Of a DNA stretch of 64,000 nucleotides, positions 1-64,000 are shown piece by piece. The stretch is from Clostridia bacterium. Its GTDB lineage: Bacteria > Bacillota > Clostridia > Christensenellales > CAG-1252. The translations under genes were made by a program, and so were the position numbers. Location of the stretch: positions 69,578 to 133,577 of the forward strand of contig JAFPXC010000020.1 of assembly GCA_017394805.1 (NCBI GenBank). Reading direction: 5' to 3'. The notes beneath the pieces were generated by a model. That model saw nothing but the letters and a program-made list of their open reading frames with translations. It was not told the DNA's origin and made no database searches. How positions within the stretch are numbered: the stretch's first letter is position 1; the number at the start of each line of letters is the position of its first letter.

Positions 1-587
1 ATGCTTTTGTTGATGACGGCGATGAAGTACACCCATTCGGCGATTTCGCGTTCGGACGCCCACTTGCCGAGCAAACTCTCGGCCAAGGCCGCCTCGAAGA
101 GGGCGGGATCGTCTATGACGGGGGCGTTGCTTTGCGTCAGTACGCCGCCCGGCGAGAGGCTGTTGGCGGTGGCGCCGTATTTTGCCAACCGAAGCGCCGC
201 GTTTTTGGTGTAGGTGACCACGCCTCCTTTGGAGGCGGAGTATTGCGGAAACTCGGATCCGTTGGTGGCGGAGGCCGAGGCTATGGTGACGAGCGCTTTG
301 ATATGGGGCTGTACGGCGTAGGTCTCGATGGCGTTGATGGTGCCCTTGAGGTTGACGTCGATCGCGTCCTCGTCGGGGAGTTGCACGCCGGCGGCCGTGA
401 CGAGAATCTCCACGCCGTCTACGGCGGGTAGGGGATCGCGTACGTCGGCGAGAATATGCGAATAATCGGCGTCGCGAATGGCGGCGGGCAGTATATCCAA
501 CCCGACGACTTCGTGCCCTTTTTCGAGGAATAGAATTGCGGTCGCTTTGCCGATGCCGCTACTTGCACCCGTGATTAAGACTTTCAT
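1..587 (-). CDS. SDR-family short-chain dehydrogenase/reductase (3' end runs off the window start)
   Basis: Reverse-strand ATG at 587 gives MKVLITGASSGIGKAT (TGxxxGxG Rossmann motif). YSASK (YxxxK catalytic motif) lies further on. I translated the frame by hand and it stays open to position 1. ATGA overlap with the stop of the upstream gene (584-587). Absent from the ORF track because it is edge-truncated. Confidence 0.8.
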   Translation of the reverse strand, partial: MKVLITGASSGIGKATAILFLEKGHEVVGLDILPAAIRDADYSHILADVRDPLPAVDGVEILVTAAGVQLPDEDAIDVNLKGTINAIETYAVQPHIKALVTIASASATNGSEFPQYSASKGGVVTYTKNAALRLAKYGATANSLSPGGVLTQSNAPVIDDPALFEAALAESLLGKWASEREIAEWVYFIAVINKS

Positions 588-1324
588 TTGTAGTTCTCCT
601 TGCACCAATCGATATATGCCTGCCCGACGCTTTCGTCTTCCATCTTCTTGACGATGCGGTAGCCGATGGGAGAGAAAACGACCTCAAACAGCAATTCGGC
701 CACGGCGCCCGTGACGGCGCACGTCAGACATTGCACGATGCTCCAGCCGAAGAAATGCAGGCTGACGATGAGCGCGAAGAGCAGATTGTCGACGAATTGC
801 GCGATGAACGTAGATACGTAACTGCTCACCGAAAACGCCACGAAATTGTGGTTTTTGAAGGCGCGATTGATGACGAAATGCAGAATATTGTTGAGGATCG
901 CCGAGGAAATGAACGCAACCGAACTGCCCAATATGACGAACCAAGAGGAAGCGATGGTGGCGTCTATTGAAGCGTTGATGACGCCTTCCGACCCTTCGAC
1001 GTAACTTTGCGACCAAGTGCCGGGGATATAGGAGATGGCAAACAGAAGCAACGCGACGGTCAAATTGATGATCAACGCCCCGACGGACAGCATATTGCCC
1101 GCGCGTACGCCGAAGCGGCGCGTGACGATGTCCATCACCAAGAAGCAGATCCAAGAGAAGAGAATGCCGCAGTCCAAGGCAAGCCAGTCGACGCCCAAAT
1201 CGATGCTCTTGTTGGCGAGCAAATTCATGCAGACGACGGATACGGCAAGCAGGGCAAACAAATAGGCGGGTACGTTGCGTAGTAAAAGGGAAAAATCCGT
1301 AAATAAGCGCTTGATTTTAGTCAA
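584..1324 (-). CDS. yhhQ: Queuosine-precursor transporter, YhhQ/VUT (DUF165) family membrane protein
   Basis: 246-aa polytopic membrane protein resembling the YhhQ family. TTG start at 1324 preceded by AAGGAGG with 8-nt spacing. Directly preceded by a preQ1-I riboswitch-like element, the usual regulatory partner of this family. Confidence 0.75.
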   Translation of the reverse strand: MTKIKRLFTDFSLLLRNVPAYLFALLAVSVVCMNLLANKSIDLGVDWLALDCGILFSWICFLVMDIVTRRFGVRAGNMLSVGALIINLTVALLLFAISYIPGTWSQSYVEGSEGVINASIDATIASSWFVILGSSVAFISSAILNNILHFVINRAFKNHNFVAFSVSSYVSTFIAQFVDNLLFALIVSLHFFGWSIVQCLTCAVTGAVAELLFEVVFSPIGYRIVKKMEDESVGQAYIDWCKENYK

Positions 1325-1332
1325 AATATTGA

Positions 1333-1375
1333 CCTCCTTGTTTTTTATTAAAGATGGTTAGGCAAGGAACATCTT
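1333..1375 (-). promoter_or_regulatory. preQ1-I riboswitch (translational, sequesters the SD)
   Basis: The minus strand reads AAGAUGUUCCUUGCCUAACCAUCUUUAAUAAAAAACAAGGAGG. P1 is AGAUG/CAUCU. The loop starts with UUC. There is an A-rich tail, and loop CCUUG can pair with tail CAAGG, which is the SD. The architecture is nearly superimposable on the B. subtilis queC and T. tengcongensis preQ1-I aptamers as I remember them. Confidence 0.72.
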
Positions 1376-1381
1376 TATTGT

Positions 1382-1410
1382 ATTGTAACACGGCGAGGAC
1401 GTAAAGGCAA
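1382..1410 (-). promoter_or_regulatory. Putative sigma-A promoter of the riboswitch-yhhQ transcript
   Basis: Minus strand TTGCCT - 17 nt - TACAAT. The predicted TSS falls about 7 nt downstream, at the 5' edge of the aptamer. Confidence 0.5.
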
Positions 1411-1445
1411 TTGATTTTTAGCATATAAAAATGTAAAAGTGGCAA

Positions 1446-1727
1446 GTATACGTTATGTACTGTACATTTTGTATCGTGATAACGAGTAAAACAGTAGAAG
1501 ATATACGTAACGTATAGTATTGACAAAATATATACGTTTTGTATAGGAGTTCCTATGTATATACGTTTTGTGAAGAAAACCGCGTTTGTTGTATATACGT
1601 TTTGTATAGAAACGATGCTTATAGTATGGTTTTAGACTTTTGGAAAATGGAAAAGAGTATAAATTGTATAGTTTGCTATGAAATTATACAAAACGTATAG
1701 TCGTAGACTGCTGTACGTTTTGCATGT
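1446..1727. repeat. Cluster of about 9 copies of the palindromic motif (C)TRTAC-N5-GTAYA(G), locus 1
   Basis: Sites at 1447-1461, 1460-1476, 1501-1517, 1530-1546, 1560-1574 (degenerate), 1593-1609, 1684-1700 and 1711-1727, plus a right half-site at 1666-1671. The 18-mer TATATACGTTTTGTATAG is identical at 1529-1546 and 1592-1609, with a 15/18 copy at 1558-1575. The cluster lies between the divergent yhhQ and oxidoreductase promoters. Confidence 0.85.
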
Positions 1728-1778
1728 AATCCCCGCGGACGATTAACTGTCCTCGTACGCGCACGCGCTAAAAGCGTC

Positions 1779-1806
1779 TTGACTTTTTTGCAAAATATAC
1801 TATAAT
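1779..1806 (+). promoter_or_regulatory. Putative sigma-A promoter of the oxidoreductase/carbonic anhydrase pair
   Basis: TTGACT - 16 nt - TATAAT. The ATG at 1825 lies 18 nt after the -10, so the leader is very short and has only a weak AGG. Confidence 0.5.
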
Positions 1807-1824
1807 AATATCAGGTATACCGTT

Positions 1825-3138
1825 ATGAGCAAGATTATCGTAGTTGGATTGGGGCACGGCGGGTTGATTGCCGCCGCGAAATTGGCCGAATCGGGCCACG
1901 AAGTCGTTATCTTCGAGAAGCGTTTGCCGCACGAGATTGGGCACGAATGGGAAGATAGATTCGACTTCGACCTCTTGGCGCGGATAATCGGCAAGGATAT
2001 CGCGGACTTCCCCGAGGGGAGTTGGCGGTATAGGGGAGATTGCACCTTCGTCAGCCCCGACAAGCGTACCGTGATAGACGTGCATTTTGCGAAAGACAAG
2101 CGGCAAAAAATCATGTGGCGCAAGCCGCTGATCGGGATGCTCGTCGACTACGCCCGCAGCAAAGGCGTGGAGATACGCTACCAAACGGAAGTCTCCGCGC
2201 CCGTTGTCAAGGACGGCAAGGTGGTCGGCGTCATCGTCGAGGGCGAAAAGGCGTATGCCGACCTCGTCGTTGACGCGTCGGGCGTATTCTCCGTCCTGCG
2301 CAAACAACTCCCCGACGATTGGGGAATAGAGAAAGAGCCGACGCGCGGCGACGTGTTCTACGCCAACCGCGCCTATTACGCTCGAGTCGACGGATACCCC
2401 ACCCCCGTCGTTCCTTTCGAGATCTACTTGATACACGAGGGCGAGCAGGGGCTGTCGTGGCTATGCACCAACGAGGACTCGGTGGACGTGTTGATCGGTC
2501 GCGTTTATCCCATAGACGAGGCCAAAGTAGAGGAACAACTGCGCATTTTCCGCGCGTCGCACCCGTGGCTCGGCGAGAAAGTACGGTGCGGCGGCAACTT
2601 TGCCGTCATTCCCGTGCGCAGGCCCTTGACGCGCATGGTGGGCGAGGGGTATGCCGCCGTGGGTGATTCGGCTTTTATGACCACGCCGATGAACGGTATG
2701 GGCATCGACTTGTCCCTACGAGCGGGGGAGATATTGGCCGAGAGCATAGGCGAAAAGGGCGTGACGATAGACGCCTTGTGGGCGTATAACCGCAAGTACC
2801 TCGCCACGGTGGGTGCCGCGGCCGCCAAGAACGAGGGGCTCAAAAACGCCTTGCTCAATCTACCGCCCGAGGGCGTGGATTTCTTGTACGAAAGCGGCGT
2901 CGTCGAGGCGGAAGACCTATCGGGCGGCGGCAAAAATATGACCTTTCGGCGGCTTATGCGCAAGTTGATACACGGTATGAAACGCCCCAAATACTTCTTC
3001 GCCATCGTCAAAGGGCTGATGAAAGGCGGCAAAATGACCAAATTGTATGCAAATCCGCCGCAAAACTTCGACTGCGAGGCCATCGCCGAATGGTCGCGTA
3101 AGATCGAGCAAAACGTCGTGAAAGTGGAGGAAAGATGA
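1825..3138 (+). CDS. FAD-dependent oxidoreductase (geranylgeranyl-reductase / phytoene-desaturase-like fold)
   Basis: 437 aa. The N-terminal sequence IIVVGLGHGGLIAAAKLAESGHEVVIFEKR is a GxGxxG-x17-E dinucleotide-binding motif. A GDSA-type FAD motif (AAVGDSAF) lies near residue 290. Confidence 0.75.
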   Translation: MSKIIVVGLGHGGLIAAAKLAESGHEVVIFEKRLPHEIGHEWEDRFDFDLLARIIGKDIADFPEGSWRYRGDCTFVSPDKRTVIDVHFAKDKRQKIMWRKPLIGMLVDYARSKGVEIRYQTEVSAPVVKDGKVVGVIVEGEKAYADLVVDASGVFSVLRKQLPDDWGIEKEPTRGDVFYANRAYYARVDGYPTPVVPFEIYLIHEGEQGLSWLCTNEDSVDVLIGRVYPIDEAKVEEQLRIFRASHPWLGEKVRCGGNFAVIPVRRPLTRMVGEGYAAVGDSAFMTTPMNGMGIDLSLRAGEILAESIGEKGVTIDALWAYNRKYLATVGAAAAKNEGLKNALLNLPPEGVDFLYESGVVEAEDLSGGGKNMTFRRLMRKLIHGMKRPKYFFAIVKGLMKGGKMTKLYANPPQNFDCEAIAEWSRKIEQNVVKVEER

Positions 3139-3668
3139 ATCAAATAGATATTTTGGAGCGGTTGTGGGAAGGCAACCGCGAATACGTCAAGAGCGGTAGG
3201 TACAAAGGGAACGTGGGCGAAAGTTTGCGCTCGTCGCTGGCCGCCAAACAAAGCCCGTTGGCCGTGGTCGTGACTTGCTCGGACTCTCGCGTGGTGCCCG
3301 AGGTGATTTTCGGCGCGGATTTGGGCGAGTTGTTCGTCGTTCGCGTGGCGGGCAACGTGCTGGGCGACGTTGAGTTGGCTAGTATCGAATACGCCACGGC
3401 GCATTTGGGCGTCAAAGTCGTCGTCGTGCTTGGGCATACCGCGTGCGGGGCAATCGCCGCCGCCATAGCGGGGGAGGAAGAAGGCCTCGTGGGGACGATA
3501 ACCGCGCCCATTCGCAAAATCATCGCAGGCGAGCAAAACGCCTACAAAGCCGCCGTTAAAAACGTCGTCTATCAGGTAGGCGTTGTCGAAGAGACCTTTG
3601 GCGAAGCGAACGTGGAAGCGGTCGGCGCCATATACGACGTGTCCAAGGGCACGATTGAGTTTTTGTAA
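3135..3668 (+). CDS. Beta-class carbonic anhydrase
   Basis: 177 aa with the zinc ligand motifs CSDSRV and HTACGA. ATGA start/stop overlap with the upstream oxidoreductase gene. Confidence 0.85.
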   Translation: MNQIDILERLWEGNREYVKSGRYKGNVGESLRSSLAAKQSPLAVVVTCSDSRVVPEVIFGADLGELFVVRVAGNVLGDVELASIEYATAHLGVKVVVVLGHTACGAIAAAIAGEEEGLVGTITAPIRKIIAGEQNAYKAAVKNVVYQVGVVEETFGEANVEAVGAIYDVSKGTIEFL

Positions 3669-3699
3669 ATTATAACCTTGTTAAAAGGAGGATTTATCT

Positions 3700-5286
3700 A
3701 TGAAAAAAATAGGCATAGTTACGCTAATTGCCATCACGCTGTGCCTCGTGCTGGCGTTCACGGCTTGTACGCCTACGCCTGCGTCCAAAGTGTTCGATGC
3801 AAAGAAGTTCGACACTTCGGTGAATACGAAAGTGTTGACGCAGGCCGTCAAAGTGACCGAATTGGACGGGTATTCGTTGAATAATCGCGCCAACGGATTG
3901 ATGTTGTTCAGCAAAATCAACGGCACCAAAAACGAGTATATTGTGTACGACGCCGTAGCCGAACGCGTCGTAAAGGCCTATTCGGAGGATACCAACGTTA
4001 AATACGCAATTACGCTGCAGTCGGTCAATTTCGTCGACGGTGTGTTCTATGTATTGCGCACGCGTACCGGTGCGACGGAAGCCGAATATTCGTATAAATA
4101 CGAGTTGATCGAGGCAAACGGCGAGACCGTCGCCGAGCAAACGACAGACTATGTGATTGACAACGTAATAAACGTTCGTGCGGACGTCATCCTGTTTGAT
4201 AATACGCTGTATCGCATCGGCGGCGATAATAAAATCGACAAAATCAAAGAGTTGAACGATTTGACCGGCGTTATTCCCAATTTCGACAGCAAGCGGAACG
4301 GCTGTTACTACGACTTCGATGGCGATAAATTTACCGTTTACGACGAGGATTTCGACGTGATCTACTATTATGAGGCACCCAACTACGCCACGAATCCCAA
4401 CTTCAACGTGTTGGATAACGGCAATGTGCTGACTACCTATTCGATACCGAAAATGGATACGGACAACAAGTACGTTTATATCCAAGTGCAAAACAACGCC
4501 GCCAAGAAATACGACCTGCGTCAGTTGGTCATCAACCCCAAAAAGGGCAAAATATCTCAGTTGGAGAATAAATATTATATCGCGTTTGCCTCGTCGCGCT
4601 ACGAGGACGACGGCGAAGACGTTTTCAATGGGCTCAACAAAAAATACGTCAACGTGGCCTGCATCTATCCCATCGAAGACGGGTATCTCAAAAACAACAA
4701 TTCGGACTCTATAATCGTGAGCATAGGCAACGACGGCTTGCCGGGGGATATCCTCAACGCGACCATCGAGGGCGAGCAAGGCTTTGAGTGCATCTCCAAG
4801 GATAGAGTCATCATCAACGACTGGTTCGGCAATAGTTATTTGTGCAACTACAAGGGAAAGGTCATCGGCAAAGTGACGAACAAAATCGGCTATAACGAAA
4901 CCTTCGTCATCGGTGCCGAAAACGTGTACGATATGGACCTCAAAGTGGTGTGCGCCTATGCGAAAGCGGGGTACGACTACGAGTTCTGCTTGGGCAACAG
5001 CGTTGTGCTGAGTAAGGAAGTAGACGGCAAGGTGCAGTATAAACGCTTGACTGCCGATAGCGTTTTGCACGATCTTTGCGACGATAGCGCGAACTTTACC
5101 AGACAAAGCGCGTATTATTCGGTGCGTAAGAACATCGGCAAATACGAACTGTATAACTGCGACAGCGATTTGATCTGGACGGCGGAAAGCCCGATTTCCG
5201 TGTATGCGGATACGTGGGGCGCAAGACAATACGGTCTTGTCAAGGTAAACGAGAGTGGCAGCAACGTATATTATATCTTGCATTAA
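3700..5286 (+). CDS. Lipoprotein of unknown function
   Basis: 528 aa. AAAGGAGG SD 8 nt upstream. Signal peptide MKKIGIVTLIAITLCLVLAFTAC with the lipobox LAFTAC. N/K/Y/D-rich mature part with no catalytic motif that I recognise. Confidence 0.75.
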   Translation: MKKIGIVTLIAITLCLVLAFTACTPTPASKVFDAKKFDTSVNTKVLTQAVKVTELDGYSLNNRANGLMLFSKINGTKNEYIVYDAVAERVVKAYSEDTNVKYAITLQSVNFVDGVFYVLRTRTGATEAEYSYKYELIEANGETVAEQTTDYVIDNVINVRADVILFDNTLYRIGGDNKIDKIKELNDLTGVIPNFDSKRNGCYYDFDGDKFTVYDEDFDVIYYYEAPNYATNPNFNVLDNGNVLTTYSIPKMDTDNKYVYIQVQNNAAKKYDLRQLVINPKKGKISQLENKYYIAFASSRYEDDGEDVFNGLNKKYVNVACIYPIEDGYLKNNNSDSIIVSIGNDGLPGDILNATIEGEQGFECISKDRVIINDWFGNSYLCNYKGKVIGKVTNKIGYNETFVIGAENVYDMDLKVVCAYAKAGYDYEFCLGNSVVLSKEVDGKVQYKRLTADSVLHDLCDDSANFTRQSAYYSVRKNIGKYELYNCDSDLIWTAESPISVYADTWGARQYGLVKVNESGSNVYYILH

Positions 5287-5320
5287 GCCGTAGCAACCGA
5301 TACCCCCTAGCGGTATGCAC

Positions 5321-5361
5321 AAAAAAAACGCTTCTTCTCTTGGCGGAAGAAGCGTTTTTTA
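5321..5361. terminator. Bidirectional intrinsic terminator between convergent genes
   Basis: A8 run, stem ACGCTTCTTC (5328-5337) / GAAGAAGCGT (5346-5355), then a T6 run. Confidence 0.8.
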
Positions 5362-5373
5362 TGCGCTGCAAAA

Positions 5374-7077
5374 TCAGTTGAGTTTGGCTGAGAAGTCCGC
5401 GATGCCCGCGTTGACGGCCTGCATCACCTTGGCCACCGTGCCCTCGCGGAAGGGGTTGTCGAGGTGCGCCAAATCGAGAAGGGCAAAGTAGCCGCGACTG
5501 CCGCCCGCGCGGCACAGGGCGAGATAGTCCGTCCACGCCGTTTGGTGGTCGGCGCGGTCTTTGGCGAAGAATTGGAACGCGCACACTTGCGCCAAGGCGT
5601 AGTCCACGTAGTAGAATGGGTAGAGGAAGATATGCTGTTTTTGCATCCAGAAGCCGCCCTCTGCGAGGAACTCGTTGCCGTCGTAGTCACGCCAAGGCAG
5701 GTATTTTTGCTCTATCTCGTGCCATACGGCGCGGCGCTCTTTGGCGGTCATTGCGGGCTTCTCGAATACGCGGTGCTGGAACTCGTCCACCGACACCAGG
5801 TAGGGAATGCAGGTGAGGGCGCCGACGAGGTGCGCGTAGCGGTATTTGTCCGCCGCTTCTTTTCCGAAGAACTTGTCCGCATAGGGGTAGGCGAAGTGCT
5901 CCATCGACATGGAGTGTATCTCGTCCACTTCGCTGGTTGACCACACCATTTCGCTGAGGGGTTGCGTTTTGGCGGCCGTATAGGCCTCGAACGCGTGCCC
6001 CGCTTCGTGCGTCAAAACGTCCACGTCGGCCGAGGTGCCGTTGAAGTTGGAGAAGATGAAGGGCGCGCCCAACGAGCCGAGGAAGGTGCAGTAGCCGCCC
6101 ATATGTTTGTTGGGGCGAGTCTCCAGATCGAACAATTCGTAGTCGCACATAAACTTGAAAAACTCCGCCGTTTCGGGGGAGAGCGCTTGATAGAACTCGA
6201 GCGCTTTGCCTACCAAAACGTCCTTGCCGCCGATGGGATTTGCGTTGCCGTCGGGGAAGAGGAGTTCTTCGTCGTAGTAGCGCAATTTGTCTACGCCCAG
6301 CCGTTTGGCTTGTTCGGCGTGCAGACGGGCGCACACGGGCACGATCTCGTCGCGCACTTGGTCGCGGAAGGCGGCCACGTCTTTGGCGGTGTAGTCGTAG
6401 CGCTCGCGTTGCAGATAGATATAGTCGATATAACTGTCAAAGCCCAACGCTTGCGCTTTTTTGACGCGCAGCGCCACCAACTTGTCGTAGATGGCGTCCA
6501 ACTTGTCCGAAATGCTCTCGTACAAGGCCGCCCATTTCTCAAAGGCCTCTTTGCGCTCGGCGCGGTCGGTCGAATTCATGTGTTTGAGTAGACCGTAGAA
6601 GTTGCACGTTTCGCCGCGGAAATCGCACGACGCCATGGCCGCCGTCTTGGAATACTCTCGCCCGAGTTTTTCCTCGCGGATCATCATGGGGACGATTTTG
6701 GCGTTCATCAGTTTGAGTGAGGTCTCGAGGTTTTTGACCACCAAGTCGCTGTAACGCTCGGCAAGCGCGCCGACGTAGGGGGAGGCCACGACGGCTTTGT
6801 TGAACTTCTTCATTTTGAGTTGCAGTTTGGCGGCGAAGCCGTCCAAAAACTCCATCTCGCCCTCGTAGAACTTGTCGCTCATATCCATCGTGTTGCGGAT
6901 AGAGGCCACGGTGAACATGGTTTCGATTTCTTTACCTTGGCGATCCACGTCGGCGTAGATGCGGCACAATTCGTTGCCCGATTTGACTTTTTTGACTTGC
7001 TTGATGGCTTCGTCGAGTTGGGCGTAGAGAGCCGCTTCGTCGGGGCGCACGTATTTGATTTCGCTGAATTTTTGCAT
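5374..7077 (-). CDS. pepF: Oligoendopeptidase F (M3B metallopeptidase)
   Basis: 567 aa from the ATG at 7077 (TAAGGAGATAACT upstream). HEAGHAF zinc motif. The ORF-track entry 5374..7527 carries a spurious 150-aa N-terminal extension across the upstream terminator. Confidence 0.85.
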   Translation of the reverse strand: MQKFSEIKYVRPDEAALYAQLDEAIKQVKKVKSGNELCRIYADVDRQGKEIETMFTVASIRNTMDMSDKFYEGEMEFLDGFAAKLQLKMKKFNKAVVASPYVGALAERYSDLVVKNLETSLKLMNAKIVPMMIREEKLGREYSKTAAMASCDFRGETCNFYGLLKHMNSTDRAERKEAFEKWAALYESISDKLDAIYDKLVALRVKKAQALGFDSYIDYIYLQRERYDYTAKDVAAFRDQVRDEIVPVCARLHAEQAKRLGVDKLRYYDEELLFPDGNANPIGGKDVLVGKALEFYQALSPETAEFFKFMCDYELFDLETRPNKHMGGYCTFLGSLGAPFIFSNFNGTSADVDVLTHEAGHAFEAYTAAKTQPLSEMVWSTSEVDEIHSMSMEHFAYPYADKFFGKEAADKYRYAHLVGALTCIPYLVSVDEFQHRVFEKPAMTAKERRAVWHEIEQKYLPWRDYDGNEFLAEGGFWMQKQHIFLYPFYYVDYALAQVCAFQFFAKDRADHQTAWTDYLALCRAGGSRGYFALLDLAHLDNPFREGTVAKVMQAVNAGIADFSAKLN

Positions 7078-7248
7078 AGTTATCTCCTTATAGTTGTATA
7101 TGAAAACCATATCATATTTTGACGAATTAGTCAACAATGGCGGCGCATCTTTTTGCTCGTATAGCGCGAACTGCCGCTTACGCTTCGGCTTGACCTGACG
7201 ATCACGGACGAATGCGCGGTTTACAGACGAATTGAAAGAGTAAAGCAC

Positions 7249-7290
7249 AAAAAAACGCGTCTCCCGTGTGGCGAGAGACGCGTTGTTTTT
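7249..7290 (-). terminator. Intrinsic terminator after the small membrane protein gene
   Basis: Stem ACGCGTCTC (7255-7263) / GAGACGCGT (7275-7283). On the minus strand it is followed by a T7 run. Confidence 0.75.
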
Positions 7291-7295
7291 GATCG

Positions 7296-7577
7296 TCAAC
7301 TGAACAAATTGGCAAACCACCGCGTGAGGGCTTCTATGCCGCCCGTGGCGACTTTGACGATAATAAGGACGCCGAAGACGATGAGGGTAAGTATCAACCC
7401 GCAGAAGAAAGAGCGCGAGAAGTTGCGTACGTTGACGTTGTTGGACCTGCTCAACGAGTTGATCAGCAGTACGATGAAGCCGACGATGGGCACGGCGTAC
7501 AATATGCTCAACCCGAAATAATGCCAAGGGCTGATGGGTGATTTGTCACCGGGTGCGTTGGAATAGTCTTTGCTCAT
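7296..7577 (-). CDS. Small membrane protein (2 predicted TM helices), unknown function
   Basis: 93 aa. AAGGAGATATCT precedes the ATG. Two hydrophobic stretches. A terminator follows directly. Confidence 0.6.
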   Translation of the reverse strand: MSKDYSNAPGDKSPISPWHYFGLSILYAVPIVGFIVLLINSLSRSNNVNVRNFSRSFFCGLILTLIVFGVLIIVKVATGGIEALTRWFANLFS

Positions 7578-7672
7578 AGATATCTCCTTTTTGATGCGGC
7601 TATGCCGCGTATGGATTTATTATTGCACGATAGTGCGGCGAAGTCAAGCGCGCGGAGCATCTCACGGAAATG

Positions 7673-7963
7673 CTATTTTTGCAAGGACTTGAGATAATTC
7701 TTGCATTCGTACATTCGGTTGTCGGCGCGGTTGTCGTAATCTTCGCCTTCCGGCAAGACGACGAATTCGTCGCCGCCGTTGCGATAGACGGGACTATGCT
7801 TGAATTGATTGCAGATGAGCGTGCACGCGTTGCGGAGCAGTTTTTCGACTTCGAGAAGACCTCGTTGTTGACGATAAACAGCAAGGCAATGGCAAGTATC
7901 GGCACGATCGAATACATTTATTTCTCCCAATATCTCTTTGTTGTAAGTAAAATATTGTAGCAC
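7673..7963 (-). pseudogene. Remnant or miniaturised GGDEF (diguanylate cyclase) domain
   Basis: The 96-aa frame contains RNGGDEFVVL and a RADNRMYECK tail (compare RADxAlYxAK). It lacks the N-terminal half of the domain and about 40 aa between the two motifs. There is only a GTG start and no SD. Confidence 0.45.
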
Positions 7964-8084
7964 AGATAGACTGTGTATTCAATTAAAACTGAATAATAAT
8001 CCGCATTTAGTCGACGAATACCGACAAATAAGTTCCGACACGAGGCATATTGTAATGTTTTTCAAAATAATTTGCAAAAAGTAA

Positions 8085-8113
8085 TTGCTTTTTGGGACGA
8101 TGTGGTTTATAAT
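8085..8113 (+). promoter_or_regulatory. Putative sigma-A promoter of the tRNA-Ala gene
   Basis: TTGCTT - 17 nt - TATAAT, 18 nt upstream of the mature tRNA 5' end. Confidence 0.55.
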
Positions 8114-8130
8114 CTATAATGCAAACGCGT

Positions 8131-8206
8131 GGGGGCATGGCTCAGTTGGTAGAGCGATACGTTCGCAACGTATAGGCCAGGGGTTCGAATCCCCTTGTCT
8201 CCACCA
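8131..8206 (+). tRNA. tRNA-Ala (anticodon CGC), CCA encoded
   Basis: Hand-folded cloverleaf. Acceptor GGGGGCA/TGTCTCC with the Ala identity pair G3:U70. D arm GCTC-AGTTGGTA-GAGC. Anticodon stem ATACG/CGTAT with loop TTCGCAA. T arm AGGGG-TTCGAAT-CCCCT. 3' CCA. Confidence 0.93.
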
Positions 8207-8212
8207 CTTCAA

Positions 8213-8239
8213 AGCGACCGAGATTCGGTCGCTTTTTTC
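8213..8239 (+). terminator. Intrinsic terminator of tRNA-Ala
   Basis: AGCGACCG / CGGTCGCT stem with a 5-nt loop, followed by T6. Confidence 0.75.
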
Positions 8240-8336
8240 GTGGTGGAGAGAAGGGGCTCCTCACCCCGACCTACGGCCAGGCTGCACCCCTCGCTACGCT
8301 CGTGTGGAAGGCTCCTCATGAGCGGTCGCTTTTTTC
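8240..8336 (-). other. Inverted tRNA-Ala 3'-end-like fragment bracketed by a 14-bp direct repeat
   Basis: The minus strand reads ...GGTCGGGGTGAGGAGCCCCTTCTCTCCACCA, against the tRNA 3' part GGCCAGGGGTTCGAATCCCCTTGTCTCCACCA. The T-stem and acceptor 3' strand are conserved, but the T-loop is replaced and there is no matching 5' acceptor strand. CGGTCGCTTTTTTC occurs at 8226-8239 and again at 8323-8336. Confidence 0.5.
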
Positions 8337-8392
8337 AATCGTTTGACAGCGGCTGGTTTGGATGGTAAAATCAAAAATAAGGCGGTGAGTAT

Positions 8393-10078
8393 ATGGTAAG
8401 GCATCTATTATATTCGCAGGATAACATTACACTGATATTTAGTCTTGCATTTATTATTTGGTTTGTCATTCTTTTGATCGTGCGTAAACCGGTCGGAGAT
8501 AACGCCGTAAAAGCAAAGGTATGGATAGGTCTGTGCTTCGTTCCGCTTGCGGCGGCAATAATTCATTTCTTCTTGTATTCGTTCGGCGACGCGGTGCTGC
8601 CCTTGTTGGCGAAATATGCGTTTATTTATGCGTCGGCCATTCTTACGGCGTTTTTCCCGCTGGTTTTTATGAAAAAGAGCAATAAACCCGTAAAAATAGT
8701 CGGTGCTACGGTTATCGGCGCAGTATGTCTCGTTTCGCTTTTTTTCTATATCGATTCGCCGGCGTCGGTCAATTACTCGAACGGAGATTTGAAGAGCGCA
8801 TACGTTTCGTTGTGCGATTATTTTGAAGAAAACTACATATTGAACGAATGGAAAAAGCCCGATTACGAAAAAATCAAAGCGGACGGCTTGCTGTTGATCG
8901 ACGAAGCCGAAAAGACGGGCGATATAACGAAATACTACGAAGCGATCGACACATTCACGTACGGCTTTTATGACGGACATATGGGTATGTCCTTCTATGA
9001 CGAAAACGATTATTTGATGACGAAGTTAAAGCAATTCAACGACTACGGACTGTCTCTCGTTACGCTGGACGACGGAACCACGATAGCCGTTGACGTGGAA
9101 GACGGGCTTGCCATAAAAAACGGCGACACGGTTACGAAATGGAACGGCGTTCCCATAGACCAAGCCGTTGAAAGCGTGCAGGTGCCGACGCCCGAGGCGG
9201 TAGCCGAAAACGAGAGGATAGAGAAGGCGTTCTGGCTGGCCGGTACGGGCGGCGAGCGCGTTGAGGTGTGCTATATCAACTCGGATAGCGAAGAAAAAAC
9301 GATTACGCTCGATAGGCTTGATTCCGCGTTGCCGAGAGCCTTGCGGGCGAGACGGCTGTTTTGGCACAATACGGATGGGGCATATTCGTATAAAATGCTC
9401 AACGACGATACGGGATATATGAAAATCAAGACGGAAGAAACCGACCGTTTTCACGATTATTTCGCCTACGTCAGCGGCAACCATATATACGCGAGAGAGA
9501 CGTTCAGACGCGACCTGCGAACGCTGAAAAAGCAGGGAATGATGAAGTTGATCGTTGACCTGAGAAACAACGGCGGCGGTTATGACGAGGTCGCAACCGC
9601 TTTTGCAAGTCTGTTTGCAAAAGAAAAAACGTACGCCTTTTCGCTCGGCATCAGAAAGAACGGCGAGTACGTCAAAACCGCCGACAGATATATTATGGCC
9701 GACGGCGAATTCGGCGACGTTGAGATACTCGTGCTTACCAATATGCGCTGTGCGTCCGCGGGTGACGGAATGGTGCTGTATATGTCAAAGCTCGACAACG
9801 TGACGATTGCGGGCTTGTCCTGCCCCTCGGGCTGCAATCAGGAATCGGGCGGCTCGATATATATGCCGAAAGGAGTGGTCGTTAATTTTCCCGTTGGCCT
9901 TGTGCTGGACGAAGAAGGAAATCCGAATATCGACGTTGATGATTCAAGGCAAAGCCGAACGCCGCTCGACGTAAAGATCCCTTTGACGAAAGAGGCGGCT
10001 CTTGCGATCTTTAACGAGGAAAACTTTGACAACGGGGAGGATTACGAACTCGAATGGGCGATCAATTATCTCAATTAA
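8393..10078 (+). CDS. Membrane-anchored S41-family (C-terminal processing / tail-specific) peptidase
   Basis: 561 aa. The N-terminal ~120 aa contain about 4 hydrophobic helices. The C-terminal part carries DLRNNGGGY and TNMRCASAGD motifs typical of S41 peptidases. SD AAGGCGGTGA. Confidence 0.78.
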   Translation: MVRHLLYSQDNITLIFSLAFIIWFVILLIVRKPVGDNAVKAKVWIGLCFVPLAAAIIHFFLYSFGDAVLPLLAKYAFIYASAILTAFFPLVFMKKSNKPVKIVGATVIGAVCLVSLFFYIDSPASVNYSNGDLKSAYVSLCDYFEENYILNEWKKPDYEKIKADGLLLIDEAEKTGDITKYYEAIDTFTYGFYDGHMGMSFYDENDYLMTKLKQFNDYGLSLVTLDDGTTIAVDVEDGLAIKNGDTVTKWNGVPIDQAVESVQVPTPEAVAENERIEKAFWLAGTGGERVEVCYINSDSEEKTITLDRLDSALPRALRARRLFWHNTDGAYSYKMLNDDTGYMKIKTEETDRFHDYFAYVSGNHIYARETFRRDLRTLKKQGMMKLIVDLRNNGGGYDEVATAFASLFAKEKTYAFSLGIRKNGEYVKTADRYIMADGEFGDVEILVLTNMRCASAGDGMVLYMSKLDNVTIAGLSCPSGCNQESGGSIYMPKGVVVNFPVGLVLDEEGNPNIDVDDSRQSRTPLDVKIPLTKEAALAIFNEENFDNGEDYELEWAINYLN

Positions 10079-10190
10079 CGCACTCGGTGACTTCCTTGAC
10101 CGATAATTAAAATTGCCGCCGCAAGCGTTCTTTCGAACCGCGGCGACAGGGGGAAATGCATACCGTGCATTGAGCGCAAGGTTTGGGGTG

Positions 10191-12095
10191 CTAATATCCT
10201 TTGGTGCAGTCTACGACGTTCTGCGGGGCGCGCCCCTGGATATAGTCGATGACGTTTTGGGTGACGTCCTGCACGTAGCGGTCGTGACCGTCCATGACGA
10301 ACATGGCGCGATGGGGAGAAAGGACTACGTTGTCGAACTCTTGCAAATTGTATTTGCTGGGCATGAGTAGGTCGGATTTGTTTTTGGGTTTTTCCTTCCA
10401 TACGTCGTTGGCGATGCCGGCGATAACGTTGTTTTTGAGCGCGTCGTAGAGATCTTTTTCGTTGAGTACGTTGCTACGGCCCACGTTGACGATGAATTTA
10501 TCGCGCAACCACTCGAAACTCTCCTTGTTGAAAATATCGTCCGTGTCGGGCGTTTTCGGCAGGGAAGAGATGATGAGATCGCAAGTTTGGCACAGCTCTT
10601 TGAAATCCTTGACGAGACGAACGTTGTGGTAGGGTTTGCCTCTGTCTATGGTGTATGTCTCAATATCGTTGGCCATGAGTATTTTGTGTATCTGCTTGCC
10701 GATGTCGCCATAGCCCAATAGACCTATCTTCATATCGAAAATGCTTTTCCAATACCGATAGTTTTCGTCGTTCCATTCGCCTTTTCGGAGTTTTTTGTCG
10801 AAAATGCAGATTTGATTGACCAGCGTGATAGCCAACCCGAACGCATACTCGGCAATGTAGTCCGAATTGACGTGCGAATTGCACAATAATACGTCCTTTT
10901 GGGCCAGCTCTTTGAGGGGGAAATCGTCTACGCCCGTCTTGTAGGCGAAGATCGCTTTGAGACGATTGGCCGTAGCGAGCGTGGCCGCGGAGAGTTTCTT
11001 GCCGATGAAGACGTCAACGTCGGATAGGTCTACGTCGTTCAATCCGCATACGCGGACGGTGGCGAAATTGGACAGCACGCTACGCATTCTTTCGAAGGAA
11101 GCGTCCATTTCACCCACGCTCAGCAATATGGTGGGATCTTTCAATATCCGATTGAAATCGTAGTAGGAAGCCACCGTTTCGTAGGGTGCGTTGAGAATGT
11201 CGCCCGCCACTTGGTGTTTGAGTATATAAGACGATATGCCCAATTCGAGCGCTTCCGAGAGGTCGTCGTGCGTGAATAGTCCGTATATAACGCCTGCGTC
11301 GAAAGCGTCGCCCCCGCCGATGCGTTCTTTGACGCGCAATTTGATGCCGTCCAACGCGATGGTTTCCTTGTGAGAGGCCGCCACCACGCGCATCAAGCCG
11401 ACTTCGCCTTTTTTGTCGTCGAGTCTATCCCGCAAAAACAGGTATTTGGCGTCGGGATAGAGCGAAAAAAAGCCGTTGACGAAATCGTCTTGCAGATCTA
11501 AAAAGACCTGCATATCCTTGGTGGACGCCGAGATCACGTCGACGTAGCGAAGCAGTTTGCGAAACGTCGCGCCCGCTTGGTCGGTAGTCCACAAAGCGGG
11601 GCGGTAATTGAAATCGAAACTTGTGGGAATGCCCCGTTCCCGTGCGCTTCGGAGAAGGCGAAACGCCACTCGCTCGGCGGAAGGGGACACGGCGAACGAA
11701 ATGCCCGACACGTGGAACCATCCTACGTCGTCGAAAATATGCTCGAAATCAACGTCGCTCTCGTCGATATGCGCGAATGCGGAATTGCGCCTGTTGTAAA
11801 CGGTCGCTTTGGCGCGGTCTTTCTCTTGGGCGAAGAGATAGTATTCGCCCATATTGCCGTCTTTGACAATGACCGAAGACGTGTCGACGCGGTATTCGTT
11901 GAGTTTGGCGAGGGCGAACGCGCCGATCTTGTCTTTGGGCAGTACGCTGAGATACTTCGCGTCGAGCCCCATTCCCGAAAGACAGCATAATACGTTCGCT
12001 TCCGTGCCGCCGCAGCAATAGTCGAAAGACGAATTGGTATCTATATCGTCTGCGGATAATCTGAGTAATATTTCACCGAATGCAAGTACTTTCAT
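10191..12095 (-). CDS. Fusion protein: PfkB-family sugar(-acid) kinase (KdgK-like) + D-isomer-specific 2-hydroxyacid dehydrogenase
   Basis: A single 634-aa ORF. The N-terminal ~310 aa are KdgK-like (FGEILLRL, GGTEANV, and the GGGDAFDAG anion hole). The C-terminal ~300 aa carry the NAD site GLLGYGDIGKQI and an R/D/H catalytic set (VGRSNV, ANDVW, SPHRA). Confidence 0.8.
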   Translation of the reverse strand: MKVLAFGEILLRLSADDIDTNSSFDYCCGGTEANVLCCLSGMGLDAKYLSVLPKDKIGAFALAKLNEYRVDTSSVIVKDGNMGEYYLFAQEKDRAKATVYNRRNSAFAHIDESDVDFEHIFDDVGWFHVSGISFAVSPSAERVAFRLLRSARERGIPTSFDFNYRPALWTTDQAGATFRKLLRYVDVISASTKDMQVFLDLQDDFVNGFFSLYPDAKYLFLRDRLDDKKGEVGLMRVVAASHKETIALDGIKLRVKERIGGGDAFDAGVIYGLFTHDDLSEALELGISSYILKHQVAGDILNAPYETVASYYDFNRILKDPTILLSVGEMDASFERMRSVLSNFATVRVCGLNDVDLSDVDVFIGKKLSAATLATANRLKAIFAYKTGVDDFPLKELAQKDVLLCNSHVNSDYIAEYAFGLAITLVNQICIFDKKLRKGEWNDENYRYWKSIFDMKIGLLGYGDIGKQIHKILMANDIETYTIDRGKPYHNVRLVKDFKELCQTCDLIISSLPKTPDTDDIFNKESFEWLRDKFIVNVGRSNVLNEKDLYDALKNNVIAGIANDVWKEKPKNKSDLLMPSKYNLQEFDNVVLSPHRAMFVMDGHDRYVQDVTQNVIDYIQGRAPQNVVDCTKGY

Positions 12096-12107
12096 CGCGT
12101 TACCTCA

Positions 12108-13676
12108 TCAAATCTTCGGCTGACCGTTGGAGTCGAAAATACGCTCGTGCGCGAGTTCCATATACGCTATGCAGGCAAGTAGAGCGTCGCCGCTTTCACG
12201 ATAGTAGCGGATAGGGCAGTATTTATGGGACTTTTGCAGGCAATTCTGTGCGCCGAAGCGGACGCGCGGGGATAGTTTGCGATAGACGCGTAGCGTTTCG
12301 TCGCGCTTGCGTAAGGTAAATCCGTATTTGAAATCCACGGCGAGCTTGTCGTGTCTGACCAGGAAATATTTGCTGTCGAGTTTTTCTTTTTTGAGAGGAT
12401 TGCCGCTTACGTCGGCGGAGAAATCCTCGATTTGCCGTTTGAGCGCTTCCGCCCCGATGTTGAGTACGACGTAGAAATACAGATTGGGTTTGCCTCCTTC
12501 CACCAGGTCGCGCGCCAGCCCCAGGAAGTTGGTGCGTAGATCGAAGGCATACTGATCTTTGGTGATGCCGAAGTTTTCTTTGAGCGTTTTGGCGATCACC
12601 GTGGCGAACAATTCGTTCTCGACGCCCTCGATGATCACTTTCGCCTGTCGGTCGTAGTAACTATCGAACTTGTCCGGTTTGAAGGCAAGCGATATTGGTT
12701 GGGCGAACTTGTTTTTCCAAGTCGTCTTTTTGCGACTGCGTTTTTCGATCAAAAGATATCCGTCCGACGTGATGACCAACCCGTTGATGCCGATTTGGTT
12801 GCACAGAAGACTGTCTTTGAGATCGTTCAGGCGGGGATTATACTCGTACAGATCGCGCACGGTCACGCCTTGCTCGATGCAGTAGTCCATACATCTGTTG
12901 GTCAGCAGCATCTGATAATAGGTGGATTTTTGCGTTTCGAGCGTCAACTCGTCGGTCTCATCGGTTTGGCGGAAGGATACATCCCTAAGGCGAATGGACG
13001 TCGCGTTGCGCACGATAGAGTGTTTGTGCGCGCTGATGAGATTGGTGGCGCAGTTGATGAGAAAGTCGGGCAGTTGGTATTGCTCTGGCGAATCGTGTAT
13101 CGTGATGGTTGCGTTGCCTTCAACGTTGGCATACACGTTGACGTTCGGCAAGGTAAGCACGTGCTTTTGCGTGAATTGCCCGACGTCCATACAATAGTTT
13201 ATGCGCTCGTCCGAATATTTGTCGTAAATGTAGGGATAGAGGTATCGACGGGGGCGACGGTCGGCAATATGCGCGGTGATCTGCAGATCGTGGCCAACGC
13301 TATCGTAGCGGTTTTGGATGATTTCGGCCGTGCAGTCGTCTTCGCTGAAATGGCTCTTGTATCGGTGAATGATGGCGCGTTTTTCGTCGTTCAATTTGGT
13401 GTATTCTTCGCTTCTGTTGCGGAAAACGTCAACGAAAAAGACCACCGTCGCGCTGGCAAGCGCCGTCAGACAAACGGATATGAAACTCATATCCGTGATC
13501 AACTTGCGCAGGGCCTCTTGGGGGGATAAGCCATGTAATTCGTGGAAGGGCAACTTCGGCAGGACGAGTATGGAGATCAAAATGACAGCCACGCACAGAA
13601 TGACGAAGATGATCGCTCTGAAAAGGCCCCGTTCCCAACTTTTGTGTATTTCTTTGAAAGTTGCGTGTTTTCGCAT
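12108..13676 (-). CDS. Hypothetical 2-TM membrane-anchored protein with a large soluble domain (possible degenerate Nudix-like fold)
   Basis: 522 aa. SD AAAGGAG. Two N-terminal hydrophobic helices (residues ~18-40 and ~65-87). The stretch GINGLVITSDGYLLIEKRS ... GVENELFATVIAKTLKENFGI resembles a Nudix strand plus box but lacks the catalytic REx2EE. I do not recognise a family. Confidence 0.65.
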   Translation of the reverse strand: MRKHATFKEIHKSWERGLFRAIIFVILCVAVILISILVLPKLPFHELHGLSPQEALRKLITDMSFISVCLTALASATVVFFVDVFRNRSEEYTKLNDEKRAIIHRYKSHFSEDDCTAEIIQNRYDSVGHDLQITAHIADRRPRRYLYPYIYDKYSDERINYCMDVGQFTQKHVLTLPNVNVYANVEGNATITIHDSPEQYQLPDFLINCATNLISAHKHSIVRNATSIRLRDVSFRQTDETDELTLETQKSTYYQMLLTNRCMDYCIEQGVTVRDLYEYNPRLNDLKDSLLCNQIGINGLVITSDGYLLIEKRSRKKTTWKNKFAQPISLAFKPDKFDSYYDRQAKVIIEGVENELFATVIAKTLKENFGITKDQYAFDLRTNFLGLARDLVEGGKPNLYFYVVLNIGAEALKRQIEDFSADVSGNPLKKEKLDSKYFLVRHDKLAVDFKYGFTLRKRDETLRVYRKLSPRVRFGAQNCLQKSHKYCPIRYYRESGDALLACIAYMELAHERIFDSNGQPKI

Positions 13677-13704
13677 GTGTAACTCCTTTGTGACAGACGA
13701 TCGA

Positions 13705-14133
13705 TCATTCGTTCGAGCCGTCGGGATGGTCGGGCGTGTTGTCGATCGACTCAGCCGTTTCTTCGCCGCCCGAAGGCGTCAATTCCGCAGGTACGAGCGC
13801 GTCGTCTACGGGCAGAGGCCTGTTGTTGTTGAGACCTACTGTGTTGTCTACGGGCAGGGCAAAGGCGATGCCGTGGCAGTTGGTATTGATGCCCACCTTG
13901 CTGTACAAAGCGTGCAGTATGGTGTCGCGTATGGGCGTGGGCACCAATATCATCACCATCTCTTTGTTGGGCTGTATGGCGATGTTGAAGTAGCGCTCGG
14001 CCTCTTTGTTGGCCGTGCCTCTCGCGTGGACGACCGTACCGCCGCGTGCGCCGCATTCCTTGGCCGCGTCCATGACGTTGTCGATATATCCTTCGTCTAC
14101 GATACAAATGATCAGTTGATGCCTATATTCCAT
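13705..14133 (-). CDS. P-II-family signal-transduction-like protein with an acidic C-terminal tail
   Basis: 142 aa. A beta-alpha-beta pattern (LIICIVDEGYIDNVMDAAKECGARGGTVVHARG ... HGIAFALPVDNTVGL) aligns by eye to GlnB/PII. SD TAGGAG. Confidence 0.7.
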   Translation of the reverse strand: MEYRHQLIICIVDEGYIDNVMDAAKECGARGGTVVHARGTANKEAERYFNIAIQPNKEMVMILVPTPIRDTILHALYSKVGINTNCHGIAFALPVDNTVGLNNNRPLPVDDALVPAELTPSGGEETAESIDNTPDHPDGSNE

Positions 14134-14142
14134 ACGATGCTC

Positions 14143-14526
14143 CTATAACTTGCGCGTGTCGCTCAAAAAACTGTACGCCGAAACGCCGATGAGGGCGGAC
14201 ATGGGCACGGTGTAGGCGATGCCCTTGCCACCTTTGATGGTGTTGAATTTCTCTTCCAATTCTTCCAAAACGCCCTGTACGCAGTCCTCGCGAATGACGC
14301 TGACGATGACCGTGCGCTCGGTGTTGGCAAAGCCCATATACGCCAAAGCCGCTTTGGGCGCGGTGCCGTTGGCAAGAAGTTGCAACTGCATATTGACGTG
14401 GTAGGACTGTATCAAATCCATATAAAAATCCGCCTTGTTACGGTTGACCACCGTAAACAGGACGCTCAACTTGTCGCTTTTGAGTTTTTGATTGGTATTG
14501 GTGTTGACGATGCGTTTCTTTTTCAT
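14143..14526 (-). CDS. P-II-like protein (second, divergent paralog)
   Basis: 127 aa (LSVLFTVVNRNKADFYMDLIQ ... KGIAYTVPMSALIG). It starts 3 nt after the stop of the upstream permease gene, suggesting translational coupling. Confidence 0.62.
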   Translation of the reverse strand: MKKKRIVNTNTNQKLKSDKLSVLFTVVNRNKADFYMDLIQSYHVNMQLQLLANGTAPKAALAYMGFANTERTVIVSVIREDCVQGVLEELEEKFNTIKGGKGIAYTVPMSALIGVSAYSFLSDTRKL

Positions 14527-14529
14527 AGG

Positions 14530-16053
14530 CTACATAAATTCGATGATCTGCTCGTCGTCCGCGTCGTAGATATGACGCAACGCGATGCGCTTGCGTATAA
14601 GGTGCGCCGCTACGGCTCTGAAGCCCAATACCTGTATGGTGATGAGGGGCGTCATAGCCACCAAAGCGACCACGCCGAAGCCGTACTCGAGGACGGATTG
14701 CTCCCCGCGCAGGGCGAAGGACGCGCCGATGACCATGGGTAGGATAAAGCCCGAAGTCAAGGGACCGGACGCCACGCCGCCCGCGTCGAACGCGATGGCC
14801 GTGTAGATTTTGGGTACGAAGAAACTCAAACCGAGGCTGACGATGTAGCCGGGAATGAGATAGTAGAGAATGGAGAAGCCGTAGATAAGGCGAATGATGC
14901 TCAACCCGATGGAGATGCCCACGCCCAAGGAGAGGGCAATCATCATACTGCGTTTGGACACCGTGCCGCCCGTGGTGGTCTCGACCTCTTTGTTGAGCAC
15001 GTGGACGGCAGGCTCGGCCAAAACGACCACCATGCCGATAACGACGCCGAATATGGTCAAGAGCAATTTGTTGTCGGACAGGCTGACGCCGATCTTGTAC
15101 CCGACGGGCATAAAGCCGATTTCGACCGCGCCCAAGAAGAGCACCATACCGATAAAGGTATAGATGAGGCCGAATACGATTTGTTTGACCTTGCTTTTGG
15201 GCAGGTGCATCAACGTCAGTTGCAGTAATACGAAGAAGACGACGATGAGGGACAGCGCGCGGACGACGTTGAGCACGACGTTGAGCACGGTGCCGCCGAA
15301 GAACGCGCCGAGGTGGGCGCTCACCGAATAGTCGGAAAGGGTATAGGCCATGTCGCCCTTGGCGACAAGCGCCAAGATGAGTACGGCGGCCACGGGGCCG
15401 ATGGAGCAGAGCGAGATGAGGCCGAAACTGTTTTCGCCGCTGTTTTTACCGCCTACGGTGGCGGCAACGCCTATGCCCAAGGCCATGATGAAGGGCACGG
15501 TGATGGGGCCTGTCGTCACGCCGCCCGAATCGAACGAGAGGGGCAGAAAGGCCTTTTTTTGCGTTTCGATAAGCACCGCCGCGACGGCAAACAGCAGGAA
15601 ATAGAAGAAAATAAGTATCGACGACAAGTCCTTTTTGAATAGGATCTTCACCATGCCGATGAGCAGGAAAATGCCGACGCCCGCGCCCACGCCGAAGAGG
15701 AGCGCGTATGGATTGATGACCGATTTGACTTGGTTGGCCAGGACGGATAGGTCGGGTTCGGCGACCGTGACCAATACGCCCATGATCAAGGTGACCGTCA
15801 ACAAAAGGGGTATGTTCTTGCGCTTTGTCAGGCTGGTGCCCATGGATTCGCCGATGGTCATCATGGCGAGTTCCGCGCCCATATTGAAGAGCGCGATGCC
15901 CGCTATCAGCACGACAACGCATATGGAAAACGTGACGATCTCCAAGGTCGACAGGTGAACGAACGGCGTAAAATAGACGGCTATAACGACGATTGCCACG
16001 GGCAATACGGCGCACAACGCTTCTATGAACTTTTTGTTGAGGTTTTTGAACAT
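14530..16053 (-). CDS. Polytopic membrane protein, DUF1538-like putative permease (internally duplicated)
   Basis: 507 aa with more than 10 hydrophobic helices in two similar halves. Pairing with PII-like genes matches my recollection of the DUF1538 neighbourhood. The family assignment was not verified by a search. Confidence 0.65.
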   Translation of the reverse strand: MFKNLNKKFIEALCAVLPVAIVVIAVYFTPFVHLSTLEIVTFSICVVVLIAGIALFNMGAELAMMTIGESMGTSLTKRKNIPLLLTVTLIMGVLVTVAEPDLSVLANQVKSVINPYALLFGVGAGVGIFLLIGMVKILFKKDLSSILIFFYFLLFAVAAVLIETQKKAFLPLSFDSGGVTTGPITVPFIMALGIGVAATVGGKNSGENSFGLISLCSIGPVAAVLILALVAKGDMAYTLSDYSVSAHLGAFFGGTVLNVVLNVVRALSLIVVFFVLLQLTLMHLPKSKVKQIVFGLIYTFIGMVLFLGAVEIGFMPVGYKIGVSLSDNKLLLTIFGVVIGMVVVLAEPAVHVLNKEVETTTGGTVSKRSMMIALSLGVGISIGLSIIRLIYGFSILYYLIPGYIVSLGLSFFVPKIYTAIAFDAGGVASGPLTSGFILPMVIGASFALRGEQSVLEYGFGVVALVAMTPLITIQVLGFRAVAAHLIRKRIALRHIYDADDEQIIEFM

Positions 16054-16066
16054 TGACTTTGATTCT

Positions 16067-19000
16067 CTATTCTACAGTAAGATCGACGGCGACGACGTAT
16101 GTATGAAACTTGGGCAGTTTGTACGGTTTTTTCGTGCAAGCCATGGCGGGCAGGTCGCCGCCCACGCCCCGTTGCGCTCCGTCCACGTTGACGGTGAGGT
16201 AGGGTAGTCTGCCCAACTCGTGCAAGTGCTTGGCTTCGTCCAGCATATCCACCGTGTAGGGGTGCACCCCGAGTTGGAAGTTGTGGCTGACCGCGCTCAG
16301 TTTCACCTTGCGCTTGTCGCCGATCTCGGCCCATCTGACGTCCATACGGTTGCCGTTTTCCTGCGGGCTGAGGTAGTCGTGCGTCATTTCTTCGCCCGAT
16401 TTGCGGTAGACGCCCAAGACGCAGTTGCGCGCGCGATCCGAATAGGCCTCGTGCTCGCCGTTGCCGTAGTAGGTGACGCCGTCTATCCCCTCGGAAAGCC
16501 CGAATTCGAAGCCGTAGCGCACCATATTGGCCATCGGCGTCAAATTCATCGCCAGCCGCACCGTGCCGTCGGGATAGAAGGTGTAATCGATATCGAAACC
16601 CACGATATAACGAGCGTGCATATCGAAGTGTAGCAAGATTCCGTCCTCAGACTCGGTCATGGACGAGGCCACGCATTTGGCGCGTTTGGCCACGTTGCGG
16701 AATTTGCTGAGGCCCAACAGTTTGTTGAGGTCAACGACCGAGTTGGACTCGTATTTGTCGTTGTTGGTGATGGCGCGCCAGAATTGCGGTTTGACGGGCG
16801 TTTGGAGATACTCCAGCCCGCCGCGCCGTATGCTCTCCAGGGCGCCCGTGGCGAGATTGACGCGATAGGTGGTCGCGCCCGCAAATACCGTGAATGCGTC
16901 CCCGTCGCGTTGATAGTTGACCTTGCCTTTGCTGTGGGCGGTATTGCGCACGACGCGATTGAGCAAGAAGTCGTCGTAGGCGACGACGTGCCCCGCCGCC
17001 GCGTAGGGCAGGTCGGCTTTTTGACGGAACTCCACCAAAAGGCTGTACTCGGCGTCGTCCTTTGCGCGTAATTCGCGCGGCAAATCGAAATACGCCGTGG
17101 AGTTGGGCTTACAGTCGGGGAACAACTGCGCGCAGTCGTAACTCTTGCGTAGAGCGTCTACGCCGTCGCGGCGCAGCGTAAGGTCCATCGTATAGCCGTC
17201 GAGGGTGCTAAAAGATTGTTTGTTGTGAACGCAAAGGGTGTGCTTGTCGAGCGTGCATTGAATGCGCTCGTACACCTTGAAAACCTCGTAGAAAGCGGGG
17301 TTGGGCGAGCGGTCGGCACGCAGTATGCCGTTGAAAGCAAACACGCCGTCGTTGGGCTTGTCGCCCCAATCTCCGCCCATCGTCCATTGTGTTACGCCGT
17401 CTACGATGCGTTTGATGGATTGGTCGGCGAAGTCCCATATATAACCGCCTGTAAGGCGCGGGTTTTTCTCGAATACGTCCCAATAGTCGCCGAAGTTGCC
17501 GAGGCTGTTGCCCATACAATGCGCGTACTCGCATTGTATAAAGGGCTTATGCTTGTATTGCGCGGGCGTCAAAAGGTTGCCCATACCCAAATTCCACAAG
17601 GCTCTGCTGTGGATATACGGCTTGTTGTCGGCTATCTTCTGCATGGATGTCTGTTTGGCGTACATCGAGCTGACCATATCGCTGACTTGATGATATGGCT
17701 CGTAGTGGATGAGGCGGGTGCCGTCCAATTCCAAGGCGACGCGTTTGAGGGCGGGGAAGACCTTTCCTTTGCCCGATTCGTTGCCCAAAGACCAGAAGAG
17801 AATGCACGGATGGTTGCGGAAAGCGCGTACCATATTGCGCATACGATACTCGGTGTGGCGTAGCCACAGGGGATTGCCACGCGGTATGAGATGGGCCAAT
17901 CCGTGCGTTTCGAGATTGTTCTCACACATGACCAAGATGCCCAATTCGTCGCACATTTCGTAGAAAAAGGCGGGGTTGGGGTAGTGGCAGGTGCGGATAG
18001 AGGTCACGTTGTTGGCGCGTAATAGGCACAAATCCCGATAGGTCAACTCTCGCGGTACGGCGTGGCCGTATTCGGGATGAAAATCGTGACGGTTGACGCC
18101 GCATATTTTGACGAGCCGACCGTTGAGGGCAATATAGGGTTGTCCCGACGGATCGTCCTCGCGCACGTCTACTTTGCGGAAGCCGTAGCGGAAGAGCCGC
18201 TTGTCCGTGACGACGCCGTTCTTTTCCAATCGTAATTCGAGGTTGTAGAGGTGCGGCGTTTCGTGGCTCCACAGCAAGAAGTCGCGCAGTTGCTTGGTCT
18301 GGAATTGCATGGTAGCCTTGGCTTCGAGTTTCATTTTGACCTTCAAAGCGGGGATCTCCAGGTGGCAAACGGTGCCTTCGGGATGGTCGACCGACACGTC
18401 GGCGATGATGGTCGCTTGGGACAATCCGTCCGTGAATTCCGTATGGAAGTACGCGTCCGTAAAATGGCTATCCGACACATATTGCAGGGTGACGTCGCGG
18501 AAAATGCCCGCCAAACGCCACATATCTTGATCCTCGAGATAGGAGCCGGTGCAGAACTGCACCACCAAAACGGACAGGCGGTTTTCGCCCGTCGTCACGA
18601 AATCGGTCACGTCGTACGCCGCGTAGTCGAAGGTATCCTCGGAGTAGCCGACGAAACGTCCGTTGACGTAAACGACCCCGCAACTGTTGATGCCGTCGAA
18701 GCGCAAGATCACCTTTTCTCTGTCCGCCTTGACTTCGAACGTGCGCGTATAGAAGCCGCACGGATTGATGGCGTCGTCGATATAAGGCAGTTTGCCCGCC
18801 CGCATACTGATGGGGTAGGGGTACCGGACGTTGGTGTAGATGGGGGTGCCGTAGCCTTTGATTTGCCATTCGGAAGGGACGGAAATGACGTCCAAGCCGT
18901 CGCAGTCCACGTCCGCGGCGAACAACTTTTCGTCGAAATCGTTGACCGAGTCGTAAAAGCGAAAATACCACTCTCCGTTGAGATCGAGTACGGCGGGATG

Positions 19001-19087
19001 GCCGCCTTCGTCCAAGGGGGCGGTCAACGCGTTGCGCTCGAGCGTGTTGACGCTGAATATATCTTTGTTTTGCCAATATTTTTCCAT
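16067..19087 (-). CDS. lacZ: Beta-galactosidase, glycoside hydrolase family 2
   Basis: About 1006 aa with GH2 motifs NRHDFHPEYGHA, WSLGNESG and CEYAHCMGNS. I prefer the ATG at 19087 (AAGTGAG 7 nt upstream). The ORF track starts at the GTG at 19099, which lacks an SD. Confidence 0.9.
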   Translation of the reverse strand: MEKYWQNKDIFSVNTLERNALTAPLDEGGHPAVLDLNGEWYFRFYDSVNDFDEKLFAADVDCDGLDVISVPSEWQIKGYGTPIYTNVRYPYPISMRAGKLPYIDDAINPCGFYTRTFEVKADREKVILRFDGINSCGVVYVNGRFVGYSEDTFDYAAYDVTDFVTTGENRLSVLVVQFCTGSYLEDQDMWRLAGIFRDVTLQYVSDSHFTDAYFHTEFTDGLSQATIIADVSVDHPEGTVCHLEIPALKVKMKLEAKATMQFQTKQLRDFLLWSHETPHLYNLELRLEKNGVVTDKRLFRYGFRKVDVREDDPSGQPYIALNGRLVKICGVNRHDFHPEYGHAVPRELTYRDLCLLRANNVTSIRTCHYPNPAFFYEMCDELGILVMCENNLETHGLAHLIPRGNPLWLRHTEYRMRNMVRAFRNHPCILFWSLGNESGKGKVFPALKRVALELDGTRLIHYEPYHQVSDMVSSMYAKQTSMQKIADNKPYIHSRALWNLGMGNLLTPAQYKHKPFIQCEYAHCMGNSLGNFGDYWDVFEKNPRLTGGYIWDFADQSIKRIVDGVTQWTMGGDWGDKPNDGVFAFNGILRADRSPNPAFYEVFKVYERIQCTLDKHTLCVHNKQSFSTLDGYTMDLTLRRDGVDALRKSYDCAQLFPDCKPNSTAYFDLPRELRAKDDAEYSLLVEFRQKADLPYAAAGHVVAYDDFLLNRVVRNTAHSKGKVNYQRDGDAFTVFAGATTYRVNLATGALESIRRGGLEYLQTPVKPQFWRAITNNDKYESNSVVDLNKLLGLSKFRNVAKRAKCVASSMTESEDGILLHFDMHARYIVGFDIDYTFYPDGTVRLAMNLTPMANMVRYGFEFGLSEGIDGVTYYGNGEHEAYSDRARNCVLGVYRKSGEEMTHDYLSPQENGNRMDVRWAEIGDKRKVKLSAVSHNFQLGVHPYTVDMLDEAKHLHELGRLPYLTVNVDGAQRGVGGDLPAMACTKKPYKLPKFHTYVVAVDLTVE

Positions 19088-19187
19088 GTGTGCGCTCACT
19101 TTTCGGTATGATGGTTATATTATATAATATAAAATCGAATATTTCAAGCCCTAAAGCGGTTAATTTAATCGAAGCGCAAACAATCTA

Positions 19188-19222
19188 TTTACTTTTTGCG
19201 GTTGGTGTCGTATAATAAAAGC
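19188..19222 (+). promoter_or_regulatory. Putative promoter giving leaderless dnaX mRNA
   Basis: TTTACT - 17 nt - TATAAT (19211-19216) - 6 nt - ATG (19223). No SD. Confidence 0.5.
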
Positions 19223-20884
19223 ATGGCATACACGTCTTTATATCGCAAATACAGACCGTCCACCTTTGACGAGGTGATCGGACAGGATACGGTCGTGCGC
19301 ATTTTGCGCAATATGGTGAGCGCGGGCTCTATCGCGCACGCCTATTTGTTTACGGGTACACGCGGTACGGGCAAGACTTCCGTCGCGCGTATTTTCGCCA
19401 AGGCCGTGAATTGCCTTAGCCCCGTCGACGGCTCGCCGTGCGGACAATGTGCCGCGTGCAAGAGCATCGAGTCGGGCACGATGGATTTCATTGAGTTGGA
19501 CGCCGCCAGCAACAACGGCGTGGACGATATCCGCGCCCTTAGGGAGAGCGTCAAATATCCGCCGTCGGACGAGCGTTTGCGCTACAAGGTCTATATCATC
19601 GACGAAGTGCATCAGTTGTCGCCACAGGCGTTCAACGCCTTTCTCAAGACCTTGGAAGAGCCGCCCGCCTATTGCATTTTCATCTTGGCTACGACCGAAG
19701 TGCAAAAGTTGCCGCAGACCATTTTGTCCCGCTGTTTGCGCTTCGATTTTCGCACCGTTTCGCAAGAGGACTTGGCCGCGCATATCGAACGCATATTCGA
19801 CAAAGAGGGCGTAAAGTACGAAAAAGAGGCGGTTTGGTGCATTGCGCAAGCGGGGGCGGGCAGCGTACGCGATACCATGTCGGTGGCCGATACCTGTATG
19901 TCCGCTTCGGACGGCTTCGTCACCTACCAAAAGGTGTTGGGCGTGCTGGGCGCCAGCGATCCCACGTTGATCGCCGACGTGGCGGAGTGCATTCTCAAAG
20001 GGGATTTGGCACGGTCGCTTTCGCTGGTGGAACGCAACGTTTCGATGGGCAAAAACGTCAACGTGCTTACCAAGGATATCACCAAATACATTCGCGATTT
20101 GCTCATCGTCAAAGCGGACCCCAAGGCCAACGATTATCTCAAAATGCCCGAGGACAGCTATCGCCGAGCGAAAGGGATAGCCGACGACCTGGACGCCGTG
20201 ACTTTGGTGCGTGCCTTGGATATTTTTTCGGGACTGGACGGCAATATGCGTATCGCGGCGTCGCCGCGCACGGTGTTGGAGAACGCCATCGCGCGTACCG
20301 CGACTATCAGCGGCGTCAACCTGACCGATTTGTCCGCCCGCGTGAGCGGCGTGGAACGCAAAATCGACGAGGTCGACAAGAAGATCGAGGAGGGCGTCAA
20401 AGTGGTCGCCGTGGCCGCCTCTGCGCCCGTGACGGAGAGTAAAACCGTCGAAACCAACGAGAACACCGCCGCTGTCGCGACGGACAATCTGACGGCGGTC
20501 GACAATCCCTTCGACGAAGATGCAGGTGCGGCCGCGCCCATTAGCACGACGCCGGACGACTATATGTCCGTCAAAGCTGTGTCGCTCAAATATCGCGGCA
20601 ATCTTATCACCTTGCTACGCGAGAAAAAGATGCTTATGATGGGCACGATTATCGACAACGCCTTCATCACAGTGAAGGATAACGTCGTGACTTTTAGCGT
20701 CGGGGACGAAAACGACGTGGACTATCTCGAAAAGAAACGCGAACTGTTGGAAAAGTTGACCGCGGAAATAATGAAAGGAAACTACAAATTAGCTTTCAAG
20801 TTCTCGCCGCCCAAGAAAAAGGACGAAGACTTCGTTTCGGCTTTGGCACAGATCGTCGGCGAGGACAAAATAACCAAAAAATAG
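19223..20884 (+). CDS. dnaX: DNA polymerase III subunits gamma/tau
   Basis: MAYTSLYRKYRPSTFDEVIGQD, Walker A GTRGTGKTS, and a CxxC zinc module. Conserved dnaX-ybaB-recR order. Confidence 0.92.
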   Translation: MAYTSLYRKYRPSTFDEVIGQDTVVRILRNMVSAGSIAHAYLFTGTRGTGKTSVARIFAKAVNCLSPVDGSPCGQCAACKSIESGTMDFIELDAASNNGVDDIRALRESVKYPPSDERLRYKVYIIDEVHQLSPQAFNAFLKTLEEPPAYCIFILATTEVQKLPQTILSRCLRFDFRTVSQEDLAAHIERIFDKEGVKYEKEAVWCIAQAGAGSVRDTMSVADTCMSASDGFVTYQKVLGVLGASDPTLIADVAECILKGDLARSLSLVERNVSMGKNVNVLTKDITKYIRDLLIVKADPKANDYLKMPEDSYRRAKGIADDLDAVTLVRALDIFSGLDGNMRIAASPRTVLENAIARTATISGVNLTDLSARVSGVERKIDEVDKKIEEGVKVVAVAASAPVTESKTVETNENTAAVATDNLTAVDNPFDEDAGAAAPISTTPDDYMSVKAVSLKYRGNLITLLREKKMLMMGTIIDNAFITVKDNVVTFSVGDENDVDYLEKKRELLEKLTAEIMKGNYKLAFKFSPPKKKDEDFVSALAQIVGEDKITKK

Positions 20885-20893
20885 GAGGTAATT

Positions 20894-21232
20894 ATGGGTA
20901 GAGGAGGATACGGCGGCTTTGGCGGCGGCAATATGCAAAACATGATTCGCCAAGCGCAGAAGATTCAGGAAGAAATGCAACAGGCGCAGGAGAATTTGCG
21001 CAATACCGAGTTCGAAGGCAACGGCGGCGGCGAGTTGGTCAAAGTGGTCATGACGGGGGATAAAGACGTCGTGTCCGTTTCCATCAAGCCCGAAGCGGTG
21101 GATTCCGACGATATCGAAATGCTCGAAGATTTGATCACGGCCGCTTTGCAGGACGCCACCGAAAAAGTGGACGCCGAGACGCAACGCGTGATGGGTCCCT
21201 ATACTTCCATGTTGGGCGGCGGTATGTTTTGA
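20894..21232 (+). CDS. ybaB: Nucleoid-associated protein YbaB/EbfC
   Basis: 112 aa. NMQNMIRQAQKIQEEMQQAQE ... GGELVKVVMTGDKDV is typical of YbaB. SD GGAGG. Confidence 0.9.
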   Translation: MGRGGYGGFGGGNMQNMIRQAQKIQEEMQQAQENLRNTEFEGNGGGELVKVVMTGDKDVVSVSIKPEAVDSDDIEMLEDLITAALQDATEKVDAETQRVMGPYTSMLGGGMF

Positions 21233-21816
21233 TGAATCAATCCGAAACGATTGACGCGTTGGTCGCGCAGTTTACCAAGTTGCCGGGCGTGGGCAAAAAG
21301 AGCGCCATACGCTATGCGTATGCCGTTATCGATATGCCCGAAGCGGACGTCGAGCGATTTGCCGACGCGATGGTGGCCGTCAAAAAAACCGTGCATTTTT
21401 GCAAGATTTGCGGCAACTATACGGACGGCGAAACCTGTGAAATTTGCGCCAACAGGCAGAGCAAAGTCATTTGCGTGGTCGCCGAGCCGAAGGATATCGT
21501 TGCGTTCGAAAAACTCAACGAGTTTCACGGGCTCTACCACGTCCTGCACGGGCTGTTGCAACCCATGAAAGGCGTGGGGGCGGACGACCTCAATATATCT
21601 TCGCTGTTGACTCGTTTGGACGGGGTGGAAGAGGTGATTGTCGCCACCAATCCCAGCGTGGAAGGCAACGCCACGGCGCTCTATCTCAGCCGCCTTATCA
21701 AGCCGCTCGGCGTAAAAGTGACGCGCATTGCCATGGGGATTCCGGCGGGTAGCGAGATCGAATATATCGACGAAACCACGCTGTCGCACGCGCTGTGGAA
21801 TAGAAAGGAAATATAA
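21229..21816 (+). CDS. recR: Recombination protein RecR
   Basis: 195 aa. HhH (LPGVGKKSA), C4 zinc finger (CKICGNYTDGETCEIC) and Toprim region. ATGA overlap with ybaB. Confidence 0.93.
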   Translation: MMNQSETIDALVAQFTKLPGVGKKSAIRYAYAVIDMPEADVERFADAMVAVKKTVHFCKICGNYTDGETCEICANRQSKVICVVAEPKDIVAFEKLNEFHGLYHVLHGLLQPMKGVGADDLNISSLLTRLDGVEEVIVATNPSVEGNATALYLSRLIKPLGVKVTRIAMGIPAGSEIEYIDETTLSHALWNRKEI

Positions 21817-21840
21817 ATATCGATTGAGAATATAAAAGAA

Positions 21841-21866
21841 ACGGGCGCCTATCGGCGTCCGTTTTC
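21841..21866. terminator. Intrinsic terminator between convergent recR and the acidic-protein gene
   Basis: Stem ACGGGCGCC (21841-21849) / GGCGTCCGT (21854-21862) with a 4-nt loop, followed by TTTT. Confidence 0.7.
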
Positions 21867-21868
21867 GC

Positions 21869-24853
21869 TTAGATGACATAGAACTTTCTCGTTCGATAGA
21901 GTAGGGCGTACACGATTACCCATACTGGCAGCAACAGTAGCATGGCCGCGGGGTAGAACACGGGGGCGATAAGGGTGTTGATCTCGCTGATATTGGCGCC
22001 CGATTTCGGATTGAAGAAGGCGATCAGTAAGAAGATCATCATCAATATCAACGCCACCATGAACGAGGTTGCGAACGATAGTTTGAAGGAGAAGGTCGCC
22101 GGCGCGTGTCGGTCTTTGTACGCCAGATAGCGTACGCCGCAGTAGCAGGGGATAAGGAACAGCACGATGCCCGTGCATAGGTAGGGCATAAAGCCGAGCC
22201 CCGCGTATTTGTCACACACGAAGTAGCCGATGAGAATGAGCGCGACCGCCACCAGATAGACTAAGCACGAGGTGGCAAAGCGAATGCTGTTGACGTTGAT
22301 ATATTTCTGCGAATAGTACTGCACGGTATGCTGGACGACGTATTGGCGCACATCGTAGCCTTTTTTGCGCATCTCTTCGCGGAATTCGGACAGACTGCCG
22401 CATTCCTTCATCGTGATTTTGCTGTCCACGTCTTCTTGCTGTTTGGGCGCGTTGGACGAATTGAACAAGTTGTGCAAAATCGTCTTGTACGACAGGTGTT
22501 TTTCCGTTTCTTCCTGTTGCAGGTAGATTTCCAATTCGGTTTGGGGCGTGAAGATGGCGGAGTAGGACTCTCTCTTTGGCGAGATTTCTTCCTCTTTGAC
22601 CTCGGGCACTTCCTCTTCTGGCTCTTGCGGCTCCTCGGTTTTATCGTCCTCGATCAAGCCCAAAAGGCGCATAGAAGCAAGCCTTTTCTCGTGCATTTCG
22701 GGGTTTTCTTCCAATTCTTGCCGAATGTCGGCACGACTGAACGCCGTCCTGCGTTTGATTGGTTCAGGCTCGGCTTGGGCGGCCTCTTGCGATTGCTCGT
22801 ACAAGGCAAAGGTGTCGGCTTCTTCCTCTTCGGCAATGACGCGTTCCTCGTTTTTGCGGCCTTTACGCCCTTTCTGCCGCGCCTTTTTGTCTTCTTTGAC
22901 GGGCGCAACGGGCTCGTTCGATTCTTCCTCGGGCAAGGAACTATTCGCCTCTACGACGGCTTCGTCATAGGTGGATTCGGGCTGTGCTTCCGCTTGTTCC
23001 GAGGGGAGAGTAGCCTCGACGTCGGACGGAGTTTCGTCGGTTTGCGCTTCTTCTTGCGTTTCGCTATCGGCGTCGTCGGCACGAGATTCTTGTTCGGCGG
23101 GTTCTTCCGTTCGTTCGCTTGCGACCACAGGCTCTTTATAGGTTCGTTCTGCTTCGGGCACTACGGGATATTCCTCGTCGGTCGTCTCTTGTGCGGGTTC
23201 TTCCGTTGTGTCTTGGGATGGCTCGCCGAAGAGGACGTATTCGTCCATCACGGTCGAAGTCGGTTCGTAGGCGGATTCGGTCTCGACCGCGGTGGGCGTT
23301 TCGTCGTCCTCGACAACTGCTTCGAGCTCGTCGGTTTCGTTATATTCTTCGGTTATGTCTTCTTCTGCCGCTTCGTCTCGTTCGTCGACGGGTTGCTCGG
23401 CGCTTTCGGTTTCGATCGATTCGTCTTCAACGTCGGCGTTTTCGTCAACTATTTCCGCGCATATCTCGTCTTCGTCCGTATCGTCGGTATTTTCGACGAC
23501 AAAGGGCGGTTCATCGCCGTCTTCTTCGTGTTCTTCGCTATTCTCTGCGGCGATAACTTGTTCGTCTTCCGATTCTTCTTCGACTGCTTCCGTTTGGTCG
23601 CTTTCGACAGCATACGCGGCCTCGTCCGCCGTATCGTCGAATTGCTCGTCGAGCACTTCCTCGGCAACTTCGGCAGGTTCTTCCTCGTCGTTATCGTCCG
23701 ATTCTCGTTCGTCTTCGCAGACGGTTTCAGCTTGTTTGAACGGCTCGTAAGAGTAGGGCGGCTCGTATTCGCTTGCCGCTTCATCGTCTGCGCTTTCGTC
23801 TTCGTCCGTCACCTGCGCCTCTTCCGCCGTATCGTCTTCGGCGGCGTAAAGCGCTTCGTGCGCAGGCTCGTATTCTTCGTCCGATATTGCTTCCTCGTCC
23901 GTTTCTTCTTGCACGACCTCTTCTTGCTCGTCGTCGGAGGGTAGGGCGGGTTGTTCTTCGTCTTGGGCGGCTTCTTTTATTTCAGTCTCGTCTTCGTTTA
24001 TATCGTCGGCAGCTTCTTCGAAGGGCTCTTCCTTGATTTCTTCCTCGTCCGACTCGGCGAAAACTTCCTCGACTTGTTCGGCTTCTGCGGGGAGTTCGTC
24101 GGAAATTTCTTCGCATTCGACGTTGGAATCTTCCTCAGACTCGGACGAATCGTCTTCGTCAACGTCCTCGGCAGCGTCTTTCGCCGCTATTGAATCTTCT
24201 TCCGTTTCGGCGGGCTCTTCGACTTCTACGGGGCATTCTTCTTCGATTTGCGCGGAATCATCCTCGTTTTCTTGGTCATCAGCTGCGTTTTCGGTCGAAT
24301 ATTGCGCATCGGTATCCGTTTCCTGTTCGGTTAGAGATTCGTCAATGGCGATATCCGTTTCACTTTCGACTTCACTTTCGTCGGTATCGGCGGCGTCCGC
24401 TTCCGCTGCAAGTTCGGTGAACTCCTCGGCATCTTCGATTTCGAAAATCTCGAGGTTGTCTTCAAAAATGTGCAGGGTAGGCTTGCCGTCACCGAAATCA
24501 TCGGTGAGATATATCTTCTCGTTCGAAGCGCTCACCGGAGAGAGCGCCAGCGCGTCGCACAATTTGTCGATCATTTGGTCGTCCAGATTGAACATAGGCA
24601 GGTCATCGACCGAAATGCGCAGGGCAAAAAACGAGCGGTTGGGATCGGATTCTTGACAAATGCAGGCAATCAGGCAATCCAACTGCAATTCGTTGACTCT
24701 ATTGGCGACGCTCAAAGGGGAAATATGATAACGGTCCAAAAAACCGTCCAAAGACGACGTAATCTCGTAAACTGTCAACGAGGAATGCGCCAATGCGTTG
24801 AGTATGTAGGAATCCATTTGTTCCAGCAATTCATCGTATATATTATTTCCCAT
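21869..24853 (-). CDS. Hyper-acidic membrane-anchored protein: winged-helix-like N-terminal domain, ~540-aa D/E-rich disordered tract, 4-TM C-terminus
   Basis: 994-aa ORF. The N-terminal ~130 aa are globular (ILNALAHSSLTVYEITSSL... resembles a wHTH). Residues ~140-680 are roughly 40-50 percent D+E by eye, with almost no K/R. A short basic patch follows (KKARQKGRKGRKNEER). The C-terminal ~150 aa contain four long hydrophobic helices. No family recognised. Confidence 0.75.
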   Translation of the reverse strand: MGNNIYDELLEQMDSYILNALAHSSLTVYEITSSLDGFLDRYHISPLSVANRVNELQLDCLIACICQESDPNRSFFALRISVDDLPMFNLDDQMIDKLCDALALSPVSASNEKIYLTDDFGDGKPTLHIFEDNLEIFEIEDAEEFTELAAEADAADTDESEVESETDIAIDESLTEQETDTDAQYSTENAADDQENEDDSAQIEEECPVEVEEPAETEEDSIAAKDAAEDVDEDDSSESEEDSNVECEEISDELPAEAEQVEEVFAESDEEEIKEEPFEEAADDINEDETEIKEAAQDEEQPALPSDDEQEEVVQEETDEEAISDEEYEPAHEALYAAEDDTAEEAQVTDEDESADDEAASEYEPPYSYEPFKQAETVCEDERESDDNDEEEPAEVAEEVLDEQFDDTADEAAYAVESDQTEAVEEESEDEQVIAAENSEEHEEDGDEPPFVVENTDDTDEDEICAEIVDENADVEDESIETESAEQPVDERDEAAEEDITEEYNETDELEAVVEDDETPTAVETESAYEPTSTVMDEYVLFGEPSQDTTEEPAQETTDEEYPVVPEAERTYKEPVVASERTEEPAEQESRADDADSETQEEAQTDETPSDVEATLPSEQAEAQPESTYDEAVVEANSSLPEEESNEPVAPVKEDKKARQKGRKGRKNEERVIAEEEEADTFALYEQSQEAAQAEPEPIKRRTAFSRADIRQELEENPEMHEKRLASMRLLGLIEDDKTEEPQEPEEEVPEVKEEEISPKRESYSAIFTPQTELEIYLQQEETEKHLSYKTILHNLFNSSNAPKQQEDVDSKITMKECGSLSEFREEMRKKGYDVRQYVVQHTVQYYSQKYINVNSIRFATSCLVYLVAVALILIGYFVCDKYAGLGFMPYLCTGIVLFLIPCYCGVRYLAYKDRHAPATFSFKLSFATSFMVALILMMIFLLIAFFNPKSGANISEINTLIAPVFYPAAMLLLLPVWVIVYALLYRTRKFYVI

Positions 24854-24890
24854 ATAATAGTATTTTAGTACAAACGACCATAAAAGTCAA
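24854..24890 (-). promoter_or_regulatory. Putative promoter of the acidic-protein gene (leaderless or near-leaderless)
   Basis: Minus strand TTGACT - 17 nt - TAAAAT - 8 nt - ATG (24853). No SD. Confidence 0.45.
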
Positions 24891-24946
24891 TAAGAACGCA
24901 AATATTATAGGTGAGCGACCGCTAAAATGAAACGGCGGCGAAGCAC

Positions 24947-25354
24947 AATACATTATGTACGGTATGAAACGTATAGTATAATCGGCATACAAAACGTATA
25001 GTTTTATAACCATACAAAATGTATAGCAATACATACAAAATGTACAATAGCGGCAGTAATGGCGTATATGTACATTTTGTATAGTATACTGTACATTATG
25101 TATAGTTGCAAATAAAACATCAGCCATGGAAGACGGGGAGTTGGTGCGCGTGTACGTTTTGTATAGTGCGCTATACGTTATGTATAGATACACAAGTTGC
25201 TCGGTAATGACTATATGTTTTGTATATCTACGACAAATATTCATGTACAAGGATACTGTCGATCGGCTTGCCGTGTTCGCTCCGGATTGTCTGTATGTCT
25301 TCGATGAATGCCTTGTTTTTGTTTGGCGGCTATTTATTCTGTACAAAACGTACG
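24947..25354. repeat. Palindrome array, block A: at least 11 copies of CTRTAC-N5-GTAYAG
   Basis: Left half-site starts at 24947, 24986, 25011, 25032, 25069, 25090, 25151, 25172, 25212 and 25340, plus a right-half-only site at 24971. Examples: CATACAAAACGTATAG (24986-25001) and CTATACGTTATGTATAG (25171-25187). The spacer is always A/T-rich. Confidence 0.9.
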
Positions 25355-25370
25355 ATTTTGGCCAAATTTT

Positions 25371-25416
25371 GCCTATATCTTTTCGCAAAAGGCGTCTTTT
25401 GCGAAAAGATATAGGC
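25371..25416. repeat. Perfect 21-bp inverted repeat (hairpin/cruciform) in the array core
   Basis: GCCTATATCTTTTCGCAAAAG (25371-25391), loop GCGT, then CTTTTGCGAAAAGATATAGGC (25396-25416). There is no flanking U-tract on either strand. Confidence 0.9.
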
Positions 25417-25618
25417 AAAGCGCAAATTTCCCTCGTCAGAGCCCGTATATACAAAAGATAATTGCCGCCCGACACCACCGAACGGAATGGGTTGGCGTGC
25501 GTGCGCTTTCGTTCGGCCAAACTGACGGATCGCCCCTGCCCTATCGACGCAAATTTGCAAAAATCGTCAAAATTCTCCTCGGGGGAAAATACTTGCATTC
25601 GCCAAAAAACGCGCGATA

Positions 25619-26229
25619 TGTACATAATGTATAGTCAAATAAACGCCTGGTGATGGCCTATATATAATGTATACAAAATGTACAGTCAACTGTATAAAAC
25701 GTATAGATAAGAATTATTGGGACCAACATTGCATTCTGTAGATTTTATACAGCAAACTATACTAAACGTATAGATGGCAATTAAGAATGAATAGCGCGAC
25801 CTCACTCCCCCGCCCTGACCGTCCTTCAATAATCGAACTATACAAAATATATATATAACTATACATATTGTATACTATACATTTCATACAGCGTACTATA
25901 CATTATGTATATGTATATTTCGTATAGTAAATATGTCCTTACGGCTGCTTCCCGTTTTGAGCCGTCAATATTGTCCATTGTGTATGTACAAATTGTATAG
26001 ATACAAAACGTATAGGCCTATACAAAGCGTACAGTCATTCGTTTCATCGGCACGCTGTACAAAACGTATATGGTGTGTTTGAGACTATGCTATACGTTAT
26101 GTATATATACAAATTGTATAGTTTGAAACGTCGCTATACATATCGTATACATACATTTTGTATACTTGGCGTTCGTCTTGCTGAGATACGATTCTTCCGC
26201 CCGCATATTGTTACTGTATAAAACGTATA
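25619..26229. repeat. Palindrome array, block B: at least 20 copies of CTRTAC-N5-GTAYAG
   Basis: Left half-site starts at 25619, 25659, 25670, 25691, 25737, 25758, 25839, 25860, 25876, 25897, 25912, 25985, 26000, 26019, 26056, 26091, 26106, 26135, 26150 and 26215. Example: CTATACTAAACGTATAG (25757-25773). Confidence 0.9.
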
Positions 26230-26291
26230 TTATCGGTATTTTTTGTATATTCAATCATTTTAGAAAAATATGTTTTTTTATCGAAAAAGTC

Positions 26292-26320
26292 TTGCAAAAA
26301 TAACCTGTTTATGGTAGAAT
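26292..26320 (+). promoter_or_regulatory. Putative sigma-A promoter of the XRE gene
   Basis: TTGCAA - 17 nt - TAGAAT. A leader with SD GAGGTG precedes the ATG at 26347. Confidence 0.55.
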
Positions 26321-26346
26321 GAAACTACCATTTATGAGGTGCAGTA

Positions 26347-26559
26347 ATGAACAATTTTAAGTACAATCTCATAATCACCCGCAAGCGTTGCAAGTATACC
26401 CAAAAGGAGATGGCGGATATGCTTGGCGTGACCGAGGGTTGCTACGCGCACTGGGAACAAGGGCGGAATGAGCCGAGCATCGCTTATATCATTCAGCTTT
26501 GCAAACTGTTACACGTTACGTCGGACGAGCTGCTGGGTGTCAACAATGACGAGAACTAA
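26347..26559 (+). CDS. XRE-family helix-turn-helix transcriptional regulator
   Basis: 70 aa. YTQKEMADMLGVTEGCYAHWEQGRNEPS is a classic Cro/C1-type HTH. Confidence 0.82.
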   Translation: MNNFKYNLIITRKRCKYTQKEMADMLGVTEGCYAHWEQGRNEPSIAYIIQLCKLLHVTSDELLGVNNDEN

Positions 26560-26581
26560 GTCGCAAACAGCGACTTTTTTC
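26558..26581 (+). terminator. Probable intrinsic terminator after the XRE gene
   Basis: AAGTCGC / GCGACTT stem with a 5-nt loop, then T6. It overlaps the stop codon. Confidence 0.55.
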
Positions 26582-26609
26582 TTTGCTTAAAATCTTTTCG
26601 CAAAAATTA

Positions 26610-26644
26610 TTGCATTTCCGCTCAATCCGTCTTATCATAATAGT
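26610..26644 (+). promoter_or_regulatory. Putative promoter giving leaderless recombinase mRNA
   Basis: TTGCAT - 17 nt - TATCAT (26633-26638) - 6 nt - ATG (26645). No SD. Confidence 0.5.
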
Positions 26645-27700
26645 ATGGACAATTACTTTCAAAACCGCGATATCGAAAACACGAAGAAGCTGAGCGCGCT
26701 ACGCAAGCAACTGCCGCCCTACTGCGGCAAGTATTTCGTCGCCATTTCTTCGGTCACGACGGCTTTGACGAGATTGGGCTACGCACGCGATTTGCTCATA
26801 TTCTTCAACTACCTCTGCTCTACCGGTCAATTCGGCATGTGCACACCCCCCGAGTTCGATATCGACCGTCTCAACGCCGTAACGCAATCGGACATCGAGG
26901 CCTATCTCGATTATCTGTCCAATTACGAGGTGGACGGCAAAATATACGTCAATAAATTGAGCGCCATGTCGCGCAAACTGTCCGCCGTGCGCTCTCTCTT
27001 CAAATATCTGTATAACAAGGACTTGTTGCACGAAAACGTTTCCGCCAAGGTGCTGACGCCCAAACTGCACGAAAAGGAAATCATTAGGCTGGAGTCGGAC
27101 GAAATGCAGCGCTTTATGGACGTGGTGGAACGCGGCGACAATCTGGGCGAGGGGCATCAATCGGCCTACCACAAAAACGTCGCCCTGCGCGATATGGCCA
27201 TCACTACCCTACTGCTCGGCACGGGCATTCGTATCAGCGAATGCGTCGGCCTCAACGTGGACGACCTGGACTTCGACAACCGCAAATTCGTCGTGACGAG
27301 GAAAGGCGGCAGTCGCTCCATATTGTATATGCCCCAAGAGGTGATCGACGCGTTGCAGGCCTACCTCAGCGTACGTTTGGCCATTCCCACAGATACCGAC
27401 GCCTTGTTTTTGTCCCTGCAAAACAGGCGTATCAACGTGCGTACCGTGCAGATTATGGTGCGAAAATACGCCGCGGCCGCCGTGCCGACGAAGCATATCA
27501 CGCCGCACAAATTGCGCTCTACGTTCGGTACCAATCTATATAGAGAAACCAAAGATATTTATGTCGTGGCCACCGTACTCGGCCATAGCGACGTGAATAC
27601 GACCAAAAAACACTACGCCGCCATCAGCGAAGATATCAAAAAGCAGGCGGCAGAGGTCGTGCGCTTGCGCCCCTCGGACGGCGACGATACGCACGAATAA
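26645..27700 (+). CDS. Tyrosine site-specific recombinase, XerC/XerD-like
   Basis: 351 aa. N-terminal SAM-like core-binding domain. The catalytic residues sit in their usual context (GTGIRISE; HKLRSTFGT; LGHSDVNTTKKHYA). Confidence 0.9.
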   Translation: MDNYFQNRDIENTKKLSALRKQLPPYCGKYFVAISSVTTALTRLGYARDLLIFFNYLCSTGQFGMCTPPEFDIDRLNAVTQSDIEAYLDYLSNYEVDGKIYVNKLSAMSRKLSAVRSLFKYLYNKDLLHENVSAKVLTPKLHEKEIIRLESDEMQRFMDVVERGDNLGEGHQSAYHKNVALRDMAITTLLLGTGIRISECVGLNVDDLDFDNRKFVVTRKGGSRSILYMPQEVIDALQAYLSVRLAIPTDTDALFLSLQNRRINVRTVQIMVRKYAAAAVPTKHITPHKLRSTFGTNLYRETKDIYVVATVLGHSDVNTTKKHYAAISEDIKKQAAEVVRLRPSDGDDTHE

Positions 27701-27706
27701 CGCAGT

Positions 27707-27901
27707 CTATTTTTTCGATTTATTGTTGGGAACAACGACGCTGTCGATCAAAACGCCGTTGTAGTCCGCCATATCCAAGCATTTCATGCAGTTATCACAG
27801 CGCTTCGTGGGATCCAGATCGCACATATCGCAAGCGCCGCAATCGTCGCAAATAACGCCTTTGACCAAAATACATTCCTTGCCGACGTTGGGATTAGTCA
27901 T
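27707..27901 (-). CDS. Small cysteine-rich protein, 2 x [C-x7-C-x2-C-x2-C]
   Basis: 64 aa. GGAGG lies 7 nt upstream of the ATG. 8-nt overlap with the upstream ynbB-like gene. Eight Cys at positions 10, 18, 21, 24, 27, 35, 38 and 41 form an internal duplication. Confidence 0.6.
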   Translation of the reverse strand: MTNPNVGKECILVKGVICDDCGACDMCDLDPTKRCDNCMKCLDMADYNGVLIDSVVVPNNKSKK

Positions 27902-29138
27902 GCTTTGCCTCCAATACCGCTCGTAAACATTGTTTGACGGCCAAATACGCGTGTTCGTAAGTCAATGCGCCCTGTAAATAGGCGATATAGGGCTTTTTGA
28001 TGGGCGCGTCCGCGCTCAATTCGATGCTGGCGCCGCCTACGAACGTGCCCGCCGCCATGATGACTTGATCTTGGTAGCCGGGCATATCCCACGGATACGG
28101 CACCACGTTGCTGTCGATGGGCGAAACCTTTTGGATCTCGCGGATAAAGGCTATCAATTCGCTCTCGCTGTCGAATACGATACTGCGGATAATATCGTAG
28201 CAATCGGCGTTGGCCTTTGGGATAGTGGTGTAGCCCGCTATCGTGAACGCGTGCCCGAAGAGAATGCTGCCTTTCAACGCCCCCGCGACCACGTGCGGCG
28301 CCATAAACAGGCCTTGATAGTAGTATTGATAGCCGTAGGCGTAGGAACCAACTTCCATGCCGATACCCGGTGCGGTCAGGCGATAGGCGGCGGCGTCTAC
28401 GTAGCGTTTTTTGCCCGCCAAATAGCCGCCCGTGGGTGCCAATCCGCCCCCGATATTTTTGATAAGACTGCCTGCGATGAGGTCTGCGCCGACGTCCGTC
28501 GGCTCGGAATCCTGGACGAATTCGCCGTAGCAATTATCCACGAATATGACGGCCTCACTATCTATGGACTTGACGAAGGAAATGCACTCGCCGATGGCTT
28601 GGACGGACAAGGCGTTGCGATCGGAATAGCCGCGTGAGCGCGTGATGAAGACCACTTTCGGGCGTTCGGCGAGGGCGCGGCGTATGGCGTCGAAATCGAA
28701 CGCGTCGCCTATCAAATCCACTTGTCGATAGGCAATGCCGTATTCGCGCATACCGCCCGCCTCTTCCCCGTTGATGATGCTGTCGAGGGTATCGTAGGGC
28801 TTGCCCGTCACCGAAAGAAGGGTGTCGCCCGGACGCAACAAGCCGAATAAGCCGATGGCCAAGGCGTGCGTGCCGCCCGTAATAAGCGGGGAAACGATAG
28901 CCGCCTCCGCGTGGAAGACGTCGGCGTAAACCGCGCACAGTGTGTCGCGGCCTATATCGCCGTAGCCGTACCCCGTGGAGCCTTTGAGGTGGCGTTCGGA
29001 GACGTTGTTGCGGCGAAAAGCGTCCAGCACTTTGGCTTGATTGGCGAGCGCGACGCGGTCTATTGTGGCAAATTGCGCACCGGCCGCTATCACTGCGTCC
29101 GTTAGTATTCGTTGAATTTTGTCGTCGATATCAGTCAT
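27894..29138 (-). CDS. ynbB: YnbB-like PLP-dependent protein (methionine gamma-lyase family, the so-called aluminium resistance protein)
   Basis: 414 aa. The N-terminal region ...NQAKVLDAFRRNNVSERHLKGSTGYGYGDIGRDTL... is characteristic of this family as I recall it. 8-nt overlap with miaA. Confidence 0.8.
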   Translation of the reverse strand: MTDIDDKIQRILTDAVIAAGAQFATIDRVALANQAKVLDAFRRNNVSERHLKGSTGYGYGDIGRDTLCAVYADVFHAEAAIVSPLITGGTHALAIGLFGLLRPGDTLLSVTGKPYDTLDSIINGEEAGGMREYGIAYRQVDLIGDAFDFDAIRRALAERPKVVFITRSRGYSDRNALSVQAIGECISFVKSIDSEAVIFVDNCYGEFVQDSEPTDVGADLIAGSLIKNIGGGLAPTGGYLAGKKRYVDAAAYRLTAPGIGMEVGSYAYGYQYYYQGLFMAPHVVAGALKGSILFGHAFTIAGYTTIPKANADCYDIIRSIVFDSESELIAFIREIQKVSPIDSNVVPYPWDMPGYQDQVIMAAGTFVGGASIELSADAPIKKPYIAYLQGALTYEHAYLAVKQCLRAVLEAKHD

Positions 29139-30027
29139 TTTCGATTACCTTATTTAGGTTGGAATTGAATTCTTTGTAGTCCAGCCATACCGCGTTTTCG
29201 TATTGGCGGAACCAGGTCAACTGCCGCTTGGCGTAGTTGCGCGAGCGTTTTTTGATGAGTTCTATCGTGCCCGAATAGGAATTTTCACCCCGCAGATATT
29301 CGGCCATTTCTTTGTAGGCGATGGCTTGGAAGGACTGCGCCGAATACGGCACGCCGCTTGCCAGTAACGCGATTACTTCGTCCACTAAGCCCTTGGCTTC
29401 CATCACGTCCACGCGAAGATTGATGCGCTCGTATAAGTCCGCTCTGTCGCCCGACAGCACGAACATACGGTAGTCGTAGCGTGGCTCTTTGTGCATATCG
29501 CCCAGGCTGTGCTCCTCTCCGTTGAGGGCTAATTCCAGCGCACGCCCTACCCTTTTTACGTCGTTGGGAAAGAGTTTTGCGGCGCGTTCGGGCGCTTTTT
29601 GGCGAAGCAGTTCGTACATATATTCGTTGCCTTTTTCGGCGTACATCGCTTCGATTTGCGCTCGAATTTGGGGATTATACTCGCGAAAAGTCATGGGATA
29701 CAATAGCGAATTGATGTATAACCCCGTGCCGCCCACGAGTATGGGCGTCTTGCCGCGGGATAGTATATCGTCCACGCAAGCGGAAGCCATGCGTTGATAC
29801 TCCGCCACCGAAAAAGGCGCGTCCGGCTCTACCACGTCAATCATATAATGCGGCACGCCCTGCATCTCCTCGGGGGTGACTTTGGCCGTGCCGATATTCA
29901 TGCGACGGTAGATTTGCATACTGTCCGCGCTGACGACTTCGCCGTCCAAAGCCTTGGCGGCGGCTACGCTCAGCGCCGTTTTGCCGGTGGCCGTGGGGCC
30001 ACCTATCACGATAATTCTACCCTTCAT
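29131..30027 (-). CDS. miaA: tRNA dimethylallyltransferase
   Basis: 298 aa. P-loop GGPTATGKT, SADSMQIYR and GGTGLY motifs. Confidence 0.92.
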   Translation of the reverse strand: MKGRIIVIGGPTATGKTALSVAAAKALDGEVVSADSMQIYRRMNIGTAKVTPEEMQGVPHYMIDVVEPDAPFSVAEYQRMASACVDDILSRGKTPILVGGTGLYINSLLYPMTFREYNPQIRAQIEAMYAEKGNEYMYELLRQKAPERAAKLFPNDVKRVGRALELALNGEEHSLGDMHKEPRYDYRMFVLSGDRADLYERINLRVDVMEAKGLVDEVIALLASGVPYSAQSFQAIAYKEMAEYLRGENSYSGTIELIKKRSRNYAKRQLTWFRQYENAVWLDYKEFNSNLNKVIEND

Positions 30028-31931
30028 ACGATACGTTTGAACATCTTGTCGAGTTGATATTTGCTGAGTTTGATATAGGCGGGTCTACCGTGCGGACAAT
30101 GCGCGGGCAAGGCCTCGCCGAATAGGTTTTGACACAGCAATTTGATGGCGTCCACGTCCATATAGGTATTGCCTTTGACGGCGGCTCTACACGCGGTGTA
30201 CGCCAATTTTTCGTGCAAAATGCGCGCGTTGGTGCCGTCGAATCCTTCGCTCAACAACAGATGGACGAACGCTTGTACGTCCATATCGACGAGCAAAGCG
30301 GGCATGGCTTCGAGGGAAAACGAGGTCTCGCCCGTCCGTTTGATGTCGATACCCAAAGCGCAAATATCCGCAAGGCGGTCGGAAAGCAACGCGCTCTCCT
30401 CTTCCGCAAGGTCGAAGTCGTACGGCACGAGCAAGGGTTGCACGACTAAGTTTTTGTCGGCGTATTGGCGTATAATGCGGTTGTACAGCACGCGTTCGGC
30501 CGCGGCGTGCTGGTCGACGAGCAATAGTTCGCCCTTGTACTCCGCCACGATATAGGTGCCGAGCACCTGCCCCACTACGCGTAGCGCGGACGAGTCAAAA
30601 GGCTCCTCGGCGGGCGGTGTATCGGTAGATTTCGGCTCCTCTTGGGCGTAACCGCCAAGCAAGTCGACGCCTACGTCTTCGGTCGGAAAGTCCTTTCGCT
30701 CGGTCGAACGGGGCGCGACGGCGGGACTGTCGAAATCGAAGGGAAGATCCGATTTGGCGTTGACCGCGTCGAACAAGTTGTCCCGATAGGCCGTATAGGC
30801 TTGCGCATAAGCGTCATTTTCGGCGAAACGAGACGTGTTTTGGGGCGCGTCGACATCGAGTTCGACGTGCGACGGGACTTCGTCTCCCACTGGTTTTTGC
30901 GGCGAAACGGCTTCGATGGGTTGGTTGAACAGGATATCGCGCGAGCGCAAGTATTCTTCGAGTGCCTGCCGCACCACGCGATAGGCAAAGCCGAACAATT
31001 TGTTGGCGTAGACGAAACGCACGTCCGCTTTGGTGGGGTGCACGTTGACGTCTATCTCGTCGTTGGGCATACGGATATGCAAGGCGAACAACGCGTAGTT
31101 GCGTTTCATCAGGTAGTCGCGATATGCGTTGTTGACCGAGGCGGACAAAGTGGCGTTGGAGACGACTCTGCCGTTGACCACGGTGATTTGATTGGCGCGT
31201 GTGCCCGCCGTGTAGTCCACGTCCGAGACGTACCCCTCGACGGTATAGCCGTATTCGCTTTTGGCGACGTGCAGCATGTGCCCGAACGCCTCTTCGCCGA
31301 AGACCGCGCACACGGCGGACTCGAGCCCGTCGCCCGTCGTCTGCAAGAGGGTTTTGCCCTCGCCCGTCAAGGTGAAACGGATATGCGGATTGGCGATGAT
31401 CAACCGTTCGCACAACGCGACGATATCCCGCCCTTCCTGCTTGGCTGACCGCAAAAACTTGAGACGCGCGGGGGTATGATAGAACAAATTGCGCACCTCG
31501 ACGGTCGTGCCCACGGCACCAGAAGATAGCATAGCCTTGCCGATTTCGTTGCCGCTCGCTGTGATTGCGTATGCCTCGCCGCCCGCTTGGCGCGAGGTCA
31601 ATTTGACCATAGCCACCGCGGCAATAGAAGCCATCGCTTCGCCGCGGAATCCAAGCGTGCCGACGTGGAAAAGGTCTTCGGCCGTGGTGATTTTGCTGGT
31701 GGCGTGGGGCAAAAACACTTTGTCGAGGTCGTCTGCTGAAATACCTTTGCCGTTGTCCGAAACACATATTTCGTCCAAGCCGCCCCCCGTAAAGCGCACG
31801 AAAACCTCGGTAGCGCCCGCATCCAATGCGTTTTCTACCAATTCTTTGACGACGGACGAAGGTTTTTCGACCACTTCACCCGCCGATATTTTGTTGTAGA
31901 CGGACGCGTCAAGTACGTGGATATCAGCCAT
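30024..31931 (-). CDS. mutL: DNA mismatch repair protein MutL
   Basis: 635 aa. GHKL ATPase N-terminus (ISAGEVVEKPSSVVKELVENALDAGA). C-terminal dimerisation/endonuclease region. ATGA overlap with miaA. Confidence 0.93.
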   Translation of the reverse strand: MADIHVLDASVYNKISAGEVVEKPSSVVKELVENALDAGATEVFVRFTGGGLDEICVSDNGKGISADDLDKVFLPHATSKITTAEDLFHVGTLGFRGEAMASIAAVAMVKLTSRQAGGEAYAITASGNEIGKAMLSSGAVGTTVEVRNLFYHTPARLKFLRSAKQEGRDIVALCERLIIANPHIRFTLTGEGKTLLQTTGDGLESAVCAVFGEEAFGHMLHVAKSEYGYTVEGYVSDVDYTAGTRANQITVVNGRVVSNATLSASVNNAYRDYLMKRNYALFALHIRMPNDEIDVNVHPTKADVRFVYANKLFGFAYRVVRQALEEYLRSRDILFNQPIEAVSPQKPVGDEVPSHVELDVDAPQNTSRFAENDAYAQAYTAYRDNLFDAVNAKSDLPFDFDSPAVAPRSTERKDFPTEDVGVDLLGGYAQEEPKSTDTPPAEEPFDSSALRVVGQVLGTYIVAEYKGELLLVDQHAAAERVLYNRIIRQYADKNLVVQPLLVPYDFDLAEEESALLSDRLADICALGIDIKRTGETSFSLEAMPALLVDMDVQAFVHLLLSEGFDGTNARILHEKLAYTACRAAVKGNTYMDVDAIKLLCQNLFGEALPAHCPHGRPAYIKLSKYQLDKMFKRIV

Positions 31932-34548
31932 GGTTTGCCCTCTCGATAAGGTCGGCCAACACCAGCATAGCCTGCACGGGCGTCAGCCGTTCGACGTTGG
32001 TCTCCTTGAGTATTTTGCGTATTTCTTCGGCGGTTTCGTCGTGCTCTGCAAACATACTCATTTGCGATTGATTTACACCGCCTAACGTGTCCAACATAAT
32101 GGAATTGGTGTCGCTCGCTTCGCGGCGTTCGAGCTTCTTGGCAATCTCTTTGGCGCGTACCAAGACGGGTTTTGGTACGCCCGCCATGCCCGCGACCTCG
32201 ATGCCGAAACTCTTGTTGGTGCCACCGCGTGCGATGCGGTGCAAAAACACCACGTTGTCGCCCTTCTCGTCCACCAATACGCGGTAGTTCTTGACCGCAG
32301 CCAACTTGCCCTCCAACTCGGTCAATTCGTGGTAGTGCGTGGCGAACAAGGTCTTGGCGCCTACGACGTTGGTGACGTATTCCATCACGCTCCAGGCGAT
32401 GGACAGGCCGTCCACCGACGAGGTGCCGCGCCCGATTTCGTCCATAATAAGCAGGGAATCCTTGGTAGCGTTGTGCAGAATGTTGGCCACCTCGATCATC
32501 TCCACCATGAATGTACTCTGCGCGTTGGCGAGGTCATCCGAAGCGCCCACCCGCGTGAAAATGCGGTCGACGAGGCATATCTCCGCCTTTTCGGCGGGGA
32601 CGAAACAGCCCACGTGCGCCATCAAAACGATGATGGCCACCTGCCGCATATAGGTACTTTTGCCCGCCATATTGGGGCCGGTGATGACCATGGTGCGGCA
32701 ATCCTTGTCCAAGGTGGTGTCGTTGGGCGTGAACTTGTTTTTGCCGAGCAATTTCTCGATGACGGGATGGCGCCCGCCCACGATATTGATGGCCTTGATC
32801 TTGGCGCCGATGGTGGGCTTGACGTAGTTGTTTTCGATGCTCACCAAAGCGAAGGACAGCAAGGTGTCCGCCTCGGCGATGGCGCCCGCCGTGACGATGA
32901 GGTCCTTGACGATGGCGTTGAGCATACTGCGCAACTGCGCGAAAATGGCCTGCTCCAAAGCGACCGCTTTGTCGTGTGCGCCCAGCACCTTGCTTTCCAA
33001 CTCGATGAGTTCGTCCGTCTTGTAGCGTTCGCCGTTGGTCAAGGTCTGCTTGCGTTGGTAGCGCTCGGGCACCAAGTCAATATTAAGCTTAGTCACCTCG
33101 ATATAGTAGCCGAATACGTGGTTGAAACCTATTTTGAGGTTTTTGATGCCCGTCTCGGCCTTTTCTTTGTTTTCCAAATCCTTGATCCATTGCTTGCCGT
33201 TGGCCTCGGCCGAGCGGTATTCGTCCAAATCGCGGTTGAAACCGTCGGCAATGTAGCCGCCGTCGCTGACGAGCATGGGCGGATTGTCGCAAATGGCCTT
33301 GCTGACCACCTCGGTCTCGCGCTCGAAGAGGGAGATATCGGCGGCGAGGGATTGCAACAACTCGCACTTGGCCTTGTCGAGTATGCCTTTGACGACGGGC
33401 AGCACGACCAGCGAATTGCCGATGGCGAGAACGTCGCGGGGGTTGACCGAATTGTACGACACCTTGCCGGCCAAACGCTCCAAATCGCGCACACAGCCCA
33501 AAACACGCGTCAAATCCGTGCGTAGGCGCACGTTTTTGATGAGTTCGGCTACGGCTGCAAGCCGCTCGTTGATGGCCTTCTCGTTGCGCAAAGGCGCGTC
33601 TATCCATCGGCGCAAATTCCTTGCGCCCATCGCCGTCTGCGTCTTATCCATCAGCCAAAGCAAAGTGCCCTCTTTGCGGCGGTCGCGAATGGTCTCGGTG
33701 AGTTCGAGATTGCGCCTGGTGGCCGCGTCGAAGAACATAATGGACGATTGATTGACCTTTTGCACCTTGTTGAAATGGGACAAAGCGCGCTTTTGCGTCT
33801 CCAACAAATAGGACATAAGAGCGCCTGCCGCCGATATGCCCAAGGGACAATCCTCGCACTCGTAGGCCTCCAAGGTGCGCACGCCGAATTGTTGGCACAA
33901 TACGCCGTACGCGTCCGTATATTTGAAGGCGTAGTCGTAGTATATGGTGGGATTGACGCGGTACACGGCGTCGGGATTGAGCCTATTCTTGCCGTCCGCG
34001 TTGAGGATTATCTCGCTGGCGTGTACGCCGTTGAGAATGTTCTCGGCCATCTTTAGAGCGTCCTCTCCCTCGGTCTGCGTCAACTTAAATTCGCCCGTCG
34101 AAAGGTCGGCGTAGGCGACGCCGCAGCCCTTGGCGGTGTAATAAAACGCGGCGAGATAGTTGTTTTGCTTCTCGTCGAGAATGGTGTCCTCGACCACCGT
34201 GCCCGCCGTGATGACACGAACGACGTCACGTTCGAGCATACCCTTGCTCTCGCCCGGCGAGGTAAGTTGCTCGCAAATAGCCACCTTGTAGCCCTTGTTG
34301 ATGAGACGGCTGACGTAGGTGTCGACCGCGTGGTAGGGAACGCCGCACATGGGCGCACGCTCGGGAAGACCGCAATCGCGGCCCGTGAGCGTCAACTCCA
34401 ACTCGCGCGAGACCGTAACGGCGTCGTCGAAAAACATTTCGTAGAAGTCGCCCAGACGGTACATCAATATGACGTCGGGATATTGCTCCTTGACGTCCAT
34501 ATAGTGTTGCATCATAGGGGATAATTTGGATTTGTCCGGCAAGCTCAT
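31924..34548 (-). CDS. mutS: DNA mismatch repair protein MutS
   Basis: 874 aa from the ATG at 34548 (MSLPDKSKLSPMMQHYMDVKEQYPD). Walker A GPNMAGKST. ATGA overlap with the miaB stop. The ORF track adds a spurious 42-aa extension. Confidence 0.93.
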   Translation of the reverse strand: MSLPDKSKLSPMMQHYMDVKEQYPDVILMYRLGDFYEMFFDDAVTVSRELELTLTGRDCGLPERAPMCGVPYHAVDTYVSRLINKGYKVAICEQLTSPGESKGMLERDVVRVITAGTVVEDTILDEKQNNYLAAFYYTAKGCGVAYADLSTGEFKLTQTEGEDALKMAENILNGVHASEIILNADGKNRLNPDAVYRVNPTIYYDYAFKYTDAYGVLCQQFGVRTLEAYECEDCPLGISAAGALMSYLLETQKRALSHFNKVQKVNQSSIMFFDAATRRNLELTETIRDRRKEGTLLWLMDKTQTAMGARNLRRWIDAPLRNEKAINERLAAVAELIKNVRLRTDLTRVLGCVRDLERLAGKVSYNSVNPRDVLAIGNSLVVLPVVKGILDKAKCELLQSLAADISLFERETEVVSKAICDNPPMLVSDGGYIADGFNRDLDEYRSAEANGKQWIKDLENKEKAETGIKNLKIGFNHVFGYYIEVTKLNIDLVPERYQRKQTLTNGERYKTDELIELESKVLGAHDKAVALEQAIFAQLRSMLNAIVKDLIVTAGAIAEADTLLSFALVSIENNYVKPTIGAKIKAINIVGGRHPVIEKLLGKNKFTPNDTTLDKDCRTMVITGPNMAGKSTYMRQVAIIVLMAHVGCFVPAEKAEICLVDRIFTRVGASDDLANAQSTFMVEMIEVANILHNATKDSLLIMDEIGRGTSSVDGLSIAWSVMEYVTNVVGAKTLFATHYHELTELEGKLAAVKNYRVLVDEKGDNVVFLHRIARGGTNKSFGIEVAGMAGVPKPVLVRAKEIAKKLERREASDTNSIMLDTLGGVNQSQMSMFAEHDETAEEIRKILKETNVERLTPVQAMLVLADLIERANHG

Positions 34549-35852
34549 AGTATCTCTCCAAACAATGAAGCGGACTGTGACCGCGTGATTTTGACCGTAA
34601 CGAATTGCCCGATAAGGTCGGCGCCGCCCTCGAAAGTGACCAATCGACCGCTCTCCGTCCTGCCGCACACGCACCCTGCCCGCTTGGGCGCGACGTCCTC
34701 GACCAGCACTTCATACGAATGCCCCGTGTAGGTGTCGCTGATCTCTTTGGTGATGCGGTTTTGTTCGGCAACCAAAGCGGTGATACGCGCTTTTTTGACG
34801 CCGGGCGGTATCTGCTCCATCGTGGCGGCGGGCGTGCCTTTGCGCGGCGAATAGACGAAGGTGAACGCGTTGGAGAAGCGCACCTTGCGTACCAGATCCA
34901 AGGTGTCCTCGAAGTCCTCATCCGTCTCGCCGGGGAAGCCGATCATTATGTCCGACGTAATGCCGACGTCGGGCAATTTGGCCTTGAGTTCCTCGATGAT
35001 GGCGAGGTAGCGGGCGCGATCGTAGTGGCGATTCATCGCTTTGAGAATCCTGTCCGAACCCGATTGCACGGGCAAGTGCACGTTGTTGCATATATTGGGA
35101 TAGCGCGCTATGACGTCGATGACTTTGCTCGAAAAGTCCTTGGGGTGCGAGGTCATAAAGCGTATGCGGTATTTGCCTTCGATTTGGGCGATGCGCTCTA
35201 GGAGGTCTGCGAAGTTTTCGCCGTCCGCAAGGTCGCTGCCGTAACTGTCTACGTTCTGCCCGAGCAAGGTGATCTCCTTGTACCCTTCGGCGATAAGCGC
35301 GCGCACCTCGGCGACCACGTCCTCGATTTTGCGCGAACGCTCACGCCCGCGCACGTAGGGCACGATGCAGTAGGTGCAAAAATTGTTGCAACCGTACATA
35401 ATATTGACCCAAGCGTTGGGATAGGAGGTACGGGTAACGGGCAATTTGGCGTCCGCGTCGACGGTGCTGTCGGCGAGCGAAACGCTCTTTTTTCCGCGCC
35501 GTCTGGCTACGACTGCGGCGGGTAATTCGGCCAAATTGGACGTGCCCAAAACGATATCCACGTAGGGGAATTTCTTTTTGAGCAACTCGGCGGCGCCTTT
35601 TTGCTGGGTCATACAGCCCACGACGGCGATAATCATGTCTTTCTTTTGGCGTTTGAGCCCTTTCAAAACCCCGATATTGCCCTGAATCTTCTTCTCGGCG
35701 GTGTCGCGGATACAGCAAGTATTGAAGACCACGATATCCGCGTCTTCTTCGCTATTGCACGCCGAATAGCCGATGGCTTCGAGCATACCGGCGATCTTTT
35801 CGGACTCATGCACGTTCATTTGGCAACCGTACGTCTTGATAAGGTAATTCAT
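34545..35852 (-). CDS. miaB: tRNA-2-methylthio-N6-dimethylallyladenosine synthase
   Basis: 435 aa. UPF0004 N-terminus (TYGCQMNVHESE), radical-SAM motif CNNFCTYCIVP and a TRAM C-terminus. Confidence 0.92.
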   Translation of the reverse strand: MNYLIKTYGCQMNVHESEKIAGMLEAIGYSACNSEEDADIVVFNTCCIRDTAEKKIQGNIGVLKGLKRQKKDMIIAVVGCMTQQKGAAELLKKKFPYVDIVLGTSNLAELPAAVVARRRGKKSVSLADSTVDADAKLPVTRTSYPNAWVNIMYGCNNFCTYCIVPYVRGRERSRKIEDVVAEVRALIAEGYKEITLLGQNVDSYGSDLADGENFADLLERIAQIEGKYRIRFMTSHPKDFSSKVIDVIARYPNICNNVHLPVQSGSDRILKAMNRHYDRARYLAIIEELKAKLPDVGITSDIMIGFPGETDEDFEDTLDLVRKVRFSNAFTFVYSPRKGTPAATMEQIPPGVKKARITALVAEQNRITKEISDTYTGHSYEVLVEDVAPKRAGCVCGRTESGRLVTFEGGADLIGQFVTVKITRSQSASLFGEIL

Positions 35853-36075
35853 AACCCCCTCCGCTTTGACAAATTATACAACCATACGAACGCCCATTCT
35901 AACGAATGGTATCTAACTGCGTATAGATTGGTCGCTGCGCTCCCTGCGTTCGGCTGCAAGGCGGCGCGAACGACGTGCAAATACTACGTGCTTGCGCGTT
36001 CGCTTCTATTATAGCATATTGCGCTCTATTTCGCAAGGATTTGGGCGACAAATATGCGCGTATATAGTATTCTCA

Positions 36076-36104
36076 ATAAAAAATGGACGAGGCAAGCCTC
36101 GTCC
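36076..36104 (-). terminator. Intrinsic terminator after pgi
   Basis: GGACGAGG / CCTCGTCC stem with a 4-nt loop. A T-run follows on the minus strand. Confidence 0.75.
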
Positions 36105-36125
36105 AAGATTGGTTTCTATGTGCGT

Positions 36126-37526
36126 TTAGCCGATGATATACTTCTCGCTCTTGGCCTTGGCAGACTGCAACTCTTTCTTCTTTTCTTCGAATCCCTTGCG
36201 GTCGAACAAAGCGAAGGTGGCTTTCTTGCCCTCTTCCACGCCGGGTTGGTTGAAGGTGTTGATATTGAGCAAAGCGCCGCAGTAGGCGGTCTCGAGCATG
36301 AAGAGCATCAACAGTTGCCCCAAAGTAAACTCGTTGACTTGGGGAACGTAGATGGTGTGATTGAGACGGTTGGCCTTGGTGAGCGCGTACTCGGTGGCGA
36401 TGCGCTCGTTGTTGAGCAAAGTGCCCATATCGTTGCCGCACAGGAAGTTGACGTCGGGGAAATCGGGCAAGCCCTGCGGTATGAGATATTCCTTGCGGAA
36501 ATTGTCCACGGCGATGAACGTGACCACCTTGTCGAAGGGGCCTTCGGTGTACAGTTGGATTTGGCTGTGCTGGTCGGTGACGCCCAACGCTTTGACGGGC
36601 GTTTGCCCCGCGTATACGGTCTTGCCGTCGTAGTCGACGGCCTTGCCCAAACTCTCGCCCCACAGTTGGCAATACCAATCCGCGATATATTTGAGGCTGT
36701 CGGCATAGGGCATCATAACCGAAATGTTCTTGCCCTTGCGCATGGCGATATATTGCAAGACGGCGCACATCAAGGGCGCGTTCTCGGCGGGGTCGGCGGA
36801 TTTGGAGCGCTCCTGCATATCTTTGGCACCCGCGAGGAATGCCTTGATATCAATGTCCAATACGGCCGCGGGCAACAAGCCCACGGGGCACAACTCGGAG
36901 AAGCGACCGCCCACCGAATCGGGAATGTAGAAGGTCTTGAAGCCCTCTTTTTGGGCCAATTTGATGAGGTTGCCTTTGCAGGTGTCCGTGGTGGCGATGA
37001 CGTTCTTCGCCCAATCCGCACCGATCTGCTTTTGGAGAATATCGCTGATGATGAGGTATTGGCTCATGGTCTCGCTGGTGGCGCCCGATTTGGTGATGAC
37101 GTTGAAGCAGGTCTCCTTGGGGTCGATGATATCCATCAAAGCGTTCATACGCTCGGGGTCCACGTTGTCTTCCACGTAGAACTTGGGGCCGCCGCGCTTG
37201 TCGTCGGGCAACTCGTTGTAGTGCAGGTGTTTGAGCGCCTGAAATACGGCGATGGGGCCCAAAGCCGAGCCGCCGATGCCCAGCACGACGAAGGCCTTGA
37301 ACTGCTTGCGCACCGCCTTGGCGGTGGCGATGATATCCTCGACGATGGCGTCTTGGTTGTAGGCCAATTCCGCCCAGCCGAGCATCCCTTTGCCGCTGTT
37401 GTCGCGCACGTACTCGAAAGCCTTGGCCGCTTGGGGCTTGATGGCCTCGATCTCTTGGTCGGTGAAGCCCTCTTTGCCGATATAATCGGCCATCATATTG
37501 TTGTAATCCAATCTGATACGTTCCAT
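36126..37526 (-). CDS. pgi: Glucose-6-phosphate isomerase (short Firmicutes type)
   Basis: 466 aa. SIS-domain motifs (VVLGIGGSALGP, ITKSGATSET). SD AAGGAG. Confidence 0.9.
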   Translation of the reverse strand: MERIRLDYNNMMADYIGKEGFTDQEIEAIKPQAAKAFEYVRDNSGKGMLGWAELAYNQDAIVEDIIATAKAVRKQFKAFVVLGIGGSALGPIAVFQALKHLHYNELPDDKRGGPKFYVEDNVDPERMNALMDIIDPKETCFNVITKSGATSETMSQYLIISDILQKQIGADWAKNVIATTDTCKGNLIKLAQKEGFKTFYIPDSVGGRFSELCPVGLLPAAVLDIDIKAFLAGAKDMQERSKSADPAENAPLMCAVLQYIAMRKGKNISVMMPYADSLKYIADWYCQLWGESLGKAVDYDGKTVYAGQTPVKALGVTDQHSQIQLYTEGPFDKVVTFIAVDNFRKEYLIPQGLPDFPDVNFLCGNDMGTLLNNERIATEYALTKANRLNHTIYVPQVNEFTLGQLLMLFMLETAYCGALLNINTFNQPGVEEGKKATFALFDRKGFEEKKKELQSAKAKSEKYIIG

Positions 37527-37536
37527 ATTCTTCTCC

Positions 37537-38340
37537 TTACTTGACGTTTTGTCTTAGTGATTTCAGATATTGCAAACTGTCTTGCAACTCATATACTTCC
37601 TTGAAATTGTTCTGGTAGGCTTCGATGAGCACCGCGCCCTCGAACCCCATATCGGCAAGGCGTTGGAAAAACGCCTTGAAGTCGAAACTGCCCCTGCCCG
37701 GCAAGCACAAAGTCTTGTCGTCGTCGTAGTCAACGACGTGCACGGTGGCCAAGCGGCTGCCCATGGCGTCCAGATAGGCGTAGACGTCCACCTCGGACTG
37801 CATGGCCTGCTTGATATCCAAAGTGGTGCGCAAATCCGCGTCGTAGGGCGACAAAGAGGTGATGAATTCGGGATAGTTGTAGTAGGCCCAATGCACGTTT
37901 TCGTAACACAAAGTGACGCCGTATTCGTGGCATATCTCGTCCACGTGCTTGACCTTGGGGCCGAAAGTGGCGAAGTCGATATGGTAGGGCTTGCGTTTGA
38001 GCCGCGCCGGCCCGTGAAAGGTGTAGAACTTCGCGCCCATCATCCGTCCGTTGCCCAACGCCAACCGAAGCCACTCTTCCGCGTCCTCTACCGTCCTGGG
38101 GCTGATATTGAACAACTCGGGCTCGAAATGCTGGTTGAGCGTGTGAATGCTGTGAATGGGCAAATCGCCCTTGTTGCGCACGTACAGCCTGCCGAACTCG
38201 GGCTTGTACTCGCGGAAGGTGCTCATAAAAACCTCAGCCGTCTCCGCGCCCAAATCGCGCACGACGGGTAAGGCGTCTTCGGTGTGGTACCGCGTAAACA
38301 AGGACGCGGTGGATATTCCCAACTTGAACTGTGCACTCAT
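37537..38340 (-). CDS. Sugar phosphate isomerase/epimerase (xylose-isomerase-like TIM barrel)
   Basis: 267 aa from the ATG at 38340 (MSAQFKLGISTASLF...). The family call rests on the overall pattern of TIM-barrel AP-endonuclease-2-like proteins. The GTG extension in the ORF track lacks an SD. Confidence 0.72.
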   Translation of the reverse strand: MSAQFKLGISTASLFTRYHTEDALPVVRDLGAETAEVFMSTFREYKPEFGRLYVRNKGDLPIHSIHTLNQHFEPELFNISPRTVEDAEEWLRLALGNGRMMGAKFYTFHGPARLKRKPYHIDFATFGPKVKHVDEICHEYGVTLCYENVHWAYYNYPEFITSLSPYDADLRTTLDIKQAMQSEVDVYAYLDAMGSRLATVHVVDYDDDKTLCLPGRGSFDFKAFFQRLADMGFEGAVLIEAYQNNFKEVYELQDSLQYLKSLRQNVK

Positions 38341-38375
38341 AGTCGTATTATACAATACAAAAGCATATTTTGCAA
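38341..38375 (-). promoter_or_regulatory. Putative promoter giving leaderless mRNA for the isomerase/epimerase gene
   Basis: Minus strand TTGCAA - 17 nt (ending in TG) - TATAAT - 6 nt - ATG (38340). Confidence 0.55.
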
Positions 38376-38486
38376 TCCTCACCGCAAAAAACTTTTATTT
38401 ATTTGTTATTTATCGCGGTCTGACGGCTCCCCCCCCAAAAAAAAGAAAAGCGGCTAGCGAAGTAGCCGCCGATTGGTGATCGAGCG

Positions 38487-38798
38487 TTAATTCGCCTCGT
38501 CCGGCATTTTGAGATATACGTCGTACAATTCCCGTACCAATTCCATATCGTCTTCGACAAAGAGGCTATTGCCGCCATCGTCGTCGACGTCGACCTTAAA
38601 TAGGATGGTTTCGTCTGTCTCTACGCCGCAATAGGGCCGCATGGGACGCAGGAATACGTATAAGTCTTCTTCGTGCGGAATAATGGCAATTTGCTCGAAC
38701 TCACAGGTAGTGCCGTTCTCTTCGCATAGGGTGATGGGGTCGGTGTTGTCTTGGTCCAAGAGGACGTCCAGAATGTCAAAGTTCTCTTCTTTATTCAT
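38487..38798 (-). CDS. DUF1292-family small acidic protein
   Basis: 103 aa. The pattern ...CEFEQIAIIPHEEDLYVFLRPM... is typical of DUF1292 as I recall it. SD GGAAGGAGG. A terminator lies at 38437-38469. Confidence 0.72.
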   Translation of the reverse strand: MNKEENFDILDVLLDQDNTDPITLCEENGTTCEFEQIAIIPHEEDLYVFLRPMRPYCGVETDETILFKVDVDDDGGNSLFVEDDMELVRELYDVYLKMPDEAN

Positions 38799-38952
38799 AA
38801 TTGCCTCCTTCCGAGGGTATGACCTCGTGGTATATTGTCCGTAAGGACGTATTCGGTATAGTACGCCCCGCGGGCGTTCGTCAACGGTCGGGGACGAAAT
38901 TTTATAAAAAAAAAAGGCTCGATCGCTCGAGCCTTTTGGATGATAGATACGC

Positions 38953-39468
38953 TTAGAATTCGCCTTCGATCATACCGACGTTGCCGTCCTGGCGCTTGTA
39001 CACCAAACTGACCAAGCCCGTCTCGGCGTTGAGGAAGAGATAGAAATTGTTGTCCAACATTTCCATTTGGAACAAGGCCTCCTCGACCGACATACTTTGC
39101 AGTTTGTAGTGTTTGGTACGCACCAAGGTGGGCATCACTTCGGGCTCGGCCTCGGCGGGTACTTCGATCTTCTCGCGCAGATTCTTGTTGAGTTTGGTGC
39201 GATATTTGCGCATTTGGCGCTCGACTTTGGGTACGACGACGTCCACGTTGTTGTACATATTGTCCGAAGTTTCTTCGGCGCGCAAGGTGGTGGAGCCCAA
39301 CGAAATGGTCAACTCCATTTTGCACTTGCCGTGTTCCTCTTTGCAGACGACACGCGCAACGTCCTCATCCGAGAAGTAATGCCCGAGTTGTTTGTCGATC
39401 TTGTGACGAATAACGTCTTCGAGATGAGCGCTGACGTCGTATTTCCTTCCGACTATTTCGATACGCAT
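38953..39468 (-). CDS. hpf: Ribosome hibernation-promoting factor (long HPF)
   Basis: 171 aa. MRIEIVGRKYDVSAHLEDVIRHKIDK... with the C-terminal dimerisation domain. SD AAGGAGG. Followed by a GGCTCGA/TCGAGCC + T10 terminator (38906-38937). Confidence 0.9.
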   Translation of the reverse strand: MRIEIVGRKYDVSAHLEDVIRHKIDKQLGHYFSDEDVARVVCKEEHGKCKMELTISLGSTTLRAEETSDNMYNNVDVVVPKVERQMRKYRTKLNKNLREKIEVPAEAEPEVMPTLVRTKHYKLQSMSVEEALFQMEMLDNNFYLFLNAETGLVSLVYKRQDGNVGMIEGEF

Positions 39469-39562
39469 AGTTGTTGCCTCCTTATGTTGATTTGAAACGC
39501 GAGGTTTCTTGTCTACATTATACCGTATCTTTCCCCCCGTTTCAAGGGGGTATTTTCAAATT

Positions 39563-42124
<2,562 letters not shown>

Positions 42125-42134
42125 AATGTCCTCC

Positions 42135-42971
42135 TTATTCCAAACCCTCCACGTACTTGCGGAAGGCGTCTTTGTTGCCCTCGTCCACCGCGAGGTGGTT
42201 GAAGGCGTGTATGTAGCCGAATTTATTGCCCACGTCGTAGCGCTCGCCCGAGAACTTGCAGTATTGCACGTGTGCTTTTCCGGCCTCGATATTGAGAGCG
42301 TCCGTGAGCCACAATTCGCCCGCACGGACGTCCGTGTTGCGCAGTATTTCAAATCCCTTTTTGTCCAATACGAAGCGCCCGAGGCTGGTCAAATTGCCCG
42401 ACAGTTCGCCCTGCGGCTTCTCTACGATGCGGCTGACTCTGCCGTTGCGGTCGGTCTCGGCCTTGCCCTCTACGAGGGCACAGGTGCGGATGATCTCCTC
42501 TTTTTGCGCCTGTACGCCGATGACCGAGCAATAGTCGTGCGTGGTAGATACGTCGATGAGTTGCTTGGTGGCGGCGGGATCGCCCACGATGATATCGTCG
42601 CCGAACAAGACGGCTACCGTCTGTCCGTCGGCGAATTCCATGCCGCGAAGAACGGCGGCGCCCGAGCCGTACAGATTGCCTTGATAGTTGAAGGCTACGC
42701 TGACCATCTTGCCCAAACAGTTGTATTCGTAGGTGCCGCCTTTGTCGAAGGTGCGCGGATCCTCGGTGCCCGCGAAATATTTGGCAACCATCCCTTTTTC
42801 GTGATTGATGACGAACAAAATCTCGGTGACGCCGCTCGCCACGGCCTCTTCCACGATGTATTGCAACGTGGGTTTGACGCCGATGGGCAGCATCTCCTTG
42901 GCGATGATGTTGGTGATGGGTTGCATCCGTGTACCGCGACCTGCTACGGGGATAATGGCTTTTTTGATCAT
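42135..42971 (-). CDS. galU: UTP--glucose-1-phosphate uridylyltransferase
   Basis: 278 aa from the ATG at 42971 (AAAGGAGAG upstream). The N-terminal KAIIPVAGRGTRMQPITNIIAKEMLPI is a nucleotidyltransferase motif. Confidence 0.82.
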   Translation of the reverse strand: MIKKAIIPVAGRGTRMQPITNIIAKEMLPIGVKPTLQYIVEEAVASGVTEILFVINHEKGMVAKYFAGTEDPRTFDKGGTYEYNCLGKMVSVAFNYQGNLYGSGAAVLRGMEFADGQTVAVLFGDDIIVGDPAATKQLIDVSTTHDYCSVIGVQAQKEEIIRTCALVEGKAETDRNGRVSRIVEKPQGELSGNLTSLGRFVLDKKGFEILRNTDVRAGELWLTDALNIEAGKAHVQYCKFSGERYDVGNKFGYIHAFNHLAVDEGNKDAFRKYVEGLE

Positions 42972-42996
42972 ATTGCTCTCCTTTATGATTTGCCTA

Positions 42997-43031
42997 TTGG
43001 CAATTTGCGTTTTTCGGTGTATAATAATGGT
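42997..43031 (+). promoter_or_regulatory. Putative promoter giving leaderless dinB mRNA
   Basis: TTGGCA - 17 nt (ending in TG) - TATAAT (43020-43025) - 6 nt - ATG (43032). Confidence 0.5.
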
Positions 43032-44288
43032 ATGCTTACACCCGATTTTTCTCGTATCATCCTGCATATCGACGCCAACAACTTCTACGCGTCCTGCGAA
43101 TGCGCCCGCAACCCCGAACTCAGGGGACACCCCTTGGTGGTGTGCGGCAATCCGCAAAAACGCAAAGGTATCGTGTTGGCCAAGTCCTACGAAGCCAAAC
43201 GCTACGGCATTCAAACGGGGGATACGGTGTTTACCGCCCAAAAGAAGTGCCCTAACGTTATTTTGATTCAACCGGACTTTTCTATTTATTCCTATTACAG
43301 CAAGCGGCTGTTTGCGCTCTACACGCAGTACACCGACCGCGTGGAAAGTTTCGGTATGGACGAGTGCTGGCTGGACGTCACGGGCTCCAAGCGCCTCTTC
43401 GGCGACGGCAAGCAAATCGCGGACGCCATACGCGAGAAGGTCAAGGAAGACCTACGACTCACCGTATCCGTCGGCGTGTCCTTTACCAAGGTCTTCGCCA
43501 AACTCGGCTCGGACTACAAGAAGCCCGACGCTACCACGGTCATCGACCGCGACAACTACCGCACCCTCGCCTGGGGCCTGCCCGTCGGCGATATGATCAT
43601 GGTCGGGCACCAGACCGAGAAAGCCTTGCGCAACATCGGCATACTCACCATAGGTGAGTTGGCCAACGCGCCCGAGAATATCCTGCGGGACAAGTTCGGC
43701 GTCAACGGCGTCAAACTAATGCACGCGGCGCAGGGTATCGAGGACGGCGAAGTGATGCACTACTACGACCACGTGATACCCGAAAGCATTTCCAACGGCA
43801 CCACCACCTCGGTGGATATCGAACGCGTCGAAGAAGCGCTCGCTCTCGTTACCACATTATCCGATATGGTGACCACGCGCCTGAGGGGGTACGGCCTACG
43901 CGCCATGGGTTGCTTCATCTACTGCAAATCGCACGATTTCGCGGGATTCGGCGGCACCATGCGGCTGGACTACCCCATCGGCTCGGCGAGCGAACTCATT
44001 GACAACTGTATGGAGATGCTGCGCTCTTTGTGGAGCGAACGCTCGTTCGTACCCTTGCGCTCCATCACCTTGGGCGTGTCGCGCCTCATCGGCGGCGACG
44101 TCTATTGGCAGACCTCTATATTTGACACGGTGGACCACCAACGCAACACGCAGGCCGACCAAGCCGTGGACGGCATACGCGCCAAGTTCGGCAAAGGCGT
44201 CATTTCCAGAGCCGCCACCCTCACCTACACCTATACGACGGACGAAATACTCGACGACAGCACCTACAAACCCTTCAAAAAGAACTGA
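43032..44288 (+). CDS. dinB: DNA polymerase IV (Y-family)
   Basis: 418 aa. ILHIDANNFYASCE, SFGMDECWLD and SVGVSFTKVFAKLGSDYKKPD motifs. The ORF-track entry 42111..44288 is this gene fused to an antisense shadow of galU. Confidence 0.9.
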   Translation: MLTPDFSRIILHIDANNFYASCECARNPELRGHPLVVCGNPQKRKGIVLAKSYEAKRYGIQTGDTVFTAQKKCPNVILIQPDFSIYSYYSKRLFALYTQYTDRVESFGMDECWLDVTGSKRLFGDGKQIADAIREKVKEDLRLTVSVGVSFTKVFAKLGSDYKKPDATTVIDRDNYRTLAWGLPVGDMIMVGHQTEKALRNIGILTIGELANAPENILRDKFGVNGVKLMHAAQGIEDGEVMHYYDHVIPESISNGTTTSVDIERVEEALALVTTLSDMVTTRLRGYGLRAMGCFIYCKSHDFAGFGGTMRLDYPIGSASELIDNCMEMLRSLWSERSFVPLRSITLGVSRLIGGDVYWQTSIFDTVDHQRNTQADQAVDGIRAKFGKGVISRAATLTYTYTTDEILDDSTYKPFKKN

Positions 44289-44373
44289 TTTTCGCAAAAA
44301 AACGTTTGACTTTTCGAGGATTCTATAATATAGTATTACCATCAATCGGTTAGCGAAAGGTAGGTGAAAAGGA

Positions 44374-44556
44374 ATGTCAGTCGTCAAAGTACGTGATGGT
44401 GAGTCGTTGGACAGCGCTATCAAACGCTTCAAGCGTCAATGTACCAAGGAAGGTATCATCGGCGATATCAAGCGCAAAGAGGCTTATGAAAAACCCTCCG
44501 TTAAGCGTAAGAAGAAGCAAGAAGCCGCCAGAAAGCGCAAGAACAACCGTGACTAA
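44374..44556 (+). CDS. rpsU: 30S ribosomal protein S21
   Basis: 60 aa. [25 protein letters not shown] ... [11 protein letters not shown]. Confidence 0.92.
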
Positions 44557-44568
44557 TCCTTAGTCCCT

Positions 44569-44593
44569 ACCGCACCTTCGGGTGCGGTTTTTC
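44569..44593 (+). terminator. Intrinsic terminator after rpsU
   Basis: ACCGCACC-TTCG-GGTGCGGT followed by a T-run. Confidence 0.8.
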
Positions 44594-44596
44594 TTT

Positions 44597-44932
44597 TCAG
44601 CACATTTTGTCGCCCAACTGCTCGCCGCCCAAAATATGGACGTGCAGATGCTCCACGCTTTGACAACCGAATTGTCCCTTGTTGCTGACCAAACGGAAGC
44701 CGTCGGTCAAGCCCAACTCGTCCACCATCGTCGAAACCTTTTTGACGCACTTGGCGAGAGTGCCCGCCTGTCTGTCCGTCATCTCAACTATGTTGGCGTA
44801 GTGCTCCTTGGGCAAAAGAAGCAAATGCACCTTGGCCTGCGGATTGAGATCTTTGATGATCATCATATCCTCGTCCTGGTAGACGCAATTCGTGGGGATT
44901 TTACCCGAGATAATGTCGCAAAATACACACAT
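44597..44932 (-). CDS. HIT-family (histidine triad) nucleotide hydrolase
   Basis: 111 aa. CVFCDII and the HLHVHILGG triad. Confidence 0.88.
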   Translation of the reverse strand: MCVFCDIISGKIPTNCVYQDEDMMIIKDLNPQAKVHLLLLPKEHYANIVEMTDRQAGTLAKCVKKVSTMVDELGLTDGFRLVSNKGQFGCQSVEHLHVHILGGEQLGDKMC

Positions 44933-44941
44933 ATTTTCTCC

Positions 44942-46183
44942 TTATACGATTTCTGCCAACACGCCGTCCATATAGGGCGACAGGCAACGTACCGTATACA
45001 CGCTGTTGGGTTTGCACGCATGGTGCAACGGAATGTAGACTTTAATATAATTGGAAGTATGCCCCTGCATATACATATCGTCCGCACGCTCGGTAGCCGC
45101 TTCCAACGTATATCCTATAAAACTATGTACGAACGCCGTGGCAAGTTCGTTCTTGAGCGCGCTCATCTGCCCCACGCGGCGCTGCATTTCTTCGGGCGCG
45201 ACGGGCGGCAAGACGTAGGCTTTGGTGCCCTTTCTGCGACTGTACGGGAAGACGTGCAGATTGGCGAATTCCATCTCCCGAACGAACGCGAGGCTTCGGT
45301 CGAACTGCTCCGCCGTCTCGGTGGGGAAGCCCACGATGACGTCCGTCGTAACGGCCGCCAAGGGGAAATACGCGCGTATGAGCGCCACTTTGCGGGCGAA
45401 TTCGGCCGTGGTGTAGTGGCGATTCATCGCCCTGAGCGTCTCGTCGTCCCCCGATTGAAGGGAGAGATGGAAGTGATCGCAGAAGTTGCCCGCCTCTTTC
45501 ATGGCGGCGAGCAATTCGTCTGTGATGACGTTCGCTTCGAGCGAGCCGAAGCGGAACCTGGCGGGAATGACGCTTAGCGCTTTGACCAGATCCACCAAAG
45601 ACAAGCCCAAATCCAACCCGTAGGCGGCCGTATTGATGCCGGTCAGCACCAATTCGGCGTGCGTATTCGCTTTGACGGCGCACTCGGCGACCACGTCTTC
45701 CAACGCCCTCGAACGCGCCCTACCGCGCAGATAGGGCACCAGACAATAACTGCAAAAATTGTTGCACCCGTCCTGCACTTTGACGTTGCCGCGGGCACGC
45801 TCGCCCTCGCCTATTATCAACGGCTCGAACGAGGCGGGAATCTCTTTGACGTTTTGCCCCGTAGGCAAGCCGCACACGTCCATTTTGTCGGCGGTGCCGC
45901 CCACGAAATCCACGTTTTTGTCCGCAAATTGCGCGGGATTGTTTTGGGACGCGCAGCCTACGACGTATATCTTGGCGTCGGGATTGTATTTGCGCACCCG
46001 CGCCACGCATTGACGACTCTTTTTCTCCGCTTCTGCGGTGACGGCGCAGGTGTTGATGACGTAGATATCCGCCACGCTCAACTCCTCGGACACCTCGTAG
46101 CCGAGCCGTTGAAAAGCGGCGGCGATGCTGTCGCATTCACATTGATTGACCTTGCAGCCCAGATTGACGACCGCGACTTTCAT
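44942..46183 (-). CDS. mtaB: tRNA t6A37 methylthiotransferase MtaB (MiaB-like radical SAM)
   Basis: 413 aa from the ATG at 46183 (MKVAVVNLGCKVNQCE). Radical-SAM motif CNNFCSYCLVP. 1-nt TGATG overlap with rsmE. Confidence 0.85.
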   Translation of the reverse strand: MKVAVVNLGCKVNQCECDSIAAAFQRLGYEVSEELSVADIYVINTCAVTAEAEKKSRQCVARVRKYNPDAKIYVVGCASQNNPAQFADKNVDFVGGTADKMDVCGLPTGQNVKEIPASFEPLIIGEGERARGNVKVQDGCNNFCSYCLVPYLRGRARSRALEDVVAECAVKANTHAELVLTGINTAAYGLDLGLSLVDLVKALSVIPARFRFGSLEANVITDELLAAMKEAGNFCDHFHLSLQSGDDETLRAMNRHYTTAEFARKVALIRAYFPLAAVTTDVIVGFPTETAEQFDRSLAFVREMEFANLHVFPYSRRKGTKAYVLPPVAPEEMQRRVGQMSALKNELATAFVHSFIGYTLEAATERADDMYMQGHTSNYIKVYIPLHHACKPNSVYTVRCLSPYMDGVLAEIV

Positions 46184-46896
46184 CACAATACCTCCAACGT
46201 CGAACATACCACGCCCAGCGCCACGATGGCCGCCGTTTCGGCACGCATAATCCGCTTGCCGAGACTGAACGTCACCGCGCCTTTTTGACGGGCAAAATCG
46301 GCCTCTTCGTCGGTAAAACCGCCTTCGCTACCGATAATAACCGCCATATCTTCGGGCGTTTTGCCCGCCAACGCGTCGCGCAGCAGGCGTTTATCTTCCT
46401 TTTCGTAGGCCATATAGACGGGTTTGTCCGTATCGAACAATGCCTCGAACGGCACCGCGTCTCGTACCGTGGGCAATTTGGCGCGGCCGCATTGCTTGCA
46501 GGCTTCCAACACGATGCGCTCCAACCGCTCTTTGCGTACAGAGCGCTCGGCCGTGTTGCGACTGACGAAAGGCCGAATGACGTTGGCGCCGATCTCCACG
46601 GCTTTTTGCACCTCGATCTCCAACTTCTCGGGTTTGATAAGCCCGCAACACAGGGTAAGGTCGAATGGAAGTTCCGCGTCGTTGGGGACTCTGTCGTCTA
46701 TCCGCAAGGTGGCTTTGACCTTGTCAATGGCCGTCACGGTGCAGTAGTAGTCGTAGCCCGAATTGTCGCACACGATGGCCTTGTAACCCACCTTGAAACG
46801 CAAAACGCCCGTCATGTGACGGTACTCGTCGCCGACCACCGTTACGGCGTCGCCGTCGATATATTCGGGGGTTACGTAAAACCTGCGCAATTCCAT
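46183..46896 (-). CDS. rsmE: 16S rRNA (uracil1498-N3)-methyltransferase
   Basis: 237 aa. PUA-like N-terminus and SPOUT C-terminus (IGSEGGFT). Conserved position after prmA. Confidence 0.88.
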   Translation of the reverse strand: MELRRFYVTPEYIDGDAVTVVGDEYRHMTGVLRFKVGYKAIVCDNSGYDYYCTVTAIDKVKATLRIDDRVPNDAELPFDLTLCCGLIKPEKLEIEVQKAVEIGANVIRPFVSRNTAERSVRKERLERIVLEACKQCGRAKLPTVRDAVPFEALFDTDKPVYMAYEKEDKRLLRDALAGKTPEDMAVIIGSEGGFTDEEADFARQKGAVTFSLGKRIMRAETAAIVALGVVCSTLEVL

Positions 46897-46897
46897 A

Positions 46898-47824
46898 TTA
46901 CACCCGCATAAGGTAGGCGCGCCAATCTTTGAGCGCGACCTCTTCCTCTACCGCGAAGCCTTTTTGCCGATAGACGGCCAGCACTTCGTCTTTGCGTTCG
47001 GCGATGATGCCGGACACGATTAGATAGCCGTTCTTGCGGATATGCCGTCCGACCGTGTCGGCGAGCGTGATGAGGATATCCGCCGTTATGTTGGCAAGCA
47101 CCACGTCGGCGGTATGGGAACACCCGTCCAATAGACTTGCCGTCCGCGCCTCGTAGTTCGTCACGCCGTTCAAAGCGGCGTTTTCGCGCATATTCTTCAT
47201 CGCGTTGTCGTCTATGTCGGCGAAGTAGCAATGCGCGGCGCCCATCTTCATGGCGGCGATGCCCAATATGCCCGAGCCGCAGCCAACGTCGATGATTTGC
47301 TTGCCCTTGACGTCAAGTTGTTGGAGCAATTTCAAGCACATCTGCGTGCTCTCGTGCTCGCCCGTGCCGAACGCCATGCACGGATTGATTTTGACGGTGA
47401 TTTTGCCTTCCGTCTCGGTCTCCCAAGCGGGCAACACGGTGACGTCGCCCACCCGTATGGGCTTGTAAAAAGCCTTCCAATTGTCGTACCAACTGTCGTC
47501 GTCGGTCGTTTCGCCCAACGCGATATCCAATAACCCCATATCCACGGGCATTGCTTCTCGGGCGAAGTCCAACTGCTCGCGCAACGCTTTGAGGGAAAGG
47601 TCGGAGGGCTTGTCCCCGTAGAAAGCCGTCACTTTGACGACGTCGTCCTGCGCGAAAAGGCTGTCGTCTATGTAGTCCCAAAAGAGTTCGGACTTCCCTT
47701 TGACAAGGTCGGCGAGGTCGTTTTTATCCTGAATACTCACGCCCTCGGCGCCCATCTCGAAGAGATAGCACGACACGATGTCCGAGCCTAAGGTCGTGGT
47801 CGATACGGTAACGGTATAACTCAT
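46898..47824 (-). CDS. prmA: Ribosomal protein L11 methyltransferase
   Basis: 308 aa. SAM motif DVGCGSGILGIAA. Confidence 0.9.
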   Translation of the reverse strand: MSYTVTVSTTTLGSDIVSCYLFEMGAEGVSIQDKNDLADLVKGKSELFWDYIDDSLFAQDDVVKVTAFYGDKPSDLSLKALREQLDFAREAMPVDMGLLDIALGETTDDDSWYDNWKAFYKPIRVGDVTVLPAWETETEGKITVKINPCMAFGTGEHESTQMCLKLLQQLDVKGKQIIDVGCGSGILGIAAMKMGAAHCYFADIDDNAMKNMRENAALNGVTNYEARTASLLDGCSHTADVVLANITADILITLADTVGRHIRKNGYLIVSGIIAERKDEVLAVYRQKGFAVEEEVALKDWRAYLMRV

Positions 47825-47825
47825 A

Positions 47826-48956
47826 TTACTTGTTTTGGTCGTTGAACTTCTTGAGGCTCTCCTCTTGCGAGGCGGAGAGGCTGTTGCCGAACGCGGTCAG
47901 CGCGTCGCGCTGTGCCTTGGACAGTTTGGTGGGTGTGACCACCTTGACGGTGAAGTACAAATCGCCGTATACGTCGCGCATGGCGGACTTCATACCCTTG
48001 CCCTTCAATTTGAACACCGCGCCCGTTTGGGTGCCCTCGGGTATCTTGTACTTGACGTTGCCGTAGGGCGTGGGCACGTTGATCTCGCCGCCCAACGCGG
48101 CGACGATATAACTAAGGGGCATCTCGTACTGCAAATCGTTGTTGCGACGCGTGTACAAGGGGTGGGGTTTGACGCTGACGGCGATGATGAGGTTGCCGTT
48201 GGGGCCGCCGTTCATGCCGCACTCGCCGTCGCCCTGATAGACGATGGTCTGCCCGTCGGCGATGCCGGCGGGTATGTTGGCGTGCACCGTGCGCATATTG
48301 ACCACGAAGCCCTTGCCCGAGCAATCGGGACACGGATCGGTGATGATCTTGCCTTTGCCCTTACAATCGGGGCACACCGACTCCTGCACCACCTGTCCGA
48401 ACAGGCTGTTGGTGCGAATGCGCACCACGCCCGTGCCCCCGCAACGGGTACACGAACGCGTGGCGTTGGCGGATTTGGCACCCGAACCCTTGCAGGTGGG
48501 GCACACCTCGCGGCGTCTGAACTTCAAATCCTTTTTGACGCCCTTGACGCTCTCCATAAACTCGATGCTGACGTGAATCTGCACGTCGTCGCCACGACGG
48601 GGGGCGTTGGGGTTTTGGCGACGGGCGCCGCCCCCGAACGAGCTGAAGATATTGCTGAAGAAATCGCCGAAAGGATCGCCGCCTTCGCCGCCGCCGAATC
48701 CGCTACCCGAAAATTGCGGGCCGTCCTCGCTACCGTATTGGTCGTAGGCCGCTTTCTTTTGGGGATCGGACAGCACCTGATAGGCGTGATTGATCTTCTT
48801 GAACATCTCCTCGGCTTCCTTGCGCTCGGCCTCGGGTTTGGTCGAATAGAGGTCGGGGTGATATTTCTTGGCCAAGCGCCTATAGGCGCTCTTGATTTCT
48901 TCGTCGGACGCGTCCTTGGATACGCCCAATATTTCGTAATAATTGTAGTCTGCCAC
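47826..48956 (-). CDS. dnaJ: Chaperone DnaJ
   Basis: 376 aa. J-domain with HPD, G/F region and four CxxCxGxG zinc repeats. Confidence 0.94.
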   Translation of the reverse strand: MADYNYYEILGVSKDASDEEIKSAYRRLAKKYHPDLYSTKPEAERKEAEEMFKKINHAYQVLSDPQKKAAYDQYGSEDGPQFSGSGFGGGEGGDPFGDFFSNIFSSFGGGARRQNPNAPRRGDDVQIHVSIEFMESVKGVKKDLKFRRREVCPTCKGSGAKSANATRSCTRCGGTGVVRIRTNSLFGQVVQESVCPDCKGKGKIITDPCPDCSGKGFVVNMRTVHANIPAGIADGQTIVYQGDGECGMNGGPNGNLIIAVSVKPHPLYTRRNNDLQYEMPLSYIVAALGGEINVPTPYGNVKYKIPEGTQTGAVFKLKGKGMKSAMRDVYGDLYFTVKVVTPTKLSKAQRDALTAFGNSLSASQEESLKKFNDQNK

Positions 48957-49023
48957 GATGAACTCCTTTTGTTAAAGGGTTGGGAGTGCAAAGATTTTGC
49001 ACTCCCCTATAGCCGTTGTTCGC

Positions 49024-50832
49024 TTATTCGACGGTGCCGTCGCCGCCGATATCGCCGTTGTCATCGGTCGAGGTCTGTTGACCTTGCGCCTGCTGCGCTT
49101 GCTGGTACAACTTGGTGAAGATGGGCTGTACGGTGTTGTTGAACTCGTCCATGGCCTTCTTAATCTCTTCGATATCGCTGCTGTCCAGCTTCTCACGCGC
49201 TTTCTTGGCGGCCTCTTCGACGGTCTTTTTGTCTTCCTCGCTGATGGCTTCGCCACCCTCTCGCACCGTCTTTTCGGCGGCGTACAAGGTGTTTTCGGAA
49301 GTGTTCTTGAGGTCTACCAATTCGCGGCGCTTCTTGTCCTCTTCGGCGTATTGCTCGGCCTCTTTGACGGCCTTGTCGATATCGCTTTCGGAGAGATTGG
49401 TGCTGGCGGTGATGGTGACCGACTGCTCTTTGTTGGTGCCCTTATCGCGCGCTTTGACGTTGACGATGCCGTTGGCGTCGATATCGAAGGTCACCTCGAT
49501 CTGAGGTACGCCGCGGGGAGCGGGGGGAATGCCGTCCAAGGTGAAGCGGCCCAAGGTCTTGTTGTCTTTGGCGAACTCACGCTCGCCCTGCAAGACGTGA
49601 ATGTCCACGGCGGGTTGATTGTCCGCGGCGGTGGAGAACACCTGCGTTTTGCTGGTGGGAATGGTGGTGTTGCGGTCGATAAGCCGCGTGAACACACCGC
49701 CCATGGTCTCGATGCCGAGGCTCAACGGCGTGACGTCCAGCAAGAGGACGTCTTTGACGTCGCCCGCCAACACGCCCGCTTGAATGGCCGCGCCGATGGC
49801 GACGCACTCGTCGGGGTTGATGCCTTTGTAGGGCTCTTTGCCGCTGACTTTGCGCACCGCGTCCACCACGGCGGGGATACGGGTGCTGCCGCCGACCAAG
49901 ATAACTTTGCTGATGTCGTTGAAGGTGAGACCCGCGTCGCTCATCGCCTTCTTGGTGGGCACGATGGTCGCTTCGACCAAGTGCGCGGTCAGGCTGTCGA
50001 ATTTGGCCTTGGTGATATCCATATCAATGTGCAGAGGACCGTCGGCGTTGGCGCTGATATAGGGCAGGTTGATGCTGGTCTTGGTGACGCCGGACAACTC
50101 GATCTTGGCCTTTTCGGCGGCCTCTTTGATACGTTGCAGGGCCACTTTGTCGCCCGAAAGGTCTACGCCCGACTCCTTTTTGAATTCGCCGACCACGTAG
50201 TCGATAAGGCATTGGTCGAAGTCGTCGCCGCCCAAGTGCGTGTTGCCGTTGGTGGCCAACACTTCGAAGACGCCGTCGCCGATTTCCAGAATGGACACAT
50301 CGAACGTACCGCCGCCCAAGTCGTAGATCAATACCTTTTGATTCTTGTTTTCGCCTTTATCCAAGCCGTAGGCCAATGCGGCGGCCGTGGGCTCGTTGAT
50401 GATACGCAGCACTTCGAGTCCCGCGATACGGCCCGCGTCCTTGGTGGCTTGACGTTGGCTGTCCGAGAAGTAGGCGGGCACGGTGATGACGGCTTGCGTC
50501 ACTTTCTGCCCGAGGTAGGCCTCTGCGTCCGCTTTGAGTTTGCTGAGGATCATGGCGCTGATCTCTTGGGGGCTGTACTTCTTGTCGTCGATGGTGACGG
50601 TCTCGGCAGTGCCCATCTTGCGCTTGATGCTGGTGACCGTGCGCAGGGGGTTGGCTACCGCCTGACGTTTGGCCACTTGGCCTACTCTTCTCTCGCCCTC
50701 TTTGGTGAAGCCGACCACGCTGGGGGTGGTGCGGTTGCCTTCGGGATTGGGAATAACGGTGGGTTCGCCGCCTTCCATAACGGCGACGCAACTATTGGTT
50801 GTACCTAAATCTATACCGATAATTTTGCTCAT
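49024..50832 (-). CDS. dnaK: Chaperone DnaK (Hsp70)
   Basis: 602 aa. [15 protein letters not shown] and DLGGGTFD motifs. Confidence 0.96.
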
Positions 50833-50859
50833 AGTTCTATCTCCTTTTCAGTTTATTTA

Positions 50860-51435
50860 TTAGACCGCCACTTTGACCATCGCGGGTCTGATGACGTAAT
50901 CTTTGTATTTGTAGCCCTCTTGGAACACGGCGACCACTTTGCCCGCTTCGTCCGCGTTCTCCTCTTGCATCACGGCGTTGTGCACTTCGGGATCGAAGGC
51001 TTCGCCGAGGGCGGGTATCTGCTCCACGCCTATCTTCTGCATGGCCAAATCGAATTGCTTTTTGATCTGTACGATGCCGGCCATGGCCTTGTCGTCTTCT
51101 TTGAGCACTTCCAAGGCGCGGTTGATGCTGTCGATGACGGGGAAGACGGCGGTCAAGGTTTGGGTGATGCCCACCAATTTCTGCCGCTCGTTGTCGGCGG
51201 CCGAACGCTTGCGGTAATTGTCGTACTCGGCGAGCATACGCAGATACTTTTCGTTCTGCTCCTTATTCTCCTTTTCGAGCCGTTTTACCTCGTCCGCGAG
51301 TTTCTGCTTCTCCGTCGGGCCGTTCTTCTTGGGGGCTTTGGGCTTTTCGACGGTTTCTTTGCCCGCGTCGCTCGCTTGCTCTACCGTTTGCTCGGCCTTT
51401 TCTTCTTGATTGATGTCCTGTTGCTTGTCGTTCAT
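50860..51435 (-). CDS. grpE: Nucleotide exchange factor GrpE
   Basis: 191 aa. Coiled-coil N-terminus plus a C-terminal beta domain. 4-nt overlap with hrcA. Confidence 0.92.
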   Translation of the reverse strand: MNDKQQDINQEEKAEQTVEQASDAGKETVEKPKAPKKNGPTEKQKLADEVKRLEKENKEQNEKYLRMLAEYDNYRKRSAADNERQKLVGITQTLTAVFPVIDSINRALEVLKEDDKAMAGIVQIKKQFDLAMQKIGVEQIPALGEAFDPEVHNAVMQEENADEAGKVVAVFQEGYKYKDYVIRPAMVKVAV

Positions 51436-52448
51436 TTCGTCTCCTTATCGTCCAATATGGACTTGATGGTCATTTCCAAGTATTGCAGTACGCCGATGAC
51501 TTTTTTGTAATCCATGCGCTCGGGGCCTATGACGCCGGCGTGCACCTCGCGGTTGCCGCTCACTTTGTAGGTGGCGGACACCAACGAGCCGTGTTCGATG
51601 CCGTCCTCTTTGCCGATGCGGAAGCTGAATTCGACGTCCGAATCGCCTACCATATCCGTCAGTTCCTCTTTGTGCTCCAGTAGGGACAGCACGCCGCGCA
51701 TATTGTCCACTTCGTCCGTGTACTCGGGATAGTCCAGCAGTTTGCTGGTGCCCTCGACGAACACCGAGGCGTCGCCCCCGCCGAAACGCTCCAAGGAAGA
51801 GATGATTTGGTCCAAAATGTCCTTGTAGGCCTGTATCTCGCCCTCAACCGAATTCATCTTGTCGCGTATCTCGTCCACGGTCATGCCGCCGAACATACGA
51901 TTGAGCAGATCCGAACTGGTCTTGAGATAACTATCGCCCATATCGGCGGGAATGTCGATGATGCAATCCTTGAGGACGCCCGAGTCCGTGATAATGACCA
52001 CCAACGCCTTATCGCCGCCCAAGTCCACCAATTTGATGTCCTTGACGCGCACGGTGCCCACGTTTTTGACCACGATGACCGAGGTGTAGTTGGTGGTATC
52101 CGACAGCACCTGCGCCGTGGAACGAATGACGTCGGCCACGTCGTCCATCTTGTCGTCGAGGTAGGTCTTGAGGTCGGTAATCTGCGGCACCATCGGCCCT
52201 TCGGTGGGAATGGTCTCCACGAACAATTTGTACGCCTTGGCGGTGGGGATGCGGCCGGCGGATACGTGCGGTTGCACCAGATAGCCCATCTTCTCCAAAG
52301 CGGCCAACTCCGCACGAATGGTGGCCGAACTGATCTCTTCGCCATAATCCTCTTTGATGTCCGCGCTCGACACGGGCTCGGCCGTCTCGATATAACGCGC
52401 CACCAATAGGCACAGTATCTTTTGTTTGCGAATGGTCAGCGTACTCAT
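51432..52448 (-). CDS. hrcA: Heat-inducible transcription repressor HrcA
   Basis: 338 aa from the ATG at 52448 (GAGGAG 7 nt upstream). MSTLTIRKQKILCLLVARYIETAEPVSS is a wHTH. CIRCE operators lie upstream. Confidence 0.9.
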   Translation of the reverse strand: MSTLTIRKQKILCLLVARYIETAEPVSSADIKEDYGEEISSATIRAELAALEKMGYLVQPHVSAGRIPTAKAYKLFVETIPTEGPMVPQITDLKTYLDDKMDDVADVIRSTAQVLSDTTNYTSVIVVKNVGTVRVKDIKLVDLGGDKALVVIITDSGVLKDCIIDIPADMGDSYLKTSSDLLNRMFGGMTVDEIRDKMNSVEGEIQAYKDILDQIISSLERFGGGDASVFVEGTSKLLDYPEYTDEVDNMRGVLSLLEHKEELTDMVGDSDVEFSFRIGKEDGIEHGSLVSATYKVSGNREVHAGVIGPERMDYKKVIGVLQYLEMTIKSILDDKETK

Positions 52449-52477
52449 TTGGCTCTCCTCGGTTAGTATGCCCGACT

Positions 52478-52504
52478 TTGGCACTCGTAACCCTTGACTG
52501 CTAA
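52478..52504. promoter_or_regulatory. CIRCE operator 1 (overlaps the predicted TSS)
   Basis: TTGGCACTC-N9-GACTGCTAA against the consensus TTAGCACTC-N9-GAGTGCTAA. Confidence 0.85.
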
Positions 52505-52505
52505 C

Positions 52506-52534
52506 ATTATATGCCCAATTTTTAGCAATGTCAA
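52506..52534 (-). promoter_or_regulatory. Consensus sigma-A promoter of the hrcA-grpE-dnaK-dnaJ operon
   Basis: Minus strand TTGACA - 17 nt - TATAAT. Confidence 0.8.
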
Positions 52535-52548
52535 GCGATGACTGCTAA
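52522..52548. promoter_or_regulatory. CIRCE operator 2 (overlaps the -35)
   Basis: TTAGCAATG-N9-GACTGCTAA. Confidence 0.75.
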
Positions 52549-52584
52549 ATTATTTGCGAATTATTGCACTATTTTTGTAAAATA

Positions 52585-52631
52585 CTATACAAATTGTATA
52601 TTTTTGACCAATTTCTATACGCTTCGTATAG
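52585..52631. repeat. Two copies of the CTATAC-N5-GTATA(G) palindrome, locus 3
   Basis: CTATACAAATTGTATAT (52585-52601) and CTATACGCTTCGTATAG (52615-52631). They lie about 50-100 bp upstream of the hrcA promoter. Confidence 0.8.
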
Positions 52632-52805
52632 TTAATTATCCGTATTGCCTACGTTATGATAGTCGCACGGTCTTTCCGTTTGCGCCGCTTCGTCGTATAT
52701 CGGCGCGCACGCCTTATATCTCGCGCGACCTTATAAATCTCGTTGCGCACGCACTCATACGAAAAAGGGCGCCCGACGGACGCCCTCGTTGGCTATCAAA
52801 AGCCG

Positions 52806-55502
52806 TTAGTATAATTTGCTGTACACCACGCGGGACGAAGTGAATTCGCCTTGGAAGACGAAAGGCTCGGTGCAATCCGCGTCCAAATAGACGTTGTTGC
52901 CTTCCTCGTATTCGATCCACGTGCCAGCAGCAATATAATTCTTGGTCTTGCCGACCACCGCGCCTTCGTACACGAAACGCGTTTCGAGCACCGGCAATCT
53001 CGTATATTTGGTCACTTCCACGCCATTGACGTCGGCTTTGGTGACGTCTGCGAAGTCGATGCTGTAACCGTAGTCCTCTGCCGAATAGATGAGCGTTTCG
53101 GTAGAGTCGTTGCGATAGAATAACTCATTGAACAAAAACTCACCGTTCATGGTGAAAGGAACGACCGCGTACATCTTGTCAATAAGGTACGCATACACGT
53201 GCGTGCGGGTATTGTCCTCTTCGTCGAAATAGACGTAGGTCTCGCCGTCGAAGATGCGCTCGGTAAAGGCGCCGTCGTAATAGTAGGTACCGCAGATGAA
53301 GGGATTGACGCCAAATTGCGTATCGCTCCAGAAGAGTTTGCCGCGGCGCACTTCGATAAAGTCGTAGGAGGCCTTGGTAGCCACGTTGGTCACGTCAACG
53401 TCGTTGATATAGAAAGTGGTGGGCAGGAAGATGCGCTTGGGCTGCTTGGCGTCACGACGATAGACCGTGATATTGTCGGTGATGGTGGTGGTGTAGTTGG
53501 GGTCGATGAGTTGGGTGCACGCCGCGTCTTCGAACAGCACGTAGTCCATATTGCAGAAGTCTACGGTGGTGCCGTAGCCCTTTTGCATGGTCATATAGGT
53601 CTCGGTGGTGCCATCCGCGTACACGTCGATGACCGTGTAGTCGAAATATTCGGGATGCGCCTCGCCTTGGGGTTTGACGAAGAAATCCGTCGCGTCCGCG
53701 CCAACCTGTACGGTAGCGGGCGCAAGGGTGTTGAACGCGGGGTCCAAATAGACCTCTTTATCCGGGAACATAGATTGCAGATCTATGCCGTCGCCCACCG
53801 TATATTCCACGGGATATTCGCTGACGGGCACGAGTTCTTTGCCCTCGTAGTCGTAAATATGGAAATGCACCCACACGCGTTGAGGTTGCTCCTCGCCGCC
53901 TTGTCCTTGACCTTGACCGCCCGAGGGGTCTTTGTCACCGCCCTGCGGATCTTTGTCACCACCGGTGGGATCTTTATCGCCGCCCTCTTGGCCGCCTTGG
54001 CCCTCTTCACCCGTGCCGCTGCCCGCCGTGGACTTGGCGAACATCAACGCGTTGGGCGATTCGCTATAGGCGATGATATAGGTCGTATCTTCCTTGACGG
54101 ACACGCAAACGTCCGTGAATTGAGGCGAAACCGCGTCGGCCGAAACGACGAAGTTGTACTCGGTCAGCGTTTCCTCATACCAACGGGCGAATTCTTGGGC
54201 GGTAAAGTCCGCGAGGGTGAATATAAAAGCGTTATTTTGTTGCTCGTAGCCGTTGACGACGCCGCGTTCGCTCTTGGGGGCGGGTATGCCGTAGCCGAAT
54301 AAGCGTACGATCTTATCTTCATCCCAATCGTTCAACTGCCTGCCGCCGCTCTCCCCGCCGCTCACGGGTTGCCCGTCGTAATCGTCGTCCACGCCCGAAA
54401 TGGCAAAGGCGGCGATGACGTCGGTCTTGGCGATCTTGTTGAAGTCGTCGAAGGTCGATTTGATATTGGCGTTGGCGGTGCCTTCTTTGGCCAAATACTC
54501 GTCCGACTTGATCTCGGTGGCATTGAGTCCGAAGTCGTCGTACAACGTGGCGCAAAGGGTGCGGCGCAACGAAACGTTGACCATACCGTCGTGCGCGTCG
54601 GTGTGATTGGTGAAATAGACCTTGCCGTTCTTGAAAGCCTGCGCTTTACCGCCGTATTTGGCGGCGTCCGCATAGGCGTCAAAGGTGCGGTGCGCGTCGT
54701 CTTTGACCATCTTGGTGGGCGAGATATAATAGGCCTTGGCCCACTCTTTGATCTTGCCTTCCACGACGTTGACGTAATCGTATTCGTAGGTATTGGTGCG
54801 CTCTCGCTCGTCCGCAAAGCGACTGCAATCGTCCACGTAGCGCATCGTGAGGGAGTAGTTTGGCTCGGACTTGTTCATATCGTAGTCCAAGGTGAGTTCG
54901 GCGTAGAAGCGCTGCTCGTGCGTTTCCGTACCCGCCGTGTAGACGATGACAAGGCCGAGGTGCACGCGGATAATATCCGAAGAGTCGATGTCTATGTCGA
55001 TGGACACGTCGGCCACATAGTCCTGCGTCTTGCCCGCCTTGCCGGTGGCGAAGTCGAAATCGGCCTTGCCGGTCACTCTGTCCTTGTACACCTTGCCGAG
55101 TTCGTACGAAGCACCCACTTTTTCGTAGAGCGCTTTGATGTATTGGAATTGGATCATGGGCGGTTCGTCATACTTGAATTCGGGCTCGGCGACCGTCTTG
55201 TTTTCGTCGCATAGGTCGATAAGCAAATCCACATTGGTCTTGTTGGCGGTGCCCGTCGTCTCTTCGGCATCGGCGACAAGGGTGGGAGCAAACAGCGAGA
55301 AGAAGCCGTCCCGCTGCGTGGTGCCCGTATAGGCTTTTTGGTTGGTCAGGCTTCTCGCCACACCCTTGAAAGCCTTTTCTATTTTTTGCTGTTGCGCATT
55401 GAGTTTGGTTTCGTTATTACAAGCAGTCATCACGCCTGCCGTACAGGCGACCAAAATGACGACAAGCACCAAAATCAATGCAAACGAAACGCGCTTTTTC
55501 AT
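52806..55502 (-). CDS. Large lipoprotein of unknown function with a G/D/K/P/Q-rich linker
   Basis: 898 aa. SD AAGGAG. Signal peptide with the lipobox LVAC. It has its own consensus promoter (55529-55557) and terminator (52761-52786). Internal GGDKDPT/GGDKDPQ/GGDKDPS 21-nt tandem repeat at about 53922-53984. Confidence 0.75.
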   Translation of the reverse strand: MKKRVSFALILVLVVILVACTAGVMTACNNETKLNAQQQKIEKAFKGVARSLTNQKAYTGTTQRDGFFSLFAPTLVADAEETTGTANKTNVDLLIDLCDENKTVAEPEFKYDEPPMIQFQYIKALYEKVGASYELGKVYKDRVTGKADFDFATGKAGKTQDYVADVSIDIDIDSSDIIRVHLGLVIVYTAGTETHEQRFYAELTLDYDMNKSEPNYSLTMRYVDDCSRFADERERTNTYEYDYVNVVEGKIKEWAKAYYISPTKMVKDDAHRTFDAYADAAKYGGKAQAFKNGKVYFTNHTDAHDGMVNVSLRRTLCATLYDDFGLNATEIKSDEYLAKEGTANANIKSTFDDFNKIAKTDVIAAFAISGVDDDYDGQPVSGGESGGRQLNDWDEDKIVRLFGYGIPAPKSERGVVNGYEQQNNAFIFTLADFTAQEFARWYEETLTEYNFVVSADAVSPQFTDVCVSVKEDTTYIIAYSESPNALMFAKSTAGSGTGEEGQGGQEGGDKDPTGGDKDPQGGDKDPSGGQGQGQGGEEQPQRVWVHFHIYDYEGKELVPVSEYPVEYTVGDGIDLQSMFPDKEVYLDPAFNTLAPATVQVGADATDFFVKPQGEAHPEYFDYTVIDVYADGTTETYMTMQKGYGTTVDFCNMDYVLFEDAACTQLIDPNYTTTITDNITVYRRDAKQPKRIFLPTTFYINDVDVTNVATKASYDFIEVRRGKLFWSDTQFGVNPFICGTYYYDGAFTERIFDGETYVYFDEEDNTRTHVYAYLIDKMYAVVPFTMNGEFLFNELFYRNDSTETLIYSAEDYGYSIDFADVTKADVNGVEVTKYTRLPVLETRFVYEGAVVGKTKNYIAAGTWIEYEEGNNVYLDADCTEPFVFQGEFTSSRVVYSKLY

Positions 55503-55528
55503 ACTTTTTCTCCTTGTTAGTTTTTATA

Positions 55529-55557
55529 ATTATATATCATATCCACACTATTGTCAA
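55529..55557 (-). promoter_or_regulatory. Consensus sigma-A promoter of the large lipoprotein gene
   Basis: Minus strand TTGACA - 17 nt - TATAAT. Confidence 0.65.
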
Positions 55558-55692
55558 TAGTTTTCTCACGTTGCACGGCGCTAACATATTTTTGGTAAAA
55601 TCACGCCGTTAGGGGCAAAATAGCGCAAATTATAAGCGAAATCAAGTGTGATTGCAATTAACATAAAAACGAAAATCAATTTGAAATAAATG

Positions 55693-56802
55693 CTATTTAT
55701 TAATAAATAGCAAACTGATTTGATTGGAAACGTACAGTAGTTCGGGATCGATACGGAAATAGCCGTCGCATATACTGCAGGTCTTGCGCACGAGGGGGTT
55801 GGCCAAAACCGCGGCGTACTCCTCGCAAAAATCCACGCCGAAGCGTTCGTAATAGGCGGCCAAATCTACGCCCAACGTAGTGCGAAGGCCGAGCATGATC
55901 GTCTCTTCCTTGCGGTCGGACAATGTATTATCGCCCTCATCTCGATACCGCGTGCAGTCGGCCATATACGCCGCGAGATCGGGCGAGTGATAGAAGCGAC
56001 GGCCGCCTGCGAAACTATGCGCGGCGGGGCCGAACCCCATATATTCTTTGCTCTGCCAACAATGCAGGTTGTGTCGGCATTGGTAGCCCGAGGCGGCGAA
56101 ATTGCTCACCTCGTAGCGCGTCAATCCGTGTGCCTGCAAATAGGCGGCGGCCGCTTGATACAACGCGGCGGCTTCGTCCTCGTCGGGCAAGGCGATGCGC
56201 CCCGCCCTTACGCTGCGTTCGATGGGCGTACCCTCTTCCAACTGCAAAGCGTACACCGAAACGTGACGGACGAAGGGCAACATGGCGGCGAGATCCGCCG
56301 TGACGGACGCGGCGGTTTGATGGGGTAAGCCCACGATATAGTCCGCGTTGACGTTGGCGAAAATCGTATGCGCCATGCGCAAAGCGGCGAGCGCCTCGTC
56401 CGCGGTGTGCACGCGCCCCATCACGGCAAGCACCTCGTCCTGTAAGGATTGCACGCCGATACTCAGGCGATTGACGCCCAACGAGCGCAAGGCGTCGAAC
56501 AGTTCCGCCGAGCAACTCTCGGGATTGCACTCCACCGTAAATTCTTCGAGATAATCGAGTATAAACGCGTCGGTAAGCGCGTCGAAAATCCTGCGCCATT
56601 GCGCGGAGCGAAGCAAAGACGGGGTGCCGCCCCCCACGAAAATCGTATCTACGAGGCGGTCGTCCCCCGCGGCGCGTATTTCGCGGCACAACGCGTCCAC
56701 GTAGTCGTCCATAGGGGACAAGTCGCAAACGCTGTAGAAGTCGCAATAGGCGCACTTCCTGCGGCAAAACGGTACGTGAATATAGACGCCCGTTTTGGTC
56801 AT
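55693..56802 (-). CDS. hemW: Radical-SAM heme chaperone HemW (HemN-like, oxygen-independent coproporphyrinogen oxidase family)
   Basis: 369 aa. VYIHVPFCRRKCAYCDF is the CxxxCxxC motif. 1-nt TAATG overlap with lepA. Conserved lepA-hemW order. Confidence 0.88.
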   Translation of the reverse strand: MTKTGVYIHVPFCRRKCAYCDFYSVCDLSPMDDYVDALCREIRAAGDDRLVDTIFVGGGTPSLLRSAQWRRIFDALTDAFILDYLEEFTVECNPESCSAELFDALRSLGVNRLSIGVQSLQDEVLAVMGRVHTADEALAALRMAHTIFANVNADYIVGLPHQTAASVTADLAAMLPFVRHVSVYALQLEEGTPIERSVRAGRIALPDEDEAAALYQAAAAYLQAHGLTRYEVSNFAASGYQCRHNLHCWQSKEYMGFGPAAHSFAGGRRFYHSPDLAAYMADCTRYRDEGDNTLSDRKEETIMLGLRTTLGVDLAAYYERFGVDFCEEYAAVLANPLVRKTCSICDGYFRIDPELLYVSNQISLLFINK

Positions 56803-58604
56803 TATTCGTCGTCTCCGACCTTGAGAATGGTCATAAAAGCGTCCGAGGGTATCTCAACCGAGCCGACCTGGCGCATACGCTTTTTGCCCTCTTTCTGCTT
56901 CTCCAAAAGTTTCTTTTTGCGCGTGATATCGCCGCCGTAGCACTTGGCCAAAACGTCCTTGCGCAAGGCCTTGACCGTCTCGCGGGCGATGACCTTGTTG
57001 CCGATGCACGCCTGAATGGGTATCTCGAACATTTGGCGGGGGATAACGTCTTTTAGACGTTCCGCCACCTTTCTGCCCCGCTCGTAGGCGCTGTCTTTGA
57101 AGACGATCATACTCAACGCGTCGCACATTTCGCCGTTGAGCAGAATGTCCAAACGCACCATATCGTTCTTGACGTAGCCGTCCATCTCGTAGTCGAGGCT
57201 GGCGTACCCGCGCGAGCGCGACTTCATGCTGTCGAAAAAGTCGTACAGAATCTCGCTCAAGGGAATTTGGTACGACAGCACTACCCTCTGCGGATCGAGA
57301 TAGGTCATATCCTTGAATATGCCGCGCTTTTGCTGGCACAACTCCATAATTGCGCCCACGTAGGCGGGCGGCGTGAACACGGACAACTTGACGATGGGCT
57401 CCTCGATATAATCTATCTCGGCGGGGTTGGGCAACTTGGTGGGGTTGTCGATCATCAATATTTCGCCGCTCGTCTTGTGTACGCGGTAACTCACCGAGGG
57501 CGCGGTGGTCACGAGGTCGAGGTCGAACTCGCGCTCCAATCGCTGGGTGATGACGTCCATGTGCAATAGCCCCAAAAACCCGGTGCGGAAACCGAAACCC
57601 AACGCCGTGGAAACGTCGGGCTCGAAATAGAGGCTGGCGTCGTTGAGCTTGAGTTTCTCCAACCCCTCGCGCAATTCGTTGTACTTACTGCCGTCGGCGG
57701 GATAGATACCCGCGAACACCACGGGTTTGACCTCTTTGTAGCCGGGATAAGGCGCGGCGCACGGATTTTCGGCCTTGGTGATGGTGTCCCCCACGGCCGT
57801 ATCCACCACGTTTTTGATAGAAGCCGCGAGGTAGCCGACTTCGCCCGAATGCAATACGGACACGGGACGCATCTTGGGCGTAAACACGCCTACTTCGGTG
57901 ACGTCAAACTCTTTGCCCGTGCTGCACATACGGATGCGGTCGCCCACTTTGACCGTGCCTTCGCCCACGCGAATGAGGGAAATAGCGCCCTTGTAATTGT
58001 CGTAGACCGAATCGAAAATGAGGGCTTTGAGGGGGCTTTCGTCGTCCACTTTGGCGGGGGGCAGTTGCTCGATGATCTGCTCGATGAGATGGTCGATGCC
58101 GATGCCCTCTTTGGCGCTCACCAAGGGCGCTTCGTCCGCGGGAATGCCGATGACGTCCTCGATTTGCTTTTTTGCTTCCTCTACGTCCGCCGAAGCGAGG
58201 TCTATCTTGTTGATAACGGGCAGTATTTCCAGATTGTTGTCCACCGCGAGATAGGCGTTGGTCAAGGTCTGCGCCTCTACGCCCTGCGTGGCGTCCACGA
58301 TGAGAATGGCCCCCTCGCACGCAGCCAAAGAACGCGACACTTCGTAGGTGAAGTCCACGTGCCCCGGGGTGTCTATGAGGTTGAGAACGTACTCGTGATC
58401 CTTGTACTTGTAGTACATACGCACGGGTTGCAATTTGATGGTGATGCCGCGCTCGCGTTCCAAGTCCATGCTGTCCAGCAGTTGGTCCTTGCTTTCGCGT
58501 TCGCTCACGGTCCCCGTGAACTCCATCAAGCGGTCGGCCAAGGTGCTTTTGCCGTGGTCGATATGGGCTACGATACAAAAATTGCGAATGTAACTTTCGG
58601 TCAT
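56802..58604 (-). CDS. lepA: Translation elongation factor 4 (LepA)
   Basis: 600 aa from the ATG at 58604 (GGAGG upstream). [21 protein letters not shown] and DTPGHVDF G-domain motifs. Confidence 0.94.
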
Positions 58605-58719
58605 ACTTGCCTCCACACGAAATAGTATACTTTTTTGCATTAATTTTGGCAAGTGGTATTTACAACTCAACGCAAATTTGATATACTGTAAAGGAACTTT
58701 TACTTCGGGAGGCAATACT

Positions 58720-59457
58720 ATGATAGATTTCAGTTGGTTATTGGACAAACCCATCGCGCACCGCGGTTTTTGGGGACAAGGCGAAGGGGATCAACCCTTT
58801 TGCGCCGAGAACTCTTTGACGGCCTATCAGCGCGCCATAGATAAGGGCTACAATATCGAAATCGACGTGCACCTTATGGCGGACGACGACTTCGCGGTGT
58901 TCCACGACGGCACCACCACCAGAGTGTGCGGCGTCAATGCCAAAGTCGCCTCGCTCACCAAGGCCGATCTGCCCAACTATCATCTGTCCAATACCGCCGA
59001 CACCATTCCCACTTTGCGCGAAGTGCTCGACTTGGTGGACGGGAAGGTGGGTCTTCTCATCGAAATGAAAGACTTCACCAACAAGAACGATTGCTGCAAA
59101 AAGTTGTACGACTATCTCAAAGATTACAAGGGCAACTACGCCATTCAGTCCTTCAATATCACGGTAGGCGGCGGCGCTTTGGGTTGGTGGCGCGCCAATA
59201 CCACGGGCGTGCCCATCGGCATATTGTCCTGCCGTCCTTTGGACGTGCTGCTCCCCTCTTGGAAGAAAGCCATTCAGCCCGACTTCTTCGCTTTCGACAT
59301 CAAGGGCTTGCCCGTTAAGTATATCGAGAAACAGCGCAAGGAATGCGGCGTCAAATTGCTCACCTGGACCATTCGCACGCAAGAAGCCTACGACAAAGCC
59401 GTCAACGAAGTCAAAGTCGATAATATCATCTTCGATACCTATCGCTTAATAAATTGA
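58720..59457 (+). CDS. Glycerophosphodiester phosphodiesterase
   Basis: 245 aa from the ATG at 58720 (GGGAGG upstream). IAHRGF ... [11 protein letters not shown] ... IEIDVHL ... FHD are GDPD motifs. Confidence 0.85.
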
Positions 59458-59474
59458 TTGAGGAGAAAATACAA

Positions 59475-59675
59475 ATGATTATTACGTGCGGTGAATGCGG
59501 AAGAAACGTTTCGGATCAAAGTTACGTCTGCCCCGGTTGCGGCAGAGACGTGCGCGTACTCAAAGCCAACGGCTACGGTTGTCGTAATTGTACCAATCGC
59601 TATGACGACGATTGCAAGAGTTGGGGCCCCAGTGGCTACCCCTGTTTGGCGTATTACGAAGAAGATTACGACTGA
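59475..59675 (+). CDS. Small zinc-ribbon protein
   Basis: 66 aa from the ATG at 59475 (GAGGAG 8 nt upstream). CGECG...CPGCG plus CRNC...C pairs. Confidence 0.55.
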   Translation: MIITCGECGRNVSDQSYVCPGCGRDVRVLKANGYGCRNCTNRYDDDCKSWGPSGYPCLAYYEEDYD

Positions 59676-59691
59676 TGCATAATCGATAATC

Positions 59692-59720
59692 AAAAAAGGC
59701 AGGACATTGTCCTGCTTTTT
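59692..59720. terminator. Bidirectional intrinsic terminator
   Basis: A6 run, GCAGGAC-ATT-GTCCTGC, then T5. Confidence 0.8.
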
Positions 59721-59721
59721 C

Positions 59722-60255
59722 TTATACGGCGTTTTCGTCAAATAGTATTTTAGGCGGAACGTAGCGCAATGCAAGCCACGCGCCCACGCCCAAGACGAGG
59801 TAGTCTACGAGATAGAAAGTCATGGTCTCGGCAATCAAAGCAAAGGGCGCGCCCCTGTGCACGTTGATGGCGATGAGGCAAGTATAGACGAAGGCGTACG
59901 CTACGCCCAACGCCGCCCCTATCGGCAACGCCGAAAAACGGCGGGTTTTGAGAAGCCCCCACGCGGCGACCGAGGCCGCGGTGAACGCCGCCAACTCGAA
60001 GACGATGGCGAGGCCGTCGTCCAACACCAAGCCGTAGACGATGGAGCGCACGCCGAAGGCTATCGCCGCCTCGGCGGGCGAATAGCAAACGAGCAAGAAC
60101 GCGGCGAACAATACGCCCAACTGCACGCGCAAATAGGGAACGGTGGGGAATAGGGGCGGAATAAGCGTCTCGACGTAGCCCAGCAACCCCGCAAGCACCG
60201 CGCACACCAATGTGACGATCAATTTCTTCTTGGAAGTCAACGTCCACTTTTTCAT
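59722..60255 (-). CDS. Gx-transporter / heptaprenyl-diphosphate-synthase-component-I-like membrane protein
   Basis: 177 aa with 5 hydrophobic helices. The family call comes from overall resemblance and the typical pairing with a NusG-domain-II gene immediately upstream. Confidence 0.65.
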   Translation of the reverse strand: MKKWTLTSKKKLIVTLVCAVLAGLLGYVETLIPPLFPTVPYLRVQLGVLFAAFLLVCYSPAEAAIAFGVRSIVYGLVLDDGLAIVFELAAFTAASVAAWGLLKTRRFSALPIGAALGVAYAFVYTCLIAINVHRGAPFALIAETMTFYLVDYLVLGVGAWLALRYVPPKILFDENAV

Positions 60256-60256
60256 A

Positions 60257-60592
60257 CTACGTCAACTCCACCACCACGCCCAACGTGGGATATATTATCT
60301 TGTCCCCTTTGCGGGATAGCGTCGCCACCCTGCCCCGATAGACGGTCTCCAACTTGTCCCCGTTGACGCGCACCTGCACGCCGCTATAGGTAGCCACGGG
60401 GTTGTAGGGTTGCCCGAGCGCAAGGGTGGACACGGCCTTGCCGTCCACGTACACGGTAGCGGTGGCGGCCGATTCGCGCGGCAAGAGAACGGTGAGCAAG
60501 CACGCCGTGACGACGACCACTACGAGGGCGGCCACGAGCAAGTCCCACTTGCCCAAAACGCGTATTTTGTTGTGTTCGGCATAGGCATTCAT
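60257..60592 (-). CDS. NusG-domain-II-containing membrane-anchored protein
   Basis: 111 aa from the ATG at 60592. One TM helix, then a beta-rich segment ATVYVDGKAVSTLALGQ...VQVRVNGDKLETV. Confidence 0.65.
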   Translation of the reverse strand: MNAYAEHNKIRVLGKWDLLVAALVVVVVTACLLTVLLPRESAATATVYVDGKAVSTLALGQPYNPVATYSGVQVRVNGDKLETVYRGRVATLSRKGDKIIYPTLGVVVELT

Positions 60593-60627
60593 ATCGAAAT
60601 TATACCGCATTTCGCGCCGTTTGTCAC
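60593..60627 (-). promoter_or_regulatory. Putative promoter giving leaderless mRNA for the NusG-II / Gx pair
   Basis: Minus strand GTGACA - 17 nt - TATAAT - 6 nt - ATG (60592). Confidence 0.5.
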
Positions 60628-60744
60628 CCAAAAGGCACGATTTACTCTCGCTTTTGCACATAATTTCGCTACTTTTGGGGCAATGTTGCGCCAATCAGTT
60701 GAAATTGTTGCCCATTTACTATATAATTTTGATAGGAGTGAGGT

Positions 60745-61569
60745 ATGAAGTACAGCAAACTTGCTTTTCAATATATGGCCAACAAACACTTTTGGAAACT
60801 GCTTTTGTTGCTAATAGCGCCGGCGGTGGCCATTTCTATGTTTACCGGTTTCGACACCACGGCCAAACTCATCACGCGCTTCCCCGAGCGCACCGAATAC
60901 AGCTTCGCCGAGATGTTCCACCTGACCAGCGAGGTCAATTGGAAAGTGCTCATCGGCTTGGTGGTTATGTTCTTTGCTTACGTGGTGCTGTTCGCCGTGA
61001 TGATCGGCGCGATGCAACGCCATATGCGCACGGGACGCTTCGCCATGACCAACATAGGCAAGCGCATCAACGAGAACTTCCTGCCCGTGTTTCTCACCTT
61101 GTTGATGGTGTTCTTGTTCATCTTCCTGTACGGCTTGTTCCTCAATATCACCATCATCGCTTGGTGGGCCATGACCAAGAACCTCGTGGCGACCTACATA
61201 CTGACCATCTTCTTTATGGTGGCGTTCTTCCTCTTGTTGATGTGGCTGTTCACCATCTTCTTCCTCACCTGCCCCAATATGGTGGTGACCGGGCAAAGTC
61301 TTTCGGACAGCGTGAGTTACAGCATCCGCATTTCGCGCTCCAAGCGCCGCCAACTGTACCTCGCCATCGCCCTGCCTTTGTCCATCATGATGGTACTGCA
61401 ATTCGGCTTGGTGTGGATACCCGAAAAGGTGTATAAGATACTGCACGTCATCACCAACGCGATTATGGTGCTGTTCATCACTTGCTATTATCCCGTGCTG
61501 ATGTTCGTCAGCTACTACGATATCAACGACAAGGACCGCGAGGATCTCTTGCCCGTCAATCGTCTATAG
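60745..61569 (+). CDS. Polytopic membrane protein, unknown function
   Basis: 274 aa. SD GGAGTGAGG. About 6 hydrophobic helices. Confidence 0.65.
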   Translation: MKYSKLAFQYMANKHFWKLLLLLIAPAVAISMFTGFDTTAKLITRFPERTEYSFAEMFHLTSEVNWKVLIGLVVMFFAYVVLFAVMIGAMQRHMRTGRFAMTNIGKRINENFLPVFLTLLMVFLFIFLYGLFLNITIIAWWAMTKNLVATYILTIFFMVAFFLLLMWLFTIFFLTCPNMVVTGQSLSDSVSYSIRISRSKRRQLYLAIALPLSIMMVLQFGLVWIPEKVYKILHVITNAIMVLFITCYYPVLMFVSYYDINDKDREDLLPVNRL

Positions 61570-61577
61570 GAGTTGTT

Positions 61578-62510
61578 ATGCCACTCAAACATTCCCTCAA
61601 TATTCTTATATACAAATACGGCGTGGTCTTCAAAATGATCGCGTACTACGCCATTTTGCTGTTGATTTTCGTGTCCATCGCCGCGGGCATTTTGTCCCCC
61701 ATCTTCTCCGAAATGTACGCGGAGATACAAGAGACGGGCGTCACCGTCCAACTGCACCAATTCTTCGACGAGTTCTTGCAGGGCGACAGTTCTCTCATCG
61801 AGACTTTCCAGGCCATCGGCGTGGCGGTCAACAGCATCATCGACATCGTCGTCAACAACAATATGGCCGTCACCAAGGGGCTCGTGGTCATCGGCGTCTT
61901 CGCCATCTTGTATATCTACCTCGTCAGCTTCGCCAACCTCGTGTGTAGCGACGTGGTCAACAACTTTATGAACAGCGCCTCGCGCTTCGGCTTTTTGAGC
62001 AACCTCATCTACAACCTCGGTAAGAGCGCGTTGTACGGGTTGTTGTATTTGGTGACCTACCTGCCCGCCACCGCATGCTCGGTGGCCGTGACCTATTTCG
62101 TCGGCTACGGGCTCGTCAAAGGAGGCGCGTTCCTCTTGGCGTTCCCCGCGTGCTGTATGACCTTCCTCGTGTTGCAATCCTTGGTGCTGACGGTATTCGC
62201 AGGCTGGTTGCCCGCCATCGTCGTGGACAAGAAAAGCGTGGCCAAAGCGTTGGTCGAGGGGCCGAAGTCCATTCTCAAAGACCACTTCGGCTACTGCTGG
62301 ATGACCATGTTCGTCACCATGTTCTTGTGCTTCATCTTCGTGATGATCTCCACGTTCTTCACCTTCGGGTTCGGCTTTATCATCGCCTTCCCCACCGCCG
62401 TGGTCGCCGTCAAGATATTGGAATTGGTCTTCTACTTCAACGCGCACGGCTACAAGTTCTACGAAACCGACAAAAAGGTCGCCGAGGAAACCCTCCCCAA
62501 AATGGAATAG
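61578..62510 (+). CDS. Polytopic membrane protein, unknown function
   Basis: 310 aa from the ATG at 61578 (TAGGAG upstream). About 6 hydrophobic helices. Starts 8 nt after the previous gene. Confidence 0.65.
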   Translation: MPLKHSLNILIYKYGVVFKMIAYYAILLLIFVSIAAGILSPIFSEMYAEIQETGVTVQLHQFFDEFLQGDSSLIETFQAIGVAVNSIIDIVVNNNMAVTKGLVVIGVFAILYIYLVSFANLVCSDVVNNFMNSASRFGFLSNLIYNLGKSALYGLLYLVTYLPATACSVAVTYFVGYGLVKGGAFLLAFPACCMTFLVLQSLVLTVFAGWLPAIVVDKKSVAKALVEGPKSILKDHFGYCWMTMFVTMFLCFIFVMISTFFTFGFGFIIAFPTAVVAVKILELVFYFNAHGYKFYETDKKVAEETLPKME

Positions 62511-62568
62511 CCGTTCAAAACTCTGCATTACAAATTACAAACGCATCGTACGCATACGAAGCGACAAC

Positions 62569-62604
62569 GAAAAGTCTCCGTCGGAAGGTCGGCGGAGACT
62601 TTTC
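62569..62604. terminator. Bidirectional intrinsic terminator
   Basis: GAAAAGTCTCCG ... CGGAGACTTTTC. A 12-bp stem flanked by A and T runs. Confidence 0.8.
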
Positions 62605-62640
62605 GTAACCTTTTCGCGCAAATGCGCCTTGCGAATAGCG

Positions 62641-64000
62641 TTATTTCTTGCCGCCCGCACGCATCGCGTTGAGAATGGCCAACACCGCCACGCCCACGTC
62701 CGCGCCCACGGCCAGCCACATCATCACGGCCGACTGCGCCACGGGGGTGAAACTCAACGCCATCACGCCCAATTTGACGCCCAACGCAAAGACGATATTT
62801 TCCACGACGATGCGTTTGGTTTTGAAAGATATGCGGCGTAGTTTGGGTATTTGTGTCAGGCTGTCGTACATCAACACCACGTCCGCGCTCTCGATGGCCG
62901 CGTCCGAGCCTACGCCGCCCATCGCCACGCCTACGGCGGCCGTGGCGATGACGGGTGCGTCGTTGATGCCGTCCCCGACGAAGGCAACGGTCTTGCCCTC
63001 TTTTTGCCATTCGACCACCTTGTTGACCTTGTCTTCGGGCAAGGTCTCGGCGTAATAGGCGTCCACGCCCACCTCTTGGGCCACTTCGGCCACGATGGAC
63101 GCGCTGTCGCCCGACAGCATAATGGTTTCGATTTGTTGCTCCTTGACGGTCTCGATGGCTTGGCGGCTATCCGCTTTGACGGTGTCTTTGATGGATATAC
63201 AGCCGACCAAAGCCCCGTTTTGGGCGACGTAGACCACCGTTCCGACCGACGTCGGGCACGCAGCCACATCCACGTCGTAGGCCGCCATCAACGAGGCGTT
63301 ACCGGCCAAAACGACGGCTTCTCCGTTGCGCGCCACCATACCTTTGCCCCGTATCTCCTCTATCGCGTACGCTTCGGCGTCAGACGCGTTTTCGGTCGCA
63401 TACGCGTCGCATATCGACTTGGCGATGGGGTGATTGCTATGCCGCTCGCAAAGGTAGGCGAGCGACAGCACCTCTCGACGCTTGTCCTCGGGCCATACGG
63501 ACGACACGGCGAACCGCCCTTCGGTCACGGTGCCCGTCTTGTCCATCACCAACATATCGACCTTGGTGACGGCGGCGAACACGTGGCCGCCCTTGATGAG
63601 AATGCCCATCCTGCCCGCTAAGCCGATGGCGCCGAAGTAGGTCAAAGGCACGCTGATGACCAAGGCGCACGGGCAACTGACCACCAAAAAGACCATCGCC
63701 TTTTTGAGCCAAAACGCCCAAGTGGGCCAATCGTTGTAGTGAATGCATAGCGGCACGACCACGCCGATGATCAACGCGATGCCGACCACGATGGGGGTAT
63801 AGAACTTGGCGAACGTGGTGATGAAGTTTTCAACGGGCGCTTTTTGCTCGCGCGCTTTCTCCACCAACGCTATCATTTTGGAAGCCGTCGATTCGCCGTA
63901 GGGCTTGGTGACTTCCACGCGCAGTACGCAGCCGATATTGACCGCGCCCGACATGACTTGGTCGCCCACCGCGACCGTGCGCGGCACGCTCTCGCCGTTC
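62641..64000 (-). CDS. Heavy-metal-translocating P1B-type ATPase (5' part beyond the window end)
   Basis: SCPCALVISVPL (CPC), DKTGTVT, GDGINDAP and VGVAMG motifs. The frame stays open to position 64000, so the Met shown in the ORF track is internal. Confidence 0.9.
   Translation of the reverse strand, partial: NGESVPRTVAVGDQVMSGAVNIGCVLRVEVTKPYGESTASKMIALVEKAREQKAPVENFITTFAKFYTPIVVGIALIIGVVVPLCIHYNDWPTWAFWLKKAMVFLVVSCPCALVISVPLTYFGAIGLAGRMGILIKGGHVFAAVTKVDMLVMDKTGTVTEGRFAVSSVWPEDKRREVLSLAYLCERHSNHPIAKSICDAYATENASDAEAYAIEEIRGKGMVARNGEAVVLAGNASLMAAYDVDVAACPTSVGTVVYVAQNGALVGCISIKDTVKADSRQAIETVKEQQIETIMLSGDSASIVAEVAQEVGVDAYYAETLPEDKVNKVVEWQKEGKTVAFVGDGINDAPVIATAAVGVAMGGVGSDAAIESADVVLMYDSLTQIPKLRRISFKTKRIVVENIVFALGVKLGVMALSFTPVAQSAVMMWLAVGADVGVAVLAILNAMRAGGKK

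Follow-up and report, generated by a model that had tools for sequence, protein, structure and literature searches.

Nine palindromes between divergent promoters in a Clostridia genome as putative binding sites of a Cro-like Xre protein, with a main array around a dif-like palindrome

Nine copies of one short palindrome lie between the divergent promoters of a yhhQ unit and an oxidoreductase operon in a Clostridia genome, and their presence raises the question of whether they are maintained as sites for a protein or have accumulated as copies of an intergenic repeat. The sequence-only reading of the 64,000-nucleotide stretch of DNA analysed here (the window) had left both answers standing, as it proposed either a regulon operator or nucleoid-organising site, or a repeat family of the REP or MITE kind. 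The features that bear on the question are given in Table 1.

Table 1. Features of the cluster, the main array and their surroundings (window coordinates)
Feature	Position	Strand	Details
Vut_1/YhhQ-family transporter gene	584-1324	-	Family match
Probable preQ1-I riboswitch aptamer	1332-1379	-	Rfam RF00522, 25.7 bits, below gathering score
yhhQ-unit promoter-like site	1382-1410	-	TTGCCT-17-TACAAT, TG ahead of second hexamer
Abutting site pair TATACGTTATGTACT + TGTACATTTTGTATC	1447-1475 (starts 1447, 1461)		One mismatch each; 16.8 and 17.8 bits, matrix from other genomes
Exact site TATACGTAACGTATA	1502-1516		Pattern match and other-genome matrix
Exact site TATACGTTTTGTATA	1531-1545		Within 18-mer 1529-1546
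Degenerate site TATACGTTTTGTGAA	1560-1574		Two mismatches; right half decayed, left half intact
Exact site TATACGTTTTGTATA	1594-1608		Within 18-mer 1592-1609
Degenerate site AGTATAAATTGTATA	1656-1670		Two mismatches; right half intact; 15.5 bits
Exact site TATACAAAACGTATA	1685-1699		Spacer orientation opposite
Degenerate site TGTACGTTTTGCATG	1712-1726		Two mismatches
Oxidoreductase-operon promoter-like site	1779-1806	+	TTGACT-16-TATAAT, 11/12
FAD-dependent oxidoreductase, geranylgeranyl-reductase type	1825-3138	+	Family match; heads operon
Beta-carbonic anhydrase	3135-3668		Oxidoreductase operon
528-aa protein	3700-5286		Oxidoreductase operon; no family assigned
994-aa protein	21869-24853	-	PadR/MarR-like winged-helix N-terminus, long acidic linker, membrane C-terminus; divergent from array
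Main array of the same palindrome	24947-26229		About 30 sites, many paired 21 bp apart; both sides of dif-like palindrome
Perfect palindrome, candidate dif-like site	25370-25417		Core 25380-25407 = 11-6-11, TTTTCGCAAAA-GGCGTC-TTTTGCGAAAA
70-aa Xre/Cro-type HTH_3 protein, candidate binder	26347-26559	+	PF01381
Tyrosine recombinase, 351 aa	26645-27700	+	Best NCBIfam match XerS, below curated cut-off
64-aa protein with eight cysteines	27707-27901	-	Co-occurs with Xre gene and arrays
Two exact sites upstream of hrcA	52586-52600 and 52616-52630		At least 51 bp upstream of hrcA -35 box

The earlier count of about nine palindromes in 1446-1727 was borne out, with four exact, two one-mismatch and three two-mismatch matches to TRTAC-N5-GTAYA, against the 0.016, 0.27 and 1.7, respectively, expected from local dinucleotide-preserving shuffles, and none of 5000 shuffles reached either the exact count or the count with up to one mismatch. 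Over the whole window there are 22 exact matches, where 0.06 are expected. The 18-mer described as identical at 1529-1546 and 1592-1609 is indeed so, its sequence being TATATACGTTTTGTATAG, and the third copy at 1558-1575, previously given as 15/18, matches at 16 of the 18 bases. Consecutive sites are spaced by 14, 41, 29, 29, 34, 62, 29 and 27 bp, the 21-bp pairing of the main array being absent, and repeats within the region measure 12-23 nt and are never longer than the motif.

In full, the consensus reads C-TRTAC-R-WWW-Y-GTAYA-G, a palindrome of 17 bp whose half-site centres are 10 bp apart. Its variable half-site positions, R2 and Y14, occur in the combinations AT (54), AC (25), GT (21) and GC (8), exactly as independence predicts, and base pairing is therefore not the constraint on them. 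Between two related loci, L123 and L124, the fixed half-site positions differ at 6 of 210 (2.9%), compared with 14.3% in the DNA between sites and 11.5% in the spacers (Fisher p = 3e-7), which means that half-sites diverge about five times more slowly than the surrounding DNA. Such independent and slowly diverging half-sites argue for protein-binding sites rather than for hairpins or copy-paste repeats, and this pattern of substitution marks the palindromes as probable protein-binding sites under purifying selection. The arrays are kept at one locus across genomes of 36-54% G+C, individual sites turning over, and their dominant spacing is that of site pairs 21 bp apart (20 bp in low-GC lineages), which places paired sites on the same face of the helix. 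The first of the two families proposed earlier, that of a regulon operator or nucleoid-organising site, thus agrees with the selection on half-sites, with the lack of R2/Y14 covariation and with the conservation of arrays at the level of the locus.

A matrix trained solely on the arrays of other genomes scored seven sites in the 1446-1727 cluster, 31 in the main array (approximately 24.95-26.23 kb), two at 52.6 kb and two weak matches in coding DNA, so the cluster and the main array share one motif, as had been claimed; in the reverse test, a window-built matrix found 25-45 matches per related array against 5 in 239 kb of unrelated control loci. In the 81 kb of this genome that were examined the motif occurs at four places and is almost exclusively noncoding (the cluster, the main array, the hrcA pair and one site in a convergent 3' spacer), which upholds its description as a dispersed element and not a local duplication. 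Sites occupy three of about 40 intergenic regions, and all clusters lie within 27 kb of the dif-like palindrome, the 9 kb at the left end and the 19 kb at the right end of the 81 kb being free of them. The statement that the motif sits in divergent promoter regions in both places is correct for those two, but it does not extend to the hrcA pair, which is located between a terminator and a co-directional promoter, or to the single sites in some convergent 3' spacers, which contain no promoter for them to act on. The gene sets adjoining the three clusters show no obvious common function.

Both of the outward-facing promoters that had been proposed around the cluster were found as promoter-like sites, all promoters here being consensus predictions only. 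The sites fill the spacer between them, as the sequence-only reading had it, but they do not reach the core promoters: the closest site edge is separated from the -35 box by 36 bp on the yhhQ side and by 52 bp on the oxidoreductase side. In every cluster the closest site edge is 36-62 bp upstream of the nearest predicted -35 box, and no site overlaps a predicted -35 or -10 box in the clusters checked, which makes modulation or insulation from upstream likelier than promoter occlusion. The preQ1-I aptamer match ahead of yhhQ has E = 0.005 over 601 bases searched and does not reach the gathering score of 39, and its position upstream of yhhQ and sequence conservation in the related locus L129 make this identity probable. 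The same relative, the only syntenic one (oxidoreductase 72% and YhhQ 82% identical), served for the alignment of the orthologous spacer that had been suggested as a check: it retains three exact sites, spaced 22 bp apart a short way upstream of the -35 box of the oxidoreductase, clean insertion boundaries are not seen, and the spacer is 165 bp longer in the window.

The sequence-only reading overlooked the placement of the main array around a candidate dif-like site. This 11-6-11 palindrome is found once in the window and in all nine related loci, whether they have arrays or not, its 6-bp centre being variable, and in every array-bearing locus the main array lies on both sides of it. At 22-26 kb GC skew declines from roughly +0.09 to around 0, but taken alone it was discarded as an ambiguous marker of the terminus, being a step and not a sign flip, with third-position skew dominated by codon usage. 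Oriented G-rich words settled the matter: GGGTAG is distributed 15:0 to the left and 0:9 to the right (24:0 overall) and GGGNAGGG 5:0 and 0:6 (11:0 overall), the polarity of both switching between 24475 and 25534. The convergence of these polarities and of the GC skew at the palindrome points to a dif-like dimer-resolution site at the replication terminus. Canonical dif sequences (E. coli, B. subtilis, difSL) are absent even with nine mismatches allowed. The neighbouring recombinase aligns over its full length with XerS, the best of 13 families, at 196.4 bits (cut-off 267). A mirror-symmetric orientation of spacers about the central palindrome, considered for the window, was dropped when L123 did not reproduce it.

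Which protein would occupy these sites? We consider it somewhat more probable than not that the nine palindromes are sites of a dimeric sequence-specific DNA-binding protein, most likely the 70-residue Cro-like Xre/HTH_3 protein encoded beside the main array. Its match to PF01381 (E = 4e-12) is above the cut-off of the family, and its profile matches in the PDB are P22 C2, ImmR and a lambda-like repressor (E = 1e-6 to 1e-5). The recognition helix (helix 3), VTEGCYAHWEQGRNEP, is invariant in every homologue, and the genomes concerned, at 36-54% G+C, have all retained the motif. The main array lies upstream of the Xre gene, 118 bp separating its end from the start codon, an arrangement repeated in seven related loci. 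Arrays are present in all loci with the Xre gene (the window, L123, L124, L127, L128, L174, L175 and L177), a co-occurrence that probably stems from a single evolutionary gain and hence counts as one event, not seven. The sister lineages L176 and L178, which have retained the central palindrome together with the genes of the recombinase and the PadR-membrane protein, have no arrays, no Xre gene and no gene for the Cys-rich 64-aa protein. In the rearranged loci L174 and L177 the array is still upstream of Xre, and the PadR-membrane gene is now downstream in the gene cluster.

We infer the Xre protein as the binder, and likewise a transcriptional effect of its binding. One putative Xre dimer would bind each 17-bp site, contacting two successive major grooves from the same side of the DNA, and the bound dimers would coat the stretch of approximately 370 bp, free of promoters, that separates the yhhQ promoter from the oxidoreductase promoter. 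The resulting multi-dimer complex may modulate or insulate both divergent promoters from upstream, and the 1446-1727 cluster would be a satellite of the main array, which adjoins both the dif-like site and the gene of the protein itself. The role of the sites could be regulatory or, in the manner of matS, architectural. Several observations fit the Xre reading less well: the sites do not overlap -35 or -10 boxes, which is atypical of a repressor of the Cro/CI type; some of them lie in promoterless convergent 3' spacers; the 21-bp pairing is missing from this cluster; the gene sets beside the three clusters have no obvious function in common; and the Cys-rich gene shares the presence and absence of the arrays, as the PadR-like membrane protein shares their vicinity.

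A scan of a genome collection for two sites within 30 bp gave L019, L080 and L087 as the informative loci among the matches listed, the rest of those listed being mostly chance matches and unrelated tandem repeats of other phyla, and no phased site pair was matched in viral contigs. In L017, L063 and L073 site pairs are accompanied by Xre homologues; these were set aside as unrelated prophage or Rgg-like regulators, which show only that such operators are commonly used by HTH_3 proteins. Also rejected were the motif matches inside miaB of relatives, which are merely codons of the radical-SAM motif C-T-Y-C-I-V, and a 226-aa ORF at 21199-21879 on the minus strand, an antisense shadow of recR. 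The idea that Xre is an in-place replacement of LexA is only loosely supported, given that lexA of L176 is downstream of the recombinase gene and Xre upstream.

A smaller but appreciable chance attaches to protein-binding sites with a different binder, namely the clade-specific Cys-rich 64-aa protein, the PadR-like domain of the 994-aa protein, or an unlinked regulator encoded outside the window. The presence and absence of the Cys-rich gene is identical to that of the arrays, and its product bears a faint resemblance to zf-CXXC zinc fingers, non-significant at E = 0.07; however, it has no significant family match in Pfam, NCBIfam or PHROGs. The gene of the 994-aa protein is divergent from the array, sites lie on both sides of it in L087 and L080, and its N-terminus resembles the winged-helix regulators ZitR, AphA and PadR (E = 0.003-0.03), but it is present in the site-less L176 and L178, it was separated from the array by the rearrangement in L174 and L177, and its N-terminal domain diverges fast, being 37-44% identical in relatives whose motif has stayed the same. 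A further point against this reading is that palindromes of 17 bp whose half-sites lie 10 bp apart are the classic target of a helix-turn-helix dimer. We regard it as unlikely that the sites serve the architecture of the terminus, as matS-like sites or a fork barrier, and are not transcriptional operators at all, their inter-promoter position simply being one where extra DNA is tolerated. A protein would then coat the dif-like site and a few satellites within about 27 kb, holding or positioning sister termini or slowing forks. Such a role would account for the main array on both sides of the palindrome in all array-bearing loci, for the switch of GGGTAG and GGGNAGGG polarity and the drop in GC skew at the array, for the avoidance of core promoters by all sites and their occurrence in convergent 3' spacers, and for the position of every cluster within 27 kb of the palindrome in the 81 kb examined. 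The putative restriction to the terminus is, however, a matter of 81 kb of one genome; palindromic sites cannot form a polar fork trap, the candidate binder is a plain 70-aa HTH with no evident bridging or partner-binding domain, and the cluster of L129 is fixed relative to a promoter, as expected for a regulatory site.

Two further explanations are both very improbable. A selfish repeat spread by copying, of the REP/BIME or MITE kind, would agree with intergenic, palindromic and clustered copies, with identical 18-mers 63 bp apart and with the longer spacer than in L129, but this second alternative of the sequence-only reading fails, because the copies have only 10-12 half-site bases in common, with no terminal inverted repeats or target duplications. 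Spacers and flanks vary and repeats do not exceed 23 nt, half-sites evolve five times more slowly than adjacent DNA, the array is fixed at one locus across lineages of 36-54% G+C with three of about 40 intergenic regions occupied, viral contigs gave no match, and the orthologous spacer of L129 keeps its sites. Equally doubtful is a role as nucleic-acid hairpins (RNA stem-loops, terminators or cruciforms) or as recombination sites of the neighbouring tyrosine recombinase. Each site could form a stem of 5-7 bp with a loop of 3-5 nt, and some copies in 3' spacers have extended stems of 8-11 bp (L087 1044-1070, L127 11465); yet R2 and Y14 are independent, with mixed G/T and A/C combinations common, specific bases are kept in place of compensatory changes, the AT-rich stems mostly have no T-tract, and there is no Rfam family match. 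As for recombination, a recombinase gene is the neighbour of the main array, and the orientation of the locus differs between lineages through inversion, but L176 and L178 have the recombinase and no arrays, and the conserved 11-6-11 palindrome is the better candidate for its site.

Among known systems, the Xre reading is closest to the Cro/CI-type Xre repressors (P22 C2, phage 434, ICEBs1 ImmR), which likewise combine a small HTH_3 protein with 15-17 bp palindromes whose half-sites are one helical turn apart, with several operators (putative here) beside the regulator's own gene and with paired sites on one face of the helix. The same DNA pattern search found a prophage switch in L017, where TATAC-N5-GTATA sites separate a cI-like gene from a divergent cro-like gene. 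PBSX Xre has a GATAC-N5-GTATC-like operator, a similarity that is not counted here as evidence. Phage switches differ in having 3-6 sites, in contrast to 30-45 over 1.3-2.7 kb here, and the present gene and array are vertically inherited, chromosomal and syntenic, not part of a prophage; nor do the sites overlap predicted promoters, and the array encloses a dif-like site. REP/BIME and MITE elements are likewise short, palindromic, intergenic and clustered, but here nothing is conserved beyond the half-sites, terminal repeats and target duplications are lacking, half-sites are under purifying selection and few loci are occupied. In enterobacteria, the small dimeric protein MatP, a ribbon-helix-helix/coiled-coil protein, binds short palindromic matS sites around dif in the Ter macrodomain, which are single sites tens of kb apart over approximately 800 kb. 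The polarity switch and the dif-like palindrome inside the main array (in 81 kb of one genome) recall that system, which differs from an HTH_3 candidate binder with a dense array at the dif-like site and a few small clusters. No MatP-type protein was present among the 20 window proteins scanned, and we know of no MatP-like terminus-organising protein in Firmicutes.

Single-recombinase Xer systems have been described in streptococci and lactococci, epsilon-proteobacteria and archaea (PMC5357621), and literature searches on the operator sequence and on such systems in Clostridia gave no relevant result. The candidate site is at most about 1.3 kb from the recombinase gene, a proximity shared with the XerS and XerH modules (PMC5357621); its arms TTTTCGCAAAA and TTTTGCGAAAA resemble the difSL arms TTTCCGAAAA and TTTTCTTGAAA, XerS is the best family match over the full length, and the site is unique and located at the skew and KOPS-like switch. 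Unlike the asymmetric 31-bp difSL with its 11-bp centre (PMC5357621), it is a perfect 11-6-11 palindrome, the recombinase scores below the cut-off of 267, and the hosts are Clostridia, with flanking arrays and Xre and Cys-rich genes in some lineages. In the plasmid Xer sites cer and psi, accessory sequences bound by ArgR/PepA or ArcA/PepA adjoin the core (PMC5357621), which is similar in that sites of a non-recombinase DNA-binding protein (putative here) are next to an Xer core. There, however, one or two sites cover about 180-200 bp on one side, compared with 0.4-1.3 kb on both sides here, and satellite clusters without a core site, such as 1446-1727, are a feature of the present genome.

Together these resemblances allow a broader proposal, which we put forward as speculative: an undescribed terminus system in a clade of uncultured gut Clostridia, in which a single XerS-like recombinase would go with a palindromic dif-like site, this site being embedded in 30-45 binding sites of the 70-aa Cro-like protein, with satellites tens of kb away, so that 1446-1727 would be architectural and not an operator. 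The Cys-rich 64-aa protein is possibly a partner in it. The coated array might keep sister termini together or in place, in the way of MatP/matS; it might be a natural roadblock to replication without polarity, comparable to artificial lacO or tetO arrays; or it might provide accessory DNA that controls Xer recombination.

If the Xre reading is true, this would be a chromosomal, vertically inherited Cro-like regulator with operator arrays on the kilobase scale, an unusual architecture, with operators also upstream of yhhQ and the oxidoreductase operon, of hrcA-grpE-dnaK and of its own xre-recombinase unit, and it could be a natural example of operator arrays in high copy number by which a transcription factor is buffered or titrated. 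The setting of the arrays, around an apparent single-recombinase, XerS-like dimer-resolution site in Clostridia, is weightier than the regulator reading itself, for if one sequence-specific protein has dozens of sites at dif, it offers a direct handle on how these bacteria organise the terminus or end replication there.

The AT-rich region 1446-1727 (30% G+C) carries nine TRTAC-N5-GTAYA sites, as the sequence-only reading had counted: four exact, two with one mismatch and three with two mismatches, against local chance expectations of 0.016, 0.27 and 1.7, respectively, from dinucleotide-preserving shuffles. In 5000 shuffles, the tally of exact sites was never equaled, nor was that of sites with no more than one mismatch, and over the whole window 22 exact matches were observed where 0.06 were expected. 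The 18-mer TATATACGTTTTGTATAG was recovered at both 1529-1546 and 1592-1609, and its third copy (1558-1575), previously given as a 15/18 match, is in fact identical at 16/18 positions. Both outward promoter-like sites proposed beside the cluster were found (1779-1806, plus strand; 1410-1382, minus strand). Successive sites start 14, 41, 29, 29, 34, 62, 29 and 27 bp apart, and the 21-bp pairing of the main array, the larger group of the same palindrome, is missing here. The preQ1 aptamer at 1332-1379 gave a sub-threshold Rfam match (25.7 bits vs 39), and its sequence is kept in one relative, the metagenomic locus L129.

Coordinates of the palindromic sites and associated features (window positions unless a locus is named)
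Feature	Position	Strand	Remark
Vut_1/YhhQ transporter gene	584-1324	-	one flank of cluster
Cluster	1446-1727		7 matrix matches
Exact sites (n=4)	1502, 1531, 1594, 1685		TRTAC-N5-GTAYA match
One-mismatch sites (n=2)	1447, 1461		TRTAC-N5-GTAYA match
Two-mismatch sites (n=3)	1560, 1656, 1712		TRTAC-N5-GTAYA match
FAD oxidoreductase gene, geranylgeranyl-reductase type	1825-3138	+	other flank of cluster
Main array	~24.95-26.23 kb		31 matrix matches
Dif-like palindrome	core 25380-25407; extended 25370-25417
Dif-like palindrome, related loci	L123 9135, L127 8534, L128 9113, L174 12510, L175 14063, L176 14267, L177 10007, L178 11032
Tyrosine recombinase gene	26645-27700		next after HTH_3 gene
Cys-rich gene	27707-27901	-
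Cys-rich gene, related loci	L174 15307-15513; L175 11235-11441
hrcA-upstream pair	52585 and 52615		2 matrix matches
Coding DNA			2 weak matrix matches

The logo derived from 108 exact sites of related genomes is a 17-bp palindrome, C-T-[A/g]-T-A-C-[A/g]-W-W-W-[T/c]-G-T-A-[T/c]-A-G, whose variable half-site positions R2 and Y14 are combined as AT 54, AC 25, GT 21 and GC 8 times, equal to the product of the marginal frequencies. Because the half-sites vary independently, base pairing is not the conserved property. Comparison of the alignable arrays of two related loci, L123 and L124, indicates that the half-sites are under selection: 6 of 210 fixed half-site positions differ (2.9%), against 14.3% in inter-site DNA and 11.5% in spacers (Fisher p = 3e-7), with some residual ascertainment bias, as a site found in one of the two sequences sufficed. 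Within the arrays, the commonest distance from one site start to the next is 21 bp (20 bp in low-GC lineages), which places paired sites on one helix face. Independent half-sites, selection and phased spacing together point to the target of a dimeric protein, and the palindromes are very probably sites for some sequence-specific protein of that kind. The REP/MITE-like repeat family suggested earlier was rejected, as the longest repeats in the cluster are 23 nt and neither terminal repeats nor target duplications occur within 1446-1727; no Rfam family matched the motif.

A weight matrix trained solely on other genomes gave 42 matches in the window at a threshold of at least 11 bits, and lengthening the sequence to 81 kb (-9416 to 71569) from the source scaffold added just one further site, with one mismatch, at -108 in the 3' spacer between convergent argH and SDR genes. 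About 3 of ~40 intergenic regions are occupied, and the motif is dispersed but rare. Its earlier description as a dispersed element is borne out by the cluster, the main array, the hrcA pair and the -108 site within 81 kb, while its assignment to divergent promoter regions stands for the cluster and the main array but not for the hrcA pair or the convergent 3' spacer site. The hrcA pair is placed between the terminator of the upstream gene (52787-52765) and a perfect TTGACA-17-TATAAT promoter (52534-52506). The site edges nearest to a predicted -35 box always lie 36-62 bp upstream of it, and none of the predicted core promoters examined is overlapped by a site. Two CIRCE-like inverted repeats, TTAGCAGTC-N9-GAGTGCCAA and TTAGCAGTC-N9-CATTGCTAA (52470-52545, minus strand), flank the perfect hrcA promoter on both sides, which is the expected HrcA operator layout and is distinct from the two palindromes further upstream. 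Single or paired sites were also observed in convergent 3' spacers (L087 1044-1085, L080 437-475, L127 11465-11479, -108 and L129 4-20); the exact L129 site, at a contig end beyond a putative SDR stretch, looks like the equivalent of the -108 site. Some of these copies have extended 8-11 bp stems with A- and T-runs alongside, and a few might double as bidirectional terminator hairpins. Motif matches in miaB (L123 19089, L124 12694, L127 18714, L174 3751, L175 3826, L177 1737) were rejected as binding sites: the resemblance is a coding coincidence, TGT ACN TAT TGT ATA GT being the stretch that encodes the radical-SAM cysteine motif C-T-Y-C-I-V.

Among 45 metagenomic loci obtained by the oxidoreductase search, divergent yhhQ is kept in L129 only (oxidoreductase 72% identical, YhhQ 82%), whose spacer holds three exact sites 22 bp apart, the last 42 bp upstream of a TTGACA-17-TATAAT promoter. 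Its riboswitch side aligns near-perfectly with that of the window and its middle is unalignable, with no clean insertion boundaries. The remaining 44 loci (49-59% identical, without synteny) have no exact sites and only five matrix matches in 239 kb. Complete absence of the sites from orthologous intergenic regions, together with clean insertion boundaries, had been proposed as favoring a selfish repeat; the comparison favors conserved sites.

The main array is flanked by a 994-aa gene (minus strand) and by a 70-aa HTH_3 gene (26347-26559), hereafter xre. Related loci, collected through homologues of Xre and of the Met_gamma_lyase-family neighbor (mgl), share the synteny lacZ-dnaX-ybaB-recR, long gene, 1.3-2.7 kb of non-coding DNA, xre, recombinase, small Cys-rich gene and mgl-miaA-mutL-mutS. 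One perfect palindrome per intergenic region is kept in 9/9 related loci, with arrays or not; its core reads T(T/A)TTCGCAAAA, six variable bases, TTTTGCGAA(A/T)A, with 11-bp arms (TTTTCGCAAAA / TTTTGCGAAAA) and a 6-bp center that differs between species. The best NCBIfam match of the recombinase is XerS (full-length, 196 bits, under the cut-off of 267). In the XerS and XerH systems, the recombinase gene and its site form one module; the arms of difSL are TTTCCGAAAA and TTTTCTTGAAA (PMC5357621), and those found here are close to them in sequence. The recombinase/palindrome pair would work like XerS/difSL, but its score falls short of the cut-off and its site is built differently; none of the canonical XerCD dif or difSL sequences occurs in the window. 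Oriented G-rich words converge on the palindrome: within 81 kb, 15/15 plus-strand copies of GGGTAG lie left of 24475 and 9/9 minus-strand copies right of 27204; GGGNAGGG is distributed 5:0 on the left and 0:6 on the right, its first right-hand copy being at 25534. Most left-hand copies are antisense inside minus-strand genes, so the polarity is not a coding-strand effect, and it recurs in eight related loci. GC skew drops from ~+0.09 to ~0 at 22-26 kb. The skew is asymmetric about this switch, staying at ~0 for 30 kb to the right and not reaching -0.06 to -0.09 until past 58 kb; at third codon positions, a preference for C-ending codons dominates it. The palindrome that the main array surrounds, beside the XerS-like recombinase gene and exactly where word polarity and GC skew switch, is probably a dif-like site for dimer resolution, positioned at the replication terminus.

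The long protein (21869-24853) begins with a PadR/MarR-like winged helix of ~100 aa, annotated as Pfam PadR in the L176 and L178 homologues and fast-diverging (37-44% identity among close relatives). Behind it come an acidic low-complexity linker of ~650 aa and a C-terminus that passes the membrane several times. Every lineage keeps the protein next to the dif-like site, with lengths of 453-1123 aa, and it may bind DNA at the terminus while anchored in the membrane. L174 (11237-17256) and L177 (9249-14828) were compared with the window (21869-27901) and L175: both are rearranged, with the array still upstream of xre and the long gene relocated downstream of both the recombinase gene and the Cys-rich gene. 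Two orders are seen near the dif-like site: mgl, array, xre, recombinase, Cys-rich gene, PadR-membrane gene; and mgl, Cys-rich gene, recombinase, xre, array, PadR-membrane gene. Given this difference between lineages, the segment adjoining the recombination site has been inverted or rearranged in evolution. A 226-aa ORF (21199-21879, minus strand) was rejected as a gene, being the antisense shadow of recR (21229-21816, plus strand; preceded by dnaX, 19196-20884, and ybaB, 20894-21232), and its apparent L087 homologue is recR read in reverse.

In the window, L123, L124, L127, L128, L174, L175 and L177 (36-54% G+C), the xre, Cys-rich, recombinase and long genes accompany the central palindrome and 17-45 sites per locus; L176 and L178 keep the recombinase, long gene and central palindrome, lack xre and the Cys-rich gene, and have no intergenic sites. 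Xre, whose helix 3 (VTEGCYAHWEQGRNEP) is invariant in all homologues, is the most economical candidate for the binder, and somewhat more likely than not to be it, although its co-occurrence with the arrays probably reflects one gain event. The Cys-rich gene follows an identical pattern of presence and absence, being found only in lineages with xre and arrays; its protein has no significant family match, only a faint zf-CXXC resemblance (E = 0.07). It comprises 64-69 aa with eight cysteines (C-x7-C-x2-C-x2-C-x2-C ... C-x2-C-x2-C). The array-less sister lineage L176 has lexA in the locus, and at least four LexA-box-like CGAAC-N4-GTTCG variants are grouped in the 650-bp convergent mgl/lexA spacer (11290-11600); further ones lie upstream of lexA and the recombinase gene (12540-12560, 13700-13725).

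The sites are real, selected and non-coding, lie upstream of predicted promoters, and co-occur with a Cro-like HTH gene. Xre/Cro-type proteins with palindromic operators are a known kind; however, the present system differs in its kilobase arrays with 30-45 sites, its stable chromosomal inheritance with synteny, its avoidance of predicted promoters and the dif-like site embedded in the array. We found no description in the searchable literature of either the palindrome arrays or the XerS-like recombinase/palindrome pair. The clusters could instead have an architectural role in the terminus domain, as matS-like sites, a roadblock or Xer accessory sequences, their interpromoter position marking only where extra DNA is tolerated. 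Distances to the dif-like site are 23.7 kb for the cluster and, on the opposite side, 27.2 kb for the hrcA pair. The system is not a MatP/matS member, because the protein fold differs, but it may work like one, and a new terminus-organising or Xer-accessory system seems to us rather unlikely. In the likeliest mechanism, Xre dimers would occupy the nine cluster sites and assemble into a multi-dimer complex along the spacer, which is free of promoters; acting from upstream and not via occlusion, this complex would modulate or insulate the divergent promoters of yhhQ and the oxidoreductase gene. At the main array, Xre would regulate the xre-recombinase unit to which its own gene belongs, and would also coat the DNA that surrounds the dif-like site.

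Follow-up and report, generated by a model that had tools for sequence, protein, structure and literature searches.

The six genes that lie on the minus strand between positions 10191 and 19099 most likely constitute a composite transcription unit, in which three evolutionarily independent modules stand head-to-tail behind one promoter in one lineage of uncultured gut/rumen Bacillota. The first module is a lacZ gene, the second a DUF1538 gene followed by two genes for PII-like proteins (the triad), and the third a gene for a membrane-anchored protein followed by a PfkB kinase and a D-2-hydroxyacid dehydrogenase (the trio), the last two being fused here. An initial annotation of the window (the whole 64,000-nucleotide stretch that was analysed) had taken the six genes for a single undescribed glycoside or sugar-acid utilisation system. 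Two of the modules, the triad and the trio, are indeed undescribed, but a single system led by lacZ is not supported, since in related loci the cluster comes apart into three modules. The features are listed below in the direction of transcription.

19147-19119, minus strand: promoter-like site TTGAAA-17-TATAAT, sigma-70-like with 11/12 consensus matches, upstream of lacZ in the lacZ/dnaX divergent region
16067-19099, minus strand: LacZ-type GH2 beta-galactosidase (module 1), open reading frame of 1010 aa from GTG
14530-16053, minus strand: DUF1538 membrane protein (module 2a), 507 aa, a single chain of two repeats equivalent to fused UmpA+UmpB
14143-14526, minus strand: PII-like protein A (module 2b), 127 aa, starting 3 nt past the DUF1538 stop
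13705-14133, minus strand: PII-like protein B (module 2c), 142 aa, with a ~100-aa PII core and a 40-aa acidic, poorly conserved tail
12108-13676, minus strand: membrane-anchored NUDT22-like protein of predicted Nudix fold (module 3a), 522 aa, with two TM helices after a basic N-terminus, a large C-terminal domain of predicted cytoplasmic location and a degenerate Nudix box
10191-12095, minus strand: PfkB kinase::D-2-hydroxyacid dehydrogenase (module 3b/c), 634 aa, PfkB at ~1-310 and NAD-type dehydrogenase at ~330-634
10148-10103, minus strand: probable intrinsic terminator, a 14-bp GC-rich hairpin followed by AUUUUAAUU, downstream of the last gene (kinase::dehydrogenase)

The intergenic gaps computed from the coordinates of the six open reading frames (13, 3, 9, 28 and 12 nt) are identical to those first reported, and a consensus scan of these gaps found no terminator-like site, in line with the initial annotation. 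The boundaries proposed there, a promoter region and a convergent gene, also hold: the former contains the TTGAAA-17-TATAAT site, a candidate recognised by its match to the consensus, and the latter encodes an S41 peptidase and ends at 10078. The right flank is formed by dnaX, which runs divergently from 19196. The hairpin at 10103-10148 is found in both the MFE and centroid structures predicted by RNA folding, with a whole-segment z-score of just -1.4, and was not flagged by the consensus terminator scan. At the level of sequence the cluster therefore has the features of a single operon (same strand, short gaps, one promoter, one terminator and zero internal terminators), and co-transcription of the six genes is probable in this organism. 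Tight packing in this window is not confined to functionally linked genes, since metC-like, miaA, mutL and mutS overlap one another by 4-8 nt. That a 'new lacZ system' is not upheld cautions against reading too much into tightly packed genes where Bacillota genomes are compact.

Comparison of gene order separates the modules. The full six-gene order occurs only in conspecific contigs (n=4), in which the fusion protein is 100% identical; absence of the order from relatives, which the initial annotation had named as grounds for rejecting a single system, is essentially what is observed. The lacZ gene lies immediately ahead of DUF1538 (gaps of 0-13 nt) in the window, in three related loci (L071, L072 and L076, with 79-83% DUF1538 identity) and in conspecifics L104-L106, and the two were seen side by side nowhere else. 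In L072, the relative with 83% DUF1538 identity, the order lacZ-DUF1538-PII-PII is followed by AbiH/MmeI, and both the 522-aa protein and the kinase are missing. A dnaX-ybaB-recR flank is common to L071 and L104, and this shared synteny indicates that the lacZ-DUF1538 loci represent one inherited arrangement rather than independent recurrences. The packing of all six genes looks like a lineage-specific juxtaposition. As a counterpoint, adjacency of lacZ and DUF1538 is kept down to ~70% LacZ identity and so is not a one-strain accident. Co-orientation, gaps of no more than 28 nt, one promoter-like site and one terminator also favour co-expression of all six genes, and this could mean that they became functionally linked in this lineage.

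The first gene encodes a LacZ-type enzyme of the full five-domain architecture (sugar-binding, Ig-like, TIM barrel, domain 4 and small-chain domain), with Glyco_hydro_2_N, Glyco_hydro_2, Glyco_hydro_2_C, LacZ_4 and Bgal_small_N all scoring above their Pfam cut-offs. Conspecific gene calls give a protein of 1006 aa, so the ATG at 19087 is the likelier start. Both catalytic glutamates are present, the acid/base E441 in 'GNESG' and the nucleophile E524 in 'QCEYAHCMGNS', which we take to correspond to E461 and E537 of E. coli. The best NCBIfam match, Bga2A, scores 808.7 bits against a cut-off of 999, and the call is accordingly made at the family level only. The N-terminus, judged by eye, does not resemble a signal peptide, and the enzyme appears to be cytoplasmic. 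In these respects, and as the first gene of a multigene unit, it resembles the LacZ of the E. coli lac operon (lacZYA) and of other LacZ-centred loci (lacS-lacZ with Leloir genes). Unlike those loci, the cluster is not accompanied by a galactoside transporter (LacY/LacS/ABC/PTS), Leloir or tagatose genes or a LacI-type regulator anywhere in the ~0-46 kb of the window examined. No dedicated galactoside transporter or galactose catabolic genes are conserved beside lacZ as in a galactoside utilisation operon, and the genes downstream are not conserved lacZ partners.

The domains first assigned proved correct, those of the PII-like pair less firmly than the others. The 507-aa permease gives a Pfam DUF1538 score of 396.5 bits over two stretches, and more than 8000 homologues were found. 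Each half matches both UmpA and UmpB, at scores (NCBIfam, 143 and 121 bits) far below the equivalog cut-offs of 490 and 500. An AF2 model (pLDDT 82) is all-helical and finds no fold match in the PDB (best E 0.036, TM <0.2), resembling no solved transporter fold, sugar carriers included. By analogy the protein is a putative transporter of ions or small solutes. Among DUF1538 proteins only UmpAB of Halomonas zhaodongensis has been characterised; it is a Na+(Li+,K+)/H+ antiporter rather than a sugar carrier, and its two DUF1538 halves work as a heterodimer (PMC5484666). The protein described here belongs to the same Pfam family and likewise has two homologous halves, but these are fused in one 507-aa chain rather than separate subunits, and its scores lie far under the UmpA and UmpB cut-offs.

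The two genes that follow encode the PII-like proteins, candidate members of the PII superfamily. The 142-aa protein passes the Pfam P-II cut-off (29.6 bits vs 25) and has weak PDB profile matches to GlnB, GlnK and SbtB (E 0.03-0.9). The 127-aa protein has no Pfam match and was assigned as a paralogue by hhalign of the two families (probability 96.5%, E 7e-10); for the pair together, PDB profile matches are weak, at E 0.03-1.5. Because the 127-aa gene lies only 3 nt past the DUF1538 stop and no Shine-Dalgarno sequence was seen on reading the junction, it is probably translationally coupled to its neighbour.

The triad of DUF1538 and two PII-like genes is an independent module conserved across phyla. 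Each of the 27 related loci with sufficient room carries it intact, and these include Clostridia and Fibrobacter and extend down to 50-60% identity; the genes flanking the triad differ from locus to locus, and lacZ is missing from 24 of the 27. A DUF1538 gene with a PII pair is present in thousands of genomes. This constant partnership makes PII-type control of the transporter a reasonable inference. GlnK gates AmtB and SbtB gates SbtA, and by analogy with these the PII-like pair would bind a metabolite or nucleotide and gate the DUF1538 transporter. As in those systems, small PII-like genes directly follow the transporter gene and are conserved with it. However, there is one PII gene in each of those systems and two divergent paralogous genes here, similarity to canonical PII is very weak (29.6 bits in Pfam; PDB E >=0.03), and the DUF1538 transporter has a different fold, which no solved structure represents. 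An ion or small solute is a likelier substrate than a galactoside. Of the PII-type regulation of uptake that had been proposed, the partnership with the PII pair is retained and the sugar is not, UmpAB being a cation/H+ antiporter (PMC5484666). That paper is silent on PII-like genes, whereas here the DUF1538 gene is always followed by two. With the triad, PII gating of transporters would reach a fold that lacks a solved structure and has just one characterised member.

The fifth gene, described initially as a 2-TM protein of no known family, encodes 522 aa with hydrophobic segments at approximately residues 17-40 and 63-86, and Pfam, NCBIfam and PADLOC searches all returned no match. The 295 homologues found likewise carry no Pfam match or functional name, and the family amounts to ~900 clusters at 50% identity, again with no Pfam model. 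An AF2 model (pLDDT 86.7, pTM 0.85) has human NUDT22 as its top Foldseek matches (5lor, 5lou and 5lf9; E 3e-14, TM(target) 0.64-0.69 over ~340 columns), followed by generic Nudix folds at E ~3e-3. Judged by its modelled fold, the protein is a membrane-anchored relative of human NUDT22. The two share the two-domain NUDT22 fold and the lack of a conventional Nudix box (PMC5688067 for NUDT22). The 522-aa family lacks the pattern GX5EX7REUXEEXGU; 'KTxKxNFG' occupies the Nudix-helix position in place of REUxEExGU, so that the glutamates of the helix are replaced by K/T/K/N. Conserved motifs of the family are TNRCMDY, NQIGINGL, WKNKFAQ and RDLxEGGKPN. Identity to the human protein is just 15-16%, with no match at the sequence level, and the 522-aa protein has an additional N-terminal 2-TM anchor and helical region of ~170 residues. 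It also differs in being a bacterial protein whose gene shares an operon with, or is fused to, those of a kinase and a dehydrogenase.

The last gene encodes the 634-aa fusion, which had been called a KdgK-like kinase joined to a 2-hydroxyacid dehydrogenase; Pfam (PfkB 90.5 bits, 2-Hacid_dh_C 122 bits, 2-Hacid_dh 36.6 bits) and the best PDB sequence matches (T. maritima KDG kinase 2afb, 9e-40; P. horikoshii dehydrogenase 2d0i, 2.5e-32) agree with this. In the kinase half the GxGD anion-hole and catalytic-Asp motif is readable as 'IGGGDAF', and in the dehydrogenase half, which has both the catalytic and the NAD-binding domain and the Arg/Glu/His catalytic residues, 'GYGDIG' (GxGxxG), 'VGRS', 'DVWKEKP' and 'SPHRA' can be read. 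Neither half reaches an NCBIfam equivalog cut-off. The PfkB half is, by sequence similarity, KDG-kinase-like. In most relatives the PfkB and dehydrogenase domains are encoded by two separate genes.

The trio was located in 64 genome loci (60 untruncated) from distinct species-level MAGs, largely of uncultured gut and rumen Clostridia and Bacilli. In 56 of the 60 untruncated loci a gene for a protein of the 522-aa type, PfkB and the dehydrogenase follow one another in this order on one strand, with median apparent gaps of ~45 and ~41 nt. None of the 64 has a LacZ-type gene nearby, and a single one (L010) has DUF1538/PII within 10 kb, ~5 kb upstream. No conserved fourth gene or enriched Pfam family was found among 100 flanking genes. 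Fusions of PfkB to the dehydrogenase occur in at least three lineages (the window and L001; L024, L027, L034 and L041; L028 and L061), and two proteins (P0242 and P0253) fuse the 522-aa type to PfkB; in L101 the gene for P0242 is directly followed by that for the dehydrogenase. These two kinds of fusion tie the three proteins together functionally, and the trio is an independent module. With ~60 species-level MAGs and fusions in every adjacent pair, it is annotated nowhere.

Any substrate for the trio is assigned by analogy. KguK is a PfkB kinase and KguD a 2-hydroxyacid dehydrogenase family enzyme. In the 2-ketogluconate operon of Pseudomonas the KguK step comes before that of KguD (PMC11678583). 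By the same logic, the kinase and dehydrogenase would catalyse consecutive steps on a keto- or hydroxy-sugar acid, phosphorylating it and then reducing the 2-keto group, while a nucleotide-activated precursor would be the ligand or substrate of the NUDT22-like protein at the membrane's inner face. The likeness lies in the pairing of the two families, a sugar-acid kinase with a keto-acid reductase that acts on its product; the nearest sequence matches here are KDG kinases and archaeal-type 2-hydroxyacid dehydrogenases. A KguT-type transporter and KguE are missing from the trio, whose partner is instead the membrane Nudix-like protein, and the hosts are gut anaerobes.

Against this background an integrated galactoside or sugar-acid pathway, with PII-controlled import of a glycoside by DUF1538, cleavage by LacZ and processing of the product by the 2-TM protein and kinase::dehydrogenase, seems improbable. 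It would account for the packing behind one promoter with no intergenic terminators, the repetition of the six-gene order in four conspecific contigs and the retention of lacZ-DUF1538 adjacency at 79-83% DUF1538 identity. An apparently cytoplasmic LacZ would also need an importer, and no canonical one is nearby; the 46 kb examined contain no other transporter for its substrate. The kinase resembles KDG/KDGal kinases, and NUDT22, which acts on UDP-glucose and UDP-galactose (PMC10101856), is thematically compatible with galactose metabolism. Other GH2 genes are also found close to the trio in L003/L008 and L026. However, 24 of the 27 triads are found without lacZ, LacZ-type genes are near none of the 64 trios, and the relative with 83% DUF1538 identity has the first four genes without the last two. 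The characterised DUF1538 proteins are cation/H+ antiporters (PMC5484666), the modelled fold is unlike that of any solved transporter, and unrelated genes elsewhere in the window are equally tightly packed. The boldest version, that this lineage has wired both the triad and the trio to LacZ in a new galactoside route, is similarly unlikely. A more limited link has an equally small chance of being correct: in this genus LacZ and the triad could be linked in function, for instance if ion homeostasis aids cation-coupled uptake of galactosides elsewhere or if a small substrate of LacZ is taken up, with the trio as an unrelated passenger. The direct lacZ-DUF1538 succession in the window and six further loci speaks for such coupling, but all of these loci share their flanking synteny as one inherited arrangement, and more distant triads never occur with lacZ.

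The trio could also be non-catabolic and belong to stress, defence or envelope physiology; on this view the 2-TM Nudix-like protein would detect a nucleotide and exert its effect within the membrane. The canonical catalytic glutamates are replaced by KTxKxN, the many conserved basic residues suggest ligand binding, and the 2-TM + Nudix architecture is reminiscent of nucleotide-sensing effectors. Members of a sister family adjoin VanZ-like genes in both of the two independent loci examined, an AbiEii gene is nearby in L102, and the trio is present in lineages labelled Anaeroplasmataceae and Bacilli. However, the PADLOC search gave no match, the genes on either side are of the usual housekeeping kind and show no sign of a defence island, and the trio stays together as one locus in ~60 species. 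The catalytic motifs of the kinase and dehydrogenase are retained, and fusions join these two enzymes to one another and to the Nudix-like protein, as is common for metabolic enzymes; we consider a non-catabolic role unlikely.

Three independent modules therefore remain the preferred reading, and dissection of the cluster exposes two that are conserved and of putative function. A broader reading of the two together is tentative, and we place it slightly below even: the 522-aa protein would found a bacterial, membrane-anchored NUDT22-like family that forms, with PfkB and the D-2-hydroxyacid dehydrogenase, an undescribed self-contained membrane-associated pathway for nucleotide-sugars or sugar acids in uncultured gut Bacillota, and DUF1538 transporters would be a widespread class gated by a dedicated divergent PII-like pair. 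Through the trio, the poorly understood NUDT22 branch of the Nudix superfamily can be approached in bacteria, and enzymologists gain a defined set of three proteins to study from organisms known metabolically through metagenomes only.

The cluster consists of six minus-strand genes, all of which were re-found where they had initially been annotated, with intergenic gaps of 13, 3, 9, 28 and 12 nt. Searches against Pfam and NCBIfam upheld the domain calls (LacZ GH2, DUF1538, P-II and PfkB::2-hydroxyacid dehydrogenase). In order of transcription, the features are:

19147-19119, minus strand: sigma-70-like promoter, TTGAAA-17-TATAAT, by consensus match
16067-19099, minus strand: LacZ-type GH2 ORF, five-domain architecture (Pfam/NCBIfam)
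14530-16053, minus strand: DUF1538 ORF with two DUF1538 repeats (Pfam/NCBIfam)
14143-14526, minus strand: PII-like ORF, 127 aa, by profile-profile match to the 142-aa family
13705-14133, minus strand: PII-like ORF, 142 aa, weak Pfam P-II match above threshold
12108-13676, minus strand: 522-aa ORF with two hydrophobic segments near its N-terminus
10191-12095, minus strand: PfkB::D-2-hydroxyacid dehydrogenase fusion ORF (Pfam/NCBIfam)
10148-10103, minus strand: GC-rich hairpin and U-run 3' of the last gene, from sequence and fold

These transcription signals are consistent with a single unit. The one upstream promoter, the hairpin and U-run after the last gene, and the absence of terminator-like sites from all of the intergenic gaps, which agrees with the initial annotation, make co-transcription of all six genes likely. 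The last three genes each have a Shine-Dalgarno sequence. None precedes the 127-aa gene, which starts 3 nt past the DUF1538 stop codon; this suggests that it may be translationally coupled to DUF1538. An Rfam scan of the window identified no riboswitch or leader within the cluster, the sole match being a tRNA-Ala at about 8131-8203.

Tight packing by itself is weak evidence for a functional link, since the loosely related metC-like (Met_gamma_lyase), miaA, mutL and mutS genes of the same window lie on the minus strand with mutual overlaps of 4-8 nt (27894-35852), with miaB just upstream. The rest of the window to 46 kb is occupied by housekeeping genes (M3 and S41 peptidases, dnaX, ybaB, mutS, mutL, miaA, miaB, clpB-like and dinB-like), and neither a sugar transporter nor Leloir genes were found up to that point.

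The six genes had been read as one novel, lacZ-led system for glycoside or sugar-acid utilization with PII-type regulation of uptake. Related loci instead separate the cluster into three modules: lacZ, the DUF1538 gene with its two PII-like genes, and a trio comprising the 522-aa protein, the PfkB kinase and the 2-hydroxyacid dehydrogenase. The full six-gene order was found in conspecific contigs alone, in which the fusion protein is 100% identical; samples in which the organism occurs include SRR17023464, SRR17023472 and ERZ27298092. Beyond these contigs, lacZ lies 5' of DUF1538 only at loci L071, L072 and L076, from relatives whose DUF1538 is 79-83% identical and which have a dnaX flank in common; at L072, AbiH and an MmeI-type enzyme come after the PII pair in place of the trio. 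Because the trio and the DUF1538 triad recur independently and the lacZ adjacency is confined to close relatives, the cluster appears from gene order to be a lineage-specific juxtaposition of three modules. PII-type control of a transporter and a sugar-acid-type kinase::dehydrogenase both remain reasonable parts of the original proposal; their integration into one system is not supported. LacZ itself retains both catalytic glutamates, and its N-terminus, judged by eye, does not resemble a signal peptide.

The DUF1538 protein has more than 8000 homologues, and those from Fibrobacter still reach ~60% identity. The same two small genes come directly after the DUF1538 gene at each of the 27 related loci with sufficient room, while the other neighbours are unrelated. 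The 127-aa protein has no Pfam match, and its family aligns to the 142-aa family (hhalign probability 96.5%, E 7e-10); by this link the description of two PII-like proteins is fair, with both being very divergent from canonical PII. The one characterised DUF1538 member is UmpAB, an Na+(Li+,K+)/H+ antiporter in which two DUF1538 proteins form a heterodimer (PMC5484666). The protein in the window is the fused equivalent of these two subunits, but falls far under the NCBIfam equivalog cut-offs for both UmpA and UmpB. A Foldseek search of its AF2 model (pLDDT 82) against the PDB returned no significant match; the fold thus offers no hint of the substrate, and nothing points to a galactoside. The invariable PII-like pair suggests that DUF1538 may be gated in a metabolite-dependent manner, for which AmtB-GlnK and SbtA-SbtB would be the models. 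A full-text literature search found no paper connecting DUF1538 or UmpAB with PII or PII-like proteins.

None of the 295 homologues of the 522-aa protein has a Pfam match or a functional name, and those with a named source derive from Clostridia, Oscillospiraceae and related MAGs. What comes after the homologous genes is not lacZ, DUF1538 or PII but a PfkB kinase and a 2-hydroxyacid dehydrogenase, encoded separately or fused. Searching a genome collection with a single representative per species yielded 64 loci from gut and rumen Clostridia, Christensenellaceae, Oscillospiraceae, Acutalibacteraceae, "Bacilli" and Anaeroplasmataceae, their best match sharing only 37-43% identity with the 522-aa protein. 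Of the 60 loci that no contig end cuts, 56 have the three genes in the same order, on one strand and with short gaps, and none of the 64 contains a LacZ-type gene. DUF1538-PII-PII lies near the trio only in locus L010, ~5 kb away; one in 60 loci is about the chance level for a common triad, and this co-occurrence was not considered meaningful. Clustering of 899 ORFs from the 64 loci produced no fourth conserved gene. Only generic ABC ATPases, CDF transporters and spurious antisense ORFs recur around the trio, and no Pfam family is enriched among the 100 immediate flanking genes (the top family, BPL_LplA_LipB, accounts for 5). A role as a defence system found no support.

Some loci depart from this arrangement. 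In two records labelled Lachnospiraceae (L036:5812-8209 and L070:10001-12396) the homologue of the 522-aa gene is directly followed by the dehydrogenase with no PfkB match, and in L015 and L052 it has neither partner despite room. In one Clostridia lineage (L003:3625-15955, also L008) genes for a GT4 glycosyltransferase, mannose-1-P guanylyltransferase, PGM/PMM and NTP-transferase/PMI precede the trio and a non-LacZ GH2 gene follows it; another GH2 gene lies ~2 kb downstream of the trio in L026 (8316-9449). These surroundings hint at a possible, though not general, link to nucleotide-sugar metabolism.

The 522-aa protein has no match in Pfam, NCBIfam or PADLOC, and a sequence-profile search against the PDB returned only noise. 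Its AF2 model (pLDDT 86.7, pTM 0.85) best matches human NUDT22 in Foldseek (E 3e-14, TM(target) 0.64-0.69), with generic Nudix folds ranking far behind. NUDT22 is a UDP-glucose/galactose hydrolase (PMC10101856) in which a conventional Nudix box is missing (PMC5688067). The bacterial family has 'KTxKxNFG' in place of the glutamates of the Nudix helix, and its members share many invariant Arg, Lys, Asp, Cys and His residues, among them R261, C262, D264, K321, K323, R389, D390 and K396. The motif 'TNRCMDY' was considered as the TNxxC motif of IPP isomerases and excluded, as it precedes the Nudix core strand, within the N-terminal domain, and is not at the equivalent position. By the positive-inside rule, the basic N-terminus and two TM helices would put the large domain on the cytoplasmic side; the soluble part spans residues ~95-522. 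Searching 1.84 billion representative proteins with a profile gave 917 clusters, among them a sister tier whose members share this architecture and are 400-470 aa long. Sister-family 2-TM NUDT22-like proteins (400-710 aa) occur without kinase and dehydrogenase at L100:1568-3298, L102:6001-9012 and L103:3805-6816, and at both of the independent loci examined their genes adjoin VanZ-LLP1 genes. Some members are fused to an N-terminal GFO/IDH/MocA sugar-type oxidoreductase.

KDG kinases are the closest matches of the kinase, and archaeal-type 2-hydroxyacid and glyoxylate reductases those of the dehydrogenase; the catalytic motifs of both are intact. At least three lineages have PfkB::dehydrogenase fusions. 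The 522-aa family is itself fused to PfkB in two proteins (P0242 and P0253), the former being directly followed by a dehydrogenase gene in locus L101. KguK is a PfkB kinase and KguD a 2HADH reductase, a pairing shared with the trio. These two enzymes belong to the 2-ketogluconate pathway (PMC11678583). As a tentative working model by analogy, the kinase and dehydrogenase could phosphorylate and then reduce a keto-sugar acid, with the NUDT22-like protein perhaps delivering or sensing a nucleotide-linked precursor at the membrane. PII-gated transporters and kinase-reductase pairs are known kinds of system; a Nudix-like partner of such a pair is new. The main interest of the cluster lies in two conserved modules, the DUF1538-PII-PII triad and, above all, the NUDT22-like/PfkB/2HADH trio.

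Elsewhere in the window, long ORFs without Pfam matches lie on both strands at 3700-5322 (528 and 532 aa) and 36054-37544 (496 and 466 aa). At 21199-27700, where GC falls to 0.43, three abutting minus-strand ORFs (226, 994 and 260 aa) with no Pfam or PADLOC match are followed by a tyrosine recombinase (26645-27700). In the conspecific contigs L104 and L105 recR comes straight after ybaB at this position, and the region is thus a strain-specific inserted island. The convergent gene downstream of the cluster (8393-10078) encodes a plain 561-aa S41 peptidase preceded by the tRNA-Ala (about 8131-8206). Its counterpart in L104 (12005-15415), L105 and a third conspecific contig, L106, is a single 1136-aa ORF with Resolvase, Recombinase, Zn_ribbon_recom and Peptidase_S41 domains, which suggests that in these strains a large-serine-recombinase element has inserted into the peptidase gene at its 5' end.

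Follow-up and report, generated by a model that had tools for sequence, protein, structure and literature searches.

Six genes in a 64-kb stretch of DNA from an uncultured gut Clostridia lineage (the whole stretch analysed is called the window) are probably expressed as leaderless mRNAs from ordinary housekeeping-sigma (sigma-A/sigma-70-type) promoters. Judging from the sequence and its conservation, we put the probability of this reading at about 80%. In all six genes, a TANNNT-type −10 hexamer (Pribnow box) ends 6–8 nt before the ATG. Transcription by RNA polymerase usually begins ∼7 nt downstream of the −10 hexamer, at a purine that follows a pyrimidine, and the predicted transcription start site (TSS) therefore falls on, or within 1–2 nt of, the A of the ATG. 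What we infer is where transcription begins and how the ribosome is recruited. The resulting mRNA would have no 5′ untranslated region and no Shine-Dalgarno (SD) sequence, and the ribosome (either 70S, or 30S with initiator tRNA) would bind the 5′-terminal AUG directly.

Promoters and Shine-Dalgarno sequences in the window

The first-pass annotation of this DNA had proposed six sites in which a −35 hexamer, a 17-bp spacer, a −10 hexamer and a short gap lead into an ATG. A check of the sequence recovered all six (i.e. 6/6) in place. The sites, the genes that they precede and two neighbouring hairpins are as follows.

19188–19225, + strand: dnaX promoter and start codon, TTTACT-17-TATAAT-6-ATG (ATG at 19223); 10/12 matches
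19223–20884, + strand: dnaX, 553 aa, first in the dnaX-ybaB-recR unit; Pfam DnaX domains
21869–24853, − strand: acidic 994-aa protein with a hydrophobic C-terminus
24851–24890, − strand: promoter and start codon of the 994-aa gene, TTGACT-17-TAAAAT-8-ATG (ATG at 24853); 10/12 matches
26558–26576, + strand: terminator-like hairpin that follows an HTH gene and closely precedes the recombinase promoter
26610–26647, + strand: recombinase promoter and start codon, TTGCAT-17-TATCAT-6-ATG (ATG at 26645); not listed by the promoter scan
26645–27700, + strand: tyrosine recombinase, 351 aa, XerS-like; Pfam Phage_integrase
37537–38340, − strand: xylose-isomerase-like TIM-barrel protein, 267 aa, first in a unit with pgi; Pfam AP_endonuc_2 from residue 27
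38338–38375, − strand: isomerase promoter and start codon, TTGCAA-17-TATAAT-6-ATG (ATG at 38340); 10/12 matches
38449–38470, − strand: terminator-like hairpin upstream of the isomerase promoter
42997–43034, + strand: dinB promoter and start codon, TTGGCA-17-TATAAT-6-ATG (ATG at 43032); 11/12 matches; in a 60-bp divergent intergenic region
43032–44288, + strand: dinB, 418 aa; Pfam IMS from residue 13, which is profile position 1
60257–60592, − strand: small protein of 111 aa whose N-terminal part contains a hydrophobic stretch; first of a two-gene unit
60590–60627, − strand: promoter and start codon of the 111-aa ORF, GTGACA-17-TATAAT-6-ATG (ATG at 60592); 11/12 matches

The gap between the −10 hexamer and the ATG is 6 nt in five genes and 8 nt in the 994-aa gene, where it allows for a leader of 1–2 nt. 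All six had been described as good sigma-A-type promoters, which combine a TTGACA-like −35, a spacer of 16–18 bp and a TATAAT-like −10. This description fits five of them, with 10–11 of 12 matches in a sigma-70-type scan, and these five rank among the top promoter-like matches of that scan. The recombinase site did not pass the scan because its −35 hexamer, TTGCAT, has only 3/6 matches. This hexamer sits in a block that is conserved even where the −10/ATG geometry is lost, and the block may serve not as a −35 element but as an operator or a site of recombination.

The gene labels of the first-pass annotation were compared with Pfam, which agrees with DnaX, tyrosine recombinase, DinB and TIM-barrel isomerase. 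Against the NCBIfam XerS model (NF003462), the recombinase scored 196 bits, under the cut-off of 267. A conserved ATCTTTTCGCAAAA(A/T) element adjoins the recombinase gene and resembles an arm of difSL, a type of site that spans 31 bp and has two inverted arms (PMC5357621); a second arm was not identified. The candidate target region of the XerS-like protein is the one that contains ATCTTTTCGCAAAAA. The 994-aa protein is indeed acidic (pI 4.05, 29% D+E) and has no Pfam family. The NusG-II label of the 111-aa ORF could not be sustained: its match to PF07009 (E = 0.0067, residues 23–61 only) scores 17 bits where the cut-off is 29.6 and is a sub-threshold hint only.

As had been claimed, the six genes lack an SD sequence: none has a match of at least 5 nt located 3–12 nt from the ATG, and none has a match of at least 4 nt downstream of the −10 hexamer. 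The sole 4-nt match among them is a GGTG at dinB, which lies upstream of the −10 hexamer and would therefore be absent from the predicted transcript. Across the 49 genes with curated starts, 38 have an SD (at least 5 nt in 31, 4 nt in 7) and five have no signal and lie inside operons, where their translation is coupled. The other six, which come first in their units and have no convincing SD, are exactly the genes with a −10 hexamer at 6–8 nt. By our own grouping of the gene table, the flagged genes account for ∼6 of 24 transcription units (∼25%) and 12% of the genes in the window. The leaderless candidates start with ATG only; the SD-led genes also use GTG or TTG. Other genes in the window have canonical AAGGAGG SD sites, and two initiation modes therefore coexist. 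This part of the annotation is borne out by the SD-led neighbours (S21, HIT, hrcA, HPF, pgi, NTP-transferase and HTH), which retain their SD in the same relatives.

Structure is weak in the first 50 nt of the six predicted transcripts, and the AUG is unpaired in five of the six predicted folds. The folding energy of these 50 nt does not differ from that of shuffled sequences, and folding adds nothing to the weak structure itself. In Rfam and tRNA scans, the sole match was a tRNA-Ala (8131–8206), and nothing had a bearing on the six sites.

Conservation and enrichment of the promoter geometry

The layout was then compared among relatives with the same gene order, whose DnaX proteins are 51–74% identical. 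Between orthologues, the −10 hexamer has a pairwise identity of 0.93, the −35 hexamer of 0.68, the 6-nt gap of 0.41 and the 17-bp spacer of 0.37. Gap and spacer are thus saturated with substitutions in sequence while their lengths are kept. The layout was retained in 6/6 cases for dnaX (including L085–L089), 6/6 for the 994-aa gene, 4/4 for dinB (including L090, L091 and L092) and 3/3 for the 111-aa ORF (including L093 and L094). It was retained in part for the recombinase (3/5; kept in L086 and L089, lost in L085 and L088) and the isomerase (1/2). The orthologues of the 994-aa gene have a TTGACA-like −35 hexamer and a 17-bp spacer (18 bp in L086), and their −10 hexamer, which is TATGAT in L085, L088 and L089 and TATTAT in L087 and L086, ends 6 nt before the ATG. 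In L090, the isomerase orthologue has kept the promoter together with a leader of 39 nt, which shows that being leaderless is not a requirement for this gene.

A pyrimidine at −1 and a purine at +1 are the usual preference at a TSS. Among the aligned sites whose gap is 6 nt, 21 of 21 have a pyrimidine at −1 (T in 17, C in 4), and +1 is A. Taken together, the alignments indicate that the promoter geometry is under selection, and the retention of the exact layout in related genomes makes leaderless mRNAs very probable. As the relatives were fetched via the flagged genes, they show conservation and not an independent genome-wide frequency. Scans of genomes and metagenome contigs with DnaX gave only distant relatives (36–54% identical), which were used as negative controls. 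Among ∼160 more distant Clostridia, an SD-like motif precedes dnaX in all but a handful, and a leaderless-looking dnaX was seen in two only (L018 and L097).

Chance is another candidate explanation: A/T-rich intergenic DNA often contains promoter-like hexamers, six of which could lie near an ATG in 64 kb by coincidence. Relaxed TANNNT-type hexamers are indeed frequent, numbering 292 in the window, and in several cases a match 5–8 nt before an ATG falls inside a coding region. The exact TATAAT-N6-ATG motif, however, occurs four times against 0.33 expected, an enrichment of ∼12-fold that none of 100 shuffles matched (0/100 reached 4), and every occurrence in the window is the start of a real gene. 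Among the 39 TATAAT hexamers in the window, a spacing of 6 to the ATG is the only one enriched; the distant control set, 1.26 Mb of Clostridia loci, has a flat spacing profile with no peak at 6. Furthermore, all six sites lie on unit-first genes without an SD, and the geometry is kept in relatives whose flanking bases have diverged. We regard coincidence as extremely improbable. The enrichment and frequency figures describe one 64-kb window, and the term ‘widespread’ in the first-pass annotation applies to that window and its syntenic relatives.

Several further candidates were rejected. A seventh site at 42111 (+ strand), TATAAT-5-TTG, is antisense within the clpB coding region, and the matches 5–8 nt before ATG at 23355, 36706, 40947 and 45059 fall in coding regions, in sense or antisense orientation. 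The true lacZ start, the ATG at 19087, follows a ∼30-nt leader and has a weak SD. The candidates at 1296 in L091 and at 8733/8736 in L089 have SD-led starts a few codons away.

A different reading of the same sites is that the promoters lie further upstream and give ordinary leaders, with the TATAAT acting as an unstructured, SD-independent landing site for the ribosome (e.g. via protein S1) and resembling a promoter by coincidence. SD-independent initiation on A/U-rich leaders is known, and the recombinase and the 994-aa gene do have other weak promoter-like matches upstream (e.g. 25112–25083). Nonetheless, a −35-like hexamer lies exactly 17 bp upstream in five of the six sites, and is better conserved than the spacer (0.68 compared to 0.37). 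An A/U-rich enhancer would need neither an exact 6-nt distance, nor an invariant T-A...T pattern, nor a pyrimidine at −1. The space available also argues against this reading. According to the gene table, each flagged gene leads its unit, and the region upstream of each is divergent or bounded by a terminator. In the intergenic regions of dinB (60 bp) and dnaX (135 bp), the scan listed no same-strand promoter other than the flagged one. The recombinase and isomerase promoters each have a terminator-like hairpin a short distance upstream, that of the recombinase (26558–26576) arguing against read-through transcription as the source of a leader. We consider upstream promoters with ordinary leaders to be unlikely, and favour transcription from the flagged promoters into leaderless mRNAs.

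Placement of the start codons

The argument depends on the ATGs being the true starts. If they were misplaced, the true starts would be upstream TTG, GTG or ATG codons, or downstream codons preceded by an SD, and the hexamers would lie inside coding sequence. Some public calls are longer than ours: DnaX is called as a 562-aa version from an upstream TTG (P0001), an exact look-up of the 553-aa DnaX gave no match, and the 111-aa ORF is called as 134 aa (P0241), while its calls in L001 and L002 are 124 or 134 aa long. There is also an in-frame isomerase ATG at 38226 that is preceded by GAGGT. Against this, the N-terminal extensions are not conserved as protein. For dnaX they read MRSVSYNKS, MRRLSYNFI, MIYNIC and KLYNDS, and for the 111-aa ORF they read MYNVV, MRYNED, RYNVT and RYNSG; only the two TATAAT-encoding codons recur. 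The miscalled N-termini consequently show, again and again, a ‘YN’ encoded by TATAAT that lies two codons ahead of the true Met. The same signature marks the 111-aa ORF in P0243–P0245, and the dnaX layout is likewise kept in P0005, P0007 and P0012 (‘YN’) and in P0015 (‘YT’). The gene callers extend or shift these N-termini because they find no SD.

For other orthologues, the calls begin precisely at the proposed Met. In DnaX, MAYTSLYRKYRP is the universal N-terminus, and the DNA_pol3_delta2 domain begins at residue 21 (Pfam). For dinB, the proposed ATG is the start that gene callers also choose. A start at 38226 would remove the beginning of the AP_endonuc_2 domain of the isomerase together with its conserved N-terminus, which aligns with that of the L090 orthologue. 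Homologues of the 111-aa ORF are conserved from the proposed Met. More generally, the Pfam domain positions agree with the proposed ATGs, orthologous proteins align starting at the proposed Met, and all six genes and all their orthologues start with ATG. The alternative of downstream in-frame starts preceded by an SD was checked directly; none fits, and the proposed ATGs are upheld. Misplacement of the starts is thus very unlikely, and we retain the proposed ATGs.

Significance and comparison with known systems

On the proposed mechanism, the leaderless state would be inherited and under selection in particular genes of this lineage, and short indels between the −10 hexamer and the ATG would sometimes switch a gene between the leaderless state and a short leader with an SD. 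A broader reading, which we hold tentatively and at slightly short of even odds, is that an uncultured gut/rumen Clostridia lineage (at least the genomes with DnaX ∼50–100% identical) is a leaderless-rich Firmicute, with about a quarter of its units leaderless at an Actinobacteria-like frequency. Core genes of replication and repair (dnaX and dinB) would have stayed leaderless through deep divergence, other genes would flip to short-leader SD initiation via indels of ∼10–40 nt, and gene callers would systematically mis-annotate the N-termini in metagenome catalogues. The organism is known from metagenome assemblies only.

If confirmed, frequent leaderless initiation would extend beyond Actinobacteria, Deinococcus and archaea to a Clostridia lineage with strong SD use. 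Orthologue pairs that differ only by a short leader would provide natural material for studying how the initiation mode is switched. For annotation, SD-tuned gene callers misplace these N-termini in metagenome-assembled genomes, producing spurious residues (‘YN’ before Met) or truncations, and such errors propagate into protein catalogues.

The first-pass annotation had called leaderless initiation at this frequency atypical for Firmicutes-like genomes, a statement that needs qualifying. In streptococci, 8.6–9% of mRNAs are leaderless, as mapped experimentally, and the state is shared in 81% of cases between S. pyogenes and S. agalactiae (PMC6431027). GeneMarkS-2 placed 3.4% of Firmicutes genomes in its predicted leaderless-rich group (PMC6028130). 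In the mapped Clostridia example, C. difficile, there are only 15 candidate leaderless genes (PMC7438776).

One close likeness is to Actinobacteria and Deinococcus-Thermus (group C of GeneMarkS-2; the ‘TA-like signal’ of Zheng et al. 2011), where 19–39% of genes are leaderless (PMC3160421). They have the same TANNNT hexamer 6–8 nt before operon-first starts without an SD, and the same use of SDs by internal operon genes. In group C, 25–50% of operons are leaderless, with the −10 box ∼10 nt from the start (PMC6028130), compared to ∼25% of units here, counted in 64 kb only. The host here differs from Actinobacteria in being a medium-GC (54%) uncultured Clostridia lineage, and its sites have the full TATAAT and a clear −35 hexamer, in contrast to high-GC genomes, where the hexamer is a degenerate TANNNT.

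[quoted passage not shown] Their TSSs are mapped, whereas ours are predicted, and the apparent frequency is higher here (in the window, ∼25% of units and 12% of genes). Translation would proceed as for phage lambda cI and Tn1721 tetR, with a 70S ribosome on a 5′-terminal AUG; such an AUG is recognised by 70S without an SD (Moll et al. 2004, as cited in PMC6431027). Those are isolated cases within an SD-dominated genome, whereas the genes here include chromosomal housekeeping genes (dnaX and dinB) and the state is conserved across a clade. The mechanism is a known one; the Clostridia lineage is new for it, with a frequency that is unusually high for this bacterial group.

Promoter–ATG sites and the Shine-Dalgarno census

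Six promoter–ATG sites had been claimed in the first-pass annotation, each with a −35 element, a 17-bp spacer, a −10 hexamer and a 6-nt gap (8 nt in the 994-aa gene) before the ATG, and a check of the sequence found all six exactly as described. Promoter quality was scored with a consensus sigma-70-type scan as matches out of 12. The start codons and scores were:

19223, plus strand: dnaX; 10/12
24853, minus strand: 994-aa gene; 10/12
26645, plus strand: tyrosine recombinase (XerS-like); fails the scan
38340, minus strand: TIM-barrel isomerase; 10/12
43032, plus strand: dinB; 11/12
60592, minus strand: 111-aa ORF; 11/12

The five that pass (10–11 of 12 matches) rank with the top sigma-70-type sites in their respective regions. 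The recombinase site fails because its −35, TTGCAT, has just three of six matches. Pfam confirmed DnaX, the tyrosine recombinase, DinB (IMS domain from residue 13) and the xylose-isomerase-like TIM barrel. The family search assigned no family to the 994-aa protein, whose description as acidic agrees with a pI of 4.05, and the 'NusG-II' label of the 111-aa ORF came down to a sub-threshold hint (17 bits; the cut-off is 29.6). Proteins identical to those of the window turned up in one NCBI assembly as well as in metagenome assemblies from ENA and Logan.

Starts were curated for 49 genes using same-species contig gene calls and orthologue N-termini. A Shine-Dalgarno (SD) sequence of at least 5 nt, typically AAGGAG 5–8 nt before the start, was present in 31 genes and a 4-nt SD in seven; five genes without a signal were each internal to an operon, overlapping or abutting the preceding stop codon. 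The remaining six were the flagged genes. In this census, therefore, all unit-first genes without a convincing SD have a −10 hexamer 6–8 nt from the ATG. By our own grouping of the curated genes into about 24 transcription units, leaderless-type units make up 6 of about 24 (∼25%), or 12% of genes, in this one 64-kb window.

Chance placement of the hexamers is contradicted by this coincidence with SD-less unit-first genes, by conservation (see below) and by enrichment at a single spacing. TATAAT-N6-ATG occurs four times in the window, each time opening a long coding ORF, as against a mean of 0.33 in dinucleotide-preserving shuffles, none of which (0/100) reached four. Among the distances from the 39 TATAAT hexamers on both strands to ATG, spacing 6 alone was enriched. 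Within the clade, spacings peak sharply at 6, and a 1.26-Mb distant Clostridia set lacks this peak; with a strict filter, site density in the window was ∼6-fold that of the distant set.

Many SD-led units also have very short predicted leaders, the −10 lying just 17–20 nt from the ATG (window 35852, 58604, 1825 and 60745), which would place the SD at or near the mRNA 5′ end. It looks as if short 5′ UTRs were favoured in general, with the leaderless genes as the extreme case.

Conservation of the layout in relatives

Closer homologues were taken from a protein catalogue with their contigs, where gene order is as in the window; these relatives were fetched via the flagged genes. For dnaX, six lineages (DnaX 51–100% identical) have TTTACA or TAGACA, 17 bp, TATAAT, 6 nt and ATG, the gap being 8 nt in one contig (L089) as against 6 nt in the others, and the spacer and gap sequences are unrelated across the six. 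The 994-aa gene, compared after correcting two mis-called starts by N-terminal homology, has TTGACT, 17 bp, TAAAAT and an 8-nt gap in the window; five relatives have a TTGACA-like −35, TATGAT or TATTAT and a 6-nt gap before the ATG, with a spacer of 17 bp in four and 18 bp in L086. In 4/4 lineages dinB has TATAAT or TATACT 6 nt from the ATG, two of them with an extended TGn −10 instead of a good −35. The layout of the 111-aa ORF is kept at the DNA level in 3/3 lineages and that of the recombinase in 3/5, a leader being present in L085 and L088. The sole relative available for the isomerase (L090) keeps TTGCAA-17-TATAAT, yet has a 39-nt leader.

Between orthologues, the −10 had a pairwise identity of 0.93 and the −35 of 0.68, compared with 0.37 in the spacer and 0.41 in the gap. 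Lengths are thus kept while the sequences are saturated, the classical pattern left where a functional promoter is held at a set distance from the ATG. SD-led neighbours (S21, HIT, hrcA, HPF, pgi, NTP-transferase and an HTH gene) keep their SD in the same relatives.

Switching between leaderless and short-leader forms was seen among orthologues of two genes. The isomerase in L090 (about 5617–5690, minus strand) has gained its 39-nt leader, which carries a perfect hairpin, AAATAGGTcaaatAACCTATTT. In the opposite direction, a 274-aa gene is SD-led in the window (60722–60747, TATAAT-tttgatAGGAGtgaggt-ATG), with 17 nt including AGGAG between TATAAT and ATG there and in L093, and reads TTGATA-17-TATAAT-6-ATG in L094 (about 6235, minus strand).

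Public gene calls of the leaderless candidates were systematically wrong at the N-terminus. Extended calls read on into the promoter, so that TATAAT recurs in them as 'YN', two codons ahead of the true Met, and other calls were moved to a downstream start. The 'YN' signature appears in three further homologues of the 111-aa ORF. Four more DnaX homologues were called with extensions (...SYNFI/M, MIYNIC/M, ...LYNDS/M and ...LYTIP/M, the slash preceding Met) that have nothing in common but the two codons spelling the −10 hexamer. Wrongly placed start codons as the source of the layout are contradicted by these observations, since the extensions are not conserved and the N-termini are. The calls concerned were:

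Mis-called proteins (catalogue homologues): P0001, P0005, P0007, P0012, P0015, P0241–P0245
Mis-called starts (contigs of relatives): L091 2327; L087 12687; L086 17118 and 15401; L094 6178

The nearest species representatives in a one-genome-per-species collection (Clostridia, Christensenellaceae, Candidatus Coproplasma and the like) have DnaX 40–52% identical. An SD-like motif precedes the universally conserved DnaX N-terminus in the great majority of 80 distant genome loci, L018 being the sole leaderless-looking case, and an SD of at least 4 nt was found in 74 of 79 metagenome loci, where L097 (TTGCCA-17-TATAAT-7-ATG) was the only such case. Leaderless dnaX, judged by sequence, is therefore not a general trait of Clostridia.

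The two exceptions (L018 8565 and L097 ∼4538) lack an SD and have the −10 hexamer 7–8 nt from the ATG; the N-terminus MAYTSLYRKYRP is shared by L097. These two cases may lie at the outer limit of the leaderless clade or have arisen independently.

Predicted transcription start and neighbouring sites

Transcription canonically starts at the seventh base after the −10 hexamer, preferably at a purine preceded by a pyrimidine. A 6-nt gap would put the A of the ATG at this position, and the base before it was a pyrimidine in 21/21 aligned 6-nt-gap sites (T 17, C 4). The transcript would then begin with AUG and be translated in the leaderless way, the ribosome binding the 5′-terminal AUG directly; from sequence we infer both the start position and this mode of recruitment. 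Several observations fit the leaderless reading. ATG is the start in all candidates and orthologues, while GTG and TTG also occur among SD-led genes; the 5′ ends of the candidate transcripts are weakly structured in predicted folding; and the recombinase and isomerase promoters each have a terminator-like hairpin upstream of them. A promoter farther upstream, with an A/U-rich SD-independent leader, would not account for a −35 conserved 17 bp away, a constant distance of 6 nt or the pyrimidine at −1. The intergenic region of dinB spans 60 bp and that of dnaX 135 bp; in neither did the scan list a further promoter for the gene's strand, which again fits the leaderless reading.

In 16/21 aligned leaderless sites a G, with T on either side, lies four bases 5′ of the −10 hexamer (T-G-T-n-K-TATAAT), a TG-like element that is displaced from the position of the usual extended −10 (TGn). 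Further sites in the window were:

26592–26615: conserved ATCTTTTCGCAAAA(A/T) then ATTGYAC, just 5′ of the XerS-like recombinase gene
about 22000–27000: change in GC skew
52478–52504, minus strand: CIRCE-type inverted repeat TTAGCAGTC-N9-GAGTGCCAA, between the hrcA promoter and SD
42095–42113, plus strand: TTGTCGTATAATCGTAATTG (TATAAT-5-TTG), antisense within the start of the clpB coding region

The recombinase-upstream element is present in 5/5 lineages (window, L085, L086, L088 and L089, with slight variants in L085) and persists even without the −10/ATG geometry. Its sequence is similar to the difSL arms TTTCCGAAAA and TTTTCTTGAAA; xerS is known to adjoin difSL (PMC5357621). Because it overlaps the '−35' named in the first-pass annotation, that conserved block may be a recombination (dif-like) or operator site. 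GC skew stays positive (+0.07 to +0.12) between 1 and about 22 kb and lies near zero beyond; where it changes there is also a stretch of low GC (43%) with few genes, at 24.9–26.3 kb beside the XerS-like gene, and this may be a replication terminus region. Repeats matching the hrcA CIRCE are visible in L090, L091, L092 and L094, and we take this repeat to be an ordinary heat-shock operator. TTGTCGTATAATCGTAATTG is probably chance or an antisense promoter.

Place among leaderless systems

The signature in the window is that of the TA-like signal of Zheng et al. (PMC3160421) and of GeneMarkS-2 group C (PMC6028130), both predictors of leaderless genes. These studies predicted leaderless genes in 56/209 Firmicutes genomes (mean 4.2%, maximum 16.6% of genes), concentrated in Lactobacillales and Mycoplasma, and the leaderless-rich class comprised 36/1064 Firmicutes genomes (3.4%; PMC6028130). 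Mapped leaderless mRNAs amount to 8.6–9% in streptococci, mostly conserved across species (PMC6431027), and C. difficile has just 15 candidates (PMC7438776). Our literature search found no report of leaderless genes for this Clostridia lineage. The first-pass view that such initiation is not typical for Firmicutes is broadly right, although the phenomenon is already documented in the phylum. Of note here are the high apparent frequency (in one window), the deep conservation in dnaX and dinB, the mode switches visible between orthologues and a concrete annotation problem.
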